A stretch of DNA of 63,863 nt from Catajapyx aquilonaris. Taxonomy: Eukaryota. A program made the position numbers and the translations under genes. How positions within the stretch are numbered: the first letter of the stretch is position 1; the number at the start of each line of letters is the position of its first letter. This document shows, one piece after another, positions 1-63,863 of the stretch. The stretch is taken from positions 1-63,863 of the forward strand of contig JYFJ02002046.1 of assembly GCA_000934665.2 (NCBI GenBank), written 5' to 3'. The notes beneath the pieces were generated by a model. That model was not told the origin of the DNA and made no database searches. It saw nothing but the letters and a program-made list of their open reading frames with translations.

Positions 1-83
1 GCCGAAGGCGCGCCAATTGGGGCGCAGCCCCAAGGGGGGGTGTGGGGGGGCGGAGCCCCCCCGCCTCGCAAAGCGAGTGTAGT
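1..83. mobile_element. Probable 3' end of a Helitron-like or other non-autonomous repeat, truncated at the window edge
   Basis: GC-rich palindromes (GGGGCGCAGCCCC, GGGGGCGGAGCCCCC, CTCGCAAAGCGAG) ending in GTAG-T before AT-rich DNA; resembles a rolling-circle element terminus. Confidence 0.35.
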
Positions 84-179
84 ATAATATGCTCCCTGGT
101 ACAGTACCGGTAAAGACTCTATTCGGTGGTTACGTGATCTGCAGTAAAATATTGTTATTTTCATGTTTGCCGTACAGAA

Positions 180-1217
180 ATGAGAACCATGGAGACGTGT
201 CCATTATTGTTGTCTAAAAAGATGGGATTAAAATTTTGTAAGTCAAAGTCTCATGCGCATGAAGAGGACTGCATGACACCTGCACCTTCAGTTGTCAGAT
301 CGGGTAATGACAAAGTGCAAGTAGGAGTGAAGGCACCTGTTTTCAGCTGTACAGCAGTTGTTGACCGTGGGAAACAACAACAATTGTTCGACCTCCAAGA
401 TTTGACAGGAAAGATATTGGTGTTGATATTCTACCCAGGAAACTTGTGAGTACAATATTATTCGTGTTTTGTGTAATACTGTACTAAATATAGGCCTATA
501 TTTTTTGCCAGTAAAAGGATAAGTCCACGTGAGTTGTCAGACTTTTCGAACCAACTGGAGGAGTTTCACGAGTTGTCCTGCGAGGTTGTCGCGATGTCAA
601 CTGATAGCCACGTGTCTCATCAGTACTACTTGATTCTTCCTCCGAGAAGTGGAGGGTTCGGACCTGTCAGAATACCCATACTGTCCGATAAGTCAGGTCA
701 GGTGAGTAGGGCTTACGGAGTGTACGATCATGAGACAGGATCGTCTAGAAGGAGCGTGTTTGTCATCGACGAAGAAGGAACAGTCAGACACATCGCCATA
801 CACGACACTGAGACACCAGTCGACACAGCAGAAACACTTCGTCTGGTACGAGCCATCAGACACCGCCAGATAGTCAACGAAGGTCTGTGTTGTTTACACA
901 CGAAAAATCACTGAAGAGTGACCCTATTCGCTTAAAATATCTATACAGGATGTCCTGAAGGTTGGAAACCAACTCCGGCTGAACTGAACGCCATGATTTC
1001 AGCTTGTGACTCCCAAGGAACTTCGAAGGATTCAAAAACAGATTCTGTGCTAGACGTGACTGTCAAGATGCTGAAGAGGGTACGACAATCCATGGACAGC
1101 AGACAGAGGATCGTCAGAAGAGATTCGAGTAACATGTACAAACTGAAGAAAGAGACGCATGGTCATGTACAGCCCATCCTAAGAACACGAGGGTCCATGC
1201 CATTTGACAAACAGTAA
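180..1217 (+). CDS. 2-Cys peroxiredoxin-like protein with the peroxidatic Cys replaced by Ser (pseudo-enzyme)
   Basis: Exons 180-445, 512-882, 949-1217 with GT-AG introns. The product has APVFSCTAVV, LVLIFYPGNF-KRISPRE, STDSHVSH, GGFGPVRIPILSDK, RAYGVY, RSVFVID, ETLRLVRA and NEGCPEGWKP, all collinear with the AhpC/Prx1 family. Confidence 0.85.
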
Positions 1218-1369
1218 AATTGGCTCTTCAATAATTAAAAATGTGTATATACCTCATCGTTGGCGTTCCCCACACTTCAAAATGGCCGCCAGCCTTGGCA
1301 ACGGCCCCAAACAGAGAGACGCGGAAATCGAATGTTTGCGCCTCTTATGCTCCCTGGCCGTGATATCAG

Positions 1370-1371
<2 letters not shown>

Positions 1372-1430
<59 letters not shown>
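1372..1430. repeat. (CT)n microsatellite
   Basis: Perfect CT dinucleotide run upstream of the SNX gene. Confidence 0.95.
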
Positions 1431-1431
<1 letters not shown>

Positions 1432-1628
1432 AAAAGGGTCAAAAATAGCGGATGTGCGTCACTGCTATATTTTGAAGTAGCTGCGATCCCCAGCCGCTAT
1501 GCTTATTGTTCGGCTGTCCTTTTTCCAAGATGGTGGCGCCCATGACATGGTTTTGAGATGATTCAAGATGAGATCATTTTTTTAAAAGGAAAGATTGACT
1601 GATTAGACCCGGGTCAAAGGTCGAAGGG

Positions 1629-2719
1629 ATGTTCAGGGTGTGTGTGCCGCAGTACAAGCAGGTGCTGGACGGAGGAGGAGGAGGGGAGGCCACCACCACC
1701 AATATAAAAGAAGGAAGGCCTTACTACGTGTACGTGATCGAAGTCAGGCAACAGCAGACCGGGAAGTGCCATCGTCTGGAGAAGAGATACTCTGCGTTCC
1801 ACACGCTGCACAAACAGGTTGGGGTCATATGGTTGGGAGGGGGCATGTCAAAGGTCACTCCATGTCCGGTACTAGTTGCTTCCCTATACGGATTAATCAA
1901 TTAAGTTTGGGCGGTAACTAATTAGTTGTCGTGACTACAGCCGTATCATTGATTCCTCATGACGACCACATGTTCCGTGTGGATATTGAAATGCAAACAC
2001 CTGCCGCTCCCTTCTTATCTAGTGCCACATGCGGTTGGAAAGTGTGCCGCTTCCTACCTGGCGCAATATGCATAATAATGGGGAGCAAGTGTACGTACAG
2101 TAAGAGATACGTACGCTGTAAGGAAGTGAGTTGGCATGGTCGTAGCAAATCTGGTCTTATTCGTTTCATGTCTTTGCAGCTGAGGAAGTCGTACCAGACG
2201 CCGGAGTTTCCGCCGAAGCGAGTGTACAACCTGAGTCCGCGTGTACTGGAGCAACGGAGAGTTGGACTCGAGTCGTACCTGCAGGCGATGCTGCGTTGCG
2301 TACCGGCTCCAGGAGAACTGCTGGCGTTCGTCGGGATCACTCAGGCGGAAGGAAGCTTCGAGTCGGTACCATTCGCTGCAAATTGCGCTTTATGCAACGT
2401 ACCCTGAGCATCAAACAAATTAACGTAATTTATATCCATTGACATGATTGTCAACAGTTTAACCGTAGCAACCTGCGGAACAGGTTCAGATGCTGTTGGA
2501 AGCTCAGATTAGCGACATAACGAGCTTTGTGTAATTTGTTGGCTTAACGAGTTCTTTTCGTTTAGTTCGCTGGAAGCTCTGGAGGAGGATATCGGAACGT
2601 CGCATCAACCGGTCGCCGTCTTTCCTTTGGATCCGTTCCTTGAGGTTGAAACAGGCTCTAAAACGGACATTGTAACGAAGGGCGTACTGCAAGCTTTGTA
2701 CGACACGCCTCGTTCGTAA
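1629..2719 (+). CDS. SNX24: Sorting nexin 22/24 (PX-only)
   Basis: Exons 1629-1817, 2180-2361, 2566-2719. PX motifs YYVYVIEV, EKRYSAFHTLHKQL and FPPKRV...LEQRRVGLESYLQ; SNX22/24-type tail HQPVAVFPLDPF...DIVTKGVLQALY. Probably co-orthologous to SNX22 and SNX24. Confidence 0.85.
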
Positions 2720-2803
2720 CAACCGGTGAGTTTTTTTTGTACATCTCCGTGTTTTATACAACTAGAAATGTTCTGCATTTCAGATTTTCCCTCCAGCATC
2801 GAA

Positions 2804-4267
2804 ATGGACACCTTGAAGCGATCGCAAGTTACTGCGTTTGGCCTCGTCTGGCTCTCATATGCAGCTAGTTACCTCCTACGAAAGCCCCTAGGCATCGTCA
2901 AAATGGATCTGTCCGCCTCAAAATTTGCGCTTGGAATGCTGGACGTCGCTTTACTGCTGCCGTACAGCGTGGTTCAAATACTTGCCGGTTCACTAATAGA
3001 CAAAGCCGGATCACGGCGAACACTGTCCATCTGCTTATTCGCTGCCGGTGCTGCGATGCTTCCGTTTGGTTACTCCCAAGATGTTCTGTTCATATGTGTT
3101 TTGCTGGTCGTCAGCGGTGCGATGCAAGGTCCGTGCTGGCCTGCTTCTTGCAAGGCTCTATCCGAGTGGTACCCCGATGGAGTTATAAACTCTGTAGTTG
3201 GCGTACTAAGCACCGCAACATACTGCGGTGCAGTCGGTGGAACCGCATTGGCCGTACATATGCAAGCGCAGTACGGACTACAATCTGTGTACTTGCCCGC
3301 ATCAATTATGGCCGTGTTGTTGTCAATTGTGGTGTTTGCGGCGCTGAAAAGTCCGGCTGACGTCGGAGTGTCTGTGCCTGGGAAGAACGAGAAAACGGTC
3401 GGTCCGGAGCATCCAAGTATGTAACATTTGGACAATGGACATGCAAATTTTTAATATTATTTTTCCTTCAATTAACGCTTAATTCGGACAGCATATAATG
3501 ACTTATACGTAACTGAAATTGTCATTGAATACTCAACGATTAATTTGATTAATTGCAGAGTTGACATTTTGGGAGCTGTGGCGGATTCCAATCGTGCCCG
3601 AAATATCCGGATCCGTCGTTTGCCTGAAGGTCGTGAGGTACGCTATGTACATGTGGCTTCCGATGTACTTCTCACGTCAGCTTGGATACTCCAAGGTGCT
3701 ATCGGGATTGCTGTCGACCGCTTTCGACATCGGCGGCGCCATCGGAAGTCCGGCTCTTGGGTTCATACTCGATCGGTACTTCCAGGTAATATTGTACGTC
3801 AAATTACATTGCTGTGTAGCTAATATAATTATTTGCAGGGCTCGACGCTTCGTGGATTGTTCTTCTCCGTTGCTGTCTCTGCAGTGTCGATGGCCGCCCT
3901 TATTACCACCGCCACATGGGGAGCTACATACAATGCGGTATCCCTATTCCTATGCGGCGCAGCAAACGGCGGTGCGGATTCGCTTCTGGCCGGATCCGTT
4001 TCGACTGCGATCGGCGAGGAAAACGGACGCGGCGCTGGAGCCGCAGTGACGGGCCTGGTTAATGGCCTTGGAACTCTCGGAGCCGTTTTGGAAGGACCGT
4101 TGCTCGGTTTGATGTTGAGCGGCGGAATGTCCTGGGACTTCATAATTGTGGTGCTGGTCGGAGTTAGCGGATTTGCGGCGTTGCTCGTTTGGAGAGCCTG
4201 GCGGATTCAGAGAAATGACGAGGCCATCGGGAGGTTCCACATGCTCCATTCGTCTGGACCAGTCTGA
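2804..4267 (+). CDS. MFS transporter, organophosphate:Pi antiporter (SLC37/GlpT/UhpT-like) family
   Basis: Exons 2804-3416, 3559-3785, 3839-4267. Many hydrophobic helices; motifs SYAASYLLRKPLG, QGPCWPASCKALSEWYP, VRYAMYMWLPMY, FDIGGAIG and VTGLVNGLGTLG. Confidence 0.85.
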
Positions 4268-4744
4268 TCTGGTGACAAATGTTAATTTGATAGCATGTGT
4301 GCGAAACAATGTTATTAATTTGGCGGCAAAATTTGTGCAAAATGATGTTGTGATAAGTTGCGGTTAATAATCATGTTGAAAAGTGACTTTGGTTGAAACA
4401 TGCCTGAAATGTCGTTAAGAAAATATTTCCCAGTGACTGATTTGCCTGCTTCGTTTGAATGGAAAGTGTCCCGACTATTTTGTAAGTGAAAAACGTGTCC
4501 GACTATTTGTAAGTTAAAACTATTCATTCAATTGCGGCAAATGAAGTTGTTACGGATCGTATTGCAATTTTCTTGTAAAAATGTTTTCAGCGATTTTGTA
4601 CCGATGAAGTTTCAGAATATTACGAGTAGCGGACGTTTGCTAAATTAAGGTCCAAGCGAATTATTATTACGTTGTCGTTTGTACTTGTACATGTTATGAT
4701 ATATTAAATATGACTTGTGTACATATCGGCTTTTTTGATGTGTT

Positions 4745-4930
4745 GAATTTCAGGAAATGTCGTCAAAAGTGCGAAGCAATCAACATTAAATTTCAGGAAA
4801 GTTAAATTAAAATAAATAGGAAATGAAGTCAAAAGTGTGAAGCCAGCAATCAACATTAAATTTCAGGAAATTAAAATCAAAATAAATAGGAAATGTCATC
4901 AAAAGTGTGAAGCAATCAACATTAAATTTG
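4745..4930. repeat. About three degenerate direct repeats of ~62 bp
   Basis: AAAAGTG(C/T)GAAGC...CAATCAACATTAAATTT recurs three times. Confidence 0.7.
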
Positions 4931-5419
4931 GTCAATGTCACTTAATTAATTTATTCAGGATAAAGACAGGCCTACACTTAACTTCCATCATTTAAATATT
5001 TAAATAACCCGCCAATTTCGGACAACGGCCGCTGATTGGCCAGCTGGTGGATCACAATTCGAATTCTTAAATCATACTCAATAATCTGTATTCCGGCCCT
5101 ATGATTAAGTATAAAGTGTATTACTATTTCTGAAAATATCAATAGCTTTATAATTTAATCTCGTTCGATTCCGCCTGGGTTTCATTTGGCAACCTTGCAA
5201 ATCCAAGATGGCGGCCCGCACTTGATGTTAATTTTTATCGGGGGAAAATTCTGGAAAAAGAAAAAAGAATATCGTGAGAACCGCCGGCTTGTTTCATATT
5301 CGCTATTTTACAAGGTCATCCGTCGAGTAATTGGGACGCACCATAATTACACATTAATTGGGCTTCAAGTTTAAGAAATGTCTGAAAGCAGGACAAGTTG
5401 TATTGCGAAGAGTAGGGCT

Positions 5420-5815
5420 TGAACTTAAACTATGCTTAAACTGTCGTTAAACTAGGCTTAAGCTGTCGTTAAACTGTTTTTAAGTGATGCTTAAACTGCA
5501 GTTAAATTATGCTTAAACAGTGGGTAAATTATGCTTAAGCTGTACTTAAATTGTGCTTAAATAGAGGGTAAACTACACTTAATCTACAGTTAAATTGTGC
5601 TTAATCTATAGTTAAATTGTGCTTAATCTATAGTTAAATTATGCTTAAACTGCACCTAACCTATGCTGAAACTGCACCTAACCTATGCTGAAACTGCACC
5701 TAACCTATGCTGAAACTGCACCTAACCTATGCTGAAACTGTGCTTAAATTATGCCTAAACAGTACACTTAAACTGTACTTAACCAATGCGTAAACTAGGC
5801 TTAAACTGAACTTCA
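5420..5815. repeat. Degenerate ~21-22 bp tandem array upstream of the PARP16 CDS (likely in a 5'UTR intron)
   Basis: Repeated TTAAAC/TTAAATT units, including four copies of CTGCACCTAACCTATGCTGAAA. Confidence 0.75.
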
Positions 5816-5850
5816 ACTATGAGCATACTTTTTATGTTTTCAGCTACGTG

Positions 5851-7323
5851 ATGGCTACCAACCCGGAGAACTCTCTGTCCGAAGCTGAAGGGGGTGTGTT
5901 TGCAAAGGCGAACAACGACAGCCTGAACTTGCTGTGTGCAAACCCAGGAGCGGAAGAGGAGCTTCGGGTCAAGCAGGTCAGAGACGCCTTGGAGCGTGAC
6001 CTGCTGGCTGCGGACCTGCGCTGGAGTCTGTTCGTGGCCGCCTCCAACAGCTACAGACACGACACTGTTCTCAGGCCGTTTCCGCCCCAGTTTGTCTGGA
6101 ACGGAAACCGAGATATAGATCAGCTCGTACGTCACATTCTGTTCATTTCACAGCATAGAGATGCATTTACATGCGAGCGATTCGGTCAGCGATGTTGCAG
6201 CAATGATATGGCTCAGAGATGAGGCCAATTGTTTGGAGCGAGAATATACTGTTACTTTCACGAAACTTCGCTGATCAAATCGCTCACATGTAAACGGGTC
6301 TTTCTTTTGAATCATGAATTTTGAATGCATGCTTATCGTATGGTAATTTTTACAGAGGTCAGGAGTAGCCGGAATCCCGCCGTTCACCCAAATATTGGCT
6401 GAGTTACGGAGCGGACGACGGCTCAGCTTGGATCCGTCATCGCTTCAGCTTCTATGGTGGGTCCTATGCGGCACAGGCGGTCCGCAGCTATCGACCGTAT
6501 TGCAATCGGAGCGAGACCAAATCATCAGGAAGGTGGGATGGTCAGATGAGCCACCGCCGCCTACTCTCATACTAAGCCTGCAATGGAGCGAATCCAGCGA
6601 GAGACGGTGAGCGATTTGGTCGTTTAATTACCGAGACTTAACCGGATTTGTTACAGATGGGACATGTGGCGTCAACAAGGCAAATCCGGCACATTCTACG
6701 CATTCCATGGAAGCCGCATGGAGAACTTCCACTCTATAGTTCACCACGGGCTTCAGCAGCACATGAACCGCAATTCGCTGTTCGGCCAAGGGGTGTACCT
6801 ATCGAGCGAAATGAGCGTGTGTATGCCTTACAGTCCGACAGGACGAGGATGGGAGAAGAGTTTAGCGCAAGGCGGGATCAACTGCATCGCACTATGCGAG
6901 CTGGTTGATCATCCAGATGTACGATGCAGGACTAAAGGTAATTCATTCGTAAAACGGACTAAATTTGTGAATGACTGATCATTTTATTCCGGCCCAGATG
7001 ATGACTTGGCTCGTTCGCGAACATCGGACAGCCTAGCCGGCAAGGTTCCCGAGAAGTACTTTGTGGTGGTGAACAGTGAGTTGGTTCGTGTCCGTCACCT
7101 CCTTTTCTACTCTGCCCGGGGACAAGGACCTGGTGCTTGGAAGAACCCAATCCTTGACCCTGTCCCGTCCCTTCCCATGGCGTCGATGCAGCGTCCGTCA
7201 TTCCTTCGCAGACACAGGTTCGCTCTGTTGATGGTAGCCTACGCTGTAGTGCTTCTGTCTGTCGGAGCTGGTGACTCGAGAGCTATCAGAAGATGGGCCA
7301 GATATCTCGGGATTGTACGGTGA
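5851..7323 (+). CDS. PARP16: Mono-ADP-ribosyltransferase PARP16 (ER tail-anchored)
   Basis: Exons 5851-6126, 6356-6606, 6657-6937, 6998-7323. Motifs AADLRWSLFVAA..SYRHDTVLRPFP, AFHGSRMENFHSIVHHGL, SLFGQGVYLS, CIALCELVDHPDV and PEKYFVVVNSELVRVRHLLFY, plus a C-terminal TM helix. Confidence 0.92.
6159..6301. mobile_element. MITE, family A (TIR GCGTTTACATGTGAGCGATTTGATCAGCGA-like)
   Basis: About 30 bp imperfect terminal inverted repeats inside a PARP16 intron; the same TIR occurs at 18908 and 22039. Confidence 0.7.
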
Positions 7324-9708
7324 ATCGACAACAAATTCACGCCAAAGCTGGTCCGAAACGTTTTACATAAATATAGGAGTACAGTTTGTAAAAGTCATGT
7401 GCTAGTATTTTTGTACGCAATAAGTGCAAGTCATAATATGAACATTGCGACTCAAGTGTGGAGAAAACGGCAGATTGTTTGGCATGACTTATTTTCTAAT
7501 CTTATGTTCCTTAATGCGCTTGCATTTTCTCGATTGCTAGTAATCAACATTAATTCAGTATTAGCGAAATGCAAGTTGCGGTTAGCATAATATTTTGTCG
7601 ATACTTAACACATTGGAAGGAACAAACATGTTTCGTATTATCACGAGCAATTTTTCTCGAACGTGTATGAAACTGTTGGTGTTGCGAGCTTGTCGTCAAT
7701 TATTTTATTCGTAAAACGTACGCATAATTGGTCCAACTTGATACTCGACCTCTATACAAAATACACACTGTACTTTTTTTTTTAAAAGGCCTGTACTTTT
7801 TTTCTAGTCACTGTCTACTTGCATTGAAGTCAAACTTGATTGTTTCACCCGCTGTACCTGGACCAATCTGTTGCATAATATTCTGTAAGTTTATGCTAGT
7901 CCCTTGACTTGTTAAGATGACGGCTGAGTTTGGTTGATCTGGTCGGACTTTATGTAGCACATTATTTTGTGTAGTGTTTTATAAAACAAATATATGATGG
8001 GTATATATGCAACAAAAATTTTGTACATATTAATACGGTCTTGGATAAAATTGTTGCAATAATATTTGTTGGTTTCACTGGAGGACCGGATAAAATGTGT
8101 CAAAAAAAAACGATTTGATATGTGGTCGAAACAATAAGAAATGTTGCGATGTGAATTGGTAGCAATAACTACGAGTTGTAGTCAAAATTAATTGTCAGCA
8201 TTTTTCATAAAGTTCACTCGTGGACATGTGTGTGAATGAGCTTGCACCAGTAAGACTTGCCTGGTGCATGTTCCATGTGTACTTGTGTCGTTTTGCACAA
8301 AAGCAGTGCCAAAAGAAAAACAAATAAGGTGATTGTATATCATGACGAACTATATGTCTACAAAATAAAAATGTGGGAGGAAAACATTATGTGACTTTTT
8401 GGACATTATAATTATTTTTCAAGCTGGACAAAGTCTTCCCTGTGTTGCCATCAAGATGTGGTTGTGGCAATGTTGTACTTGTTGCAACCGTAGTCACAAG
8501 ACGTCACTAGCCATTAGTGTGCAAAATACATCTTGAGTGCACCATACCTCGCATTTGTTTTCACAAAAAAAAAATTGTGCACTACACCCTGATGTTTTGT
8601 ACGTATTACGTACCTATTACACTTACTATATGCGCCTGTATCATCATTAGATTATATTGCTGTTCAAACAGTTATGGCACGTTGCATTGATCACCATTGA
8701 ACCTGCGAAGATGAAATTATCATAGTTTATTTTCCAAATATTTTGTAATTTAATTATTTTTATATATTTACTGTTTTTTAATTTAATTTTAATTTTAATT
8801 TTATACTTTAATCTTATTATATTATTTGTTACTATTGAAAATTTATTAGGATTATATTGTTATCCACCTTTTTATCATGATATTTTTATTATTTTGGATT
8901 TTATTATGATTATACTATATAAGTTATGATTCAAAATTTATTATGATTATAGGTTATGATTCAAAATTTATTGTGATTATATTATTCATTTTGAACCATT
9001 ATGATTATTTTGTGTCATATTATTATAATAATTTAATATTTTATCGCGATTATATTATTATTTAATAGTTTGTTGCGATTATATTAATTTGTTATTATTC
9101 GCACAATTTATTACGATTATATTTAATTACTCTTTAATGTTTTTAATCAATTTGATTTGAATTTTTCTGAATTGATTATTATCCGTAGTTATATAAATTA
9201 TAAAATATAATATAAAAATGTAATGTGTATATATTTATGTGGTGAAATTCATTCAATTCAAATTTCGACTATTTAGTTTAGAATTGATTTTTTAAAATTA
9301 TTATAGAACATATCAGTGTGATATTATTATTATTATTTTTGATTTAAAATATTAAAATCACGCATCTAATAATAATATTTTAGCCTCGATTAGTTGATGG
9401 GGGCGGAGGGGGGGGGGGGGTGGTTAAAATATTCCCAGCATATTAATTAAAGCAACGAATAACCCATCAGGCTTTCAATTAAAAGTACTTGATCCACACC
9501 TGTCAATGAATACGTCAATCCCACCCCGGCCGATTCCCTTATTTAACACGTACGACACATGCGCGTGGAAACACTTTCCAACGCAAATGATCCCACGTGA
9601 CCAAAGACCTATATCGATCTCTCTCTCTCTAGCTCCAGCAGAAAAGGTGGGCCTAAATAGACCCTATCAATAACATCCGCCGAGGAGGGAACAGGTTGCC
9701 AAATAAAA

Positions 9709-12212
9709 ATGGAGCCGCACATTTGGCTCCTGATTTCGGCCATTTTTTGGAAAAACGGATTCGGACTGGAGACCGAAAGCTTCCAGTTCCTCATGCCAAA
9801 TGTCAGACCATCCACGGTGAGTTATTAGTTATTATAACTAATTGTTATCACGTATTTTTAATGTACAATATGGGCCGCAAATCGGGAGACATGGACAGGT
9901 GTAATATGACACCTAGGTGTAATATGACACCTGTCCATGTCTCCCGCTCCAGCTTTATGGCAGGTGTATGGAGCCTTTTAAAAATATATATATATGTATA
10001 ATTTATTGATAATATCGAGGCTGGTTTATATTGCAATAAATATACAATATTTATTGCCGAGATTTTCGCGAAACTGACCGATTTCAATGGTTAATAAAGC
10101 TGCAAAACAGACATATCTGCTCCACTGCAATTAATCAGCAGTTTTGCGCATTTCGAAAATATTAATGTGCACTTAACGACAAAAAAAGCAACAAAAATCA
10201 TTCTTAATAATTAATTTTGACTCCGCAATTATTTAAATAATATAAATGGAAATTAAATCAAGATATAAATGAGTATTAGTTTTATATCTATCATTATTAA
10301 TTTGTTCCCTACCGTTTGGAGGCAAATTTGCAGTTTGGGTGGATAAATAAATCAACATTAAATACCGGGCAATATAAAAAATAATGTAATACCTACAATA
10401 TAATGCAAATAATATTACGTAAGAATAATTCAATATAATACTATGTAAAAATAATTCAATATAATACTATGTAAAAATAATTCAATATAATACTATGTAA
10501 AAATAATTCAATAATTATAATATAATACAACCAATACAATTATATTATAAATTATATAATATAAATAATATAAATAATACTATAGATGAAAAGCGCATTT
10601 TTCAAACCTTCCACTGCGTAGTACTATGCCCGACAAAAATATTTGGGTCGATTTTGAGCCAAATAAATATTCAGTAATTTTTGTACTTGTCCTGCCAACC
10701 AATTCACTGTGAGTTATCACCTTCTTGGATATCCCAACTTAGGGAAAATCCAATAAGGAAGCGGCACGACCCGTGTGAAAATGAGGCTAAAGCGGAGCAC
10801 GTACAAATCCAATTGTTTACTTCTTCCGTATTGGACACGCATCTGTTCTCATTTCCTCAAACGGCTCATTACTATTCTGGAAGCATACGCTGCAAACGAC
10901 GGACACAAATTATTGAAGGTGACATGTGATGCTTGTTCTTTTCCAGCCGGAGACATACTGGTGCACGCCTATCCGCATAGACTCGGATAATGACTACTAC
11001 ATAGGTGAGCAAAATAGTTAAAAATCAATTAAGACTAATTGGCCACTAATGAGCATAATTACAGAGAGTACTTAGAAAATATTTTAACATTATAAGCATC
11101 ACTTTTCATGGTGAAAATACTGGTTATGGAAATACACTGATACTTAAAAAAAATAATTACATCCAATTGCACGCTAATTAGTTGCCTGTAAAATTACAGT
11201 GGGATTCGAACCGAACGCAACAATGCACACGGCTCATCACATGTTAATCTACGGCTGCACAACGCCTGGAACAGAAGAGGCAGTATGGTACGACACTAAT
11301 TACAGTTCGCACGCATTGCAATTAACACAATTAATTATACAGGGATTGCGGAGAAATGGCTGTGGCCCAAGAGGCAGGTCTGATCAAAGCAAGTCCATGC
11401 GCTAAAGGATCGCAGGTATGCAATTATTAATACTCTCGTACGTACATTTGTCTCATCGCAAGTTGCTTTCAGATAATATACGCTTGGGCTCGTGACGCTC
11501 CTGCACTGAAGCTGCCTCCTGGAGTCGGGTTCAAAGTTGGTCGCAACACCGCCATCCGCTACCTGGTCCTCCAAGTACACTACGCGCATGTAGACCACTT
11601 TCAGGATGGAAGCACAGACAACTCCGGTGTATCGCTGCAGTACACCGAAATCCCGCAGCCGAAACTAGCCGGAGTCGTGCTTCTCGGAACAGGCGGATAC
11701 ATCCCACCGAAGAGCGTCGAGTACATGGAGGCTGCTTGTCCGGTGAAGGAAACCAAGACGCTTCATCCCATAGCGTTCCGGACACACACGCACCAGCTCG
11801 GAAGGGTCGTCGCCGGATTCCGTGTCAGGCGCGATCCAGACGGAGATGACCAGTGGGCACTTCTGGGGAAGCGGGATCCCATGCTGCCGCAAATGTTCTA
11901 CCCAGTGGCCGACAACGGGACTCTGGTCGAGGAAGGAGACGTGTTGGCGGCCAGATGCACCATGGTCAGCAATCGCAGGCGGATCACGGCCATTGGGTAC
12001 GTATCGAGCTTGTAACGCACCATTGCATACAACTTCATCTCGTTTCCAGCTCCACAAACGACGACGAGATGTGCAACTTCTATCTGATGTACTACGTCGA
12101 AGGATCCGAACCGCTTGATATGAAGTACTGCTTTTCGATGGGGCCGCCACTATTCAGCTGGAAGAAATACCCTCTGAACAACATCCCGAACGAGGAAGCC
12201 TCGTCTTTTTGA
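9709..12212 (+). CDS. Phm: Peptidylglycine alpha-hydroxylating monooxygenase (stand-alone PHM)
   Basis: Exons 9709-9816, 10947-11004, 11200-11287, 11343-11415, 11473-11996, 12050-12212. Signal peptide, then LMPNVRP, YWCT, AHHMLIYGC, IYAWARDAP, LVLQVHY, FRTHTHQLG, DPMLPQMFYP and DEMCNFYLMYY; the copper ligands are intact and there is no PAL domain. Confidence 0.93.
10423..10512. repeat. Three ~27 bp tandem repeats in PHM intron 1
   Basis: AATAATTCAATATAATACTATGTAAA repeated three times. Confidence 0.8.
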
Positions 12213-13803
12213 AACAACCCAACCGTAATTGGCCTAGAGAAAAAAAATATTTTTCAAAAAGACGACAATAATTGGCAATCACTGGGGGACCTAGCGGATA
12301 TTTTTGTTTGATTTCACTTGTCCAAAAAAACGACTTGCATATCTTGACTGAATTAACACAATTTCATGCTCCCGAATACAGTCAACATCTGCGTAATCTA
12401 CCTCACGAATCGTCACAAAATGAGCCATTCGACACAATCGTACACGCAACAAAAATTGGCCAAATTGCATATGTACCACCATCAATTAAATGTCCGTAAT
12501 GGCTTCATTGCACGTACTACATTATCAGACGTTGACTGTATGCATCGTCGTACGGCAGGTTCCGCTCGTAACATATTCCCTTACAATCCCATGTTACGAG
12601 CGAAACTTGCTGAAATAATTGTAACGTAACTTGTCGTACAACAACAGCCGATTCCGCTTGTGAAGTACCTCCCAAAATTTTTAATTACATTAGATCACCT
12701 AACAACGCAAAAAAATCAATTCACAAGCGGAATCCCCTGTCCTAATCAATGTATCCATAAAAAAAAGGTGGAAATCCTCTTCCATAGATCTGTAGCAGGA
12801 TATAATTATTTTCAAACAATAAAACTGGCAACCTTCTTCAAATAACATCGCAATCCAATATTACAGTTGTCGTTAATTAAATACCCGCACTGAAATTAAA
12901 AACTTTGGGGGGGCTTAAATAACGAGAAAATTAATTCGTCCATCATCTACTCTTTTTTTTTTCTCTCCTCTCGCCTTCATACTCTGCGATTCAAGTCCAT
13001 ACGCAGGCACAAATTCCGCCAATATTATCCCCATCGCATACGTCGGAAAAAAAAAGGCCAAGAGAACATAAGTTTCTCATGTCATTTTTTGTGTGTTTTA
13101 AATCTGCATAATTAACCCTTCGGAATTATTATTTCTGGTTGTGAAATACAGGGGGGGGGATGACAAAATCTTATAGCGGTGAGAAAAATAATATCGTCCG
13201 CAAGGCAACTGTTATTATTATTATTATTTTTTGGAAAAAGTACTTCGGAGGGGGGGAGGTTCGGAAGGGAAAAACTGGGGGGACACAGTCAACACCCAAA
13301 AAAAAAATCTCAACGGAAAAAAAACACTCCCTGCCAACACTCGCCACATTTGAAAAATTCACATTTTTTTTATAATCTTAAAAAAAAAAAAAAAAACGGC
13401 GTAACATCCAAACGAACTTGAACCTCGTACACAAAAACAAATTACACGAAAAGCACTGTTTTGCATTAAGCTTCTCATCAAACAAAAGAATTCAATTGGA
13501 GGGCAGGAGGTAGGATTTCGGAGGGCGGGGGGTTAAATTGTTAGCTTCGACCGCAATTGTTCTGTTGTCTTTTTCACCTCTCTCATCATTACGTCCTCAG
13601 GTTTTTCTCTTTTTTTTTCCTTTCAAAATAAAGTCGGTTGATATCACAGCACGTGGTGTGTCCCGTTCTACTTTTTTTTTTTCAGCTCGTTTCCTGTCGA
13701 TGGCGTCAGTTTTTTTTAAATCCGCCCGACTTGCACTCGCATCGCAAAAAAAAACAAACAACTTATTATGCATTGTTGTGTTGCGGATTTACTCTTCCCG
13801 TTC

Positions 13804-16424
<2,621 letters not shown>

Positions 16425-17264
16425 TTTCGGGAGGAAACCCCCAAAAAAATAATTTGTAGAGGACAAAAAATATCAAGTATTTGTCCTCCAGAAAATATTT
16501 TGTCGCCGCCTGAAATCCAAGATGGCGGACCTCGGACCGAAAGAAGCACAGCAGCTGCAACAAACACCCGGCTCTTTTTTGGTGGGTAACAGCTACTGAA
16601 ATCTAACGCGTTCAAGTAACTGTTACTTTTCAAAAAAAATAACCAGTTGATCAACATAATGCAACAGCTACTTTGAAGAAATAGCCAGTTGGTCACCGTA
16701 ATATAACAGCTACTTTGGGAAAATAGCCAGTTGGTCAACGTAATATAACAGCTACTCTGAAGATATAGTTAGTTGGTCAACATAATATAACGGCTACTTT
16801 GAAGAAATAGCCAGTTGGTCAACGTAATGTAACAGCTACTTTGAAGAAATAGCCAGTTGGTCAACGTAATGTAACAGCTACTTTGGGAAAACAGCCAGTT
16901 GGTCAACGTAATATAACAGCTACTCTGAAGATATAGCCAGTTGGTCAACGTAATGTAACAGCTACTTTGGGAAAATAGCCAGTTGGTCAACGTTATATAA
17001 CAGCTACTTTGAAGAAATAGCCAGTTGGCCAACGTAATATAACAGCTACTTTGGAGTAAATAGTCAGTTCCTGTGAGGTAATAATAACCGCTATAACTGC
17101 ATTGAAAATGGGTAACAGTTGCGCTATAAAAGGAATACGAATGGGGAGGAAAATATTTTTCCAAGATGGCGGATTGGAACATGGCGACTATTTCTTAAGG
17201 GAGACTTGAAATTTTTTATTCTTTGCTTTTCTGATCGTCTGGGGAGGTGGGGCAGGCAGGGAAA
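16425..17264. promoter_or_regulatory. Divergent (bidirectional) COPS2/CERT promoter region
   Basis: Head-to-head ATGs 840 bp apart; YY1-like CCAAGATGGCGG at 16517 and 17161. Confidence 0.7.
16590..17060. repeat. ~42 bp minisatellite, about 10 copies
   Basis: Tandem AATAGCCAGTTGGTCAACGTAAT(A/G)TAACAGCTACTTTG(AAG/GGA)A units. Confidence 0.92.
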
Positions 17265-20200
17265 ATGTCGGACGAGCAGAGCCCGAGCTACAGCGACGAG
17301 GAGGAGCTGGATGGGAACGGCGGAGGAGGGCTCGGGGGACACGGCGGAGGAGGGCTGCTGTCCCACGGCGGCGGTCCTTCGTCGCACCACCACCTCCACC
17401 AGCTCGTCTTCCCGGAGCTGTGCGGGACCCTGCACAAGTGGACCAACTACATCCACGGGTGGCAGGACAGGTACATCGTGCTGAGGGACGGGACGCTGTC
17501 CTACTACAAGTCGGAGCACGACCTGTCCTACGGATGCAGGGGGGCCATGAGCATCGCCAAGGCCACCGTCAAGGTATGGAGGGTCCCACCGCATTGACTA
17601 AAAGACGCTGACATACGCATCACATGGTAACGGCCACACAACGTCAGGCACGGCACACTTACCAAGCTGTTGACATAAGCATTGCGTAATAGTAATGTAC
17701 GCAGCAACATGGCACCGACAGTAACGAACAATACAAATGTAACAGCCGCATGATTCTGTGAACAGTACTCCGCTGTACTATGCCGTCAACATACTAAAAT
17801 AATAACCGGAATGGACATGCATTGTTGCCCAGACGGTACTGCAGTAACGAGTCGTACAGTGCCATTGAATCGAACGGCAATGATTTTTAAATTGGACGAC
17901 AGTAGTGAGAAAAATCATTATTCTGAGTCATGCACAATAACGTTGACATTGCTTTAAATCACCATTGGAACTATCACATTGATTGTAATCTGACAATAGC
18001 AATAAATAACAAGTCGTACCCAGTACTTTATAAATGTTCCGTCCGTCCGAAGGTATAATGCCCCACGACATTAACAGAAATTATGTTTCGTTGCATGAAA
18101 TAAAACATTGGGGACTATCACATTGATTGTAATCTGACGACAATGATTCAGAGCCAATAGAATGTTCCTTTTTGTGGAAATCAATCGAATGGCTGGATTA
18201 TCACGTGATGTAACTCTGAGGGTGGATTCATCAAATGTCGTAAGTCTTTCGTCGTAACCGTTTTGCAACCGCAGTACCGGTTACAATGAAAATTTGACTT
18301 ACGACATTTGGTGAATCCGCCCCCTGAGTCATAAGCTGAGACTTGGCGCATTTCCCATTGCTTCCCCAGTTAATTTCGTCGACATTAAGATGACCACGTT
18401 GATCGTAATCTGCGTCGCCGTGTGATGCCAGGGACGGCCAGTATAATCTGTTTTGGTCAGTCTCTCTTGTCTTTGCAGAGATAATCGCCGACCTTGATCC
18501 GTATAAATAGGGGACGATGGGCCTTAATTTGCTCTGAGTGCCCAGATATGCGGGTTGCGTAACATGGCTTTAATTTGGGAGGATCTAATTAAGCCTGGTT
18601 AGGTTCTGACGCTGTAATGAGGGGCTGTTGCGAATCACGTCCAGAAAAAAAAAAAACCCAAGAGTTTATGGTACGGACGCTATGTGCATGTAAAAGTACT
18701 TGTAGATTACATTAATTAAGTCATGTTGTTAGAGGCGGGGTTAACTCCGGTGTGGCCAAAAAAAAAGAATTTAATTTTATGAGGACAACATCCGCATCAA
18801 AAAATTATTTTCATGGAATAAATTGTGACTGACAAGGCCATCTTCTATGACAAATTAAGTAAACGTTGATTTTGCGATGTGTCATGTTGGCTGAGTAATT
18901 AACGTTAAAGTGCGTTTACATGTGAGCGATTTGATGAATCCAATTGTTTGGGGCGAAAGTAACAATCATGGTAACAATCGATTTTCGCCCCAAACAATTG
19001 GATTCGCCGCTCGATCAAATCGCTCACATGTAAACGCACCTTTAATTTTGTTCCCTTTATTGATTCGTTGATTGATTGATAAATTGTCCCCGTTATTTTT
19101 CCCAGCCACACGAGTTCGACGAGTGCCGTTTCGATGTCTCCATGAACGACTGCGTTTGGTACTTGAGGTGTGCAAGTCCAGAGGACAAGCAGCGTTGGGT
19201 CGAGTCACTGGAAGCGTACAAGGTAACAATTGCGTATAAAAATGAAATTCTTGACAAGACGCTAAAAATTTCCTTTGCTCTTTCCCCGACAGTCCGAGTC
19301 AGGATACGGGAGCGAGAACAACCTCCGTCGGCATGGAAGCGCCATCTCCCTCACCTCCAACACTCTCTCCACCGCCTCTTCCTCCAGCTTCAAAAAGGGA
19401 CATGGTACGTTACGAGAAAGCCAGTTGTATAGTTGGGAGGTTTCTAATGAGGCTGTACATTCGTGCACGTGCAGCATGAAGCCGCAATAATCACCATTGC
19501 GGAATAAGACTTGAAGCATACCACACATTGTGGCAATCAGTCGCTAATGAAACATCTGTTGCAGGATTAAATATGAAATGTGTAATGCTGCCGACGAAAA
19601 ATGAATCTTGTTTTTAAAACATTCGCGGCACCTTACGTCGACCGTGGAAGCTTAAATAATGTAAAAAAAATTAATGAGCTTTCCAAACCCACATTTTTTA
19701 GCATCTCCGTGAACAAGTAGGAAAGCCGTAAATTTTAATGCGAGTTACTAGAAACTTTTGTCACCCGAAAAATGTCATCGTACGCAGCAACAATTAGCAA
19801 TTCGTTAGTTATTCCCCTCATGCATGACTCGTTGCACCCTCAGGACTAATTTGCTTCATTCTCTAGCCGTCCGATGACAGTCAGAGGGACACAATGAGGC
19901 TATAGTCGGGGCTCCATTGTGTAAAGTCATTGCATGGAAACCTAACCAGGGGAGCTTTGTTAGCAGCAACAGATGTGCTGCAATTATTATTGCTGGGTGA
20001 CACATGCGTGTCATAAAACAGCATAATAATCACTCAGTTATATGAATGTTTTTCAAGTTTTTTTTTGCTACATTAAATTTAATGTAGCCATTCGTATGAC
20101 TCCAAACTTTCTGGCGATTTTATTTTCATTTTATCCCGGGTTGTTTTCCTCAGGCCTGCGTGAGAAGCTGGCGGAGATGGAGACCTTCAGGGACATCCTG

Positions 20201-23200
20201 TGCCGACAGGTGGATACTCTGCAGAGCTACTTCGACGCATGCACCGAAGCAGCTGCGGCCATCAGCGGCGGCGGCGGCTCCAACACTTGTACGTGTGCCA
20301 ATGGTGAGCCCGCCTGTCCTGAAGACGAGTGTCCGGAGCACGCGGACTATGTGCACCCACTCAAGAGCAAGCGTGAGTAACTTTGTGTTACGCCAGAGCG
20401 GTTAACATTCCGCTAATGCTTCAATTAGCTACACGTTATGTCTCCTTAATGCGCATGAGTGTACACATGGCTTAATTTTTATAATTCATCTTGATCCAAC
20501 TGCATACAAACAATATTGAGTTTTTATGCAGCTTTTTGAATCCTGTTTTCGTCTTAAGAGTATTTGTGAAGGGAGTTCATTGAAATTGTTTGGTGACGCC
20601 ATTGAGGCCACCAAGATAATGGCGTGATAAGGAAAGGGTCACATGCCATTTGGCCTCATGTTTAGATTATTATTCTTACCCCGGTCACATTTTTCGTAGA
20701 TAAACGTTGCCTCGAGGGGAGAGAATCATCTGGTGGGAATTTCTGTTCGCTTGTATATGCTAGGCGTCAGGTGTACCTTGCGATTGATCCAGATTACGGA
20801 GCGGATAAGAGTTGTTTACGTTCACGTTTGATAGTTTGAGGCAGTGCTTTTTAACAGGTCAACAAAAGGGAAAGCATGGTTCTTATCTTGTCGCGTTACA
20901 TCATCGTGGGATCGTAAATCGTAGTGTATCATGTGCTTTGCTATATTCGCACGATGTACATGATTTAAGGTCGAGTACATATGAAAATATTAGTGTGGAA
21001 AATGCAGAAGGGTTTTTCGAGAGGTCGTCTGTGGCTAAAATGAAAATTACAGCATTTATTATTTTAAAATACATGTGTATGTAATTAATCCCGAGAAAAC
21101 TTTACGCAGCATGCAAATAAGTTGATAAACGTAATTAAACAGTAGCTGTTTGCATTAACTTGTTTCGTGGCGATTGGCTCTTTAAATTTAATAGTCGTCA
21201 TAGATATGTCTGCTTACGAGTAATTTATACATAACCCCAACGTAAGATTTCTCCTGATTTTTTTACCCACCAGGTCTTCCCCCTCACGGTATAGTGACCA
21301 AAGAGTTGCTGCTCCAGCACGGCGTTCATGCGGTGGACTTCAAGGGAGAGGCCATAACGTTCAAGGCCACCACGGCTGGGATCCTGGCCACCCTGCAGCA
21401 TTGCATGGAACTTATGGGGCAGAGGGAGGAGGGCTGGAAGAGGAGGCTGGACAAGGAGGCCGAACGGAGGAAGAAGACTGAGGAGATGCTCCAGAGGGCA
21501 TTGCAGGCAAGATGGGTTTTGTAAAGAAAATTATAGCTTTCCGCAAGAAATGGAGCGAACATGTCGCATCCAGTCAGCAAAGTAAAGAATGGAAAAAAAT
21601 TTATCAGATTGAAATTACTGGTCGTCCTGTACGGAGGATGTTGCAATTGAAATGCACTTGGTGTAGCAAACAAAAGAGGACATTCCGACACGGCTGCAAA
21701 CAGGTATCCGCATGGATTCATATTCTACGGAAATACTTACTATGTTTAGTATGCCAAAATCCGCATCCTCTGGATCGCTGTCCATGTTCTTCGGAAGTCC
21801 CTTTTCTCAGCTATAATCTGAAGCACTGTCTCTTACGTTGGTTTTTCTTAAGTCTGACAAAGGGAAGTCCTGCAGCTGATGAAAGGTATGTTTCGGAAGG
21901 TAACGCATCAGCCATGCTCGCAGGTACGTACCTAACATGCTCCTAAAATCCAGCCGCACAGATGGTCATGCTTTTAGGAACATCCTAATGCCGCGTATTG
22001 TTGACACAAAATTTCAGTACCTAGCAACCTGTCAGTTAAGCCGTGTTTACATGTCATCGTTGCAACATCGCTGATCACATGTAAATGCAGCTGTATTGTA
22101 GATGTAACAATTATTCTAATTGATCAACATGGCTATTGTTATTGTTGCTTTTTTTTTGTTATGCAGGAAACAAAGCGTGCGCGACATGACGCAACCCATG
22201 TAGTTGTTGTTGGCGGTCCGGACTACGAGGAGGGACCCCATTCGGCCATAAAGGAGGATGAGTTCTTCGACGCTGTGGAGATGGGTCTGGACAAGATGGA
22301 CGAGGAGGCTGAGTTCCGGGATCGGCTCAAGTCACTTTCCTCCTCCAGCCGTTCCATCCTGCCACAGAGCAAGGCATCAACCCACGCCCTTTGGCCTGAA
22401 ATAGAGCGGGTGACAGTCCAGCAGTTGAGGTACGTCAGCTCTCCATGAACTGAATGCCCCCATTTTAATTTCATGTCGATTGCAGGTACGCCCGATTAGG
22501 AGTCGGAACAGGCGAGGATGGGGAGGAAGGAGTGTGGCAGCTGTTTGCGGAGGACGGGGAAATGCGGATGTACAAGCGGGAAGAAGAGATCAACGGGATG
22601 GTGGTGGACCCACTCAAAGCGGTGCATACCGTCAAGGGCGTTACGGGAAGGGAGATGTGCCACTACTTCTTCACCCCCGAAGTCCGCATGGAATGGGAGA
22701 GTGAGTATGATACGCTCTCATTTTTCCACAGCTTTTTACATGTATTGTTTATCCGTCTTTCCAGCGACTGTGGAGCAGGTGACGGTCCTGGAAACCCTGG
22801 CGGAGGACACTCTCTTGTTCTACCAGGTGCACAAGCGGGTCTGGCCTGCCTCTCAACGAGACTCTCTCTTCTGGTCGCACATACGTCGGGTGCCCAATGA
22901 CAAGGACGAGGATGCGCATGACATTTGGATTGTTTGCAACCAGTCCACGGACAGGCCCGAGGCTCCAGTGAGTATATCACTTTTTCTTTTGAAAATGTCA
23001 TTGTTACAACCCGTTACGAACATGGTACAAATTCCTCTTCTCTTTTTACAGTGCAATAGTGGAAAGTACGTTCGAGTGTTCCTGACCGTCTGCCTAGTGT
23101 GCCACACCTTCATCGACCCTCCGAAGGACGGGACTCCCATCGGAAGGGACGACCTCACCTGCAAGATCACCTACTGCTCCGTAGGTCAGTCACAAACGAT

Positions 23201-23385
23201 TGCTCGTTACGTACGATCCTTATTGCAAATTAACCTTCTTTTTTTCTCTCGACTCAGTGAACCCGGGCGGCTGGGCGCCTGCGTCCGTCCTGAGGGCAGT
23301 GTATAAAAGGGAGTACCCAAAGTTCCTGAAGCGCTTCACCCAGTATGTGATGGATCAGTGCAAAGACAAACCGATCCACTTCTGA
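17265..23385 (+). CDS. CERT1: Ceramide transfer protein (PH, SR motif, FFAT, START)
   Basis: Exons approx. 17265-17573, 19106-19222, 19292-19403, 20154-20372, 21274-21506, 22168-22429, 22486-22700, 22765-22967, 23052-23184, 23278-23385. PH motif [14 protein letters not shown] motif [46 protein letters not shown] motifs [25 protein letters not shown] and [27 protein letters not shown]. Confidence 0.96.
18220..18323. mobile_element. Harbinger-like MITE, family B
   Basis: TIR GGG(T/C)GGATTCA(T/C)CAAATGTCGTAAGTC at both ends, flanked by TGA on each side. Confidence 0.7.
18908..19041. mobile_element. PIF/Harbinger-like MITE, family A (near-perfect hairpin, TTA TSD)
   Basis: TIR A(A/G)GTGCGTTTACATGTGAGCGATTTGAT, internal inverted repeat GAATCCAATTGTTTGGGGCGAAA, and TTA at 18905-18907 and 19042-19044. 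Confidence 0.85.
22039..22092. mobile_element. Internally deleted remnant of MITE family A
   Basis: GTGTTTACATGT...GTTGCAACATCGCTGATCACATGTAAATGC shares ends with the elements at 6159 and 18908. Confidence 0.5.
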
Positions 23386-24494
23386 TCAAAAACGTTTTGT
23401 TTATTTTTCCGTTACCTATGCCAATAATAATTACTCTCCCAATTATTATTATTTTTTTCCATGTATGTCTCTCTCTCACACCTTTTTTTTTTCTACTCTT
23501 CAAGTGTCACCGGGGGAGATATACAGATATAAACGTTATTTTTGTTTCGATGTGATGGCAATTTTTTTGTTGTTTCGCGACTCAGTTATGTGACAGAGTG
23601 TTATATAATTATTATATTGTCGAAAAGAGATGGTACATATTTGTTTTTCCGGAGAAAGTGTCGGGAGGACTTTTTTTGTTTTTTCGTCTGGGAGTTGTGG
23701 TGTTTTATATCATTTAAAAAAATGTGTGTCAGGGACGTGTGAAGTTGCGCACAAAATATTGTTAATCGTTTTTTCTTTGGCCTTTTTGATAAAAGCTCGG
23801 GAAAAAATGTTTTTAAAAAGTGGCGGAGTTTAAAAAAAAAAAAAGCGGACAATAATGGAATGAAAGACTGAGCTCGGGTTTCAGATATAAAAATAATAAT
23901 AAAAAAAAGCACTGTATCATAATCATGTTCATATGCGATATGTGCACGTGTTGTTATATAACTTTTTTTTTTTCCAATGTAAGAAAAGGTGGTGTAATGT
24001 TTTTGCCAAGAGTAATGATTATATTCATATTACGAAAAAAATGTATTCCTATTGCCTGAAAAAAAAAAAATGGATTAAAGAAAAAAATATATGGGAGTCT
24101 TTTTTTTTAGTGCAAGTTATTTTTGGGTTTGCCTCACGTGTGTTGAGGTATTTTTGCGGGGTGTTGTACGTCACGCTAAATATAGTCATGGGGTTCATCG
24201 TTGGTTGCGAAGAATTTATTTTTCGAAGGTGTATCAGCCTCGGTTTGTGCCAAGAACGAAAAAGGTTGGCACAGTAAATCACTTGCAATGTACGTTACAA
24301 TTGTTTGCAAGTTTCCGATGGCATATGTTGTCTTTAAAAAAATTGTTGTGTATTTGTAATTTGCGGTACTGCTTGTATTGCCGGTTTAGTAGTGAAAAAG
24401 TTGGCTGCCCTCAGCCCACGTTCGTATGACATGCGGAGTTATATAAGCGGAGTGATTCAGTTTTTGGGTGGGTGTGGCATCCGGCTTCTCCGTC

Positions 24495-24526
24495 TGGAAC
24501 ATTCTCAAGAAGACCGGGTATAAATA
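24495..24526 (+). promoter_or_regulatory. Heat-shock element core plus TATA box of the small HSP gene
   Basis: GGAACATTCT (nGAAnnTTCn) about 15 bp upstream of TATAAATA (24519-24526); followed by a 5'UTR intron from GTAAGT (24607) to TGCAG (24678). Confidence 0.7.
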
Positions 24527-24679
24527 AAACCAGAGGGTTCCCAAATGGGGAAAGGCAGTCCTAAAACGAAGTTAGTTCGGAGAAGCAGACGATAACAAGT
24601 CTTACGAGTAAGTGAGGATTGTTGGTGTTGAATTGTCATTGTCGAATTGAACTAATTGAATATGTTTTTCCGTGCAGAA

Positions 24680-25863
24680 ATGAGCATGATCCCAATGCGT
24701 TTCCGTGACTGGTGGGAGGATTTTGATCGTCCGATGAAGATATGCGACCAGCATTTCGGACTCGGTTTGCGTTCGGACGATTTGATCCATCCGATGTCGA
24801 TGTCCCACTCTCCGTCCTACTACAGGCCATGGAGGAGCTTAACCAGACCCACGATCACCAGCGGAACCTCCACTGTTCAGGCGGACAAGGAAAAGTTCCA
24901 GGTACCCATTTTTTCCTACATTAGCTCCAAACATTGTGTGACATATCGGCAGTGCGACTGTGCCATTGCGAAATATTTAAAACTGGAATCCAGGATCCGC
25001 CCCAATCCTTTCAGGTGATGCTGGACGTCCAGCAGTTCAATCCGGATGAGATCACGGTTAAGACGGTGGACAACTACGTGGTGATTGAGGGCAAGCATGA
25101 GGAGAAGCCGGACGAGCATGGGTTCATCACAAGGCATTTCGTCAGGAGGTACATGCTTCCCTCGGATGTCGTCCCGGAGACTGTCACCTCTTCGCTTTCC
25201 TCCGACGGCGTGCTTACAATCACCGGACCAAAGAAGGTTTGTTCTCATGTTTTTAATCAGTCGAATATGCTCGTCCGCAGTTTTATTACGTAAAAATGTC
25301 TGCATCATCGCCCCTCGGTTAGCCATAGTTGACGGATACACGATTGGCAATTACATGGGATTTTTGTGCTGAATTTACGAGTCAGATGTGCTTGGTAAAC
25401 ACTGCGTCAACAAGTAAAAAAAGAATTAGTCTGTGAATTACAGACCGTAATATCTCATGATGGGATGCAGGAAAGATTTTACGTTGATGAAAAACGTCTC
25501 TTCATGTATTGCTTACAACATGTGAAGTAATGAGCAAAAAGATGTTTTTCTCTTGGGTAATGCGATAATGAGAAGTAATTCATTAGAATAATATTTAAAA
25601 GGTGTACACACATGAAGAAGGTTGCAGTAAATTGTGAAGCAAGAGTTGCTTCTGTTACGTAACTTGTTAATTATTGTTGGGGTACAATTGTGCACATGTT
25701 TTTTGGCAGCGATTTATTACTATGCGACTAATTACAGCCGGTGGAGCCTCCGAAGCCCAACGAGCGGGTGGTGCCAATCCAGCACACTGGCCTTCCCGCC
25801 GTGAATGCCTCTGCCGCCAAGAGCCCCATCGGCGAGAAGATCGTTGAGGTCAAGCAGGAATAA
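24680..25863 (+). CDS. l(2)efl: Small heat-shock protein (alpha-crystallin domain), l(2)efl-like
   Basis: Exons 24680-24901, 25015-25236, 25738-25863. Motifs FRDWWEDFDRP..DQHFGLGL, YYRPWR, FQVMLDVQQFNPDEITVK, EGKHEEKPDEHGFITRHFVRRY, SSLSSDGVLTI and the C-terminal ERVVPIQHTG. Confidence 0.92.
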
Positions 25864-26288
25864 CGAGCATTTAATATTTTTCTACCGTAAAATTTGAGGA
25901 AAAAAAAACATGTTAATTTTTATCACTTATTCAGACTGAAAAAAAAATGCATTGATAATAAAATTGAGGATCTCAAATTTTGAGTCTTTATTTTTTTTGG
26001 CTTTATAAGTTGCATTGTATGCTGTTACTAATATTGTTTAATAAGCAATTTATACTGAAAAATGTGCAAAATTTTTGCACTCATCGGTGGCTTGTAACTC
26101 AATTAAACGCAAATAAACTGAGGCTAAAATAATTCTAATCAACTCAAATAAAATAAAATCACTTGAACTCTGTGAAACTCAAAACTCAATATTGAACTAA
26201 ACTCAAATATGAAATAAGTGAACTGTAAATAAACTGAATTAAACTCAAATTATTCAAATAAGCTCAAATTATTTCAACTGAATTAGCT

Positions 26289-26493
26289 TCTATATAAATA
26301 AAGCCGTTTGTGATCTGTCTGTCTGGAACGCCAACCATCATTTGCCTGCCATCTGTGGTCCGCCTCCTACACCTCCAACATCTCCCGTCATTCCTTTAAT
26401 TAAGATTCTTAATTACACGTATACTTTTTTGCCTGTCCTTTTCAGCTTGCTTTCCATTCACTTCTTCCCGAGCAAGCCGGGTATTGCAGCTAG
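26289..26493 (+). mobile_element. Non-autonomous Helitron-like element
   Basis: Starts TCTATATAAATAAAG, has a CTGT microrepeat, a subterminal hairpin CCCGAGCAAGCCGGG (26467-26481) and a CTAG|T 3' end; it interrupts an AAACTCAA-rich tract. Confidence 0.7.
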
Positions 26494-26999
26494 TACTCAA
26501 ATAATTCCCATAAACTCAAATAATGTAAACAGAAATAAAATATCAAACTGCATGAAGCTTAAATAAACTCAATTAAACTTGAACCAAAAATAATTAAAAT
26601 AAACAATTGAAATAACGTGAAGCTCAAACGAACTCAAACTTAATCTGAAATAAGTTAAATGAACTATAAAGTCATATAAGTTGATGTGCCTTATATAATC
26701 TCAATGAACTTAATTAAACGCAGACTTAATGAAACTAAAATAATTCTAAACAACTTATTAGTCATACAAACTGGAGTATACGGTACCCACGGTACCTAAA
26801 ATAATCTCAATTCACGAAATTAAACTTAAAATAATCCAAAAGAACAAGTGTCATATAAACCGAAGTACCTAAAATAAATTGTAGTGAACTCAAATAAATC
26901 ATGTAGACACAAAAAATTAAAAAATTAATCAACTCTTACACCGCGAAACTCAATTAAACTCAAAAAAATAACTCACGACGTTCCTTCAAATCGCGATTC

Positions 27000-27282
27000 A
27001 GCACACAAAGTAGCCGCTATTTATCGCCATTTTCGCAATAGCCGTTATTCTCATCCAGCAGCGACGCTTAGTGCTATATTTTACCGCACCTGCGCAGTAG
27101 CTCCCTATTTTTTTTTCGATTTTCATCTCTCTTTTTTTTTTCCAAGATGTCTGCGCGCAGAGGGTGTTGAAGTGACTAGGTGAATGTGAATCATGGGATT
27201 CAGAGTGGTTCGTGGCCCCTCTTGGTCGTAGCCACCGACACAGGGGGACAAGGACTTGCACAGCACAGCCCAGGACCCAACC
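27000..27282 (+). promoter_or_regulatory. Putative HMGCR promoter and non-coding first exon
   Basis: Sharp GC rise after AT-rich DNA, YY1-like CGCCATTTT (27025), CCAAGATGTC, and donor GTGAGT at 27283. The HMGCR ATG exon is preceded by an acceptor (TTTTGAAG, 37845), so an upstream exon is expected. Confidence 0.45.
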
Positions 27283-28261
27283 TGTGAGTGTTAACCATTG
27301 CAGACACACGTTCACAGCAGGCCCGGGCTGTACACACTATACATGATACAGGAAGAGAAATCAGGTCAAACCCTTAGCTGGTTGGGGGGTGCAGCTCCTC
27401 TTCTCCTTATTTTTTAAAATTTCCCTTCTGGTTGCCCCTGAGGTCAAAAGCCCCTTCGATGGGGGATGGAGGGAGGGGTGTTGAGGGACAAGAAAAAATC
27501 AACAATTTTTAACACAAATTTTGGGAGGATTTTTGTTACCGTGCGGAAGTCCTTTTATTGGAGAGAGAGAGAGAGAGATCACCGCTTCCAAACAAAAAAA
27601 AAAGTAGGTTGGGACATGTGCGTGGGGGGGTTATTATTTGCATAATTGTGGGAAAGTGGTCCGTTTTGGAGGGGGGTGGGGTTTTGCAACCAGTACGTTG
27701 CATGCTGGACGGACACCACCGGGTTGTTTCCCCAGGAGGACCCCGTCCTAAGAGGCCGTGTCTTATGGTGAGTCCACTGACATCGAAGGAGACTAATTTT
27801 TGGAATTATACTGCAAACTGTAGGCTGAAATGATGATGATAATAATAATACTGTTATATTGCAATAATAATACAAAAAAAAAGTGATGTAATAATAACAG
27901 TGTATTAATAATACATTTTTCCAAATTAATATTGCTGTAATTACAAGAAATAATTACAATATACTGTGTATTGAATCATAATAATTATTAATAACGTTTC
28001 GTTTATTTTTAAACAATAATGTATATGGTGACGTACTTTGATAGTATTATTGCTGCAATAATGCTGCCGTAATACTGTAATAATAATACTGTACTAATAT
28101 ATTACTGGCATAAAAATACTGTAAAAATAATGCATTTTCTCAAATTAATATTGCTCTAAATACCTGTAATTATAATAAACACTTATAATGAAATATATAT
28201 TATATAATACTGAGAAATAGTAGGCTACTGGAATAATATATTACTGTATATGATACTTAAA

Positions 28262-28405
28262 TACCGAGAAAACCCACGCGCACACGGAGAGAACCCATCG
28301 AAACTCTACCCACATAAGTATCCTCCGTCCGACCCGGGGATCGAACTCGGGACCTTAGAGGTGGAAGGCTGCGGCGCTAACCACTCGGCCACCGTGTCGC
28401 CCTCC
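28262..28405 (-). mobile_element. 3'-truncated tRNA-derived SINE with a V-domain-like core
   Basis: On the minus strand: A box TGGCCGAGTGG, B box GAGTTCGATCCC, then GTAGAGTTTCGATGGGTTCTCTCCGTGTGCGCGTGGGTTTTCTCGG. Confidence 0.75.
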
Positions 28406-31400
28406 TGAAATAATACTGTAATAATAATAATAATGCATTTTCTCAAATTAATATTGCTTTAATTACCTGCTAGTTATTTAACTAAATTATAATGCCGACT
28501 CAAACCATGTGCTGTATAATTGCAGGAGTTGTCAAAAGTAATGAAGCGTCACTTAGCGCGTTTAATAATTGTAAGTTTCCACGCTTTCAAATAGTTTCAA
28601 GCTGCCCCTCGTCAAGTCTTGCGGATTGTACCGTTAGCTAGGCAAAATTAATTGCTTGTAGAAGTTACAATGTGTTGCATTTCATAGGAAAAATTATCGC
28701 ATTGCATGAGTGCACGGCTGCAACAGCCGTGCAGCGTTGCATCACTGGAAATTTCCCAGCTCCCAGCGTTCCATTTCATCACCCGCTCGTTTGCATGTAA
28801 TTGAACCGGCTGAAAAATTGAAACAAACAGCAACATGCTAACAATGTGCAGGAGCCAATTGTTGCATCGATTGTCAACATTTCGTTGCATCATTATGCTT
28901 CGTCGCCTCGACGCGTAATATATCCGTGTGTTCCCCATTTAGGAAGCGTAACCCACTTTTTTTTTTTTAGTAGGTGGAGGAGGGGGGGATTGTTTAATAC
29001 AGTTACATCCTTTTGAAAGGCTCATTCCACACTCATATCCTCCCCTCCGATCTCGTCTTGCTTGACACTATCTCACCTGAGGGCATGGTATGAATGGAAT
29101 GCAGGCTAAAATTAGGATGGGGTCAGGCCATTGTTGAGCCCAGGGAAAAAATATTCTTTGTCAAAAAAGGGCGACTGTTTGGAGGACATCTTTCAAGGGG
29201 ATTCTCTCGGTTGTGTAAAAACGGTTGTGTAATGTCTGGCATCGTGAGGTGAGTTGAACTTGTTTTTTTTTTTTTTACAAGGTGTGCCAAAAAGATCACC
29301 GCACTCCGATGATGAATTAGCAAATAGTTGCATGGTGTTAGATGCTCATCTGAAGGTTAAAAAGATGAAGGCTACATGTTGAATAATTGTTTGCGGTTAC
29401 ACTTGCAAATTTGAGGATCGGGTCACGGGGATAGTTAATGTGTCAAATTGCATTGCATGGCATTCAAATAAAACATGCCATGCCATGAATGAAATTGTTG
29501 TGGTCACCATTTTGCAAAATATGATAACAATGTTTGCGGCTCAGTACATACGGATGACAATAATAGGTAGAAATCATTTCAAGCACATTTTGGTACACCT
29601 TGTATCCGTGATTTATGAGTTTGGAAATGAATTGTGGAAAGGTGCTTGTTCATTCTTACGCAACTTTTTTTTAAAGAATCATTAACCTGTCATATCCATT
29701 GGAAAGAAGTGCCTGGTCATTTTTGCCCATAAAGTTCTGTTACATCCGAGCCGCAGCCTCTCAAGGTTATCTTCAGGTTATGAGGAACATGAATGCATGT
29801 TTGCCCGAGAAATATGACTTTGGATCATTGCAGTGACATCATTTGATGTGATGATGTACTGTGCGAATATTCATTTGTGACTTGATGATGGTGACAGCGA
29901 TTTAATTGAACGCTGCCAATGCTAAGTCACAGCGTACATTTTAGTTGAGAATATTTATGACAGGTATCCTTACGCTGTAATTAGACAATGGTCGAGCCAA
30001 GAAAATGTGTGAAGGTCGGCAGCGAATGAACAATACAATTGCAAAAAAGACAAGTGCAAGGAACTGAAATGCTCGCCTTGATAAAGATGGTAAAGTGGAA
30101 AACTGTGTTACGTAACATTTAACTACAATGTGAAAATGCTGGGGGCAGGTCAGGTATATCATATACTAATTTTTTCAAATGAAGCCAAAGAAGCTAATTA
30201 CACCTGACGTAATGATTAACCTGATTATTGTCGATATTGTGAAATTGCCAGGTAATAAAATGAGCAATTAAGATTACGATTAGTTTCTTCATTGCACTTA
30301 TGTATCACGTAAGGTGGTCAGTTTTCTAGAGGATTTAAAAAAAAAATCTCACGTCAAGTACAACTGCGTAATAGGGACTCTGACCATGCAATGTGGAAGG
30401 TAAATCTTTTTTTTGTCTGCAATGGTTCAAAATCTCATGACGTAAGCACGGCCGTCACTGAATTTTTGCAAACTGGTTTTGGATGCCACACTATAGCTTC
30501 ATTAGTTCGGGTTATCCCCTGGACCCAACAGCTTCCTTTTTTTGTGCCGAGTTGTGTGCGCAAATAAGAAAATTTAAATTGCTGTGTTTACAGCTACAGC
30601 GTGATGTCAGTAGTTTTTTTTTTCTTGCTACACTAAAAAGAATAATTATTACCTTAAAAATCATCCCTGTTATTTTCTGCGGTTCCTAAGAAGTGTTTCA
30701 AAAGACATGATGACACGGTATTGCTATAGATTATCAAGAGGTTGAATTATTTTTAGTTTGAACTTTTGTCAAAATGCTGGCGATTGCGGTGGGAAGTGTT
30801 CAAAACGCAATATATGATTTATATTTTAAATTATTCTTATAATAGTGCAATAGATTTCTGGTAATAATACAGGTCCATTAATTTTTAATAATAAAGACAA
30901 ATGTTGCAAAATATTTATAAAAAGGTTACGACAAATTTACTTATGCAAGTGTCGGAGTTTGCAGTGGGATGTATTCAAAAATGCAATGTGATTTGTAATT
31001 TAAAATATTTTTTTAAATATAGCAGCTCAATACACGTTTTCAGGTAATAATGCATGTACATTAATTTTTAAATTACAGTACTTAATGTGTTAGGATAATA
31101 ATAAATGTGTGTTGCTTTGGAAAAGGTTGTTGTAGTATCAGGTAATGCTTCCCATTTGATATGCTGCCTGGAATGGCACTTGTAAAAAAATACTGAAGAT
31201 TTCAAGTACGGATGAGCAGATGGTAAGTCATGATTCATTTGCAGCATACATTACACGCAGGATGTCAACCTGATAAGGTCATACCAGCAATGCATGTGTT
31301 CAGCAGGTACGCTGTCAGTCGATGCCTTTCAAGCAGATTAATGTGAACATACCTCTGGCTTTAATTTTTTTTTGCCTTTCTGACCATGACCGACTGACTA

Positions 31401-32299
31401 TGAATATTTTAAATGTGTGTGATGCATTATGAAGCAACATTGGACCGGTGTAGATTTTTGACAATCTGTGTGTTCCTTGCATGGAATTTTTTTTATAGTC
31501 GTTATAAAATAATGAGCTGTTGGCCATCCAAGGCTGACCACTTCTTTTTCCATCAAAATTTCCTAACAGAAGAAAAAGCGGAACATTGAGTTTGCAGTTA
31601 GTACTAGTATGGTCCACCGCTTTTCTTGTGAACGACCTGATACTCATTTTTCAAGGGTTTGACCTTGCCCGACTGTTGGAAGGTTCCTACACACGTGCGA
31701 GGGATGCGTGGGCCACTAAAAAAAACAATTTACATAAAAAAATAATACCGGTAGTGTGTGTGTAATCAGTCACGTATAAAAGCTGGTCCAGCGACCTCAT
31801 ATAAAAATATTCAAGTCATGTAAAACTATTTACAGAAACTGGTCATATCCGGTAAATATGTGAATATTAATAACGTGTATATGTAGCAATCTGTAAATTC
31901 TCACCGAATGCATACGTGTGCTGAGAATCTCATTGACCTTGTCTACTTGTGTCTGAAGGGGAATTCCCTGTCTTAAGTGCTCCAGTATTTTAGCACAAAA
32001 GGAAATATTTTTATTTGCCCATTTCGGGCGCTCAGGAGATATTAATACTGAAGTTTGGCCATGAAGATGAACTCGCCGAGGTTATATGTCTTTTGTTCCG
32101 AGTTGAGCGAGGATAAGACTGCTTTTTTAAGATGACAAACGAGCTCGATTTTTCCCCCCCTTGGAACTGGCAATGTTAATTACTTTATTTTTTTTTTAAA
32201 TGCGGTAATTTTTCTGTCTTAAGTCATTGGGAAACTTCCTGAACTCCTTGTAATTTGAAGGCGACAAAATGGACGATTTCAAGCTATTATTTTGTGGTG

Positions 32300-33030
32300 A
32301 TGTGTCTTTTGTAGTGATTCTTCTGTGTAGTGATTCCTCCTTTGTAGTGATCCATCCTTTGTGGGGATTTTTCTTTTGTAGGGATTCTTTTTAGTGATCC
32401 CTCTGTAGTAATTCATCCTAATTGTAGTAATTCATTCTTCGTAGGAAATATTCCTTTGTAAGAAATATTCATTTGTAAGAAATATTCATTTGTAAGGAAT
32501 ATTCATTTGTAAGGAATATTCATTTGTAGGAAATATTCCTTTGTAAGGAATATTCCTTCGTAAGAAATGTTCATTTGTAAGGAATATTCCTGTGTACGAA
32601 ATATTCCTTTGTAGGAAATATTCATTTGTAAGGAATATTCATTTGTAAGGAATATTAATTTGTAGGAAATATTAATTAGTAGGAAATATTAATTTGTAGG
32701 AAATATTAATTTGTAAGGAATATTCATTTGTAGGAAATATTCCTTTGTAAGGAATATTCCTTTGTAGGAAATATTCATTTGTTTGTAAGGAATATTCCTG
32801 TGTACGAAATATTCCTTTGTAGGAAATATTTCTTCGCAAGAAATATTCCGTTGTAAGAAATATTTCTTCGCAAGAAATATTCCGTTGTAAGAAATATTCC
32901 TTTGTAAGGAATATTCATATTTGTAAGGAATATTCCTGTGTACGAAATATTCCCTTTTAGTGATCTGTTGTGTGTGGTGATGTGTCCTTGGTAGTGATTC
33001 CTCCTTGGTATATAGTAGTGATCCATCCTT
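32300..33030. repeat. ~18 bp minisatellite in HMGCR intron 1
   Basis: Many tandem copies of TAGGAAATATTC(A/C)TTTG / TAAGGAATATTC, with degenerate TAGTGATCC flanks. Confidence 0.92.
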
Positions 33031-33999
33031 GCACCTTGCATAGCCAGATTTTCTTTGCACGTCATTAAATTGCTTTCGGAGGCGTTGATTAATTCGGATG
33101 GTTAATGAGCCGAAATAATTATACACCCGGATTTTCTTTAAAATGGCCTGCCTGGCGTGACAAACAGCCATTTGTTTAACACGTTTATTTTTGGTGCGCT
33201 AATTTTTAAAGTGTAAATGATGTATCCTCCTTGGGGTAAAAAAAAATTGGCGAATTTTTTTAACACCCTGTTTTAAGCGATACTTCTTTGCAATCCTTTT
33301 CGGCGAAATATTTACCCTTCCAGAAATAAACTGGCGGTTGACTGATGCGCCCCTGTAAACACTTGAGGTTCTGAGTAACGTCACGAAAATTGCAACAGTT
33401 ACCCACCGTGAGAATAGAGACAAAAATTGCAAGTACGTGCGAACCTTGACGTCTGTTACTTGCGCACACCTGACGGTCATTACGATGGGGATGTAGCGTG
33501 TGTACCTCTTGAACATGATAACCCATTTGATGTTTTATAATTTTTATATATAAAAAAAATTAGGGTTGTACAGTACCTACGTCTTCTACCCCTTTTACCT
33601 TGCGCCATCTTCTTGAGAAGTAATGAACTCAATTGTAGTCAGGGCAAGAAGTAGAGGAAGAAGAAGAAAAAAAAAACAACTGCAAAGGTTGTAAGTCCTG
33701 AGGGCTTGTTGGGATATAAAAGTGAAGGATGACTTGACGTCGCTGCTTAGTTGAGAGGTGGTGGTGCCAGGAAGCAGTCGGAGGGTCAGCTGTGACCTTA
33801 GTTCCGTCTGGTGGTACAGCAGGTCAGATACGCTGTTCTGTGTCTTTACAGAGCTGACAGGTGTGTACTTGAGACGTGACATACTTTTCATGTTTATTTT
33901 TTTGTGTGTGCTCGTTGAGTATATTGTATAGGGTTCAAGAAGAAGTTATGGAGGGTTTAAAAGAAAAGTTAATTAATTAATTATTTACAGTCATGTGCA

Positions 34000-34079
34000 C
34001 AGGTGGTATTGCAATGTATAAATTTAATTCAAATAATTATAATTGTTTGAATTAAATTTATACATTGCAATACCACCTG
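34000..34079. repeat. Near-perfect palindrome or hairpin (MITE remnant)
   Basis: CAGGTGGTATTGCAATGTATAAATTTAATTCAAA is followed by its reverse complement after a short loop. Confidence 0.8.
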
Positions 34080-35472
34080 AGTAAGGCCTACATGACTATA
34101 ATTGCACATTTTGTAATTTATCTGCTGCCATGTATTATTTTTGAGTACTTCAATATTATCTGGATAAATATTTTGGCATGTGGGATAAACTTTCGCATGC
34201 AAATTGAGCACGTGGGATATTTTTTATTTAATTGAGCAAATGAGAGTAATTGAAAACAGTTGCGTAAAAACCAGGAGCAATCAATCGCATTTTATGCAAC
34301 TGTTAATTGCCCCCTTTCTACAACTTTTCATAGCAATAGTGTTGCGAAACTAGCAAGAAATTTTTTTTCGACATGGATTACTAAAAGCCATTAGCCACGG
34401 GTGGGTCAGTTGTTGTCTAAAAACAAGTTGTGTCCCCATATGCAAATGAAGCCCTGAAACATCTCCCCTCCAAGTGTCTGACGAACACATGTCCTTGAAT
34501 AGTTTTAGGTAACCTGAAATCTATTGTTTAAAAAATATTAATGTGGACTTATAAGTTATGTCACCCCAAAAAAATGTTTTTTTTGCATGTTTAATAATGA
34601 GCAATGGATTGGTTCAATTTCATCGTGTCAGCAACTTATAAGCCTACCAATAGAACTGTTGTGAAATTTTGTGTGATGAAAAGGGAGATTAATAACGGCA
34701 TTGATAGTTCTTAGGGGGGAAAACCTAGTGAAATTAAATGAGCCGCAAGCGTAGAAGCTTGACAGCTCCGGAGAGAGTTTCTGTTGTATGGAAATATTTG
34801 AGGTGAATTAAGTGCGTAAATTAAGTTTGGGCTTAATACTTTAATTGCTGACATTTGTAGCGCGGCTGAGAAGTGTTGCAATTGTTATACATAAAATGAT
34901 TGGGGGGTTTCCCCCTTAGTATATATAGAGCTGCTTTTATAGTCAATTGACAATCATAATGCGTAAAGATTAGTATGCAAAAAGATTACGTGAGGTCAAC
35001 AGGTTTTGCAGTCCCTCTACGCAGCGTCTCTGATGCGAAAAGAACAAACAAAGCGGCAGCGGAGAGGGATCAACTTTTACGTGAAAAGGGGAAGTACTGC
35101 CGGGGTAACCCTTCTTCTTTCGTTCAAGGCCTCCATTTTCATCATCAGAAGGTGGGAAAACTTCAGGGGGGAATGATGCAGTATTTTTCCTACCCTTGAA
35201 AAGGGGCTTGTAAATATCTCTTCCTTCAGGTACGCTTTCGTAGTGTTCCGCAATATTTTGAAGTGTTGGCTAAGTAAGCGCTCAGAAAAATGTCGAAAGA
35301 GAAGTTTAGCATGCTTTCATTGCCTTTATTCTTGTACAAGGTGGGAACAATGAGGGTTGCTGTGTAGTTAAATTTTGCACTTGGAAAAGCCACAATAACG
35401 TTCCTTGGCCTGCAGTGCACAATGAGGGCTGCGTTGTTGGCGGATTTAAAACCAACGATAAGTGCAATGAAC

Positions 35473-35699
35473 TTTAAAAATCATGCAGGCAGACGAGCCG
35501 TGCCTGGCAGGGCCACAACAAAGGACAGTAGTGTTGCGGTCCGTTGTCGTGGCCCTGCCAGGCATGGTTCCCCGGCCTTTTTTAAATGTTTTAAAAAGTT
35601 GTTGAAGTTGTGGTCAGCCTTTAATTAATGCTCTTTAAAGTACTGTGTCTGTTGTTGGGGCTCTGCCAGGCACGGTTTGTCACCCTGCATGATTTTAAA
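35473..35699. mobile_element. MITE-like element with long inverted repeats
   Basis: TTAAAAATCATGCAGG..CCGTGCCTGGCAGGGCCACAACA pairs with TGTTGGGGCTCTGCCAGGCACGG..CCTGCATGATTTTAAA; a third internal copy lies near 35545-35570. Confidence 0.6.
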
Positions 35700-37846
35700 T
35701 AGTTTTTACTCAGCTTTTTAATGCCGTTTAAATTACTGCTGCGGTAACAAACGGCCATACAGCAATCTAATCAGGTGTCCAGGGTTGCTTGTTAATGACA
35801 AGATTAATTGCGGTTATATATCCCTGTTAGTTATGTGACCGGTAGGTGACCATGGTAAGCGGACACTCCAGTTTTTACCCCCTCACGACACTTCAAGAAC
35901 ATGCAACTCTTGACGTCAAAATACTCATTTTCATACCAATTTTTTTTTTTTTTTGCTACCTCCAACTTTATTATGTGGTTCCTTATGTAATGAAGACGTA
36001 CATGGAAGCTGAGGAAATTTTTTTTAATTTTTTTCAACCTTGAAATATCTTGAGACCCCAAAATTATTGAATTTTAATTTTCAACCCGTACTTGAACAGT
36101 CCTTGCCGGTGCAAAGAGGTGATTTACCCCGATGTTGCTGAAGGTAATCCTGAATGATGCAAGTGAAGGAGTTTACGCACAGGCGAAGAAAAAAAAAACA
36201 TGGTTTCGGGAAAAGAAGCTGGTGCAATTAGTGACGACATTTGACCGTGAGACGTAACTACTTGCTGAGGTGGCATGTAACGATGACCATTGACGCATTG
36301 CTTCGAGTGACCTCAAAGGAAACAGAAGCAAACATGCGGATGGGATAATAATTGAACCAGTTATATTCTGATTGGAAGGAGAAAGTGTTGGTTATATTCA
36401 TGCCCGGTTTAGTCATGCTGAATTAATTTGATGTGTTCAAAATAACCAACTGACCTTAGGCTGATATCCTTCAATCGTTGAATATATAGCGTATCATTTT
36501 TTTTGGAATCATAATTGATGAAAATGGCACCGACAAGGTTTCAGTAATTGATATGACAATGGCTACGCGGAAGTGTCCTCCGAAAATCTTTGCAAATTAG
36601 CATTGAACAGTCTCGTTTTCATATCCGGCGTACTATTATGCAAACTTGTTGCATCACGACTAACAGTAGTAATTTTTTCGCAGGAAATTGATTACATGGC
36701 AACCCGATAACACCGTTGCACTCAAATAGTCCGTTTGATATGGACCGATGCCAGCGATGTTATGCTAACAATGCGAGGCATTCAACTTTTTAATTGTGTC
36801 AGTGGGGGATTCCACATGAGTCGCTCCGGCTAAAAAAAACTGGATATGAATGGGAGTCTTTTCATCTCATGCGCTTTACTTGAATGTTGCGGTAGGTTGG
36901 TGACAAGCGGCAGGTTTTTTTCTATTTAAAAATAACAATTAACAACGCTTGATCTTCAATTATCCGTGTCACAATTGCTGGCGGGGAAATTGTTTTATTG
37001 TCGCAGGAACTTTTGGGGAACCTGTTTTTTGGGTCAGAATAATACCACAGTCCTCGTTCCCAATTTTTCTAACAATTTTTAACTCACTTTAACAGGGTTA
37101 GTACTGTAAGGATAAAAATTCTGTAACATCAGTTCCCCCATCAGTGAAAGTGCTTCTTCCCAACTGACCTCCGCAGTAAAACAACACAATTTTTTTTTAA
37201 CAGCCTTATATATTTTTTTTCTTCTTCTTCGCTTCTTGTGTCTTTTGTGGTGTGCGACCTACATTGAAACTGAAAGTCCCACCTTCTTGTTGTTGTTTTT
37301 TAAAATGACGAGGTTGAAGAGGTTGGGGTTGCTGCGGCAGAGAGAGGGGGCAAAGGTGGAAAAATAATTCTATGGAGACACGTTTTTTCAGAAGTTTACT
37401 ACTGAGAGAGAAATCTCCTGCCGTAGTGCGGATAGTGTAAGTTGAGAATGTTAAATTACGGTGAAATTAGTGAACGAAGAGGGAAAGAATATATGTCCTA
37501 ATTAGCGTTTCCTTCCTCTTGAATTTCATAGGACGCATAGGACGCATCGGTGAATGAAGCAGAAAAAATTGTGATTACACATTGTCCTAATTAGTGCTGT
37601 CTTCATGGAATTGTAGAGCATGTACAAGCTCGAATTATGTCGACAAACATTTGACGGATCAGAAGTGAACAGCTCTTTCCTTAGAAAAGAGGCTATTTCC
37701 ATGAAGAGCTTTCACTTCTGGGAACTATCAACATCCGACATTGTTCGGAAATAAACCTTGCTGTTTTCTCAGATCTTTTCCGTCGACTCCTGTTGGGTCC
37801 ACTTGCCCTACTAAAAATTTTTTTCGTTTCATTTTTATTTTGAAGG

Positions 37847-40800
37847 ATGCCAGAGATGCTGTCCAGGCTGTTCCGTGCTCACGGGAGGTTCTGCGCCTCA
37901 CATCCTTGGGAGGTGATAGTGGCCACCCTCACGCTCACCATTTGCATGCTGAGCGTGGGGCACAATGCGGACAAGGTGGTGCTACGAGTCCCTGCAAACG
38001 CAACGGACACCAACACATGCCAACACTGGCAGCAGAACTGTTTGGGGCCAGAGGTAAGTCGAAATCCGTTAACTCCGAAGAATAATTGTAGACGACAAAA
38101 TTGGTATCGTGTAGACCACAAAATCGGTATCGTGTAGACCACAAAATTTGTATCGTGTAGACGACAAAATTTGTATCGAAATCTATTACTCCGAAGAATT
38201 TATTGTTGACGTCAAAATATGTGAATTAATTTTGTGTTTGCTTCGAATAATTTTAGATGGCATTAACAATTGCGATTTGATGTAACGTTGTCCGATATTT
38301 CAGGAACACAACGCTGTGGACATTATCTTCATGACAATAATACGATGCGCAGCCCTCCTCTACTGCTACCATCAGTTTCGTACCCTGCACAAAATGGGGT
38401 CTAAATACATATTAGGTAAGCTCGCATTTTTTAACAAATCTGACCGACTTAACTGACCATGTATTTTTTTCCCCCCCCTCCGCAGGTATCGCAGGCTTGT
38501 TTGCCGTGTTCTCTTCTTTTATATTCACGTCCACGGTGATCAACCTGCTTCAGGGACACTTTACAGATCTGAGGTTCGTAACGAATTGGGATTTACGTCA
38601 GGGGGATTGTTTTTAACCCGACTTTGTTTCTCGTTCTAGAGATGCGCTGTTCTTCTTCCTGTTGCTGACGGACCTTTCAAAAGCCAGCATACTAGCCAGA
38701 TTTGCGCTCAGCTCTTTGTCTCAGAAGGAAGTGGAGGAGAATATTGCCGAGGGGATGGCCGTGCTGGGACCAACCCTTACACTCGACACTGTGGTCGAGA
38801 CTCTAGTCATAGGCATCGGAACCCTCTCAGGTAAATCAGCAGGAGTATTCATCAATTAAAGTACTCATCGCAATTGAGGTGCAGATTTAGTCCAAATGAC
38901 ATCTTGCGGATGTAACTAATTAGTCGAACGTCTTGTCGTTTCAGGAGTGAAGAGGCTGGAAATACTCTGCACATTTGCATGCATGTCCGCAATGGTGAAT
39001 TACATTGTCTTCATGACTTTTTATCCCGCTTGCCTCTCGTTAATACTCGAGGTAAGTCTTTGTTTTTTTTTTAGTTTAGCGGGTATAGTAATGAATTATT
39101 TTAAATGGTGTAATTAAGAAAGTTGCAATTAAGTTGTGGGAACAAGATGCAATTTTTCTTTCCTGCTTTGTTTGAAGGCCTGACATGAACTACTTTAAAA
39201 AAATTTAAAAAAAAGACAAAGGGTCGGCCGAGGGAAAATCTCACTTCCCTGTTTTGCAATCATCAAAGTGTCAAGAAAGGGCCACCGATTTTAACAGATG
39301 ATGTACGCTAATTATGGAGACTAACTTACGTAAGAAGCGCAACGATTGACAGATTGGCTAGAAACTTGCTCAAGCCTTGAAAAACCCAGGAGTCGAGAAA
39401 TATTATAGTTGCTTCTATAACATGTAAATCAGTTGTCTGTTAAAATGTAGTGCGCAATAGAAAATGGTTCGAACGTGCCGCGATGGAACAATTATTTTTG
39501 ATGACTTATTAACTTGTTGAACACACCGGAAAATAGACCAGGGAAAAAAGTTGCTCCTTGCTAAGTTAGCCGTACTGCTCTCGATGGCTCTCGTCTATTT
39601 TCTGATACGTTCCGTACGTACTGCAGTTAACAAGTCGACAAAAGTAATTGTGCCATCGCGGCACGTTCAAACAACAATCTTTTGTGCAGTAAATTCTTCC
39701 AGATAACTTTCGGTTGATTCGTATGAATAAGCCGCAAGGTTATGTTCGGTTGCGTACTCAGTAAAACAAATCCGTAATAAGATTTGTTTTACTGAGTACG
39801 GCATGACCGCAACCGAAATAACTTACGCCCCAAGTTTGCTGATTGCCTTTTTTTTTCCTCCTCCCCCCCTCATCCAATCTGCGTAGTTGTCCGAACGTCG
39901 TGAACGCAAACAGGAGGGAATAAAAAGCCTGGTTCACAGGCTGCAGGAGGAGGAAGAGCAGAAGTCAAACCCAGTGGTGCAACGGGTGAAGGTCATCATG
40001 GCTGCAGGACTCACGCTGGTTCATGCCCATAGGTACCCCCCTTTCTTTTCTTCTCTATTGTGTTTGGGATCTATTTTCTGCTCCGAAGGGGCATCTGGAA
40101 GGCGAACCCTATTTGCATATGCGCTTATCTCTTTTGGTCGTAACTTGTTTTTTTCTTGTTTACGTAACAGCCGGTGGCCCATCTTGACTGGGAGAGAGTT
40201 GGAGGAGGATCTGGAGTTTGCGGGAGAGGCGTCGGTTTGGACAGTCGACGTCAAGATGGGCTCGAACGCAACGCAAGAATCGGAGCTTCACAACTACATT
40301 ATGAGGTCAGTTAGTTGCCGTTAACTTGTCGCAAATATTCCTGCGAATAATGTTAACCTTGACAATGACGACCGATGTGAAATAACTTGAGCAATGTTTT
40401 TTTTTAAAATATGACTGGACGTCGTACTTCAACAATTCAGCCGCGATTATGAAATTGGTTATACAACACTTTTCTTAACCCACGATTTATTATAACAACG
40501 CAATAATTTCCCAACGAGATTAGTGTGTCCATTTCCTCACGTTTCTTCTCCTTCGACTTGTGTAGGTGGTTGGCTGGCAGTGCGGATAGGATAGTGATCC
40601 TCATCCTTCTCTTCGCTCTGGCCATCAAATACGTTCTGTTTGAGGACAAGGAAGAATTGGCCGAGCAACTTATGCAGAGCCAAAGCAAGTCGCAGCTTCC
40701 CGTGGTGCCAACGCTTTTGCTCAACGACGCACCTTGCAAAGCAGGTGAGCCCGAGTTTTGATCGTGATGCACATTACGGATGTATTACGGATATATTTAA

Positions 40801-43119
40801 AGCAGATTGAACTAATTTTCCTGGATGGTTCCAGGACCTCCGTCGCCACCAGTGATTCCGGATCCTCCAGCCCCGCTCTCACCACGCTCAACTCGCAGAT
40901 CTCCTCGCTCTCCGACTCGATCCAAGTCCCGTCCTGCCAAGTTCACAATAGGTGGAGATGATGGCTCGGATGTGGAGCTTCCACAGGGCGAGGAGCCCAG
41001 GACTCCAGCGACCGGCTCTCCGTCGTCCACCCCTCCACAGTCGGACGTAGAGCCTGATTCGGACCCGAGGCCGTTGGAGGAGTGTCTCCAAATTTACAAG
41101 TCGGAAGACGGAGCGTCGTCATTGTCGGACACGGAGGTTATCAAGTTGGTGAGCAACAAGCATGTGCCGGCGTACCAGCTGGAGAAGGCGGTGTGCGATC
41201 CGGAGCGAGGTGTGCGGATAAGGAGGAAGATTCTAGGGCAGACGGGCCAGTTCGAGGAGGTGATGGACGATCTTCCGTACCAGAACTACGATTACAGCAA
41301 GGTTTGTACAGGTTTGTTGAAGGTTGAGCGGGTTTGAAACGGCTTCTTTTGCAGGTGCTTGGTGCGTGCTGCGAGAATGTGATAGGCTACATGCCCATAC
41401 CCGTGGGTGTGGCCGGTCCGCTTTTGCTGGACGGACAGGTCTATTACGTTCCGATGGCCACGACCGAGGGTTGCCTAGTGGCCTCGACCAACAGGGGATG
41501 CCGAGCGCTGATGGCCAAGGGGGTTCAGTCCCGAGTAATCCGAGACGGCATGACGAGAGGTCCGTTGGTCCGCTTCCCATCGATGGTGCAAGCCAGGTTG
41601 GTTCATCTCCTAACGAGAAGTTGGACATGTTGTGAGACACCTGCGTAATTTTCCAGTGAGGCTATGAAGTGGATGGAGGATCCGACCAACTTCGCAGCCT
41701 TGAAGGAAGCTTTCGACCAGACCAGCCGTTTCGCAAGGCTTAAGAGTGTGCGGCCCACCGTTGTCGGTCACGACCTGCTGATCCGGTTTACGGCTCAAAC
41801 TGGCGACGCAATGGGGATGAACATGCTGTCGAAGGGTACGGAGAAGGCGCTGCACTGCCTCCAGCAGCAATTTCAGGAGATGGACATAATCAGTCTCAGC
41901 GGGAACTACTGTACGGATAAGAAGCCGGCAGCTATCAACTGGTGAGTTGTCGCATTGTGTACGTTTCGGTTTGCAATTTAACATGTTGTTTCTGTAGGAT
42001 CGAAGGTCGTGGGAAGTCCGTAGTGTGCGAGGCGGTCGTGCCCGGACCGGTGATCGAGTCCATAATGAAGACTTCGGTTGAAGCCTTGGTTTCGCTCAAC
42101 TTCGGTAAGAACATGGTCGGATCCGCGATGGCCGGAAGCATCGGCGGATTCAACGCCCATGCGGCCAATCTGGTCACGGCGGTTTTCCTGGCGACTGGTC
42201 AGGACCCGGCCCAAAACGTGGGGAGCTCCAACTGCATCACGCTGATGGAAGCCACGGGCAACGACAACAGGGATCTCAAGATATCCTGCACCATGCCCAG
42301 CATCGAGGTTGGGACGGTCGGAGGGGGAACGATCCTCAACGCGCAAGCTGCCTGCCTGGACATGCTCGGAGTCAAAGGTATCCGCTATTTTAAAAAAGCG
42401 CCCAGGTCATACTATCCGATGGTAGTTAACTTAAACCGATTTGTCTGCCCGTTTCAGGAGCCCATCAGGAATGTCCGGGACAAAACGCATGCAGCTTGGC
42501 TCGGATAATCTGCGCCACCGTGCTGGCCGGAGAGCTCTCGCTAATGTCGGCTCTTGCGGCCGGCCACCTTGTCAAAAGCCACTTGAAGCACAACAGGTAA
42601 TTTAAATGGCAGCATCAGCCAACATCACATTGTAAATAATTAGCAAGTGACGGTTGCAAGTACTTCAGGTTGTGGTTCTGACTAATCATTGTTTGAACAT
42701 TTTCCGCAGGTGGCCTGTGTCAAAAAAACTGCCATAATTTTTTTTAAAAAAAGTCCATATGTGGCTCTAACCAACCGAATGATTTAAAAAGTAGGTGGTG
42801 GTGGATTAACATGTGTCGATCGCTTACTAACGTTCGATTAATGCATGACTCAATTGGTGCGCATCTATCGCACTTTTTAATCGTCCTTACTCTTTGCATG
42901 TGTAATTTTTCGTCTTTCATCTTAAATTTTGCATGAAGTTGTTGCGTAATATTTTTATACTGTGCTTTTTGATTTTTGTTTGTGGGTGCGGCATGTTCTG
43001 ATGTTTCTCCAACCGCTTCCCGTAGGTCCACGCAAAACATGGAGGCCCAGCCGTTGCAACCTCGCGAGAGCAAAGTCTCGCTCCTGCTCAGCACAGCTCC
43101 GGAGTGCAGGCCAACATGA
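37847..43119 (+). CDS. HMGCR: 3-hydroxy-3-methylglutaryl-CoA reductase (class I, with sterol-sensing domain)
   Basis: Exons 37847-38053, 38304-38415, 38486-38573, 38640-38830, 38945-39051, 39887-40032, 40171-40305, 40566-40744, 40835-41301, 41355-41596, 41657-41941, 41998-42377, 42458-42596, 43026-43119. Motifs [67 protein letters not shown] and [12 protein letters not shown]. Confidence 0.97.
39728..39830. mobile_element. Small hairpin or MITE in an HMGCR intron
   Basis: GTACTCAGTAAAACAAATC / GATTTGTTTTACTGAGTAC is a perfect inverted repeat, with an outer GTTATGTTCGGTTGCG / CGCAACCGAAATAAC pair. Confidence 0.6.
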
Positions 43120-44043
43120 TGGGGGACGGCATTGAATGGGACGATGGGAATCGAACCATTCCGACATGTCAATTTTTTAAAAAAAACTTCCCCACTGATA
43201 TTTTACATCAAGCGAGAAGAAACAATTTAGGGAGCTTCGTTTTTACCTTCCCTGTCGACATCTGCCCACCCCAAAATTTTTAATTGTCGCAATTTCCTCC
43301 CCCCCGGTTTAAACGAACCTGACGATGCCCATGTTGTTGTTGGACGCATTGTTTTCCGCTATGAGATTACTTTGTTAGTGTTTTTATACAATATAAAATC
43401 AATGCAGTATTAGACACATTTTTATGTAGGGGGTGGGGTGGGGGGGGAGAAAAAAACAGGGCAAGTTCACCTGAAATTTTCTTTTCCTTTTTGTAATTGT
43501 ACATAAAAAGTAGCAACTTTTTCTATCTCGTTTAGATCATTTTTTTTTGGATACGAATGCATCGGAATGAGCAGATTTCGAGAGAGATTGAGCCGATCAG
43601 ACAAAATAGTGCGCAAACAGTACTTAGCACTATTATTTCCGCTCATTCCTCCGACTCTTTTTTTCTCTCTCCGGGAGACGATGAAACGAGTCGTGTCGTT
43701 TTGAGAAAGAAAAAGTTTGTGTGTATATGTGACAAAATGCCAAAATAAGAGGAGGGGGAGGGGGGAAAAAAAGGATCAACTGTTAATGAAAAAAGACACA
43801 GGAAGGAAAAGTGTATGCGTATTTATTGATTTTATGGTGCGGATGAGACGTTTTTGGGCGAGATTTCCAGAAAAATAAAAAAAGTGATGGGTATTGAAAA
43901 AAAAAACTTTCCACAATTTCGCTGATTCCCAGATATTTCCATGATTTCCAGGTTGGCAAACGAGAATCATTGCTGCCGATTTCCTGCGATGCGTACTTCA
44001 ATTGCAACTGTCATTGCGGAAATGAAACAAGTAGATAACGATA

Positions 44044-46095
44044 TCACGATTTTTTAATGGCGATCAGAACATGATTTCGGGGCGAAATTGTCGGATCGAA
44101 TATCGGAAGCAGGCGACAGTCAATTCCTGAAATGCGGACGATGAATTAGTTGCTCCTGAGTTGTACTTAAAAAAGTACTTACCATTTTGTTTCAAGTACA
44201 GGAGGCGATCTAGTAGCAGCACTGTTTCGACAGCAGGTGCGAGCATAAGTCTTAGGGAATAAAACACGACTACTCTCCACCAATTGTGGAGATGATGCTG
44301 CACTTCCGGGCTCATTAGTTCGTCATGATTGAGAGTGAACGTATCGTGTCGTTTGATCGCCTTTGTAGCGTACTCATCAAAAGGGAGCAAGTGAGCGTTC
44401 TTCACGCTTCTGAGTCCGGATCTTCGTAACTCGGGCCAACGAGAAGCCAACAGCGATTCAAGCACAGCCCGATAAGCATGAACCTGCGTACAAAACTTAT
44501 CACAATTAATTCCCGACATAACCTGCAATCTCACCTTCAGCTTATCGTGGTCCTCGTTCATCAAACGTTGCGCATACGCTTCAATCGCATGGCAAGCAAT
44601 CTCCTTCGCTTGATAACTCAGGTGATTGTTCGGATCATCAGCCACATGTCGACTCAGCGGATAGCCCTTCTCAACTTTCATGTAGCAGCATCCGACCGAG
44701 TTCAGCATCATTACGTGCGGAGAGTTGACGATTACATGAAGCAAAGTGGGGCCGAGATCGCCGCAAGTGTGGAGGCCAACCAGACCTAATTTCGGGGATG
44801 GGCTCTTACGATGAAGGTTCTGCGAATATTTTAGCACGTTGTGAACCACACAGTGTAAAGCATACTTTACATATTACCTGCGCAAATGCATTAAAATCCA
44901 TATCGAGCGACAACTCCATGGTGAGATGCTTCGGCGGATTTAGCTTCTCATCCGAGACCTTCCGCATTGATTCCTCCAGCCGTGAATCAAACAACCTGTT
45001 TCCAAGTGCGATTAGTTGCGAATAAAATGCAACATGTCGCAAGTAATAATCACCTGGCTGACTTTGAAAAATCCTCCTGCAAATCAACGCAAGACACATT
45101 CAGTCCATGTCCGTAGCTGAGGAGACGCGACAGGTGTCCTAAGCCAGATCCGACATCCAAAATGTGATCAACGTCCGAAACATTCGCTGAACTAGCCGCC
45201 ACCTGTACATGTCGTATGAAACGGTCATGTGGTTAAGTATGTCCGAGGCATATTACCTGCGCAAGTCTGACTATTTCGTGCTGCTTCTTTGGCTTCACAT
45301 GCCTGCGAAAGACATGTTGAAGCTTCTTATGCTGTTTGGCTGCGAGGCTCAGCTCTTCTGATGGCGATCCCCATGTCGGAAGATCCGGCTGGTGACACCC
45401 AGGCGTTAGTGACGCCAGGACCTCTCCCATTCCTGCTACCGGCTTCCGAGATAGTGACAGTGTGCGGCTGCATTGTCGCATGGCCAGGAGAGACAATGGC
45501 CAAACTTTTCTGTACCTAATAAATTTTTGTTGCATTATTTTTTGTACGAACAAGCCGCAATCGTACCGACCTCATCTTCAGGTCGCTCATCCACATGCCG
45601 AGTTCTGTCGGGCTCAGGTCTTCAAGTATGATCCGCCACTGTTCAGGCAGCCGTTCCCAGTGGTCCTCAACATAAAAATCCTAACAAATAATTTTTTATA
45701 TTATATTAATAATAATTTTAATAATATTACTGTACTACTGTTCACGGCCTCGATTCCTTTAAGGGTATATAAATATAATTAATATAATATAAAAATATAA
45801 TCAATATAATACCGGTATATAAATATGATAAATTTTTTTAAACATTCAAAATAAAAATAATTAACAAAATTTTCTCATATGCGGTCCTTCTTTACCCATT
45901 ACAGCATGACAATATATTTTTTTTCCACCCATATTTTTTGACATTTATAGTTCAATTGTTGGTGCAATTGAAGCGGTAGGAATTAGAGTGTCGTACCACC
46001 ACATATTTATCCAGGAGCCATCTGTAATTGTTGAGGAATTTGAGTCCAAACGTGCAAAATAACTTGGCTTCTTCTTCGTTCATGGAGGCCGCCAT
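44044..46095 (-). CDS. METTL25B: Methyltransferase-like 25B (RRNAD1)
   Basis: ATG at 46095 (MAASMNEEE). Spliced exons give DFYVEDHWERLP, FRRHVKPKKQHEI, the SAM motif ILDVGSGLGHLSRLLS, LVGLHTCGDLG, VGCCYMK, EIACHAIE, FYSLRLMLAPAVETVLLLDRLLYL and LPIFDPTISPRNHVL; stop at 44044. Confidence 0.9.
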
Positions 46096-46607
46096 ATTTT
46101 CATAAATAAACAAGTGACGGTCGAACATATTTTAATAGGCTATATTTAAAAGGTTTAATGAGATAGAACAAGGGATTATTAATAATTTTTTAAATTATAG
46201 GGCTCTAATGGTTTAATATTAAATAATATTGACGGTCTATTTGTAGAGACTCGCTCTGTAGTTTGGGTGATGCGGTGAGGCTGGCGCATGTTTGCAGCGA
46301 GCCTATGTCTGAAAATTAACATGCACGCAATTTATTCGCACATACTGCAATTTATTAGTTGAAAATTAAATATAGTTATCGTTCTAAATATGCGAACGTT
46401 CACACAGACTCGCACTGTGCTTAGTCTATAGTGGTCAAGCTGGCCGATATTTAGAAGCGAGCCTATAAATTGTCAGCGTTCGAAAAAGCAAAATGGCGGA
46501 CATTCGTTTGGCTGTGTTTGTTCGATTCTCTTCATTTTTGATGGAAAATTGGCCGGAAAATTTGGCTAATTATTCTTCCTTTTGAGCTAATTAGCAGCCC
46601 AGCAGAC
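46096..46607. promoter_or_regulatory. Divergent METTL25B/GON4L promoter region
   Basis: Head-to-head starts about 0.5 kb apart, with outward-facing YY1-like motifs (AAAATATGGCGG at the METTL25B ATG; AAAATGGCGGA at 46490). Confidence 0.65.
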
Positions 46608-47363
46608 ATGGAAGGAGAGGTACGGACTGTCAGACTACTTATAATGCGCATATGTCTAAAATATGGGCGCAATATTAATAATGGAACAGAATCAATGGGG
46701 AATTAATTAAAATGTTAATTAATAATTGGGCATCACCAGAAGGATAATGGATAATTAATTACAATGTTAATTATGACATAAACAGAATGGACAGAATGAA
46801 GATCAGCCGCTCAATCTTCAGAGCGAGGAAGGCCTGCAGCATCTTCAGGACCTGTCGCGGGAGCTGGACCTTCTCAACAAGGATTCGGGCAACAAAGCCT
46901 GGGAACAAGAGGACTCAGAGTCTGATTCGTCGTCCGGTTTGATTGTGAACGATAAGTCCAGTAGAGTTGGTCGGAATCGGAAGATTCGCCGAAAAGCTAG
47001 TCCGAAGAAGCGCCGGAAGCTGGAGGCCATCCAGATCCCGGCGGAAGTCATGTGTCACTTGGAAGGCGAGATAGACCGGGTCCTGGACGAGAAGGCTCGT
47101 AAGCGGAGGCTGTCTGCCATCAACGTCAAGAACATCCTGCGGGTGAGACGCTCTGCATCGTCACAAGTTAACACATGTTCTAACACAGCTATTTTCCAGA
47201 CGATTATTACGAACGAGGCGGTGCTGTCCATGATGCGCAACACTGTCAAAGAGAAGGCCGGAAGCGACGGAGCGTCAGGTGGAAAAGATGATGAAGAGGC
47301 TTTCTACGAGCCCAAACTCACAAGGGCCAAAACTAAGTAAGGATCAGCTAGTTCAGTGTACAA

Positions 47364-47427
<64 letters not shown>

Positions 47428-50400
47428 CATTAATATTATTATTATTAATGTTATTATTATTATTATTGACAATAATTTGCAATGTTGTTATGTTATTTAT
47501 TGTTTGTATTATTTTATTTTACTTTACTTTCATTTTTTATTACCATACCTTTATTATTTATTATTCATATTATTTATGATTTATTATTCTTACTATTTAT
47601 TACATGCATTATTTATTACTTGTAGTTATTATTATTTATGTGCATTATTATTTATGTGCATTATTATTATTATTATTTATGTGCATTATTATTATTATTA
47701 TTATTTATGTGCATTATTATTATTATTTATGTGCATTATTATTATTATTATTTATGTGCATTATTATTATTATCAATTAATTAATTGTAATGATTGTGTT
47801 TTATTAGAATTTTTATATCTATTATTTATGCCATATTTTTATTTTATACTATTTATATTACATAATAATGATTAATGTGAATTTTAATATTCGTCATAAT
47901 ATTTATATTCGTTTCGATCAGAGCGTTACTGGAGAAGCAAGCTCCGATCCCGTGGCCGATAACGACCCCCGTTAAAAAGACGGGTCAGATGCTGATAGAG
48001 CAGGAGTTTTCGGAGGATTCGAGTGACGAAGATTTCGATCCGAAGAAGGAGAAGGACCATGAGGTGAACCGCAGAGTCGTTTAGCCTTTGTCGTCTTGGT
48101 GCTAATGACGGGTTGTTTTCAGAGCGATGATGATGAACATTCGCATCCAAGTGAGATTGATTCGCCTTCGAAGCCTAGTCCTTGTTTATCGACTGGTGCT
48201 CAAGACGAAGCGACTCCGCCGCATCTTCTGCCAGAATCGAGCGTATTCAAAGTCCCGCCTGTTCCGTCATCGGTACGTCAACTCGACTTCGATGCAGTTC
48301 CGTCAACATCCACCGAGTCTGGAATCGGCCAACGAACTCGCTCCAAGCACCCTCTGACGGACAAGACGATGGAGACAATTGAGATGGATTTTGTTCCCCC
48401 GGACATCACTCCTGACATGTACGACTTCAGGTGCGACAACCCTGATTACCTCACGTTTTTAAAGGAGTGCTACCTTCCGAATGGCGACGGTGTGGGGGAC
48501 GTGGACGATGTGGAAGCGGATCCTGAGTATAACTTTTTAGGTGAGGAAGAAGAGATGGACGAGGAGGAGCTGAGGATGGACCGGGCCGTTAAGGTAACGA
48601 AGAAGGAACTTAACGAGCTAATGGCGGAGCTTCTGGAGTACGGGAATGTGTCGAGCGATGAAGAGGAATCGGGCGAGAAGGAAAAGGAGAAGAAAAAGGC
48701 GACGGAACATTTCGAGCAAGTGTGGGTGCCGCAAGTGGAAGAATCTGCGGAGGAGCAGGAAGAGTTCTCATCATCAATCGAGATCCAATCGTCTGACAGC
48801 TCAATAGCCGAGGAGGTTCGGGTTATCTCGCAACACTGTCGAACGACTTCTAAATGCGATTTTTTTTCCAGATTCCCGGCGTACCTGTGACCCCAATAAT
48901 AACTCGGATTGGTTGGGAGTTTACCGGCGACGAAAAGGCGCAACTGGCCCATCAAATGCGAATGCACGTTCAGCTCTTAACGCAGACGCATCTGTTGAGC
49001 CACAAACGGGAAAGATTGGATCATCACTCCAGAAAATGCAGCAAGATGCTCGTACGTTTTTACTTCCATGTCTGCAGCTCACCAAAACATTCACTGTGAA
49101 CATTTTTTCTGTGCTTTCACAGGAGGAGTTGAGCCAATTGAGCCGTGGAAAGTCCAACTCCGCATTTTCGACATACAACCTGCCGCACGCACTCGAAGCG
49201 ATCAAGAGTTGGGAGAATTACTGCGACAAGGAGAACCCTTGGAATGAACAAGGCGCTGAGTAAGCGAATTTTCTTTCGACGGTAGTGTCGATATTTCATC
49301 ATAATTCTTTCCAGCCAGGACCAGCGGGTGGCTTTTCCGCTTCCCCTCGTTAAGCTGGTGGGCGACAATAAGGCATTCGTTTACCCCGAATTGCTGCCGG
49401 TTCGTCCTTTCGGCGAAGAGCAACGTTGGAAGTCGTGGTTCAGCAAGTCTGAGTACCAGCTAATCGCAATGGGACTGGAGCAGTTCTGTCCCGGTCACAG
49501 CTTGAGAAGGGCGATGGAACTCATTCTGGATCATATGGTTCGAGGCCGCAGTTGGACGAGTTTGAAGTCCCGGATCGTCCAGCTTAAGCGTGTGAACGGC
49601 AATCCGATAAAGGTGAGGTCATTGGTTTACTCGTCAGATTCTGTGCTAACCTCGTGATGATTTGCAGCATTATTTTGATCACAAGAGAGCTCCGGCTGTT
49701 GAGCGACTTGTGCCGCATTTCGACCCACTGAATGTCGTCGTTCCTAGTCAGCGGCTCGTTTCTGAGCTGCCGACACCATGGAAGCAGTACTTTGCATGGA
49801 AGCGGTCTCGCGTCTGCCTACCGAAGGTAACCCATTTTTTAAGCATCCAATATGTGACTCACATCATGCACTTTTGCAGCCCAAAGTTGCGTCAACAATG
49901 GTTGAAGTCGCGAAGAAGGTGCCCATCAGTCCACTGTCGAATATTACCAACAATTTGTCAGCCCTACTGAAGCCGCATTGTCCGCAATATTACCGCCAGA
50001 GCCTGACAGTCATGCCCGTTAACGTGACGACTTCATCGGCGCAGCCCATAATAATTTCGTTGCCGCCGTCCGTTCCTGTCGTGGTGACTCGCAGGTCGGA
50101 CGAGCCGCCGGCTGCGAAATCCAGCAGCGTTCCTGTCGCAACAGTAGCACCGTCCGTGGTACCCGTCGTCACGACTTCTGTGGCGCAACCTGAAGCGGAA
50201 GTGTCGCAAGCTGCCAAATCGCCAAAGTTGACGCAAGAGACGTTAACAACGGATGTGTACCAGAGTCCGATCGTTTCGTCTCGTCACGCCCTGTCGATGC
50301 CGATGATTGAGTCTGCAGAAAAGGATTCGCCCCGCAGTCAGGCCTCGCCTGAGTCTGCTCTGAAGCGGGGGCCGATCGCAACATTCGTAACGAAAGAGCT

Positions 50401-52303
50401 GGTTAGCAAGCGCCGCTCATCGGCCGCCAGTCACTCGCCGGTGAAGCAGGCTGCAAATATCGTTAGGAAGTACAGCAGCCACATGCGGAAGACCGGCGGA
50501 AACCTCAGGTGGCGACGCACTTTCGCATCTCCGCCATCGCCGCCAGCTCCGAGCCCGCCTGCGACCCAACCTGTGAACCTGGAGCCGCAGATGCCCGATG
50601 CGGAAGATGGCATGGAGTCGGAGCAGGACAACGAGAAGGACCTGGAGGCGCTGATGCGGGCAAGTTCGACGATCAGAGGTCGAGGCGGTGGACACACCGG
50701 AAGCAGAGGACGCCTGCAGAAGAGGCGGAAGGACCTGGACGACACACTGGCTCTGTTGCAGCCCATGACTGCGGAAGAAAAGGAAGCCAAAGATAATGGT
50801 ACGTACAACATCGCTCGTTACGTCCGGATATGTAAACCGCATATTGTTGCAGCGTACGTGGTGGCGTACGTACAGAAGGTGCAGAAGACGGTGGGTCGGA
50901 AGGAGCCTGCGACATACCAGGAGTTCATCTCCCTGCTGAGCCTCTACCAGTCCAGGCAGATCGGTGTCAAGTCCTTCTACTCGCACATCACGCAAGTACT
51001 GGGATCGTACCCAGACTTAGCCGAGGAGGTCATCGCATTCCTGACCCCGGGCGAGGCGTTCGAATGCGGGAAGTACAGGTGAGTACGCACCATGCGGTTA
51101 CATGCGCGTTGAATACAAATTGCGGTTCTAGGGAGCACCTGGCGTTCGTGCGGATGCGGGAGTTCATCCACAAGCTGGAGAGCTACTTCCGGAAGAGCCC
51201 GCAACACGTGCAGAAGGTGCTGCGGGTGCTGGGGCAACTGCAGGAGGCGTCCGGTGTCACGTCGCAGGTTATCAAGCAGAAAGTGGTGCCGCTGCTGAGG
51301 GGAAACGTGGTCCTGATCGACGCCTTCCTGCAGCTAATTCCTGGGGAGGTTCCACCGGAAAGGTGAGCCCGTTAAATGCGTACGTAGGCGATGTTTTAAC
51401 CTGAATTGTCCACAGCCAAATGACTGACTTTGAGGAACTTGTGGACTACCCGGACTCGGATCGATCGTCTGGACAGAGCAGCCCGCAGGAGACCCTTCAG
51501 CTTCCGCCGGATGACGACCCGTACGGCGGAAAGCGCTGTCCGTGCGACTGCCACGCGGCATCCGATCCGAAGTTCCACAACCGCGAGCGCCACTGCGTAC
51601 CTTGCGGCACCAAGTTCCTGGAAGGAAAAGTGTTTGTGCAGACCGGACGTGTGTTGAGACCGGCCCGAATAGTCCGGTGGTGTCCGACTGGGAAAGGAGA
51701 GGACACAGCACCTCCGCCGGAAGGGGATTCGAGTGAGGCTCATTTTGGCGGCGCAACTAATGTTAAATCGGACGAGGATGTGCCGTCGGCCGGAGTTTTT
51801 AGCTGCGTGTCCGGCGAAGGTGCCGGTCGTGGCGTACATTCGGAGCCGTCTGTTGTGGACAGTCCTGAAGCTGATTTCGAGCAACTGCGGTGTGATGATG
51901 CGGACGTTAAGAGCAGCCCGACCGATCTGTTGGCTTCCCAAGAGGATACAAGCGACAGTATGGATGGCGACGACTGTGATTCGAAGGATGAGCCGCACAG
52001 TTGTTCGTCGGACGAGCCGTCCGCCAGTCCCCCTCCGGTTCAGGTGTGGACCAGGGAGGAGGACAAGGTGATCCTCCAGACATGCCAGAGGGAAAGAGGC
52101 AACTCGGACGCATTCCAGGCCATCTGCAGGCAGCTGGAGGGACGCACTATCGAACAGGTATGCCTATGCGACTGCGGCACTGCCCCGGTGCGACTCACCC
52201 CGCTGAATGTTTGCAGGTGCGGACCCGGTTCGAGCAGCTGATGGCCCTGCTGGTCCAGCAGGTGTCGTCCAGCCGAAGCGACGACTCCGCAACCGACTCT
52301 TAG
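46608..52303 (+). CDS. GON4L: GON-4-like protein (mute; PAH and Myb/SANT domains)
   Basis: Multi-exon gene, probable start ATGGAAGGAGAG|GT. Motifs LSAINVKNILR, EPKLTRAK, QRTRSKHPL...FVPPDITPDMYD, DPEYNFL, RMDRAVKVTKKELNELMAEL, QMRMHVQLLTQ, two PAH-like repeats, YGGKRCPCDCH..HCVPCGTKF and the SANT motif WTREEDKVILQTCQ. Confidence 0.9.
47368..47775. repeat. (ATT)n microsatellite and ATTATTATTTATGTGC repeats in a GON4L intron
   Basis: Long ATT run and derived units; this accounts for the spurious poly-Ile ORF. Confidence 0.9.
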
Positions 52304-52648
52304 GATATGAAGCTGCAGTGTTCAAATTGTTAATAAAGCTCCAAAGTTTATTTATTTATAATGCGATCGTGATTATGTTTTTTTTTGGAATTTAATTGTA
52401 ATCCAGTGTGAACTAGCAGGATAACGGGATAGCACTAGCCGCTATCCCTGGAAAGAACGGCTACCCTTCCAAAGGAACGGCTACAAATCGTTGGCTGGTG
52501 TCGAATGGAGCCGCTGCGCTTCATTCGGCCCCTCCAGAGAGATTATATCCGGCAATGGCGGCGTGGTGAAGGTCCTCTCTTGGGGTTTTTCCTAGTGGTT
52601 CCCTTTTCTGTTCTTATATTCCCGAAGAAAGAAGGCCGGTTTGTGAGG

Positions 52649-55286
52649 ATGTGGCTGGACGAGGCGGGGGAGCTCCTGTGCGGGGCCCTGCTGCCCTTCT
52701 ACCTGCTGGTGGCCCTGCCCATCCTCCTGATCATGTCCCCCGACCCGGTGGCCGGGGCGCACGAGTTCGGGGTCTTCCGGATGCAGCACTACGACCTGCA
52801 GGGGTCGGCGCACGGTATGCCATCCATACATCCATCAGGAGGGAGGGAGGGAGGGAGGGAGGGGTCACAAACTCCGGTGCCATGCACACACACGCCGTTG
52901 CCATGTGCAAGGAAGCATGGACCAATGTTCATTACAACGGGTTGCCATGGAACATTGCCAAGCACACCCCGGTTGACATGGACTGTTGCTACGGACCATG
53001 GCAATGTTTTCATGCACACCCGGTTGCCATGGACCATTACGATGCACACCCGGTTGCCATGGACTGTTGCTACGGACCATGGCAATGTTTTCATGTGCAC
53101 CCGGTTGCCATGGACTGTTGCTACGGACCATGGCAATGTTTTCATGTGCACACGGTTGCCATGAACCATTACGATGCACACCCGGTTGCCATGGACTGTT
53201 GCTACGGACCATGGCAATGTTTGCAGGTGCACCGGTTGCCATGAACCATTACGATGCACACCTGGTTGCCATGGACTGTTGCTACGGACCATGGCAAAGT
53301 TTTGATGCCCACCCGGTTGCCATGTTTCCATGAGCTTGCGATGAGTGATTTTTATATGATTTGAGTGGCGTTGGTTTGCAGGGTCGAGGAGTGCGGTGGT
53401 CAACATGGAGGCGAGGGTGCTGGAGTCCGAGTCCCACTCCCGCAAGTGTGTCGTGGCCAGGCTGCTCGACCTGACGCCGGGGAAGTTCTACCAGGTGCTC
53501 AACCAGGACGCAGGGGCGCTGGTGGTGCTGCTTCCCTCCGACGCGGCCTCCTTGGGGAAGCAGGACAGGGAGAAGGTCTGGGAGTTGGAGCAGGCCATGA
53601 TGGCCGAGGAGGTCCCGGTGCCTGTGTATTTCGCCTGGGAGACGCCTGAGCTGAGGGAGATCTACAGGGAGATTGGGAGGGCGTCCAACAGTGATGCGGC
53701 TGGGAGCGCGGCTGAAGCGTTGGTCGGGAGCGTGGCCGCCTCGGGATACCAGCTGGTGGCGCAGGGATCGCAGGCAAAGGCGGTGGCTGACTCGCAGGTG
53801 GCTAGCATACAGGGAAAGCTCGGCGGGTTCGGCGCCGAAGAACAACTACCCACGGTGGCACTGGTGGCCCACTACGACAGCTTTGCCGTTGCGCCGGTCA
53901 GTACCTGTGGCATAATCCATACAATAAATGATAACGCCGCCTTCTTTTACAGGAACTTGCGTTCGGATGGGACTCGAACGGATCCGGAGTCGCCCTGCTT
54001 CTCGAACTAGCCCGAGTCTTTTCCCGGCTATACTTCAGCCAACGTCTGCAGCCCCGTTTCAACCTAATGTTCCTCCTGTCCGGCGGCGGGAAGATCAACT
54101 ACCAGGGCTCAAAGAAGTGGCTCGAGGATCAACTGGACGGTCTTGAAGGAAGCCTCCTCCAGGTCATTACTTGCCCTCTTAGTGCCAGTTGCGCCTAGCA
54201 TGGTATATGATAAACCCGCGGTTCTTTTGGAAAGTTCATACCCCCACCCTGGCATCTGTACATATCTCTGGGTATACCCTGGAGAAATGTACAGGGATTT
54301 TCCGAAAGAACCGGGGGTTTATCATATACCGCGCTTGGTGCAACCGGGCCTTAATCAGTCGCAATGAATTAACCGGCTATGTTTACAGGATGCGACGTTT
54401 GTACTGTGCCTTGACACACTGGTTGGGAGTGATACTTCCGCTAACATGTACCTGCATGTGTCCAAACCGCCGAGGGAGGGCACACCGGGGCATCGCCTGT
54501 CCGAGGATCTTGGGTCCCTCGTGCCACTAGAGACGGTGCATAAGAAGATCAATTTGGCCGAAGAGCTGCTGGCTTGGGAGCACGAGAGGTACAGCATGCG
54601 GAGGCTACCAGCCTTCACTTTATCCGCACTTGGAGGTCCTCGGCACCAGCGTCGTCACTCGCTGCTAGACATGAACCCGACAAGCGACGCCCCGCTAAAG
54701 TCACTAGTCTCGAAAGGACGAGCACTAGCTAGAGCCTTGGTCACTCAAATGTACAACCTCAGCTTGATCACAGAAGCGTCCGAACTGCTCGGTCCGAACC
54801 TGGATGTAGAAGAGGAGGCTGTCCGTGCCTGGCTGACCTACTTGTCGGGTCAGGCCAGGTCCCCGCAGCTTCTGGCTGGGAAGGCGAACTCACTGGTTGC
54901 GACCTTGGAGAGCGCAATGCAGAGGTTCACAAAGGAGGTGAAAGTCACTTACATGCGACCTGACAAAAGGGACCCCGAGTTCATCTTTTACGATGTCACC
55001 AAGACTGTTATGAATGCATATAGGTCGGTTTAATATTTCTCCAGACGTATCCATTTGTTAACAATTCGTTCCATATTCTTTTCAGCGTGAAGCCCGCAGT
55101 TTTTGACCTGATCTTAACCGTTGCAATACTGGCATACGTGATGCTCGTTTACTTTTTCATACAGGTAAGTTATTGCTCGTATCAAGTTCATAGCGAAATG
55201 TGCATAATATTATTTTTTTTCAGAACTTCTCAGGACTCTACATTCTGTTGGTCCGACTGATGCAGGTGCACGTCAAGTCGCAGTGA
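52649..55286 (+). CDS. NCLN: Nicalin (BOS complex subunit)
   Basis: Exons approx. 52649-52814, 53382-53896, 53953-54163, 54390-55023, 55086-55164, 55224-55286. Motifs AHEFGVFRMQHYDLQG, LPTVALVAHYDSF, DSNGSGV, GKINYQGSKKWLE, YLHVSKPPREG, HKKINLAEELLAWEHERYS, DKRDPEFIFYD and VKPAVFDL plus a TM helix. Confidence 0.95.
52915..53335. repeat. CCATGG-rich compound minisatellite in nicalin intron 1
   Basis: Alternating units CACCCGGTTGCCATGGACTGTTGCTACGGACCATGGCAATGTTT and CACCCGGTTGCCATG(G/A)ACCATTACGATG. Confidence 0.9.
54182..54350. mobile_element. PIF/Harbinger-like MITE, family C (TTA TSD), in a nicalin intron
   Basis: About 50 bp imperfect TIR (CC(A/G)GTTGC..GGTATATGATAAACCC..GGTTCTTT), flanked by TTA at 54179-54181 and 54351-54353. 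Confidence 0.75.
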
Positions 55287-55955
55287 TCCAGTTTTCTCCT
55301 CGTCGACCTTTTTTTTATTAAAAAAATGCGGAGTGTTTGTTTTTACGTAAAAAAAAAAGACGTGGGCTACAAATGTGTTAAAAAGCTTTCTGATGCTTCC
55401 AAAATTGTAGCTCGGTATGACTGGAATGCCAGCGATGGAATTTTGTGTTACTTTAACGAGTGTTCAACTCGATTGCCATTATTTTTAGTTATTTTGGAAG
55501 TCAACTTCCATGTCCTGATTTTGGTGAGTTATTGTCATTTTGTGTGAGTGAAGACCTAGTTCAAATGATTACGACCTCTTTTTTTTGATCCCTGAATTAA
55601 TGGCACTGAAATGATCGTCACTTCAAGTGGTTTAATTGTCAGGCACTGTCGTACTGAGACTAATTAATCCGCAACAAGTGATGCAGTCAAGCAAGAGTAA
55701 ATACTCGATGTAGACGCTACGTCGGAACCTTTTCTGAAAGAGCGTATGGTGCTTACATACTTTTATTATACCCGTACCCAAACAAAACAATGGCTTCCAA
55801 TTTTTTTTTTTACCTTTCCTAAAACAGTTTTGTCTATTAAAAGGCCAGAGTTTTTGTTGTTCGTTATCTGCCTTTTTTTTTTCCGGATGAAATAAAACGA
55901 GAGCAGTGAATTTCTTGCAGTTTGTTTGTTCCGTCGACTCAGTTGGACTTTCTGC

Positions 55956-56420
55956 CTATCGGCTGTTGGTTATTGTTTCGCTCTCTTGGTTGCGGAGACG
56001 TCTGTTGCAATTCTCGACCATTTGGGGCAGAGACGAACTCTGGAAGAATTTCGCTGCGAAGGCAACCGGGTTGGCCGGCTTAAGAGTCATCACTTTGCTG
56101 CAAATGTATTTCGTTACGACTAGTTATTGCGTTATATTCAAGTGTACGTACTGAAGCAAAATGTTGATCATCATTCCCAGTTCGGGATGCTCCTGAAGGT
56201 AGATCTCGTTGTTTTGACGGATCAGCGACTGAAATTTTCATATTGTCACGACTAATGTGCCACAACTTATTATGCGGATTACCTCGTATATTGGAAGTCG
56301 TCGCATAGACTTTTCATTGAGAGCCGTGTCGTCATAGCCGGTCATTCCATGTGGAGCGATCCAATTTCGGTTTTCAAATTCGCCCTTCAGAGCCAGATAA
56401 ACTTCATCATCAGCCGCCAT
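55956..56420 (-). CDS. RIIAD1: RIIa-domain-containing protein 1-like (118 aa)
   Basis: Exons 56420-56283, 56228-56152, 56097-55956 with canonical GT-AG sites. Product ...YDDTALNEKSMRRLPIYESLIRQNNEIYLQEHPELGMMINILLHKVMTLKPANPVAFAAKFFQSSSLP... follows the RIIAD1 pattern (D.GAL...RIANEKYLRTH.E...LI..F.REIFLKRPDNILEFAADYF). Confidence 0.8.
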
Positions 56421-56455
56421 CTCTGGATCTTCGCTGTTCACTAGAATTCACTGCG

Positions 56456-56468
56456 GTTACCCAGAAAC
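56456..56468 (-). promoter_or_regulatory. X-box (RFX site) upstream of the RIIAD1-like gene
   Basis: Minus-strand GTTTCTGGGTAAC fits GYTNYY-N1-RRNRAC and lies 35 nt upstream of the ATG. Confidence 0.5.
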
Positions 56469-56497
56469 TCGTAACAATTAATAACAATTCAGCCAAT

Positions 56498-57026
56498 TTA
56501 TTCGACCCATTTCTCCCATTGTACAGCTGATGATCGTAGGGGCGGCTTCTCGCTCGTGTAATACGGATCAACCAAGTAGATCTTCACCGCTTCGGTCCAC
56601 TCGGCCGGATAGTGCTCGTGAAAATGGTTCAGAATTTTGTCAATCTTCTCGTAGTGCTTCTGGTTGCATTCGTCGCAGCTTCGTCCCAACGTGATGAAAT
56701 AGTGTGAATGTTCTGTGAATTAAAAATTGTGAATAACATTTTGCTGTCGTTGCAGGATACCAGTTGCGCAAACACCATGGGAAATGATCTACGCTGATAG
56801 CAGACACGAGCTTTTACGCAATCCCAGGAAAATACATACCTTTAAGCCAAACACCAAGCGGATCGCAAGGCCCTCGGTTGATGATGCAGCGAATCTGATG
56901 CTCCACGGCTCTTCTGTCCTGCAAATACTCGTCTACGTCTATCTCATCCACATCGTCCAGACTCAAAATCGCACCAGACATAACCGGAGCACATAATGCA
57001 ATGAGTAAAATTATTGCGGCTTGCAT
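56498..57026 (-). CDS. Chemosensory protein (CSP/OS-D family), copy A
   Basis: Exons 57026-56840 and 56712-56498. Signal peptide, DEIDVDEYLQDRRAV, CIINRGPCDPLG (C-X6-C), phase-1 intron, CDEC (C-X2-C) and HYPAEW; TATA-like CATATAAA near 57063. Confidence 0.88.
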
Positions 57027-57346
57027 CTTGTGAAGTGACGAGTAAATGAGACGCTCGTTGTGTTTATATGGGGGTCAAACCATAACCTTGGTGGTCTAAA
57101 GTTGGTGAGAGTAAGTAGATAATAGCGACTTTTTAGCTAAATAATTGCGGCCTGAGTTTACACAAAAATGGATGAGGAACAAGGAACTGCCTTGATTTAT
57201 TTATACAGTTCAAAGAGTTTAGCCGCAATCCTGTAGAAAATGGTGTGAAAGTTAACAACTCCTTTTTTTAAGCAGCAGAATTTATTTTTAACATTGCTCT
57301 CGGTACATGAGGCGGTAAATACTTTTCTAATCAGGCCGTAATGTAT

Positions 57347-57816
57347 CTAAGCTTTGTCCTGAATTATTTTCCATTCGTCCGGATAGTTTTGCTCCAGATG
57401 TTCAACGATTTTGTCCACCTTTGCGTAGTGAGTGTGGTCGCATTGCGGACACTCCTTGTGCGTGAAGACCCTTATGTTATCTGCGGAAAAATGCATGTTA
57501 GTTTGGAGCAAATTTATTGTTAGACTCTGCTTGCTTACCCTTAAGCCATCGTCCGAGTGGATCGCATGGTCCGTCGTATGCGAGACATTGAATCTGGAGG
57601 TCCACTGCTCTCTTGTTCTGCAGGTACGCATCGACGTTTATCTTTTCGACATCTTCAAACTTCAGCTGTCTTTTCTGACGGAGACCTATAAGTACAACAC
57701 ATTGTGAATATCTAACAGTACATTATACGTTGCAGATTCTACTCACCGTTTGGAGCCGCACTGCAGCATGCCACAAGCACGGCCAACACAAGAGCCAACT
57801 TCATATTAGGAACCAT
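57347..57816 (-). CDS. Chemosensory protein (CSP/OS-D family), copy B
   Basis: Three exons (57816-57747, ~57685-57539, ~57480-57347). Product MVPNMKLALVLAVLVACCSAAPNGLRQKR-QLKFEDVEKINVDAYLQNKRAVDLQIQCLAYDGPCDPLGRWLK-DNIRVFTHKECPQC...NYPDEW. Confidence 0.88.
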
Positions 57817-59014
57817 CGTCCGCCGTATGATGTGCTGATAAGACAAACACAAGAGATATGATCTTAACACACTTGCAGCTTGTCTTATATGTACACAGAA
57901 AGGTCCGCAGTCGCGTGCTTGGTTCCTCCTTAGATGAGAAATGAGGCTGACTTTACTCTTTTAATTACAAAGCATGCGTTAATAATTTTTTTTTGTTTTC
58001 TCGCACCCTTTTGTGCAGCACGGAAGTGTTGACTTCCCATGGTAAGACATATTGGACATAATAATTGGGGTAGGTTCTGTTACGTGAAGGATGATTGTGG
58101 ACAATCACGGTAATAAATTTGATGACATGTACAGTGTGTAATAAATGCTGAAAAAATGTGTACAAGTCCCATGTTGTACGGTATGGCAAGTGTCACATTA
58201 AAGTTAGGTGAATATTGTATGAGGTCAATCAGATTATAGATAAAAATAATGTAATTGTTGTACTAATGTCAATATGCTTATGAACTTCATGATAGCTCAA
58301 ACAATATTATGAGTGAACAATATGCAAAATGTTCACATGACAATACGTTCAACTTCAGTTTAATTAATTAATTACCTGCATATTGTAAGTTCTGACTGAA
58401 CCTAACATATGTGACTAATATAATTCAACATCTAAGCTTATTTATAAAACCGTGCGAATTCTCAGAAAAAGTTTTTTTGCTTGTCTGTATGTGATGCATG
58501 ATATTTTGCGCAAACTTTTAAACTTCATGAGCCAAGGACGTATGATGCACTGGAGGTTTATTAGAGGTGTAATTATATACTTTTTCTACTGACGAAATCT
58601 TGAGAAAAATTCGTAATGTTAAAGAGTGACGCAACAGTAAAGTCAGAATCCAAGTTGCCCTTTCTGACCGTGAAGAGAAAACGGAAGGAAGGCTCATTTC
58701 ACATTGCGTGTCTTTTATGTACTGTACTGTACGAAAAGAAATGAAAAGAAAAATACTCTGCCATATAAGTTACGTGTTGCACAACATGGGAGAAAGAGTC
58801 GGCTCTAACATTTATAGGATTTTTTAAAAGAATAATTTATGAAGAGGAACATTATTTGGTTAGATTGTATGAAAATCACTATCCTAGTTTTAGTATTGAA
58901 TGTGACGAAAAAATTATTGTCATGTACTAAAACAATAAGTAAAATTTATTGTCAAAGATAAATGCACCGGACAGATTTTGTAATGCAGTTAATTATATTC
59001 ATCTGGCAAGCCCA

Positions 59015-59530
59015 TCAATCGGGAAATTCTGTCCATCCATCGGAAAAGGCCGTCTATCATCTGGAAAGTCCGTCCATCATCGGGAAAGTCCGTTCACTAT
59101 CGGGAAAGTCCGTGCATCATCGGGGAAGTCCGTCCACCATCTGGAAAGTTCGTCCACCACCGGGAAAGTCCGTGCATCATCGGGAAAGTCCGTCCACCAT
59201 CGGGAAAGTCTGTCCACCATCGGGAAAGTTCGTCCACCACTGGGAAAGTCTGTCCATCATCGTGAAAGTCTGTCCACCATCGGGAAAGTCTGTCCATCCA
59301 TCGGGAAAGTTCATCCACCACTGGGAAAGTCCGTGCATCATCGGGAAAGTCCGTGAATAATCGGGAAAGTCTGTCCATCATCGTGAAAGTCTGTCCATCC
59401 ATCGGGGAAGTCCGTCCATCTATCGGGAAAGACCGTCCATCATCGGGTAAGTCCGTCAATCATCGGGAAAGTCCGTCCATCCATTTGAAGTTTGTCCATC
59501 ATCTGGAAAGTTCGTCCATCGGGCAAGTCC
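59015..59530. repeat. ~21 bp minisatellite between the divergent CSP pairs
   Basis: More than 20 tandem copies of CATCGGGAAAGTC(C/T)GTCCA(C/T). Confidence 0.93.
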
Positions 59531-59920
59531 ACCCAGCCCTGAGAGTTCCGCGTTACGTGAACAATAATTGAAAGATGATTATAACAGCACTTAACAATTT
59601 CCTCGACGCTAGTTCACATGATTTACAATGTTTAGCCCGTAATTTACATAGTGTACCTCAATATTAACCGCCGTTTAAACTCTTCTGACGTAAAGTTTGA
59701 TATCTAAGTTACATATCTTAATGACACGTCACAAATCCCCGCCCTAATAAGGCATGGAAACAGTTTAAGTAGCATTTAAGAAGCACGCCCTCTGTGCACG
59801 GAGGTTTAATTAGGATTTTTATCGTACATTGAACGTGTATATAAACTCCAATTGCTGTCGGTTTGTTTCATTTCCTGAGCTGAATCCACCAGTGTGTGAA
59901 TCTTTTTTTCTTAAAAAAAA

Positions 59921-60381
59921 ATGGGAGCCATTGGACGTTTCCTGATTTTGACACTTCTGGTGGCTATCACTGTGTCTCATCCTTTGGATTCATTCGTTTC
60001 ATTTCGGTCCAAACGTGAACTGAGCTTTGCTGATGCTGCAGGTATAGACGAGATGAAGTACATGCAGAACAAAAGAGCCGTGGAGTTCCAGATAAAATGT
60101 GTGGTGTACGACGGACCATGCGATCCTCTAGGAAAGCTAATCAAAAGTGAGTGTTTTCTGTTCAAGACCAAGTGAAAATATGTGCAAAAAAATATTATTT
60201 AATTTTTGTGATATTTTTAGGGCACATGAAGGAAGTTCTGGAAGGTGTTTGTCCTCCTGATGCTGACGAGTGGTGCACTGAAGACAACATTGCTCGGTTG
60301 ACCAGGGTGAAAGATTTTCTGGATAGTAACTATCCTGAAGCCATGAAGGATGCCAGGAAGAAGTATCTTGGAAAGGAGTAA
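59921..60381 (+). CDS. Atypical chemosensory protein (CSP-like), copy C
   Basis: Exons 59921-60146 and 60221-60381. Signal peptide, RSKR, CVVYDGPCDPLG, phase-1 intron, CPPDADEWC and NYPEA; TATATAAA at ~59838. Confidence 0.88.
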
Positions 60382-60894
60382 CTTCATATATATATAGAAA
60401 GTGCTTCATAATTTTTTCTGCACACTCTTTTATAGTAACATAAGTGGACTTTGGTCGATATTGTTGATAGTGTATACCAATTTTGTGGGATATTAGAAAA
60501 ATAAAAGGTTGAGCATTGAGACTGCTTTGTTTTCAGTGAAATTTGACATTATTTTTTGTGGAACATTGTACAGAGGAACCAACTGTAATATTTTGAAAAC
60601 TGCTTTTCTGATTTGATCTAAAAAAAAATTGCAATTTTTCAACAATTTTCCATCCAGCAGGACATTGCAAATATATTTCAGATATTACAATATACAGATT
60701 GGTGACTCCATAGTTAGGGCGACATTCATTTCTGAATCATAGATATTTAATATCAAAATTAATATCTGTGATGCTTATCTTTGAAATGAAAAAAAATGTA
60801 GCCTAAACTGTCCAAGCAGTTGTTATTCTTCATTGTGGTAATAATTAGGTAATTAGGCCTGCTACTATTGCAAACAATTTTCAGAGTTTAACTT

Positions 60895-61115
60895 CACGAC
60901 GCGCTAAAATGGTTCAGTCAAAATGACAAGTAAGGTGAAGCTGTTTTTTTTCTATACCTTCACCTTGCAAGAGTGCTGATGGTCGACTTTTTATCCAAAT
61001 AACAGAGAGAAAATGGCAATTTCTGCTAGTTGGACCATCAGCACTTTTATAAGGGGAGAGAAAAAAATATCTTCACCTTAATGTCATTTGGCTGAAACAT
61101 TTTTTAGCTTGTCAT
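60895..61115. mobile_element. Degenerate MITE with long inverted repeats between CSP C and D
   Basis: GCTAAAATGGTTCAGTCAAAATGACA..TAAGGTGAAG..GAGTGCTGATGGTCGACT pairs with AGTTGGACCATCAGCACT..CTTCACCTTAATGTCATTTGGCTGAAACATTTTTAGC. Confidence 0.6.
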
Positions 61116-61555
61116 TAAGACGTGATTTTTTTTTCAAAGAGTACATTAGGTAAAAATGAAAAATAAATATTTCGGAACAACATATGTTGGTTTTAGCCTA
61201 TATTAAAACTCACCTGTCGAACCACTTTCACCAACTACGCACAAACAAATGGCCCCATTTTGTACCAAAAAAATGTGAGTACTTTTCCCACGAGCTATTT
61301 GCATAGTAATAAGTATATAGTACACAAACATCTCATTTGACGTCAATAATATGTAAATCCGCTTCTTTTTTTCCCCCCTTTCCAAATTGCAGAAAGACCT
61401 ATGCGTGTTGAAAATATTATGTCGTGAGTATATCTCATTGCATATGCATATTTTGGGGGTATAAATTTGCGCAGTTTCGACTTCAAATCCTCAGAACCAA
61501 CCAAGGAGTACATCTTGTTTGTATATACCGTTACTGATATACACACACTAAAAAA

Positions 61556-61999
61556 ATGTCGAAGGCAATTCTGGTGTTGGCTTTATTAGTGATGGTGACT
61601 CTGGCTGTGTCTCATCCATTGGATTCATTCGTGTCCTTTCGAGCCAAACGTGAATTGAGTTTTGCTGATGCTGCTGGTATAGACGAGATGAAGTACATGC
61701 AGAACAAGAGAGCTGTCGAATTCCAGATTCAGTGTGTGGTGTACGATGGACCATGCGATCCTCTGGGAAAGCTGATCAAAAGTGAGTAAAATTGGTGTGA
61801 CATTTTGACAATATCTGTATCTTCTAATTTGCTTTCAGAGCACATAAAAGAAGCACTGGAAGGTGTGTGTCCTCCTGACGCTGACGAGTGGTGCACTGAA
61901 GACAACATTGCTCGGTTGACCAGAGTCAAAGATTTTCTACAGCAGAACTATCCACAGGCTGTCAAGGATGCCAGGATCAAGTATCTTGGACACGAATAA
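61556..61999 (+). CDS. Atypical chemosensory protein (CSP-like), copy D (tandem paralog of C)
   Basis: Exons 61556-61781 and 61839-61999. The mature protein is nearly identical to copy C (RAKR, CVVYDGPC, CPPDADEWC); TATAAAT at ~61460. Confidence 0.88.
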
Positions 62000-62289
62000 G
62001 TATAGTGGAAAAAAGGGGGGTATGCCAATGTGATACCCAGAATTTAATACTCCAGTCATAAATCTGAGATAAAAAAAATGTATTAAAGTGAGGTTGACGT
62101 TGTGCATGTATAACTAATGTCTGAGAAATGTGTCAATAAAGGCAGCAAAATGTGACGTGGGCTGTTTTTCATTGTACCGGTATATTAAATATAAAAAAGA
62201 AAAATTAATTTTTACCTGCAAATGTTGCATAGGTAATTTTTTTTGAGCAACAGCTATATAATAGTGAGTTTCTTTAAAGGGACTTCTGA

Positions 62290-62645
62290 TAGTGAGTAAT
62301 AGTGAGACCACTAATAGTGACTAATAGTGAGTCTACTAACTGACTATTAGTGAGTCTACTAACTGATTAATAGTGAGTCTACTAACTGACTAATAGTGAC
62401 TAATAGTGAGTCTACTGACTAAGAGTGAGTCTACTGACTAACTGTAAGAGTGAGTCTACTGACTAACTGTAAGAGTGAGTCTACTGACTAACTGTAAGAG
62501 TGAGTCTAGTGACTAACTGTAAGAGTGAGTCTACTGACTAAGAGTGAGTCTACTGACTAAGAGTGAGTCTACTGACTAAGAGTGAGTCTACTGACTAATA
62601 GTGAGAATATACATACTAACTTGACTATTAGTGGCTAATAGTGGG
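62290..62645. repeat. Minisatellite of GAGTGAGTCTACTGACTAA-type units
   Basis: Tandem 19-26 bp variants. Confidence 0.9.
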
Positions 62646-62654
62646 AATATACAT

Positions 62655-63120
62655 GGGTCATTCCATGTCAATTCACCGAGCCCCCTGACCCTTGGGTTGT
62701 CAGATTTTGACGAAAATCGGCGAATCGCTTTAATTACGTCTTTCAAAAATACCATTTGCGCGGATTTGAGATTTACCCCCCCTCCCCGGAGATAGGCCCA
62801 CCGAAAAAAACGCCATTTTCGGAAGGTAGGGTTTCAGAAATCGGTCATATCTCGTGAACCAATTGAGCTACAGACGTCGTAGACCGCTCCCTTTGAAGAG
62901 ATTCGAGAGCCCAATCTCACTAAGGATTGAAAATTCGTATTGTGACTTTTTTGAAAAAAATTTCCCATTTTCAAAATTTCAATTTTTAAAAAAAAAAATC
63001 CGCCTAATTTAAAAATCCGATTTTTAAATATGTTGTAACTCAGACCCTTTCCCTGACATAGAAAAAAAATCTCAGGAGGAGTTTTTTGATTTAAGGAAAA
63101 TAATTGCATTTGAAGGAACG
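62655..63120. mobile_element. Possible left end of a DNA transposon or interspersed repeat
   Basis: Abrupt start GGGTCATTCCATGTCAATTCAC followed by repeat-like sequence (CATATCTCGTGAACC, CGCCATTTTC, A/T runs). No partner TIR or transposase is seen in the window. Confidence 0.3.
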
Positions 63121-63863
63121 CATGTGCGCCTTGAAAGTACGCAATGGGGCCAAATATAGGCCCTAATCAGTCCCAGAATGATCCATGAACAGAGTTATCT
63201 AAATAGACACTGTCTAATACTCTAATGGGATGACTAACAGTGCTGAAGATAAAATGCGTGGCATTCATGGCAAAAAATGCTCATTTTATAATTTTGGCGC
63301 AATGATTACAAAAAATGTTAATAAATTGCCATTTTTATATTAATTTCCGTTACTATGGGACATGGGTGTGCTGGATGTCGGTTTTCTCTGGCTGAGTCCC
63401 TTCGCCTTTGCCTTGAAACAAAGAAAAACCAAAATATGCATTCACAATTACCTTTACAGCTGCCTAAAAAGGAAATAAGAATGGTAGTTGGCAAATGGTC
63501 TCGACAGAGACGTAGTGTGGAGTGGCCAGATGAACACGGAGAGTTGCAAGGGGGGAGGCTCCACCCGGACCCTGATTAGTCATATTTAAAATTCTCAGCA
63601 GGGTGACAAGACCAATATAGGCAGAGGGAGTGGGTAGATGGGAGAAGGAGGAGAAGCAGGGGCACAGCAGAGGTTACGAATCCGTTGCCTCCTTGCGGAA
63701 AAGACTCCTTGGGAGAAAAACGGTCGCATGCGCTCGATTCGTTCCGACATTATCTCTGGTGGGCACCGTTATCGTTGCCAAAGCACCGTGGTCGCGCGAA
63801 CTGGGCTCACTTCGCGAGGGAATAAACAGGCCTTGATGGGGAAAGTCAGCAAAAGGTTCGAGA

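Follow-up and report, generated by a model that had tools for sequence, protein, structure and literature searches.

A probable dicistronic transcription unit pairing an SNX22/24-like PX protein with an SLC37-like transporter across a spliced intercistronic intron

Near the start of a 63,863-nucleotide stretch of Catajapyx aquilonaris DNA (the window, analysed over its full length) two genes follow each other closely on the forward strand, the first encoding a PX-domain protein of the SNX22/24 type (ORF1) and the second a major facilitator superfamily (MFS) transporter (ORF2). Exon 1 (1593-1817), placed by the start of an RNA-derived contig and by the ORF model, comprises a 5' UTR (1593-1628) and the beginning of the SNX22/24-like coding sequence (ATG at 1629), and ends at the donor aacag/GTTGGG. 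Exon 2 (2180-2361), which carries the Pfam PX match, lies between the contig joints 1814->2177 and 2361->2566, both of the GT..AG type. Exon 3 (2566-2725), on which sequence, contig joints and ORF model agree, holds the end of the PX coding sequence (TAA, 2717-2719) and 6 nt of spacer. The intercistronic intron (2726-2783; 58 nt, GTGAGT...TTTCAG) is bordered in the window by aaccg before GTGAGTTT and by atttt after TGCATTTCAG, and the joint across it in the RNA contig is GT..AG. In the sequence and the spliced ORF model, the second part of the spacer (2784-2803) then covers the 20 nt before the transporter ATG (2804-2806). These positions, including the G at 2725 that precedes the GTGAGT donor, are exactly those given in the initial annotation. 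The transporter coding sequence occupies exon 1 (2804-3416; Pfam MFS_1, E 2.5e-22), exon 2 (3559-3785; joints 3416->3559 and 3782->3836, GT..AG, depth 8.48) and exon 3, which ends with the stop codon at 4265-4267 and is followed by a 3' UTR to the limit of a contig covering 4047-4657 (exon 3 with 3' UTR, 3839-4657); up to that limit no poly(A) site is visible.

Splicing yields two complete, non-overlapping ORFs on the same strand, of 174 aa (PX) and 422 aa (MFS). As the initial annotation had stated and the spliced ORF model bears out, a gap of 26 nt separates them, they are out of frame (by 2 in the model), and stop codon readthrough after splicing gives no fusion protein. The 26-nt spacer is free of ATG, and in the transporter frame of the spliced RNA a stop at 2659-2661 is followed by no ATG until 2804. 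At the level of the DNA, the frame of the TAA runs on through 28 open codons to the transporter ATG, a continuity lost because splicing removes the intron. The intron itself holds an ATG at 2768, which is in the transporter frame only if the intron is retained. Among the five donors of the unit the intercistronic one has the best consensus.

A YY1-like motif, AAGATGGTGGC, lies at 1527-1537 on the forward strand, 56 nt before the RNA contig begins (1593), and matches AARATGGYGGC exactly. With one mismatch allowed the window has 14 occurrences where 5.0 are expected, and the copy at 1527-1537 may act as a core-promoter element of the two-gene unit. A second copy is found at 5205, just before the non-coding first exon of the next gene; contigs of the run described below show that exon spliced at 5273^5844.

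The only Pfam family found in the first gene is PX, in exon 2 (E 1.1e-5). Against solved structures, exon 2 is closest to SNX24 (4az9, E 8.5e-9) and SNX22 (2ett, 1.8e-8), the next match standing at 3.5e-6. A profile built from related PX ORFs gives the same two proteins in the reverse order (SNX22 2.6e-25, SNX24 9.4e-25), ahead of the next match at 1.2e-13. The C-terminal motif DIVTKGVLQALY of exon 3 lines up with PX ORFs at related loci. Human SNX22 and SNX24 belong to a size class of about 170-190 aa in which PX is the sole domain. Judged by its sequence, ORF1 is a predicted PX-only sorting nexin, nearest to SNX22/SNX24 among PX proteins.

For the second gene, MFS_1 is found by Pfam in all three exons. 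A profile of transporter relatives matches a rice protein (3e-57), SLC37A2 (1.5e-54), SLC37A4 (6e-39) and GlpT (1.7e-38), and the relatives are named 'SLC37A2-like' or 'glycerol-3-phosphate transporter' in their sources. These homologies identify ORF2 as a putative OPA/SLC37-like MFS transporter whose nearest relatives are SLC37 and GlpT. Most of seven aligned homologue N-termini start within a few residues of the methionine at 2804, the exceptions being one with a long N-terminal extension and one that does not start with methionine.

Is the intercistronic segment spliced, and does one RNA hold both ORFs? The RNA evidence consists of assembled contigs of a public run (X1), which carries no RNA label on its record and which we infer to be RNA-derived from contigs that lack introns. 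One contig (1564 nt, depth 8.48) covers 1593-1814, 2177-2361, 2566-2724 and 2783-3416. Its joint 2724->2783 skips 58 nt with GT..AG borders (cut +1) and corresponds to the junction 2725^2784, the one that the initial annotation had proposed looking for, so that the three SNX exons, the intercistronic junction and the MFS exons are joined in assembled sequence. The joints 3416->3559 and 3782->3836 continue at equal depth (8.48), and all five introns are removed. Since the junction stands in RNA-derived contigs, the intercistronic segment exceeds a chance match to splice-site consensus; it is a spliced intron. The unspliced segment 2726-2783 is covered by no contig of run X1, and the depths of the bins 2401-2700 (3.82) and 2701-3000 (6.84) are, by arithmetic, those of the 1564-nt contig alone, which means that no unspliced or 3'-end contig is seen at the spacer. 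A contig spanning two genes does not prove a single transcript and assembly loses rare variants, so that the contig may combine two mRNAs that overlap. The contig over 4047-4657 has a depth of 35.1, against 8.48 for the dicistronic contig, and could reflect extra, transporter-only transcripts.

The initial annotation had pointed to the absence of AATAAA between the genes. None occurs in the window from 2300 to 4703, and the same is true of ATTAAA; the first ATTAAA is at 4703 and the first AATAAA at 4811. The PX message thus has no canonical end before the transporter.

The arrangement is found beyond this genome, as the initial annotation had suggested checking. Twenty loci encoding relatives of the transporter were surveyed in metagenome or metatranscriptome sequences, and in 10 of them (L002, L005, L006, L007, L014, L015, L017, L018, L019 and L020) an SNX22/24-like PX ORF, or its exons, lies directly upstream on the same strand. 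Pfam finds PX in all five loci whose long upstream ORFs were tested (E 1e-10 to 1e-13). The distances from stop to ATG in the PX-linked loci are 10, 11, 24, 29, 48, 62, 76, 106 and 412 nt, the short ones (10-29 nt) belonging to L018, L019, L020 and L006; the spacer measures 10 nt in L018 and 106 nt in L002. No conserved element is found in the spacer: between L018 and L019, whose flanks are nearly identical, 4 of the 11 positions are different. In a quick IQ-TREE analysis (SH-aLRT support in brackets) the PX-linked loci cluster with Tigriopus (89), Eurytemora (99) and the barnacle Amphibalanus (100), and the window with a springtail sequence (90). The order PX then MFS with small spacers is present in at least seven distinct sequence lineages of the copepod and barnacle clades, plus the window. 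Its retention in copepods and in a barnacle relative indicates a linkage under selection, not read-through noise. The locus nearest to the clade of the window, L010, stands beside the springtail sequence and has no PX within 564 nt upstream, from which the linkage may be broken in some springtails. No PX is present either in the upstream sequence available for L011 (295 nt), L013 (254 nt), L003 (138 nt) or L001 (101 nt); the transporter contigs of the cnidarian clade have less than 260 nt upstream each, and that of L004, from the same organism as L005, begins inside the spacer.

Taken together, the locus is probably a conserved dicistronic transcription unit in which an ordinary spliceosomal intron, the 58-nt segment, lies between the cistrons. 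Among the options named in the initial annotation, a single spliced mRNA carrying both cistrons is the best fit, given the intron-free contig across both ORFs and the conserved gene order. Transcription would start near 1593, pass through the SNX22/24-type sorting nexin and go on, with no polyadenylation signal between, through the OPA/SLC37-like transporter; removal of the five introns, including the intercistronic one, would leave an RNA with two whole ORFs. A single capped and polyadenylated molecule would then be the working mRNA for both proteins, with ribosomes terminating on the PX ORF and reinitiating at the nearby AUG in good context, or entering by some other internal initiation.

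Alternatively, the assembler may have merged two overlapping monocistronic mRNAs, a rather unlikely reading but the most serious of the rivals. The transporter mRNA would start in PX exon 3, as the third option of the initial annotation has it, or further upstream, 2726-2783 would be a 5' UTR intron, and the PX mRNA would end at a non-canonical poly(A) site. Starts and ends are invisible in contigs, the transporter 3' end is deeper than the sequence upstream of it, and 5' UTR introns are normal here, as the next gene illustrates. Three related transporter contigs (L003, L004, L011) have 138-295 nt of PX-free 5' sequence, only 45 of the 159 dicistronic loci in FlyBase are exclusively dicistronic (according to PMC4528330), and separate mRNAs would solve the problem of how ORF2 is translated. 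Against this, both canonical polyadenylation signals are absent from PX exon 3 to 4703. Furthermore, with a donor 6 nt past the stop and the unspliced segment uncovered, PX RNAs that reach 2725 appear to be spliced into the transporter, and spacers of 10-29 nt force one mRNA to contain part of the other ORF. The related contig L002 holds, in order, a spliced leader, the PX ORF, the MFS ORF and a poly(A) tail, at the level of an assembly.

That leader bears on another proposal of the initial annotation, that the acceptor is a spliced-leader (SL) trans-splice site. The acceptor at 2783 would receive a leader to give a monocistronic transporter mRNA, the cis-spliced form being a side product. SL trans-splicing occurs in some crustaceans, namely copepods (PMC4664967), the acceptor TTTCAG is a good one, and in two contigs of the cnidarian clade (L013 and L016) the transporter mRNA itself carries a common leader-like 5' head. 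However, the acceptor is paired in cis with the consensus donor whose joint at 2725 is seen in the RNA contigs, and the loose ends listed show no leader on the downstream cistron, where an SL operon would have it. The non-genomic leader that the initial annotation had suggested seeking at 2784 is not among the loose ends listed for run X1 contigs, and the contig end at 1593 has no additional letters. Two genes were compared, and the contig 5' end at 1593 has no leader in common with that of the next gene (5216-5273). A published copepod leader of 46 nt (CopepodSL, Table 1 of PMC4664967) has no match in the window at up to 3 mismatches, and an Rfam scan of the whole window gives no match at gathering scores, SL RNA families included. 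In the copepod relatives the leader stands before the PX ORF instead: L002 and L005 start with 31 nt fitting the 3' part of CopepodSL ahead of it, and it is missing from the start of L003, L004 and L011, three copepod-clade contigs whose 5' ends lie closer to the transporter. The leader string of L002 had no match in the literature searched. An SL-resolved operon thus finds no support in the window and is very improbable.

Hardly more credible is a non-functional read-through of the conjoined-gene type, with a cryptic donor after the stop. Such chimeras are common in compact genomes, and coverage of the contig is low (depth 8.48), but the order has been kept with tiny spacers in the lineages counted above, a separate 3' end signal for PX is absent, and the donor comes closest to consensus among the unit's five. 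In human conjoined genes, the intergenic stretch is spliced out and the last exon of the upstream gene is joined to the downstream gene, usually from a donor inside the upstream coding sequence to an acceptor at downstream exon 2, resulting in fusion proteins, and the events are mostly unconserved. Here too, an intron takes out the stretch between the genes; unlike in human conjoined genes, the donor lies after the stop and the acceptor before the start, neither ORF is truncated and the order is conserved.

A fusion of the PX protein with the transporter, through readthrough of the stop codon or a retained intron, draws on the shared frame of the unspliced TAA and ATG and on two related loci (L006 and L015) likewise in frame across one stop, but is very unlikely, as the only RNA form seen is spliced and shifted by 2, in-frame continuity in 2 of 10 loci is not above the chance of one in three, most homologue N-termini start near the methionine at 2804, and both domains occur together in none of 135 transporter relatives (no Pfam PX domain in 15 of up to 2000 aa or in 120 of up to 779 aa).

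How do ribosomes reach ORF2? Position -3 of its AUG is a purine in all 10 loci, and the spacer is AUG-free in 9 of them. The AUG of ORF1 has a purine at -3 wherever it was assessed (5/5). In the window, 587 nt hold 2 ATGs, both in frame, against a dinucleotide-shuffle mean of 5.4 (P 0.048; 0.17 by synonymous resampling); ORF1 has no out-of-frame AUG, with P ranging from 0.04 to 0.17, depending on the null. The four relatives have 3, 2, 5 and 3 out-of-frame AUGs in ORF1, and the combined count is 13 observed against 12.4 expected (P 0.65, codon shuffles). An AUG-poor ORF1 is thus a feature of the window alone; the depletion is not conserved in the four relatives, which argues against leaky scanning, and we consider this route improbable. 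ORF1 AUGs with a purine at -3, together with the out-of-frame AUGs of the relatives, leave ORF2 without an easy route to translation. Reinitiation after about 170 codons is deemed inefficient without special elements in the review consulted (PMC10275272). In a weak test, a five-base core of the rRNA-complementary TURBS motif is present at none of the 10 ORF1 ends, and spacers of 20 nt or less are found in 2 of 10 loci, a pattern that does not fit TURBS-type reinitiation. Reinitiation or internal initiation is a plausible route, if short of a probable one; translation from an unseen monocistronic transporter mRNA is possible and should be regarded tentatively, and what likelihood remains falls to other routes.

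Among known systems, the unit resembles the dicistronic genes of Drosophila, such as stoned A/B and Adh-Adhr (PMC4528330, PMC2776167), in that an arthropod carries two unrelated, complete ORFs on one processed mRNA; as described there, trans-splicing is not involved and the downstream ORF needs reinitiation or internal initiation. Differently from the Drosophila cases, the spacer of the window holds a spliced intron, and the linkage extends beyond one genus, to the copepod and barnacle clades. FlyBase annotates 159 dicistronic pairs in D. melanogaster, of which most also yield monocistronic forms and most are unfit for scanning, as reported in PMC4528330. The pair of PX and SLC37-like genes was not found in File S1 of that study, and 'Snx', 'nexin' and 'PX domain' have no match in the supplements searched. 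Nothing related to SNX24 with dicistronic or operon mRNAs appears among the best-ranked literature matches, judged from titles and the openings of abstracts. Drosophila MFS10 probably belongs to the sialin-like group and not to SLC37. It is part of the only MFS match in File S1, the CG15717-MFS10 pair, whose gap is 677 nt (PMC4528330). The PX-MFS pair is probably a further case of a dicistronic kind already known in arthropods.

The bicistronic loci of green algae, whose translation proceeds by leaky scanning (PMC11892635), are likewise conserved, encode two unrelated proteins and have a short distance between the ORFs; these nuclear mRNAs are described as apparently exclusively bicistronic. 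The hallmarks reported for them, a weak Kozak context of ORF1 and AUG depletion before ORF2, are not conserved in the PX-MFS loci. With the SL operons of nematodes, tunicates and other groups (PMC2776167, PMC1488885) the unit has in common one promoter, a single strand, a very short intercistronic distance and a good 3' splice site just before the downstream cistron. In contrast to these operons, cis-splicing joins the acceptor in the window to a donor 58 nt before it and leaves both cistrons on the mature RNA, while the leader of the copepod relatives caps the upstream cistron only. As in the TURBS reinitiation of caliciviruses and influenza B, a long ORF ends near the AUG at which translation would restart, with a gap of 10-29 nt in five of 10 loci, one of them that of the window. 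Viral stop and start codons are no more than 20 nt apart according to PMC10275272, whereas half of the PX-MFS spacers measure 48-412 nt.

A more far-reaching reading would combine four elements, which together are no better than a tentative possibility: an obligate and ancient dicistron, a cellular form of reinitiation or internal entry, a PX adaptor and assistance from the exon-junction complex. The pair would have been kept since before the barnacle, copepod and springtail-like lineages, the last including that of the window, split. Ribosomes would reinitiate, or enter internally, after an ORF of ~170 codons, with neither AUG depletion nor a tether of the viral type, and would tolerate spacers from 10 to about 100 nt. 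The intron would have been gained in the lineage of the window, where it would place an exon-junction complex ~45 nt before the restart AUG and may help initiation. The small PX protein would serve as a sorting adaptor of the co-encoded transporter.

The locus also carries a warning for annotation, as gene callers will list one of the ORFs or take the PX ORF as a 5' UTR. Few arthropod dicistronic mRNAs are known to be conserved beyond one genus, and the access of ribosomes to a second long ORF is a largely unsolved question; the review cited above describes as unknown the rules by which distance governs reinitiation past long ORFs of cellular mRNAs (PMC10275272). Spacer length in the PX-MFS loci varies naturally from 10 to 106 nt, with a spliced intron in one case, among distant lineages of crustacean type, which makes a direct comparative and reporter test possible. 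Finally, the pairing leads one to expect that the SNX22/24-like adaptor and the SLC37-like transporter, both uncharacterised, are functionally linked.

For the PX gene (ORF1), an SNX22/24-like sorting nexin, the gene model places the coding sequence at 1629-1817, 2180-2361 and 2566-2719 of the forward strand (174 aa); the OPA/SLC37-like MFS transporter (ORF2) follows on the same strand at 2804-3416, 3559-3785 and 3839-4267 (422 aa). Pfam assigns a PX domain to exon 2 of the first gene and MFS_1 to each of the three transporter exons. The top solved-structure matches of PX exon 2 are SNX24 (4az9, E 8.5e-9) and SNX22, and for a profile of the transporter relatives the best matches among named chains from animals and bacteria are SLC37A2, SLC37A4 and GlpT. 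Read directly, the sequence bears out the layout of the initial annotation to the base: the PX stop TAA lies at 2717-2719, the donor G/GTGAGT has its GT at 2726, the 58-nt intron (2726-2783, forward strand) ends in TTTCAG at 2783 and the transporter ATG is at 2804. In the gene models, likewise, 26 nt separate the spliced ORFs, which are in different frames, and AATAAA/ATTAAA is indeed absent from PX exon 3 to 4703. In the spliced form, a stop codon at 2659-2661 interrupts the frame of the transporter, in which 2804 is the first ATG; each ORF is therefore complete and distinct from the other. Most of seven aligned homologues begin within a few residues of Met 2804, the exceptions being one with a long N-terminal extension and one that does not begin with Met. 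Unspliced, the two ORFs are in frame across the single TAA; such continuity occurs in two of ten loci of relatives, not above the chance rate, and is a curiosity.

The RNA evidence comes from X1, the only public run found to cover this stretch, treated as RNA-derived because its contigs, aligned to positions 1-9000, lack introns. A 1564-nt contig (depth 8.48) spans 1593-1814, 2177-2361, 2566-2724 and 2783-3416, with further joints at the same depth from 3416 to 3559 and from 3782 to 3836. Each of the five joints is GT..AG, the expected one that skips the 58 nt of the spacer among them. By our arithmetic, bin depths around the spacer match the contribution of this contig alone, and neither an unspliced form nor a separate 3' end at the spacer was seen in the contigs or bin depths of the run. 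Contigs of this kind show presence, not absence, and one lying over two genes is no proof of a single molecule. Positions 3976-4046 are without contig cover, and a contig on the last transporter exon and 3' UTR (4047-4657) reaches a depth of 35.1 versus 8.48 for the dicistronic contig, which could come from a break in the assembly, a further transcript or 3' bias.

Is the arrangement found in relatives, as the initial annotation proposed to ask? A metagenome contig scan, with transporter exon 1 and seven homologues as query alignment, returned 20 loci (L001-L020), and PX is linked to the transporter in 10 of them. Five intron-free contigs carry a long same-strand ORF upstream of the transporter; all five ORFs encode PX proteins (148-187 aa; Pfam E 1e-10 to 1e-13), which align full length with the window PX protein and have a C-terminal motif in common. 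In five intron-bearing loci (L007, L017, L018, L019 and L020), upstream PX exons were identified by tblastn and HMM. The other 10 hold no PX in the 37 to 564 nt available upstream, the most telling being L010 (564 nt), L011 (295 nt) and L013 (254 nt); L004, from the same organism as L005, begins within the spacer of the latter. Stop-to-ATG distances in the relatives are 10, 11, 24, 29, 48, 62, 76, 106 and 412 nt, beside 26 nt in the spliced window. In a quick maximum likelihood transporter tree with 40 rows and support by SH-aLRT only, L007 groups with Tigriopus (89) and L005 with Eurytemora (99), L002, L014, L015 and L017-L020 fall within the same copepod clade (99), L006 groups with the barnacle Amphibalanus (100), and the window transporter joins L010 and a springtail protein (90). 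The window as a whole is arthropod-like, with two OS-D/A10 chemosensory-protein family ORFs (56817-57637, reverse strand) and a CSN2 exon (gene at 13973-15053, reverse strand) whose best match is in arthropods. By these groupings, the linkage extends from copepods and a barnacle relative to a springtail-like lineage; loci of the cnidarian clade have no PX within their short upstream sequence.

Spacers of the genomic relatives have no intron; the spacer intron in the window is thus specific to its lineage, and the arrangement is older and does not owe its origin to it. The AT-rich 412-nt spacer of L005 (569-980; also L004 1-234) differs from the short ones elsewhere in holding 14 ATGs, and has donor-like and acceptor-like sites near its ends; on a reading of its sequence, it may be an intron between the cistrons that was retained.

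How is ORF2 expressed? It may be reached by reinitiation after termination, or by some internal entry, which fits the short spacers, free of ATG in 9 of 10, and the purine at -3 of the ORF2 start in 10/10. No conserved spacer sequence was found in a comparison of L018 with L019. A serious alternative is an unseen monocistronic transporter mRNA: FlyBase records monocistronic forms at most Drosophila dicistronic loci (PMC4528330), and the depth of the 3' contig leaves room for one. Leaky scanning looked possible from the window alone, where a stretch of 587 nt holds no more than two ATGs, each in frame with PX (P 0.048 to 0.17, by null), but it fails on the relatives, whose ORF1 carries 2-5 out-of-frame ATGs each (13 observed versus 12.4 expected, P 0.65) and starts with a purine at -3 in 5/5. 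The proposal that the acceptor at 2783 is a spliced-leader trans-splice site resolving an operon is not supported either. Yang et al. published a 46-nt calanoid copepod spliced leader, and the first 31 nt of L002 and L005 fit its 3' part (PMC4664967, Table 1); in both, the leader stands ahead of the PX ORF, and the L002 contig, starting with the leader, contains both ORFs and ends in poly(A). This position, the cis-spliced junction and the lack of a leader at the listed ends of the window contigs oppose the proposal. In the Hydra-side cnidarian clade, L013 (1-35) and L016 (1-25) have a 5' head of about 25 nt in common, with one base different, probably a spliced leader directly on the transporter mRNA. 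A viral-type (TURBS) motif was found in 0/10 ORF1 ends, the pair does not fit a restart of this type, and a PX-transporter fusion protein is excluded as a rule, with a PX domain in 0/15 and 0/120 transporter relatives.

Elsewhere in the window, an element containing TATGCTCCCTGG is common to 61-99 and 1261-1357, between the peroxiredoxin-like (AhpC/TSA, 477-911) and PX genes. Run X1 contigs agree with the window as far as 1329-1350, beyond which they continue as different sequences with the same motif; depth is 41 in bin 1201-1500, and the element resembles a dispersed repeat that is transcribed. The intergenic region upstream of the PX gene also holds a (CT)n microsatellite with about 27 units (1376-1430). 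The YY1-like AARATGGYGGC has 14 matches in the window (at most one mismatch; 1527-1537, 5205-5215 and 12 more) versus 5.0 expected, a count reached in 0 of 100 shuffles; each of the two exact copies is found shortly before the point where RNA cover begins, one for the PX unit and one for a PARP16/ARTD15-like gene (Pfam ARTD15_N and PARP). A contig joins the non-coding first exon of the latter (5216-5273) to 5844 across a 570-nt 5' UTR intron, so that an intron in a 5' UTR is nothing unusual for this genome. Further features are a copper type II monooxygenase (11431-12209), PH and START domain exons, HSP20/alpha-crystallin (24656-25290), HMG-CoA reductase (41328-42505) and a PAH-repeat ORF (49766-51079).

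FlyBase annotates 159 dicistronic pairs in Drosophila (PMC4528330). Among them, CG15717-MFS10 of D. melanogaster has 677 nt from stop to start and monocistronic alternatives (File S1, rows 330-331); no sorting nexin was found in the list as given in the supplement files searched, and we found nothing in print that ties SNX24 or SNX22 to a dicistronic arrangement. The PX-transporter pair works like the Drosophila dicistronic genes, showing at assembly level the testable features that define the class, and we rate it a further case of this known class. What it adds is a linkage conserved to unusual depth and, in its spacers, a natural length series.
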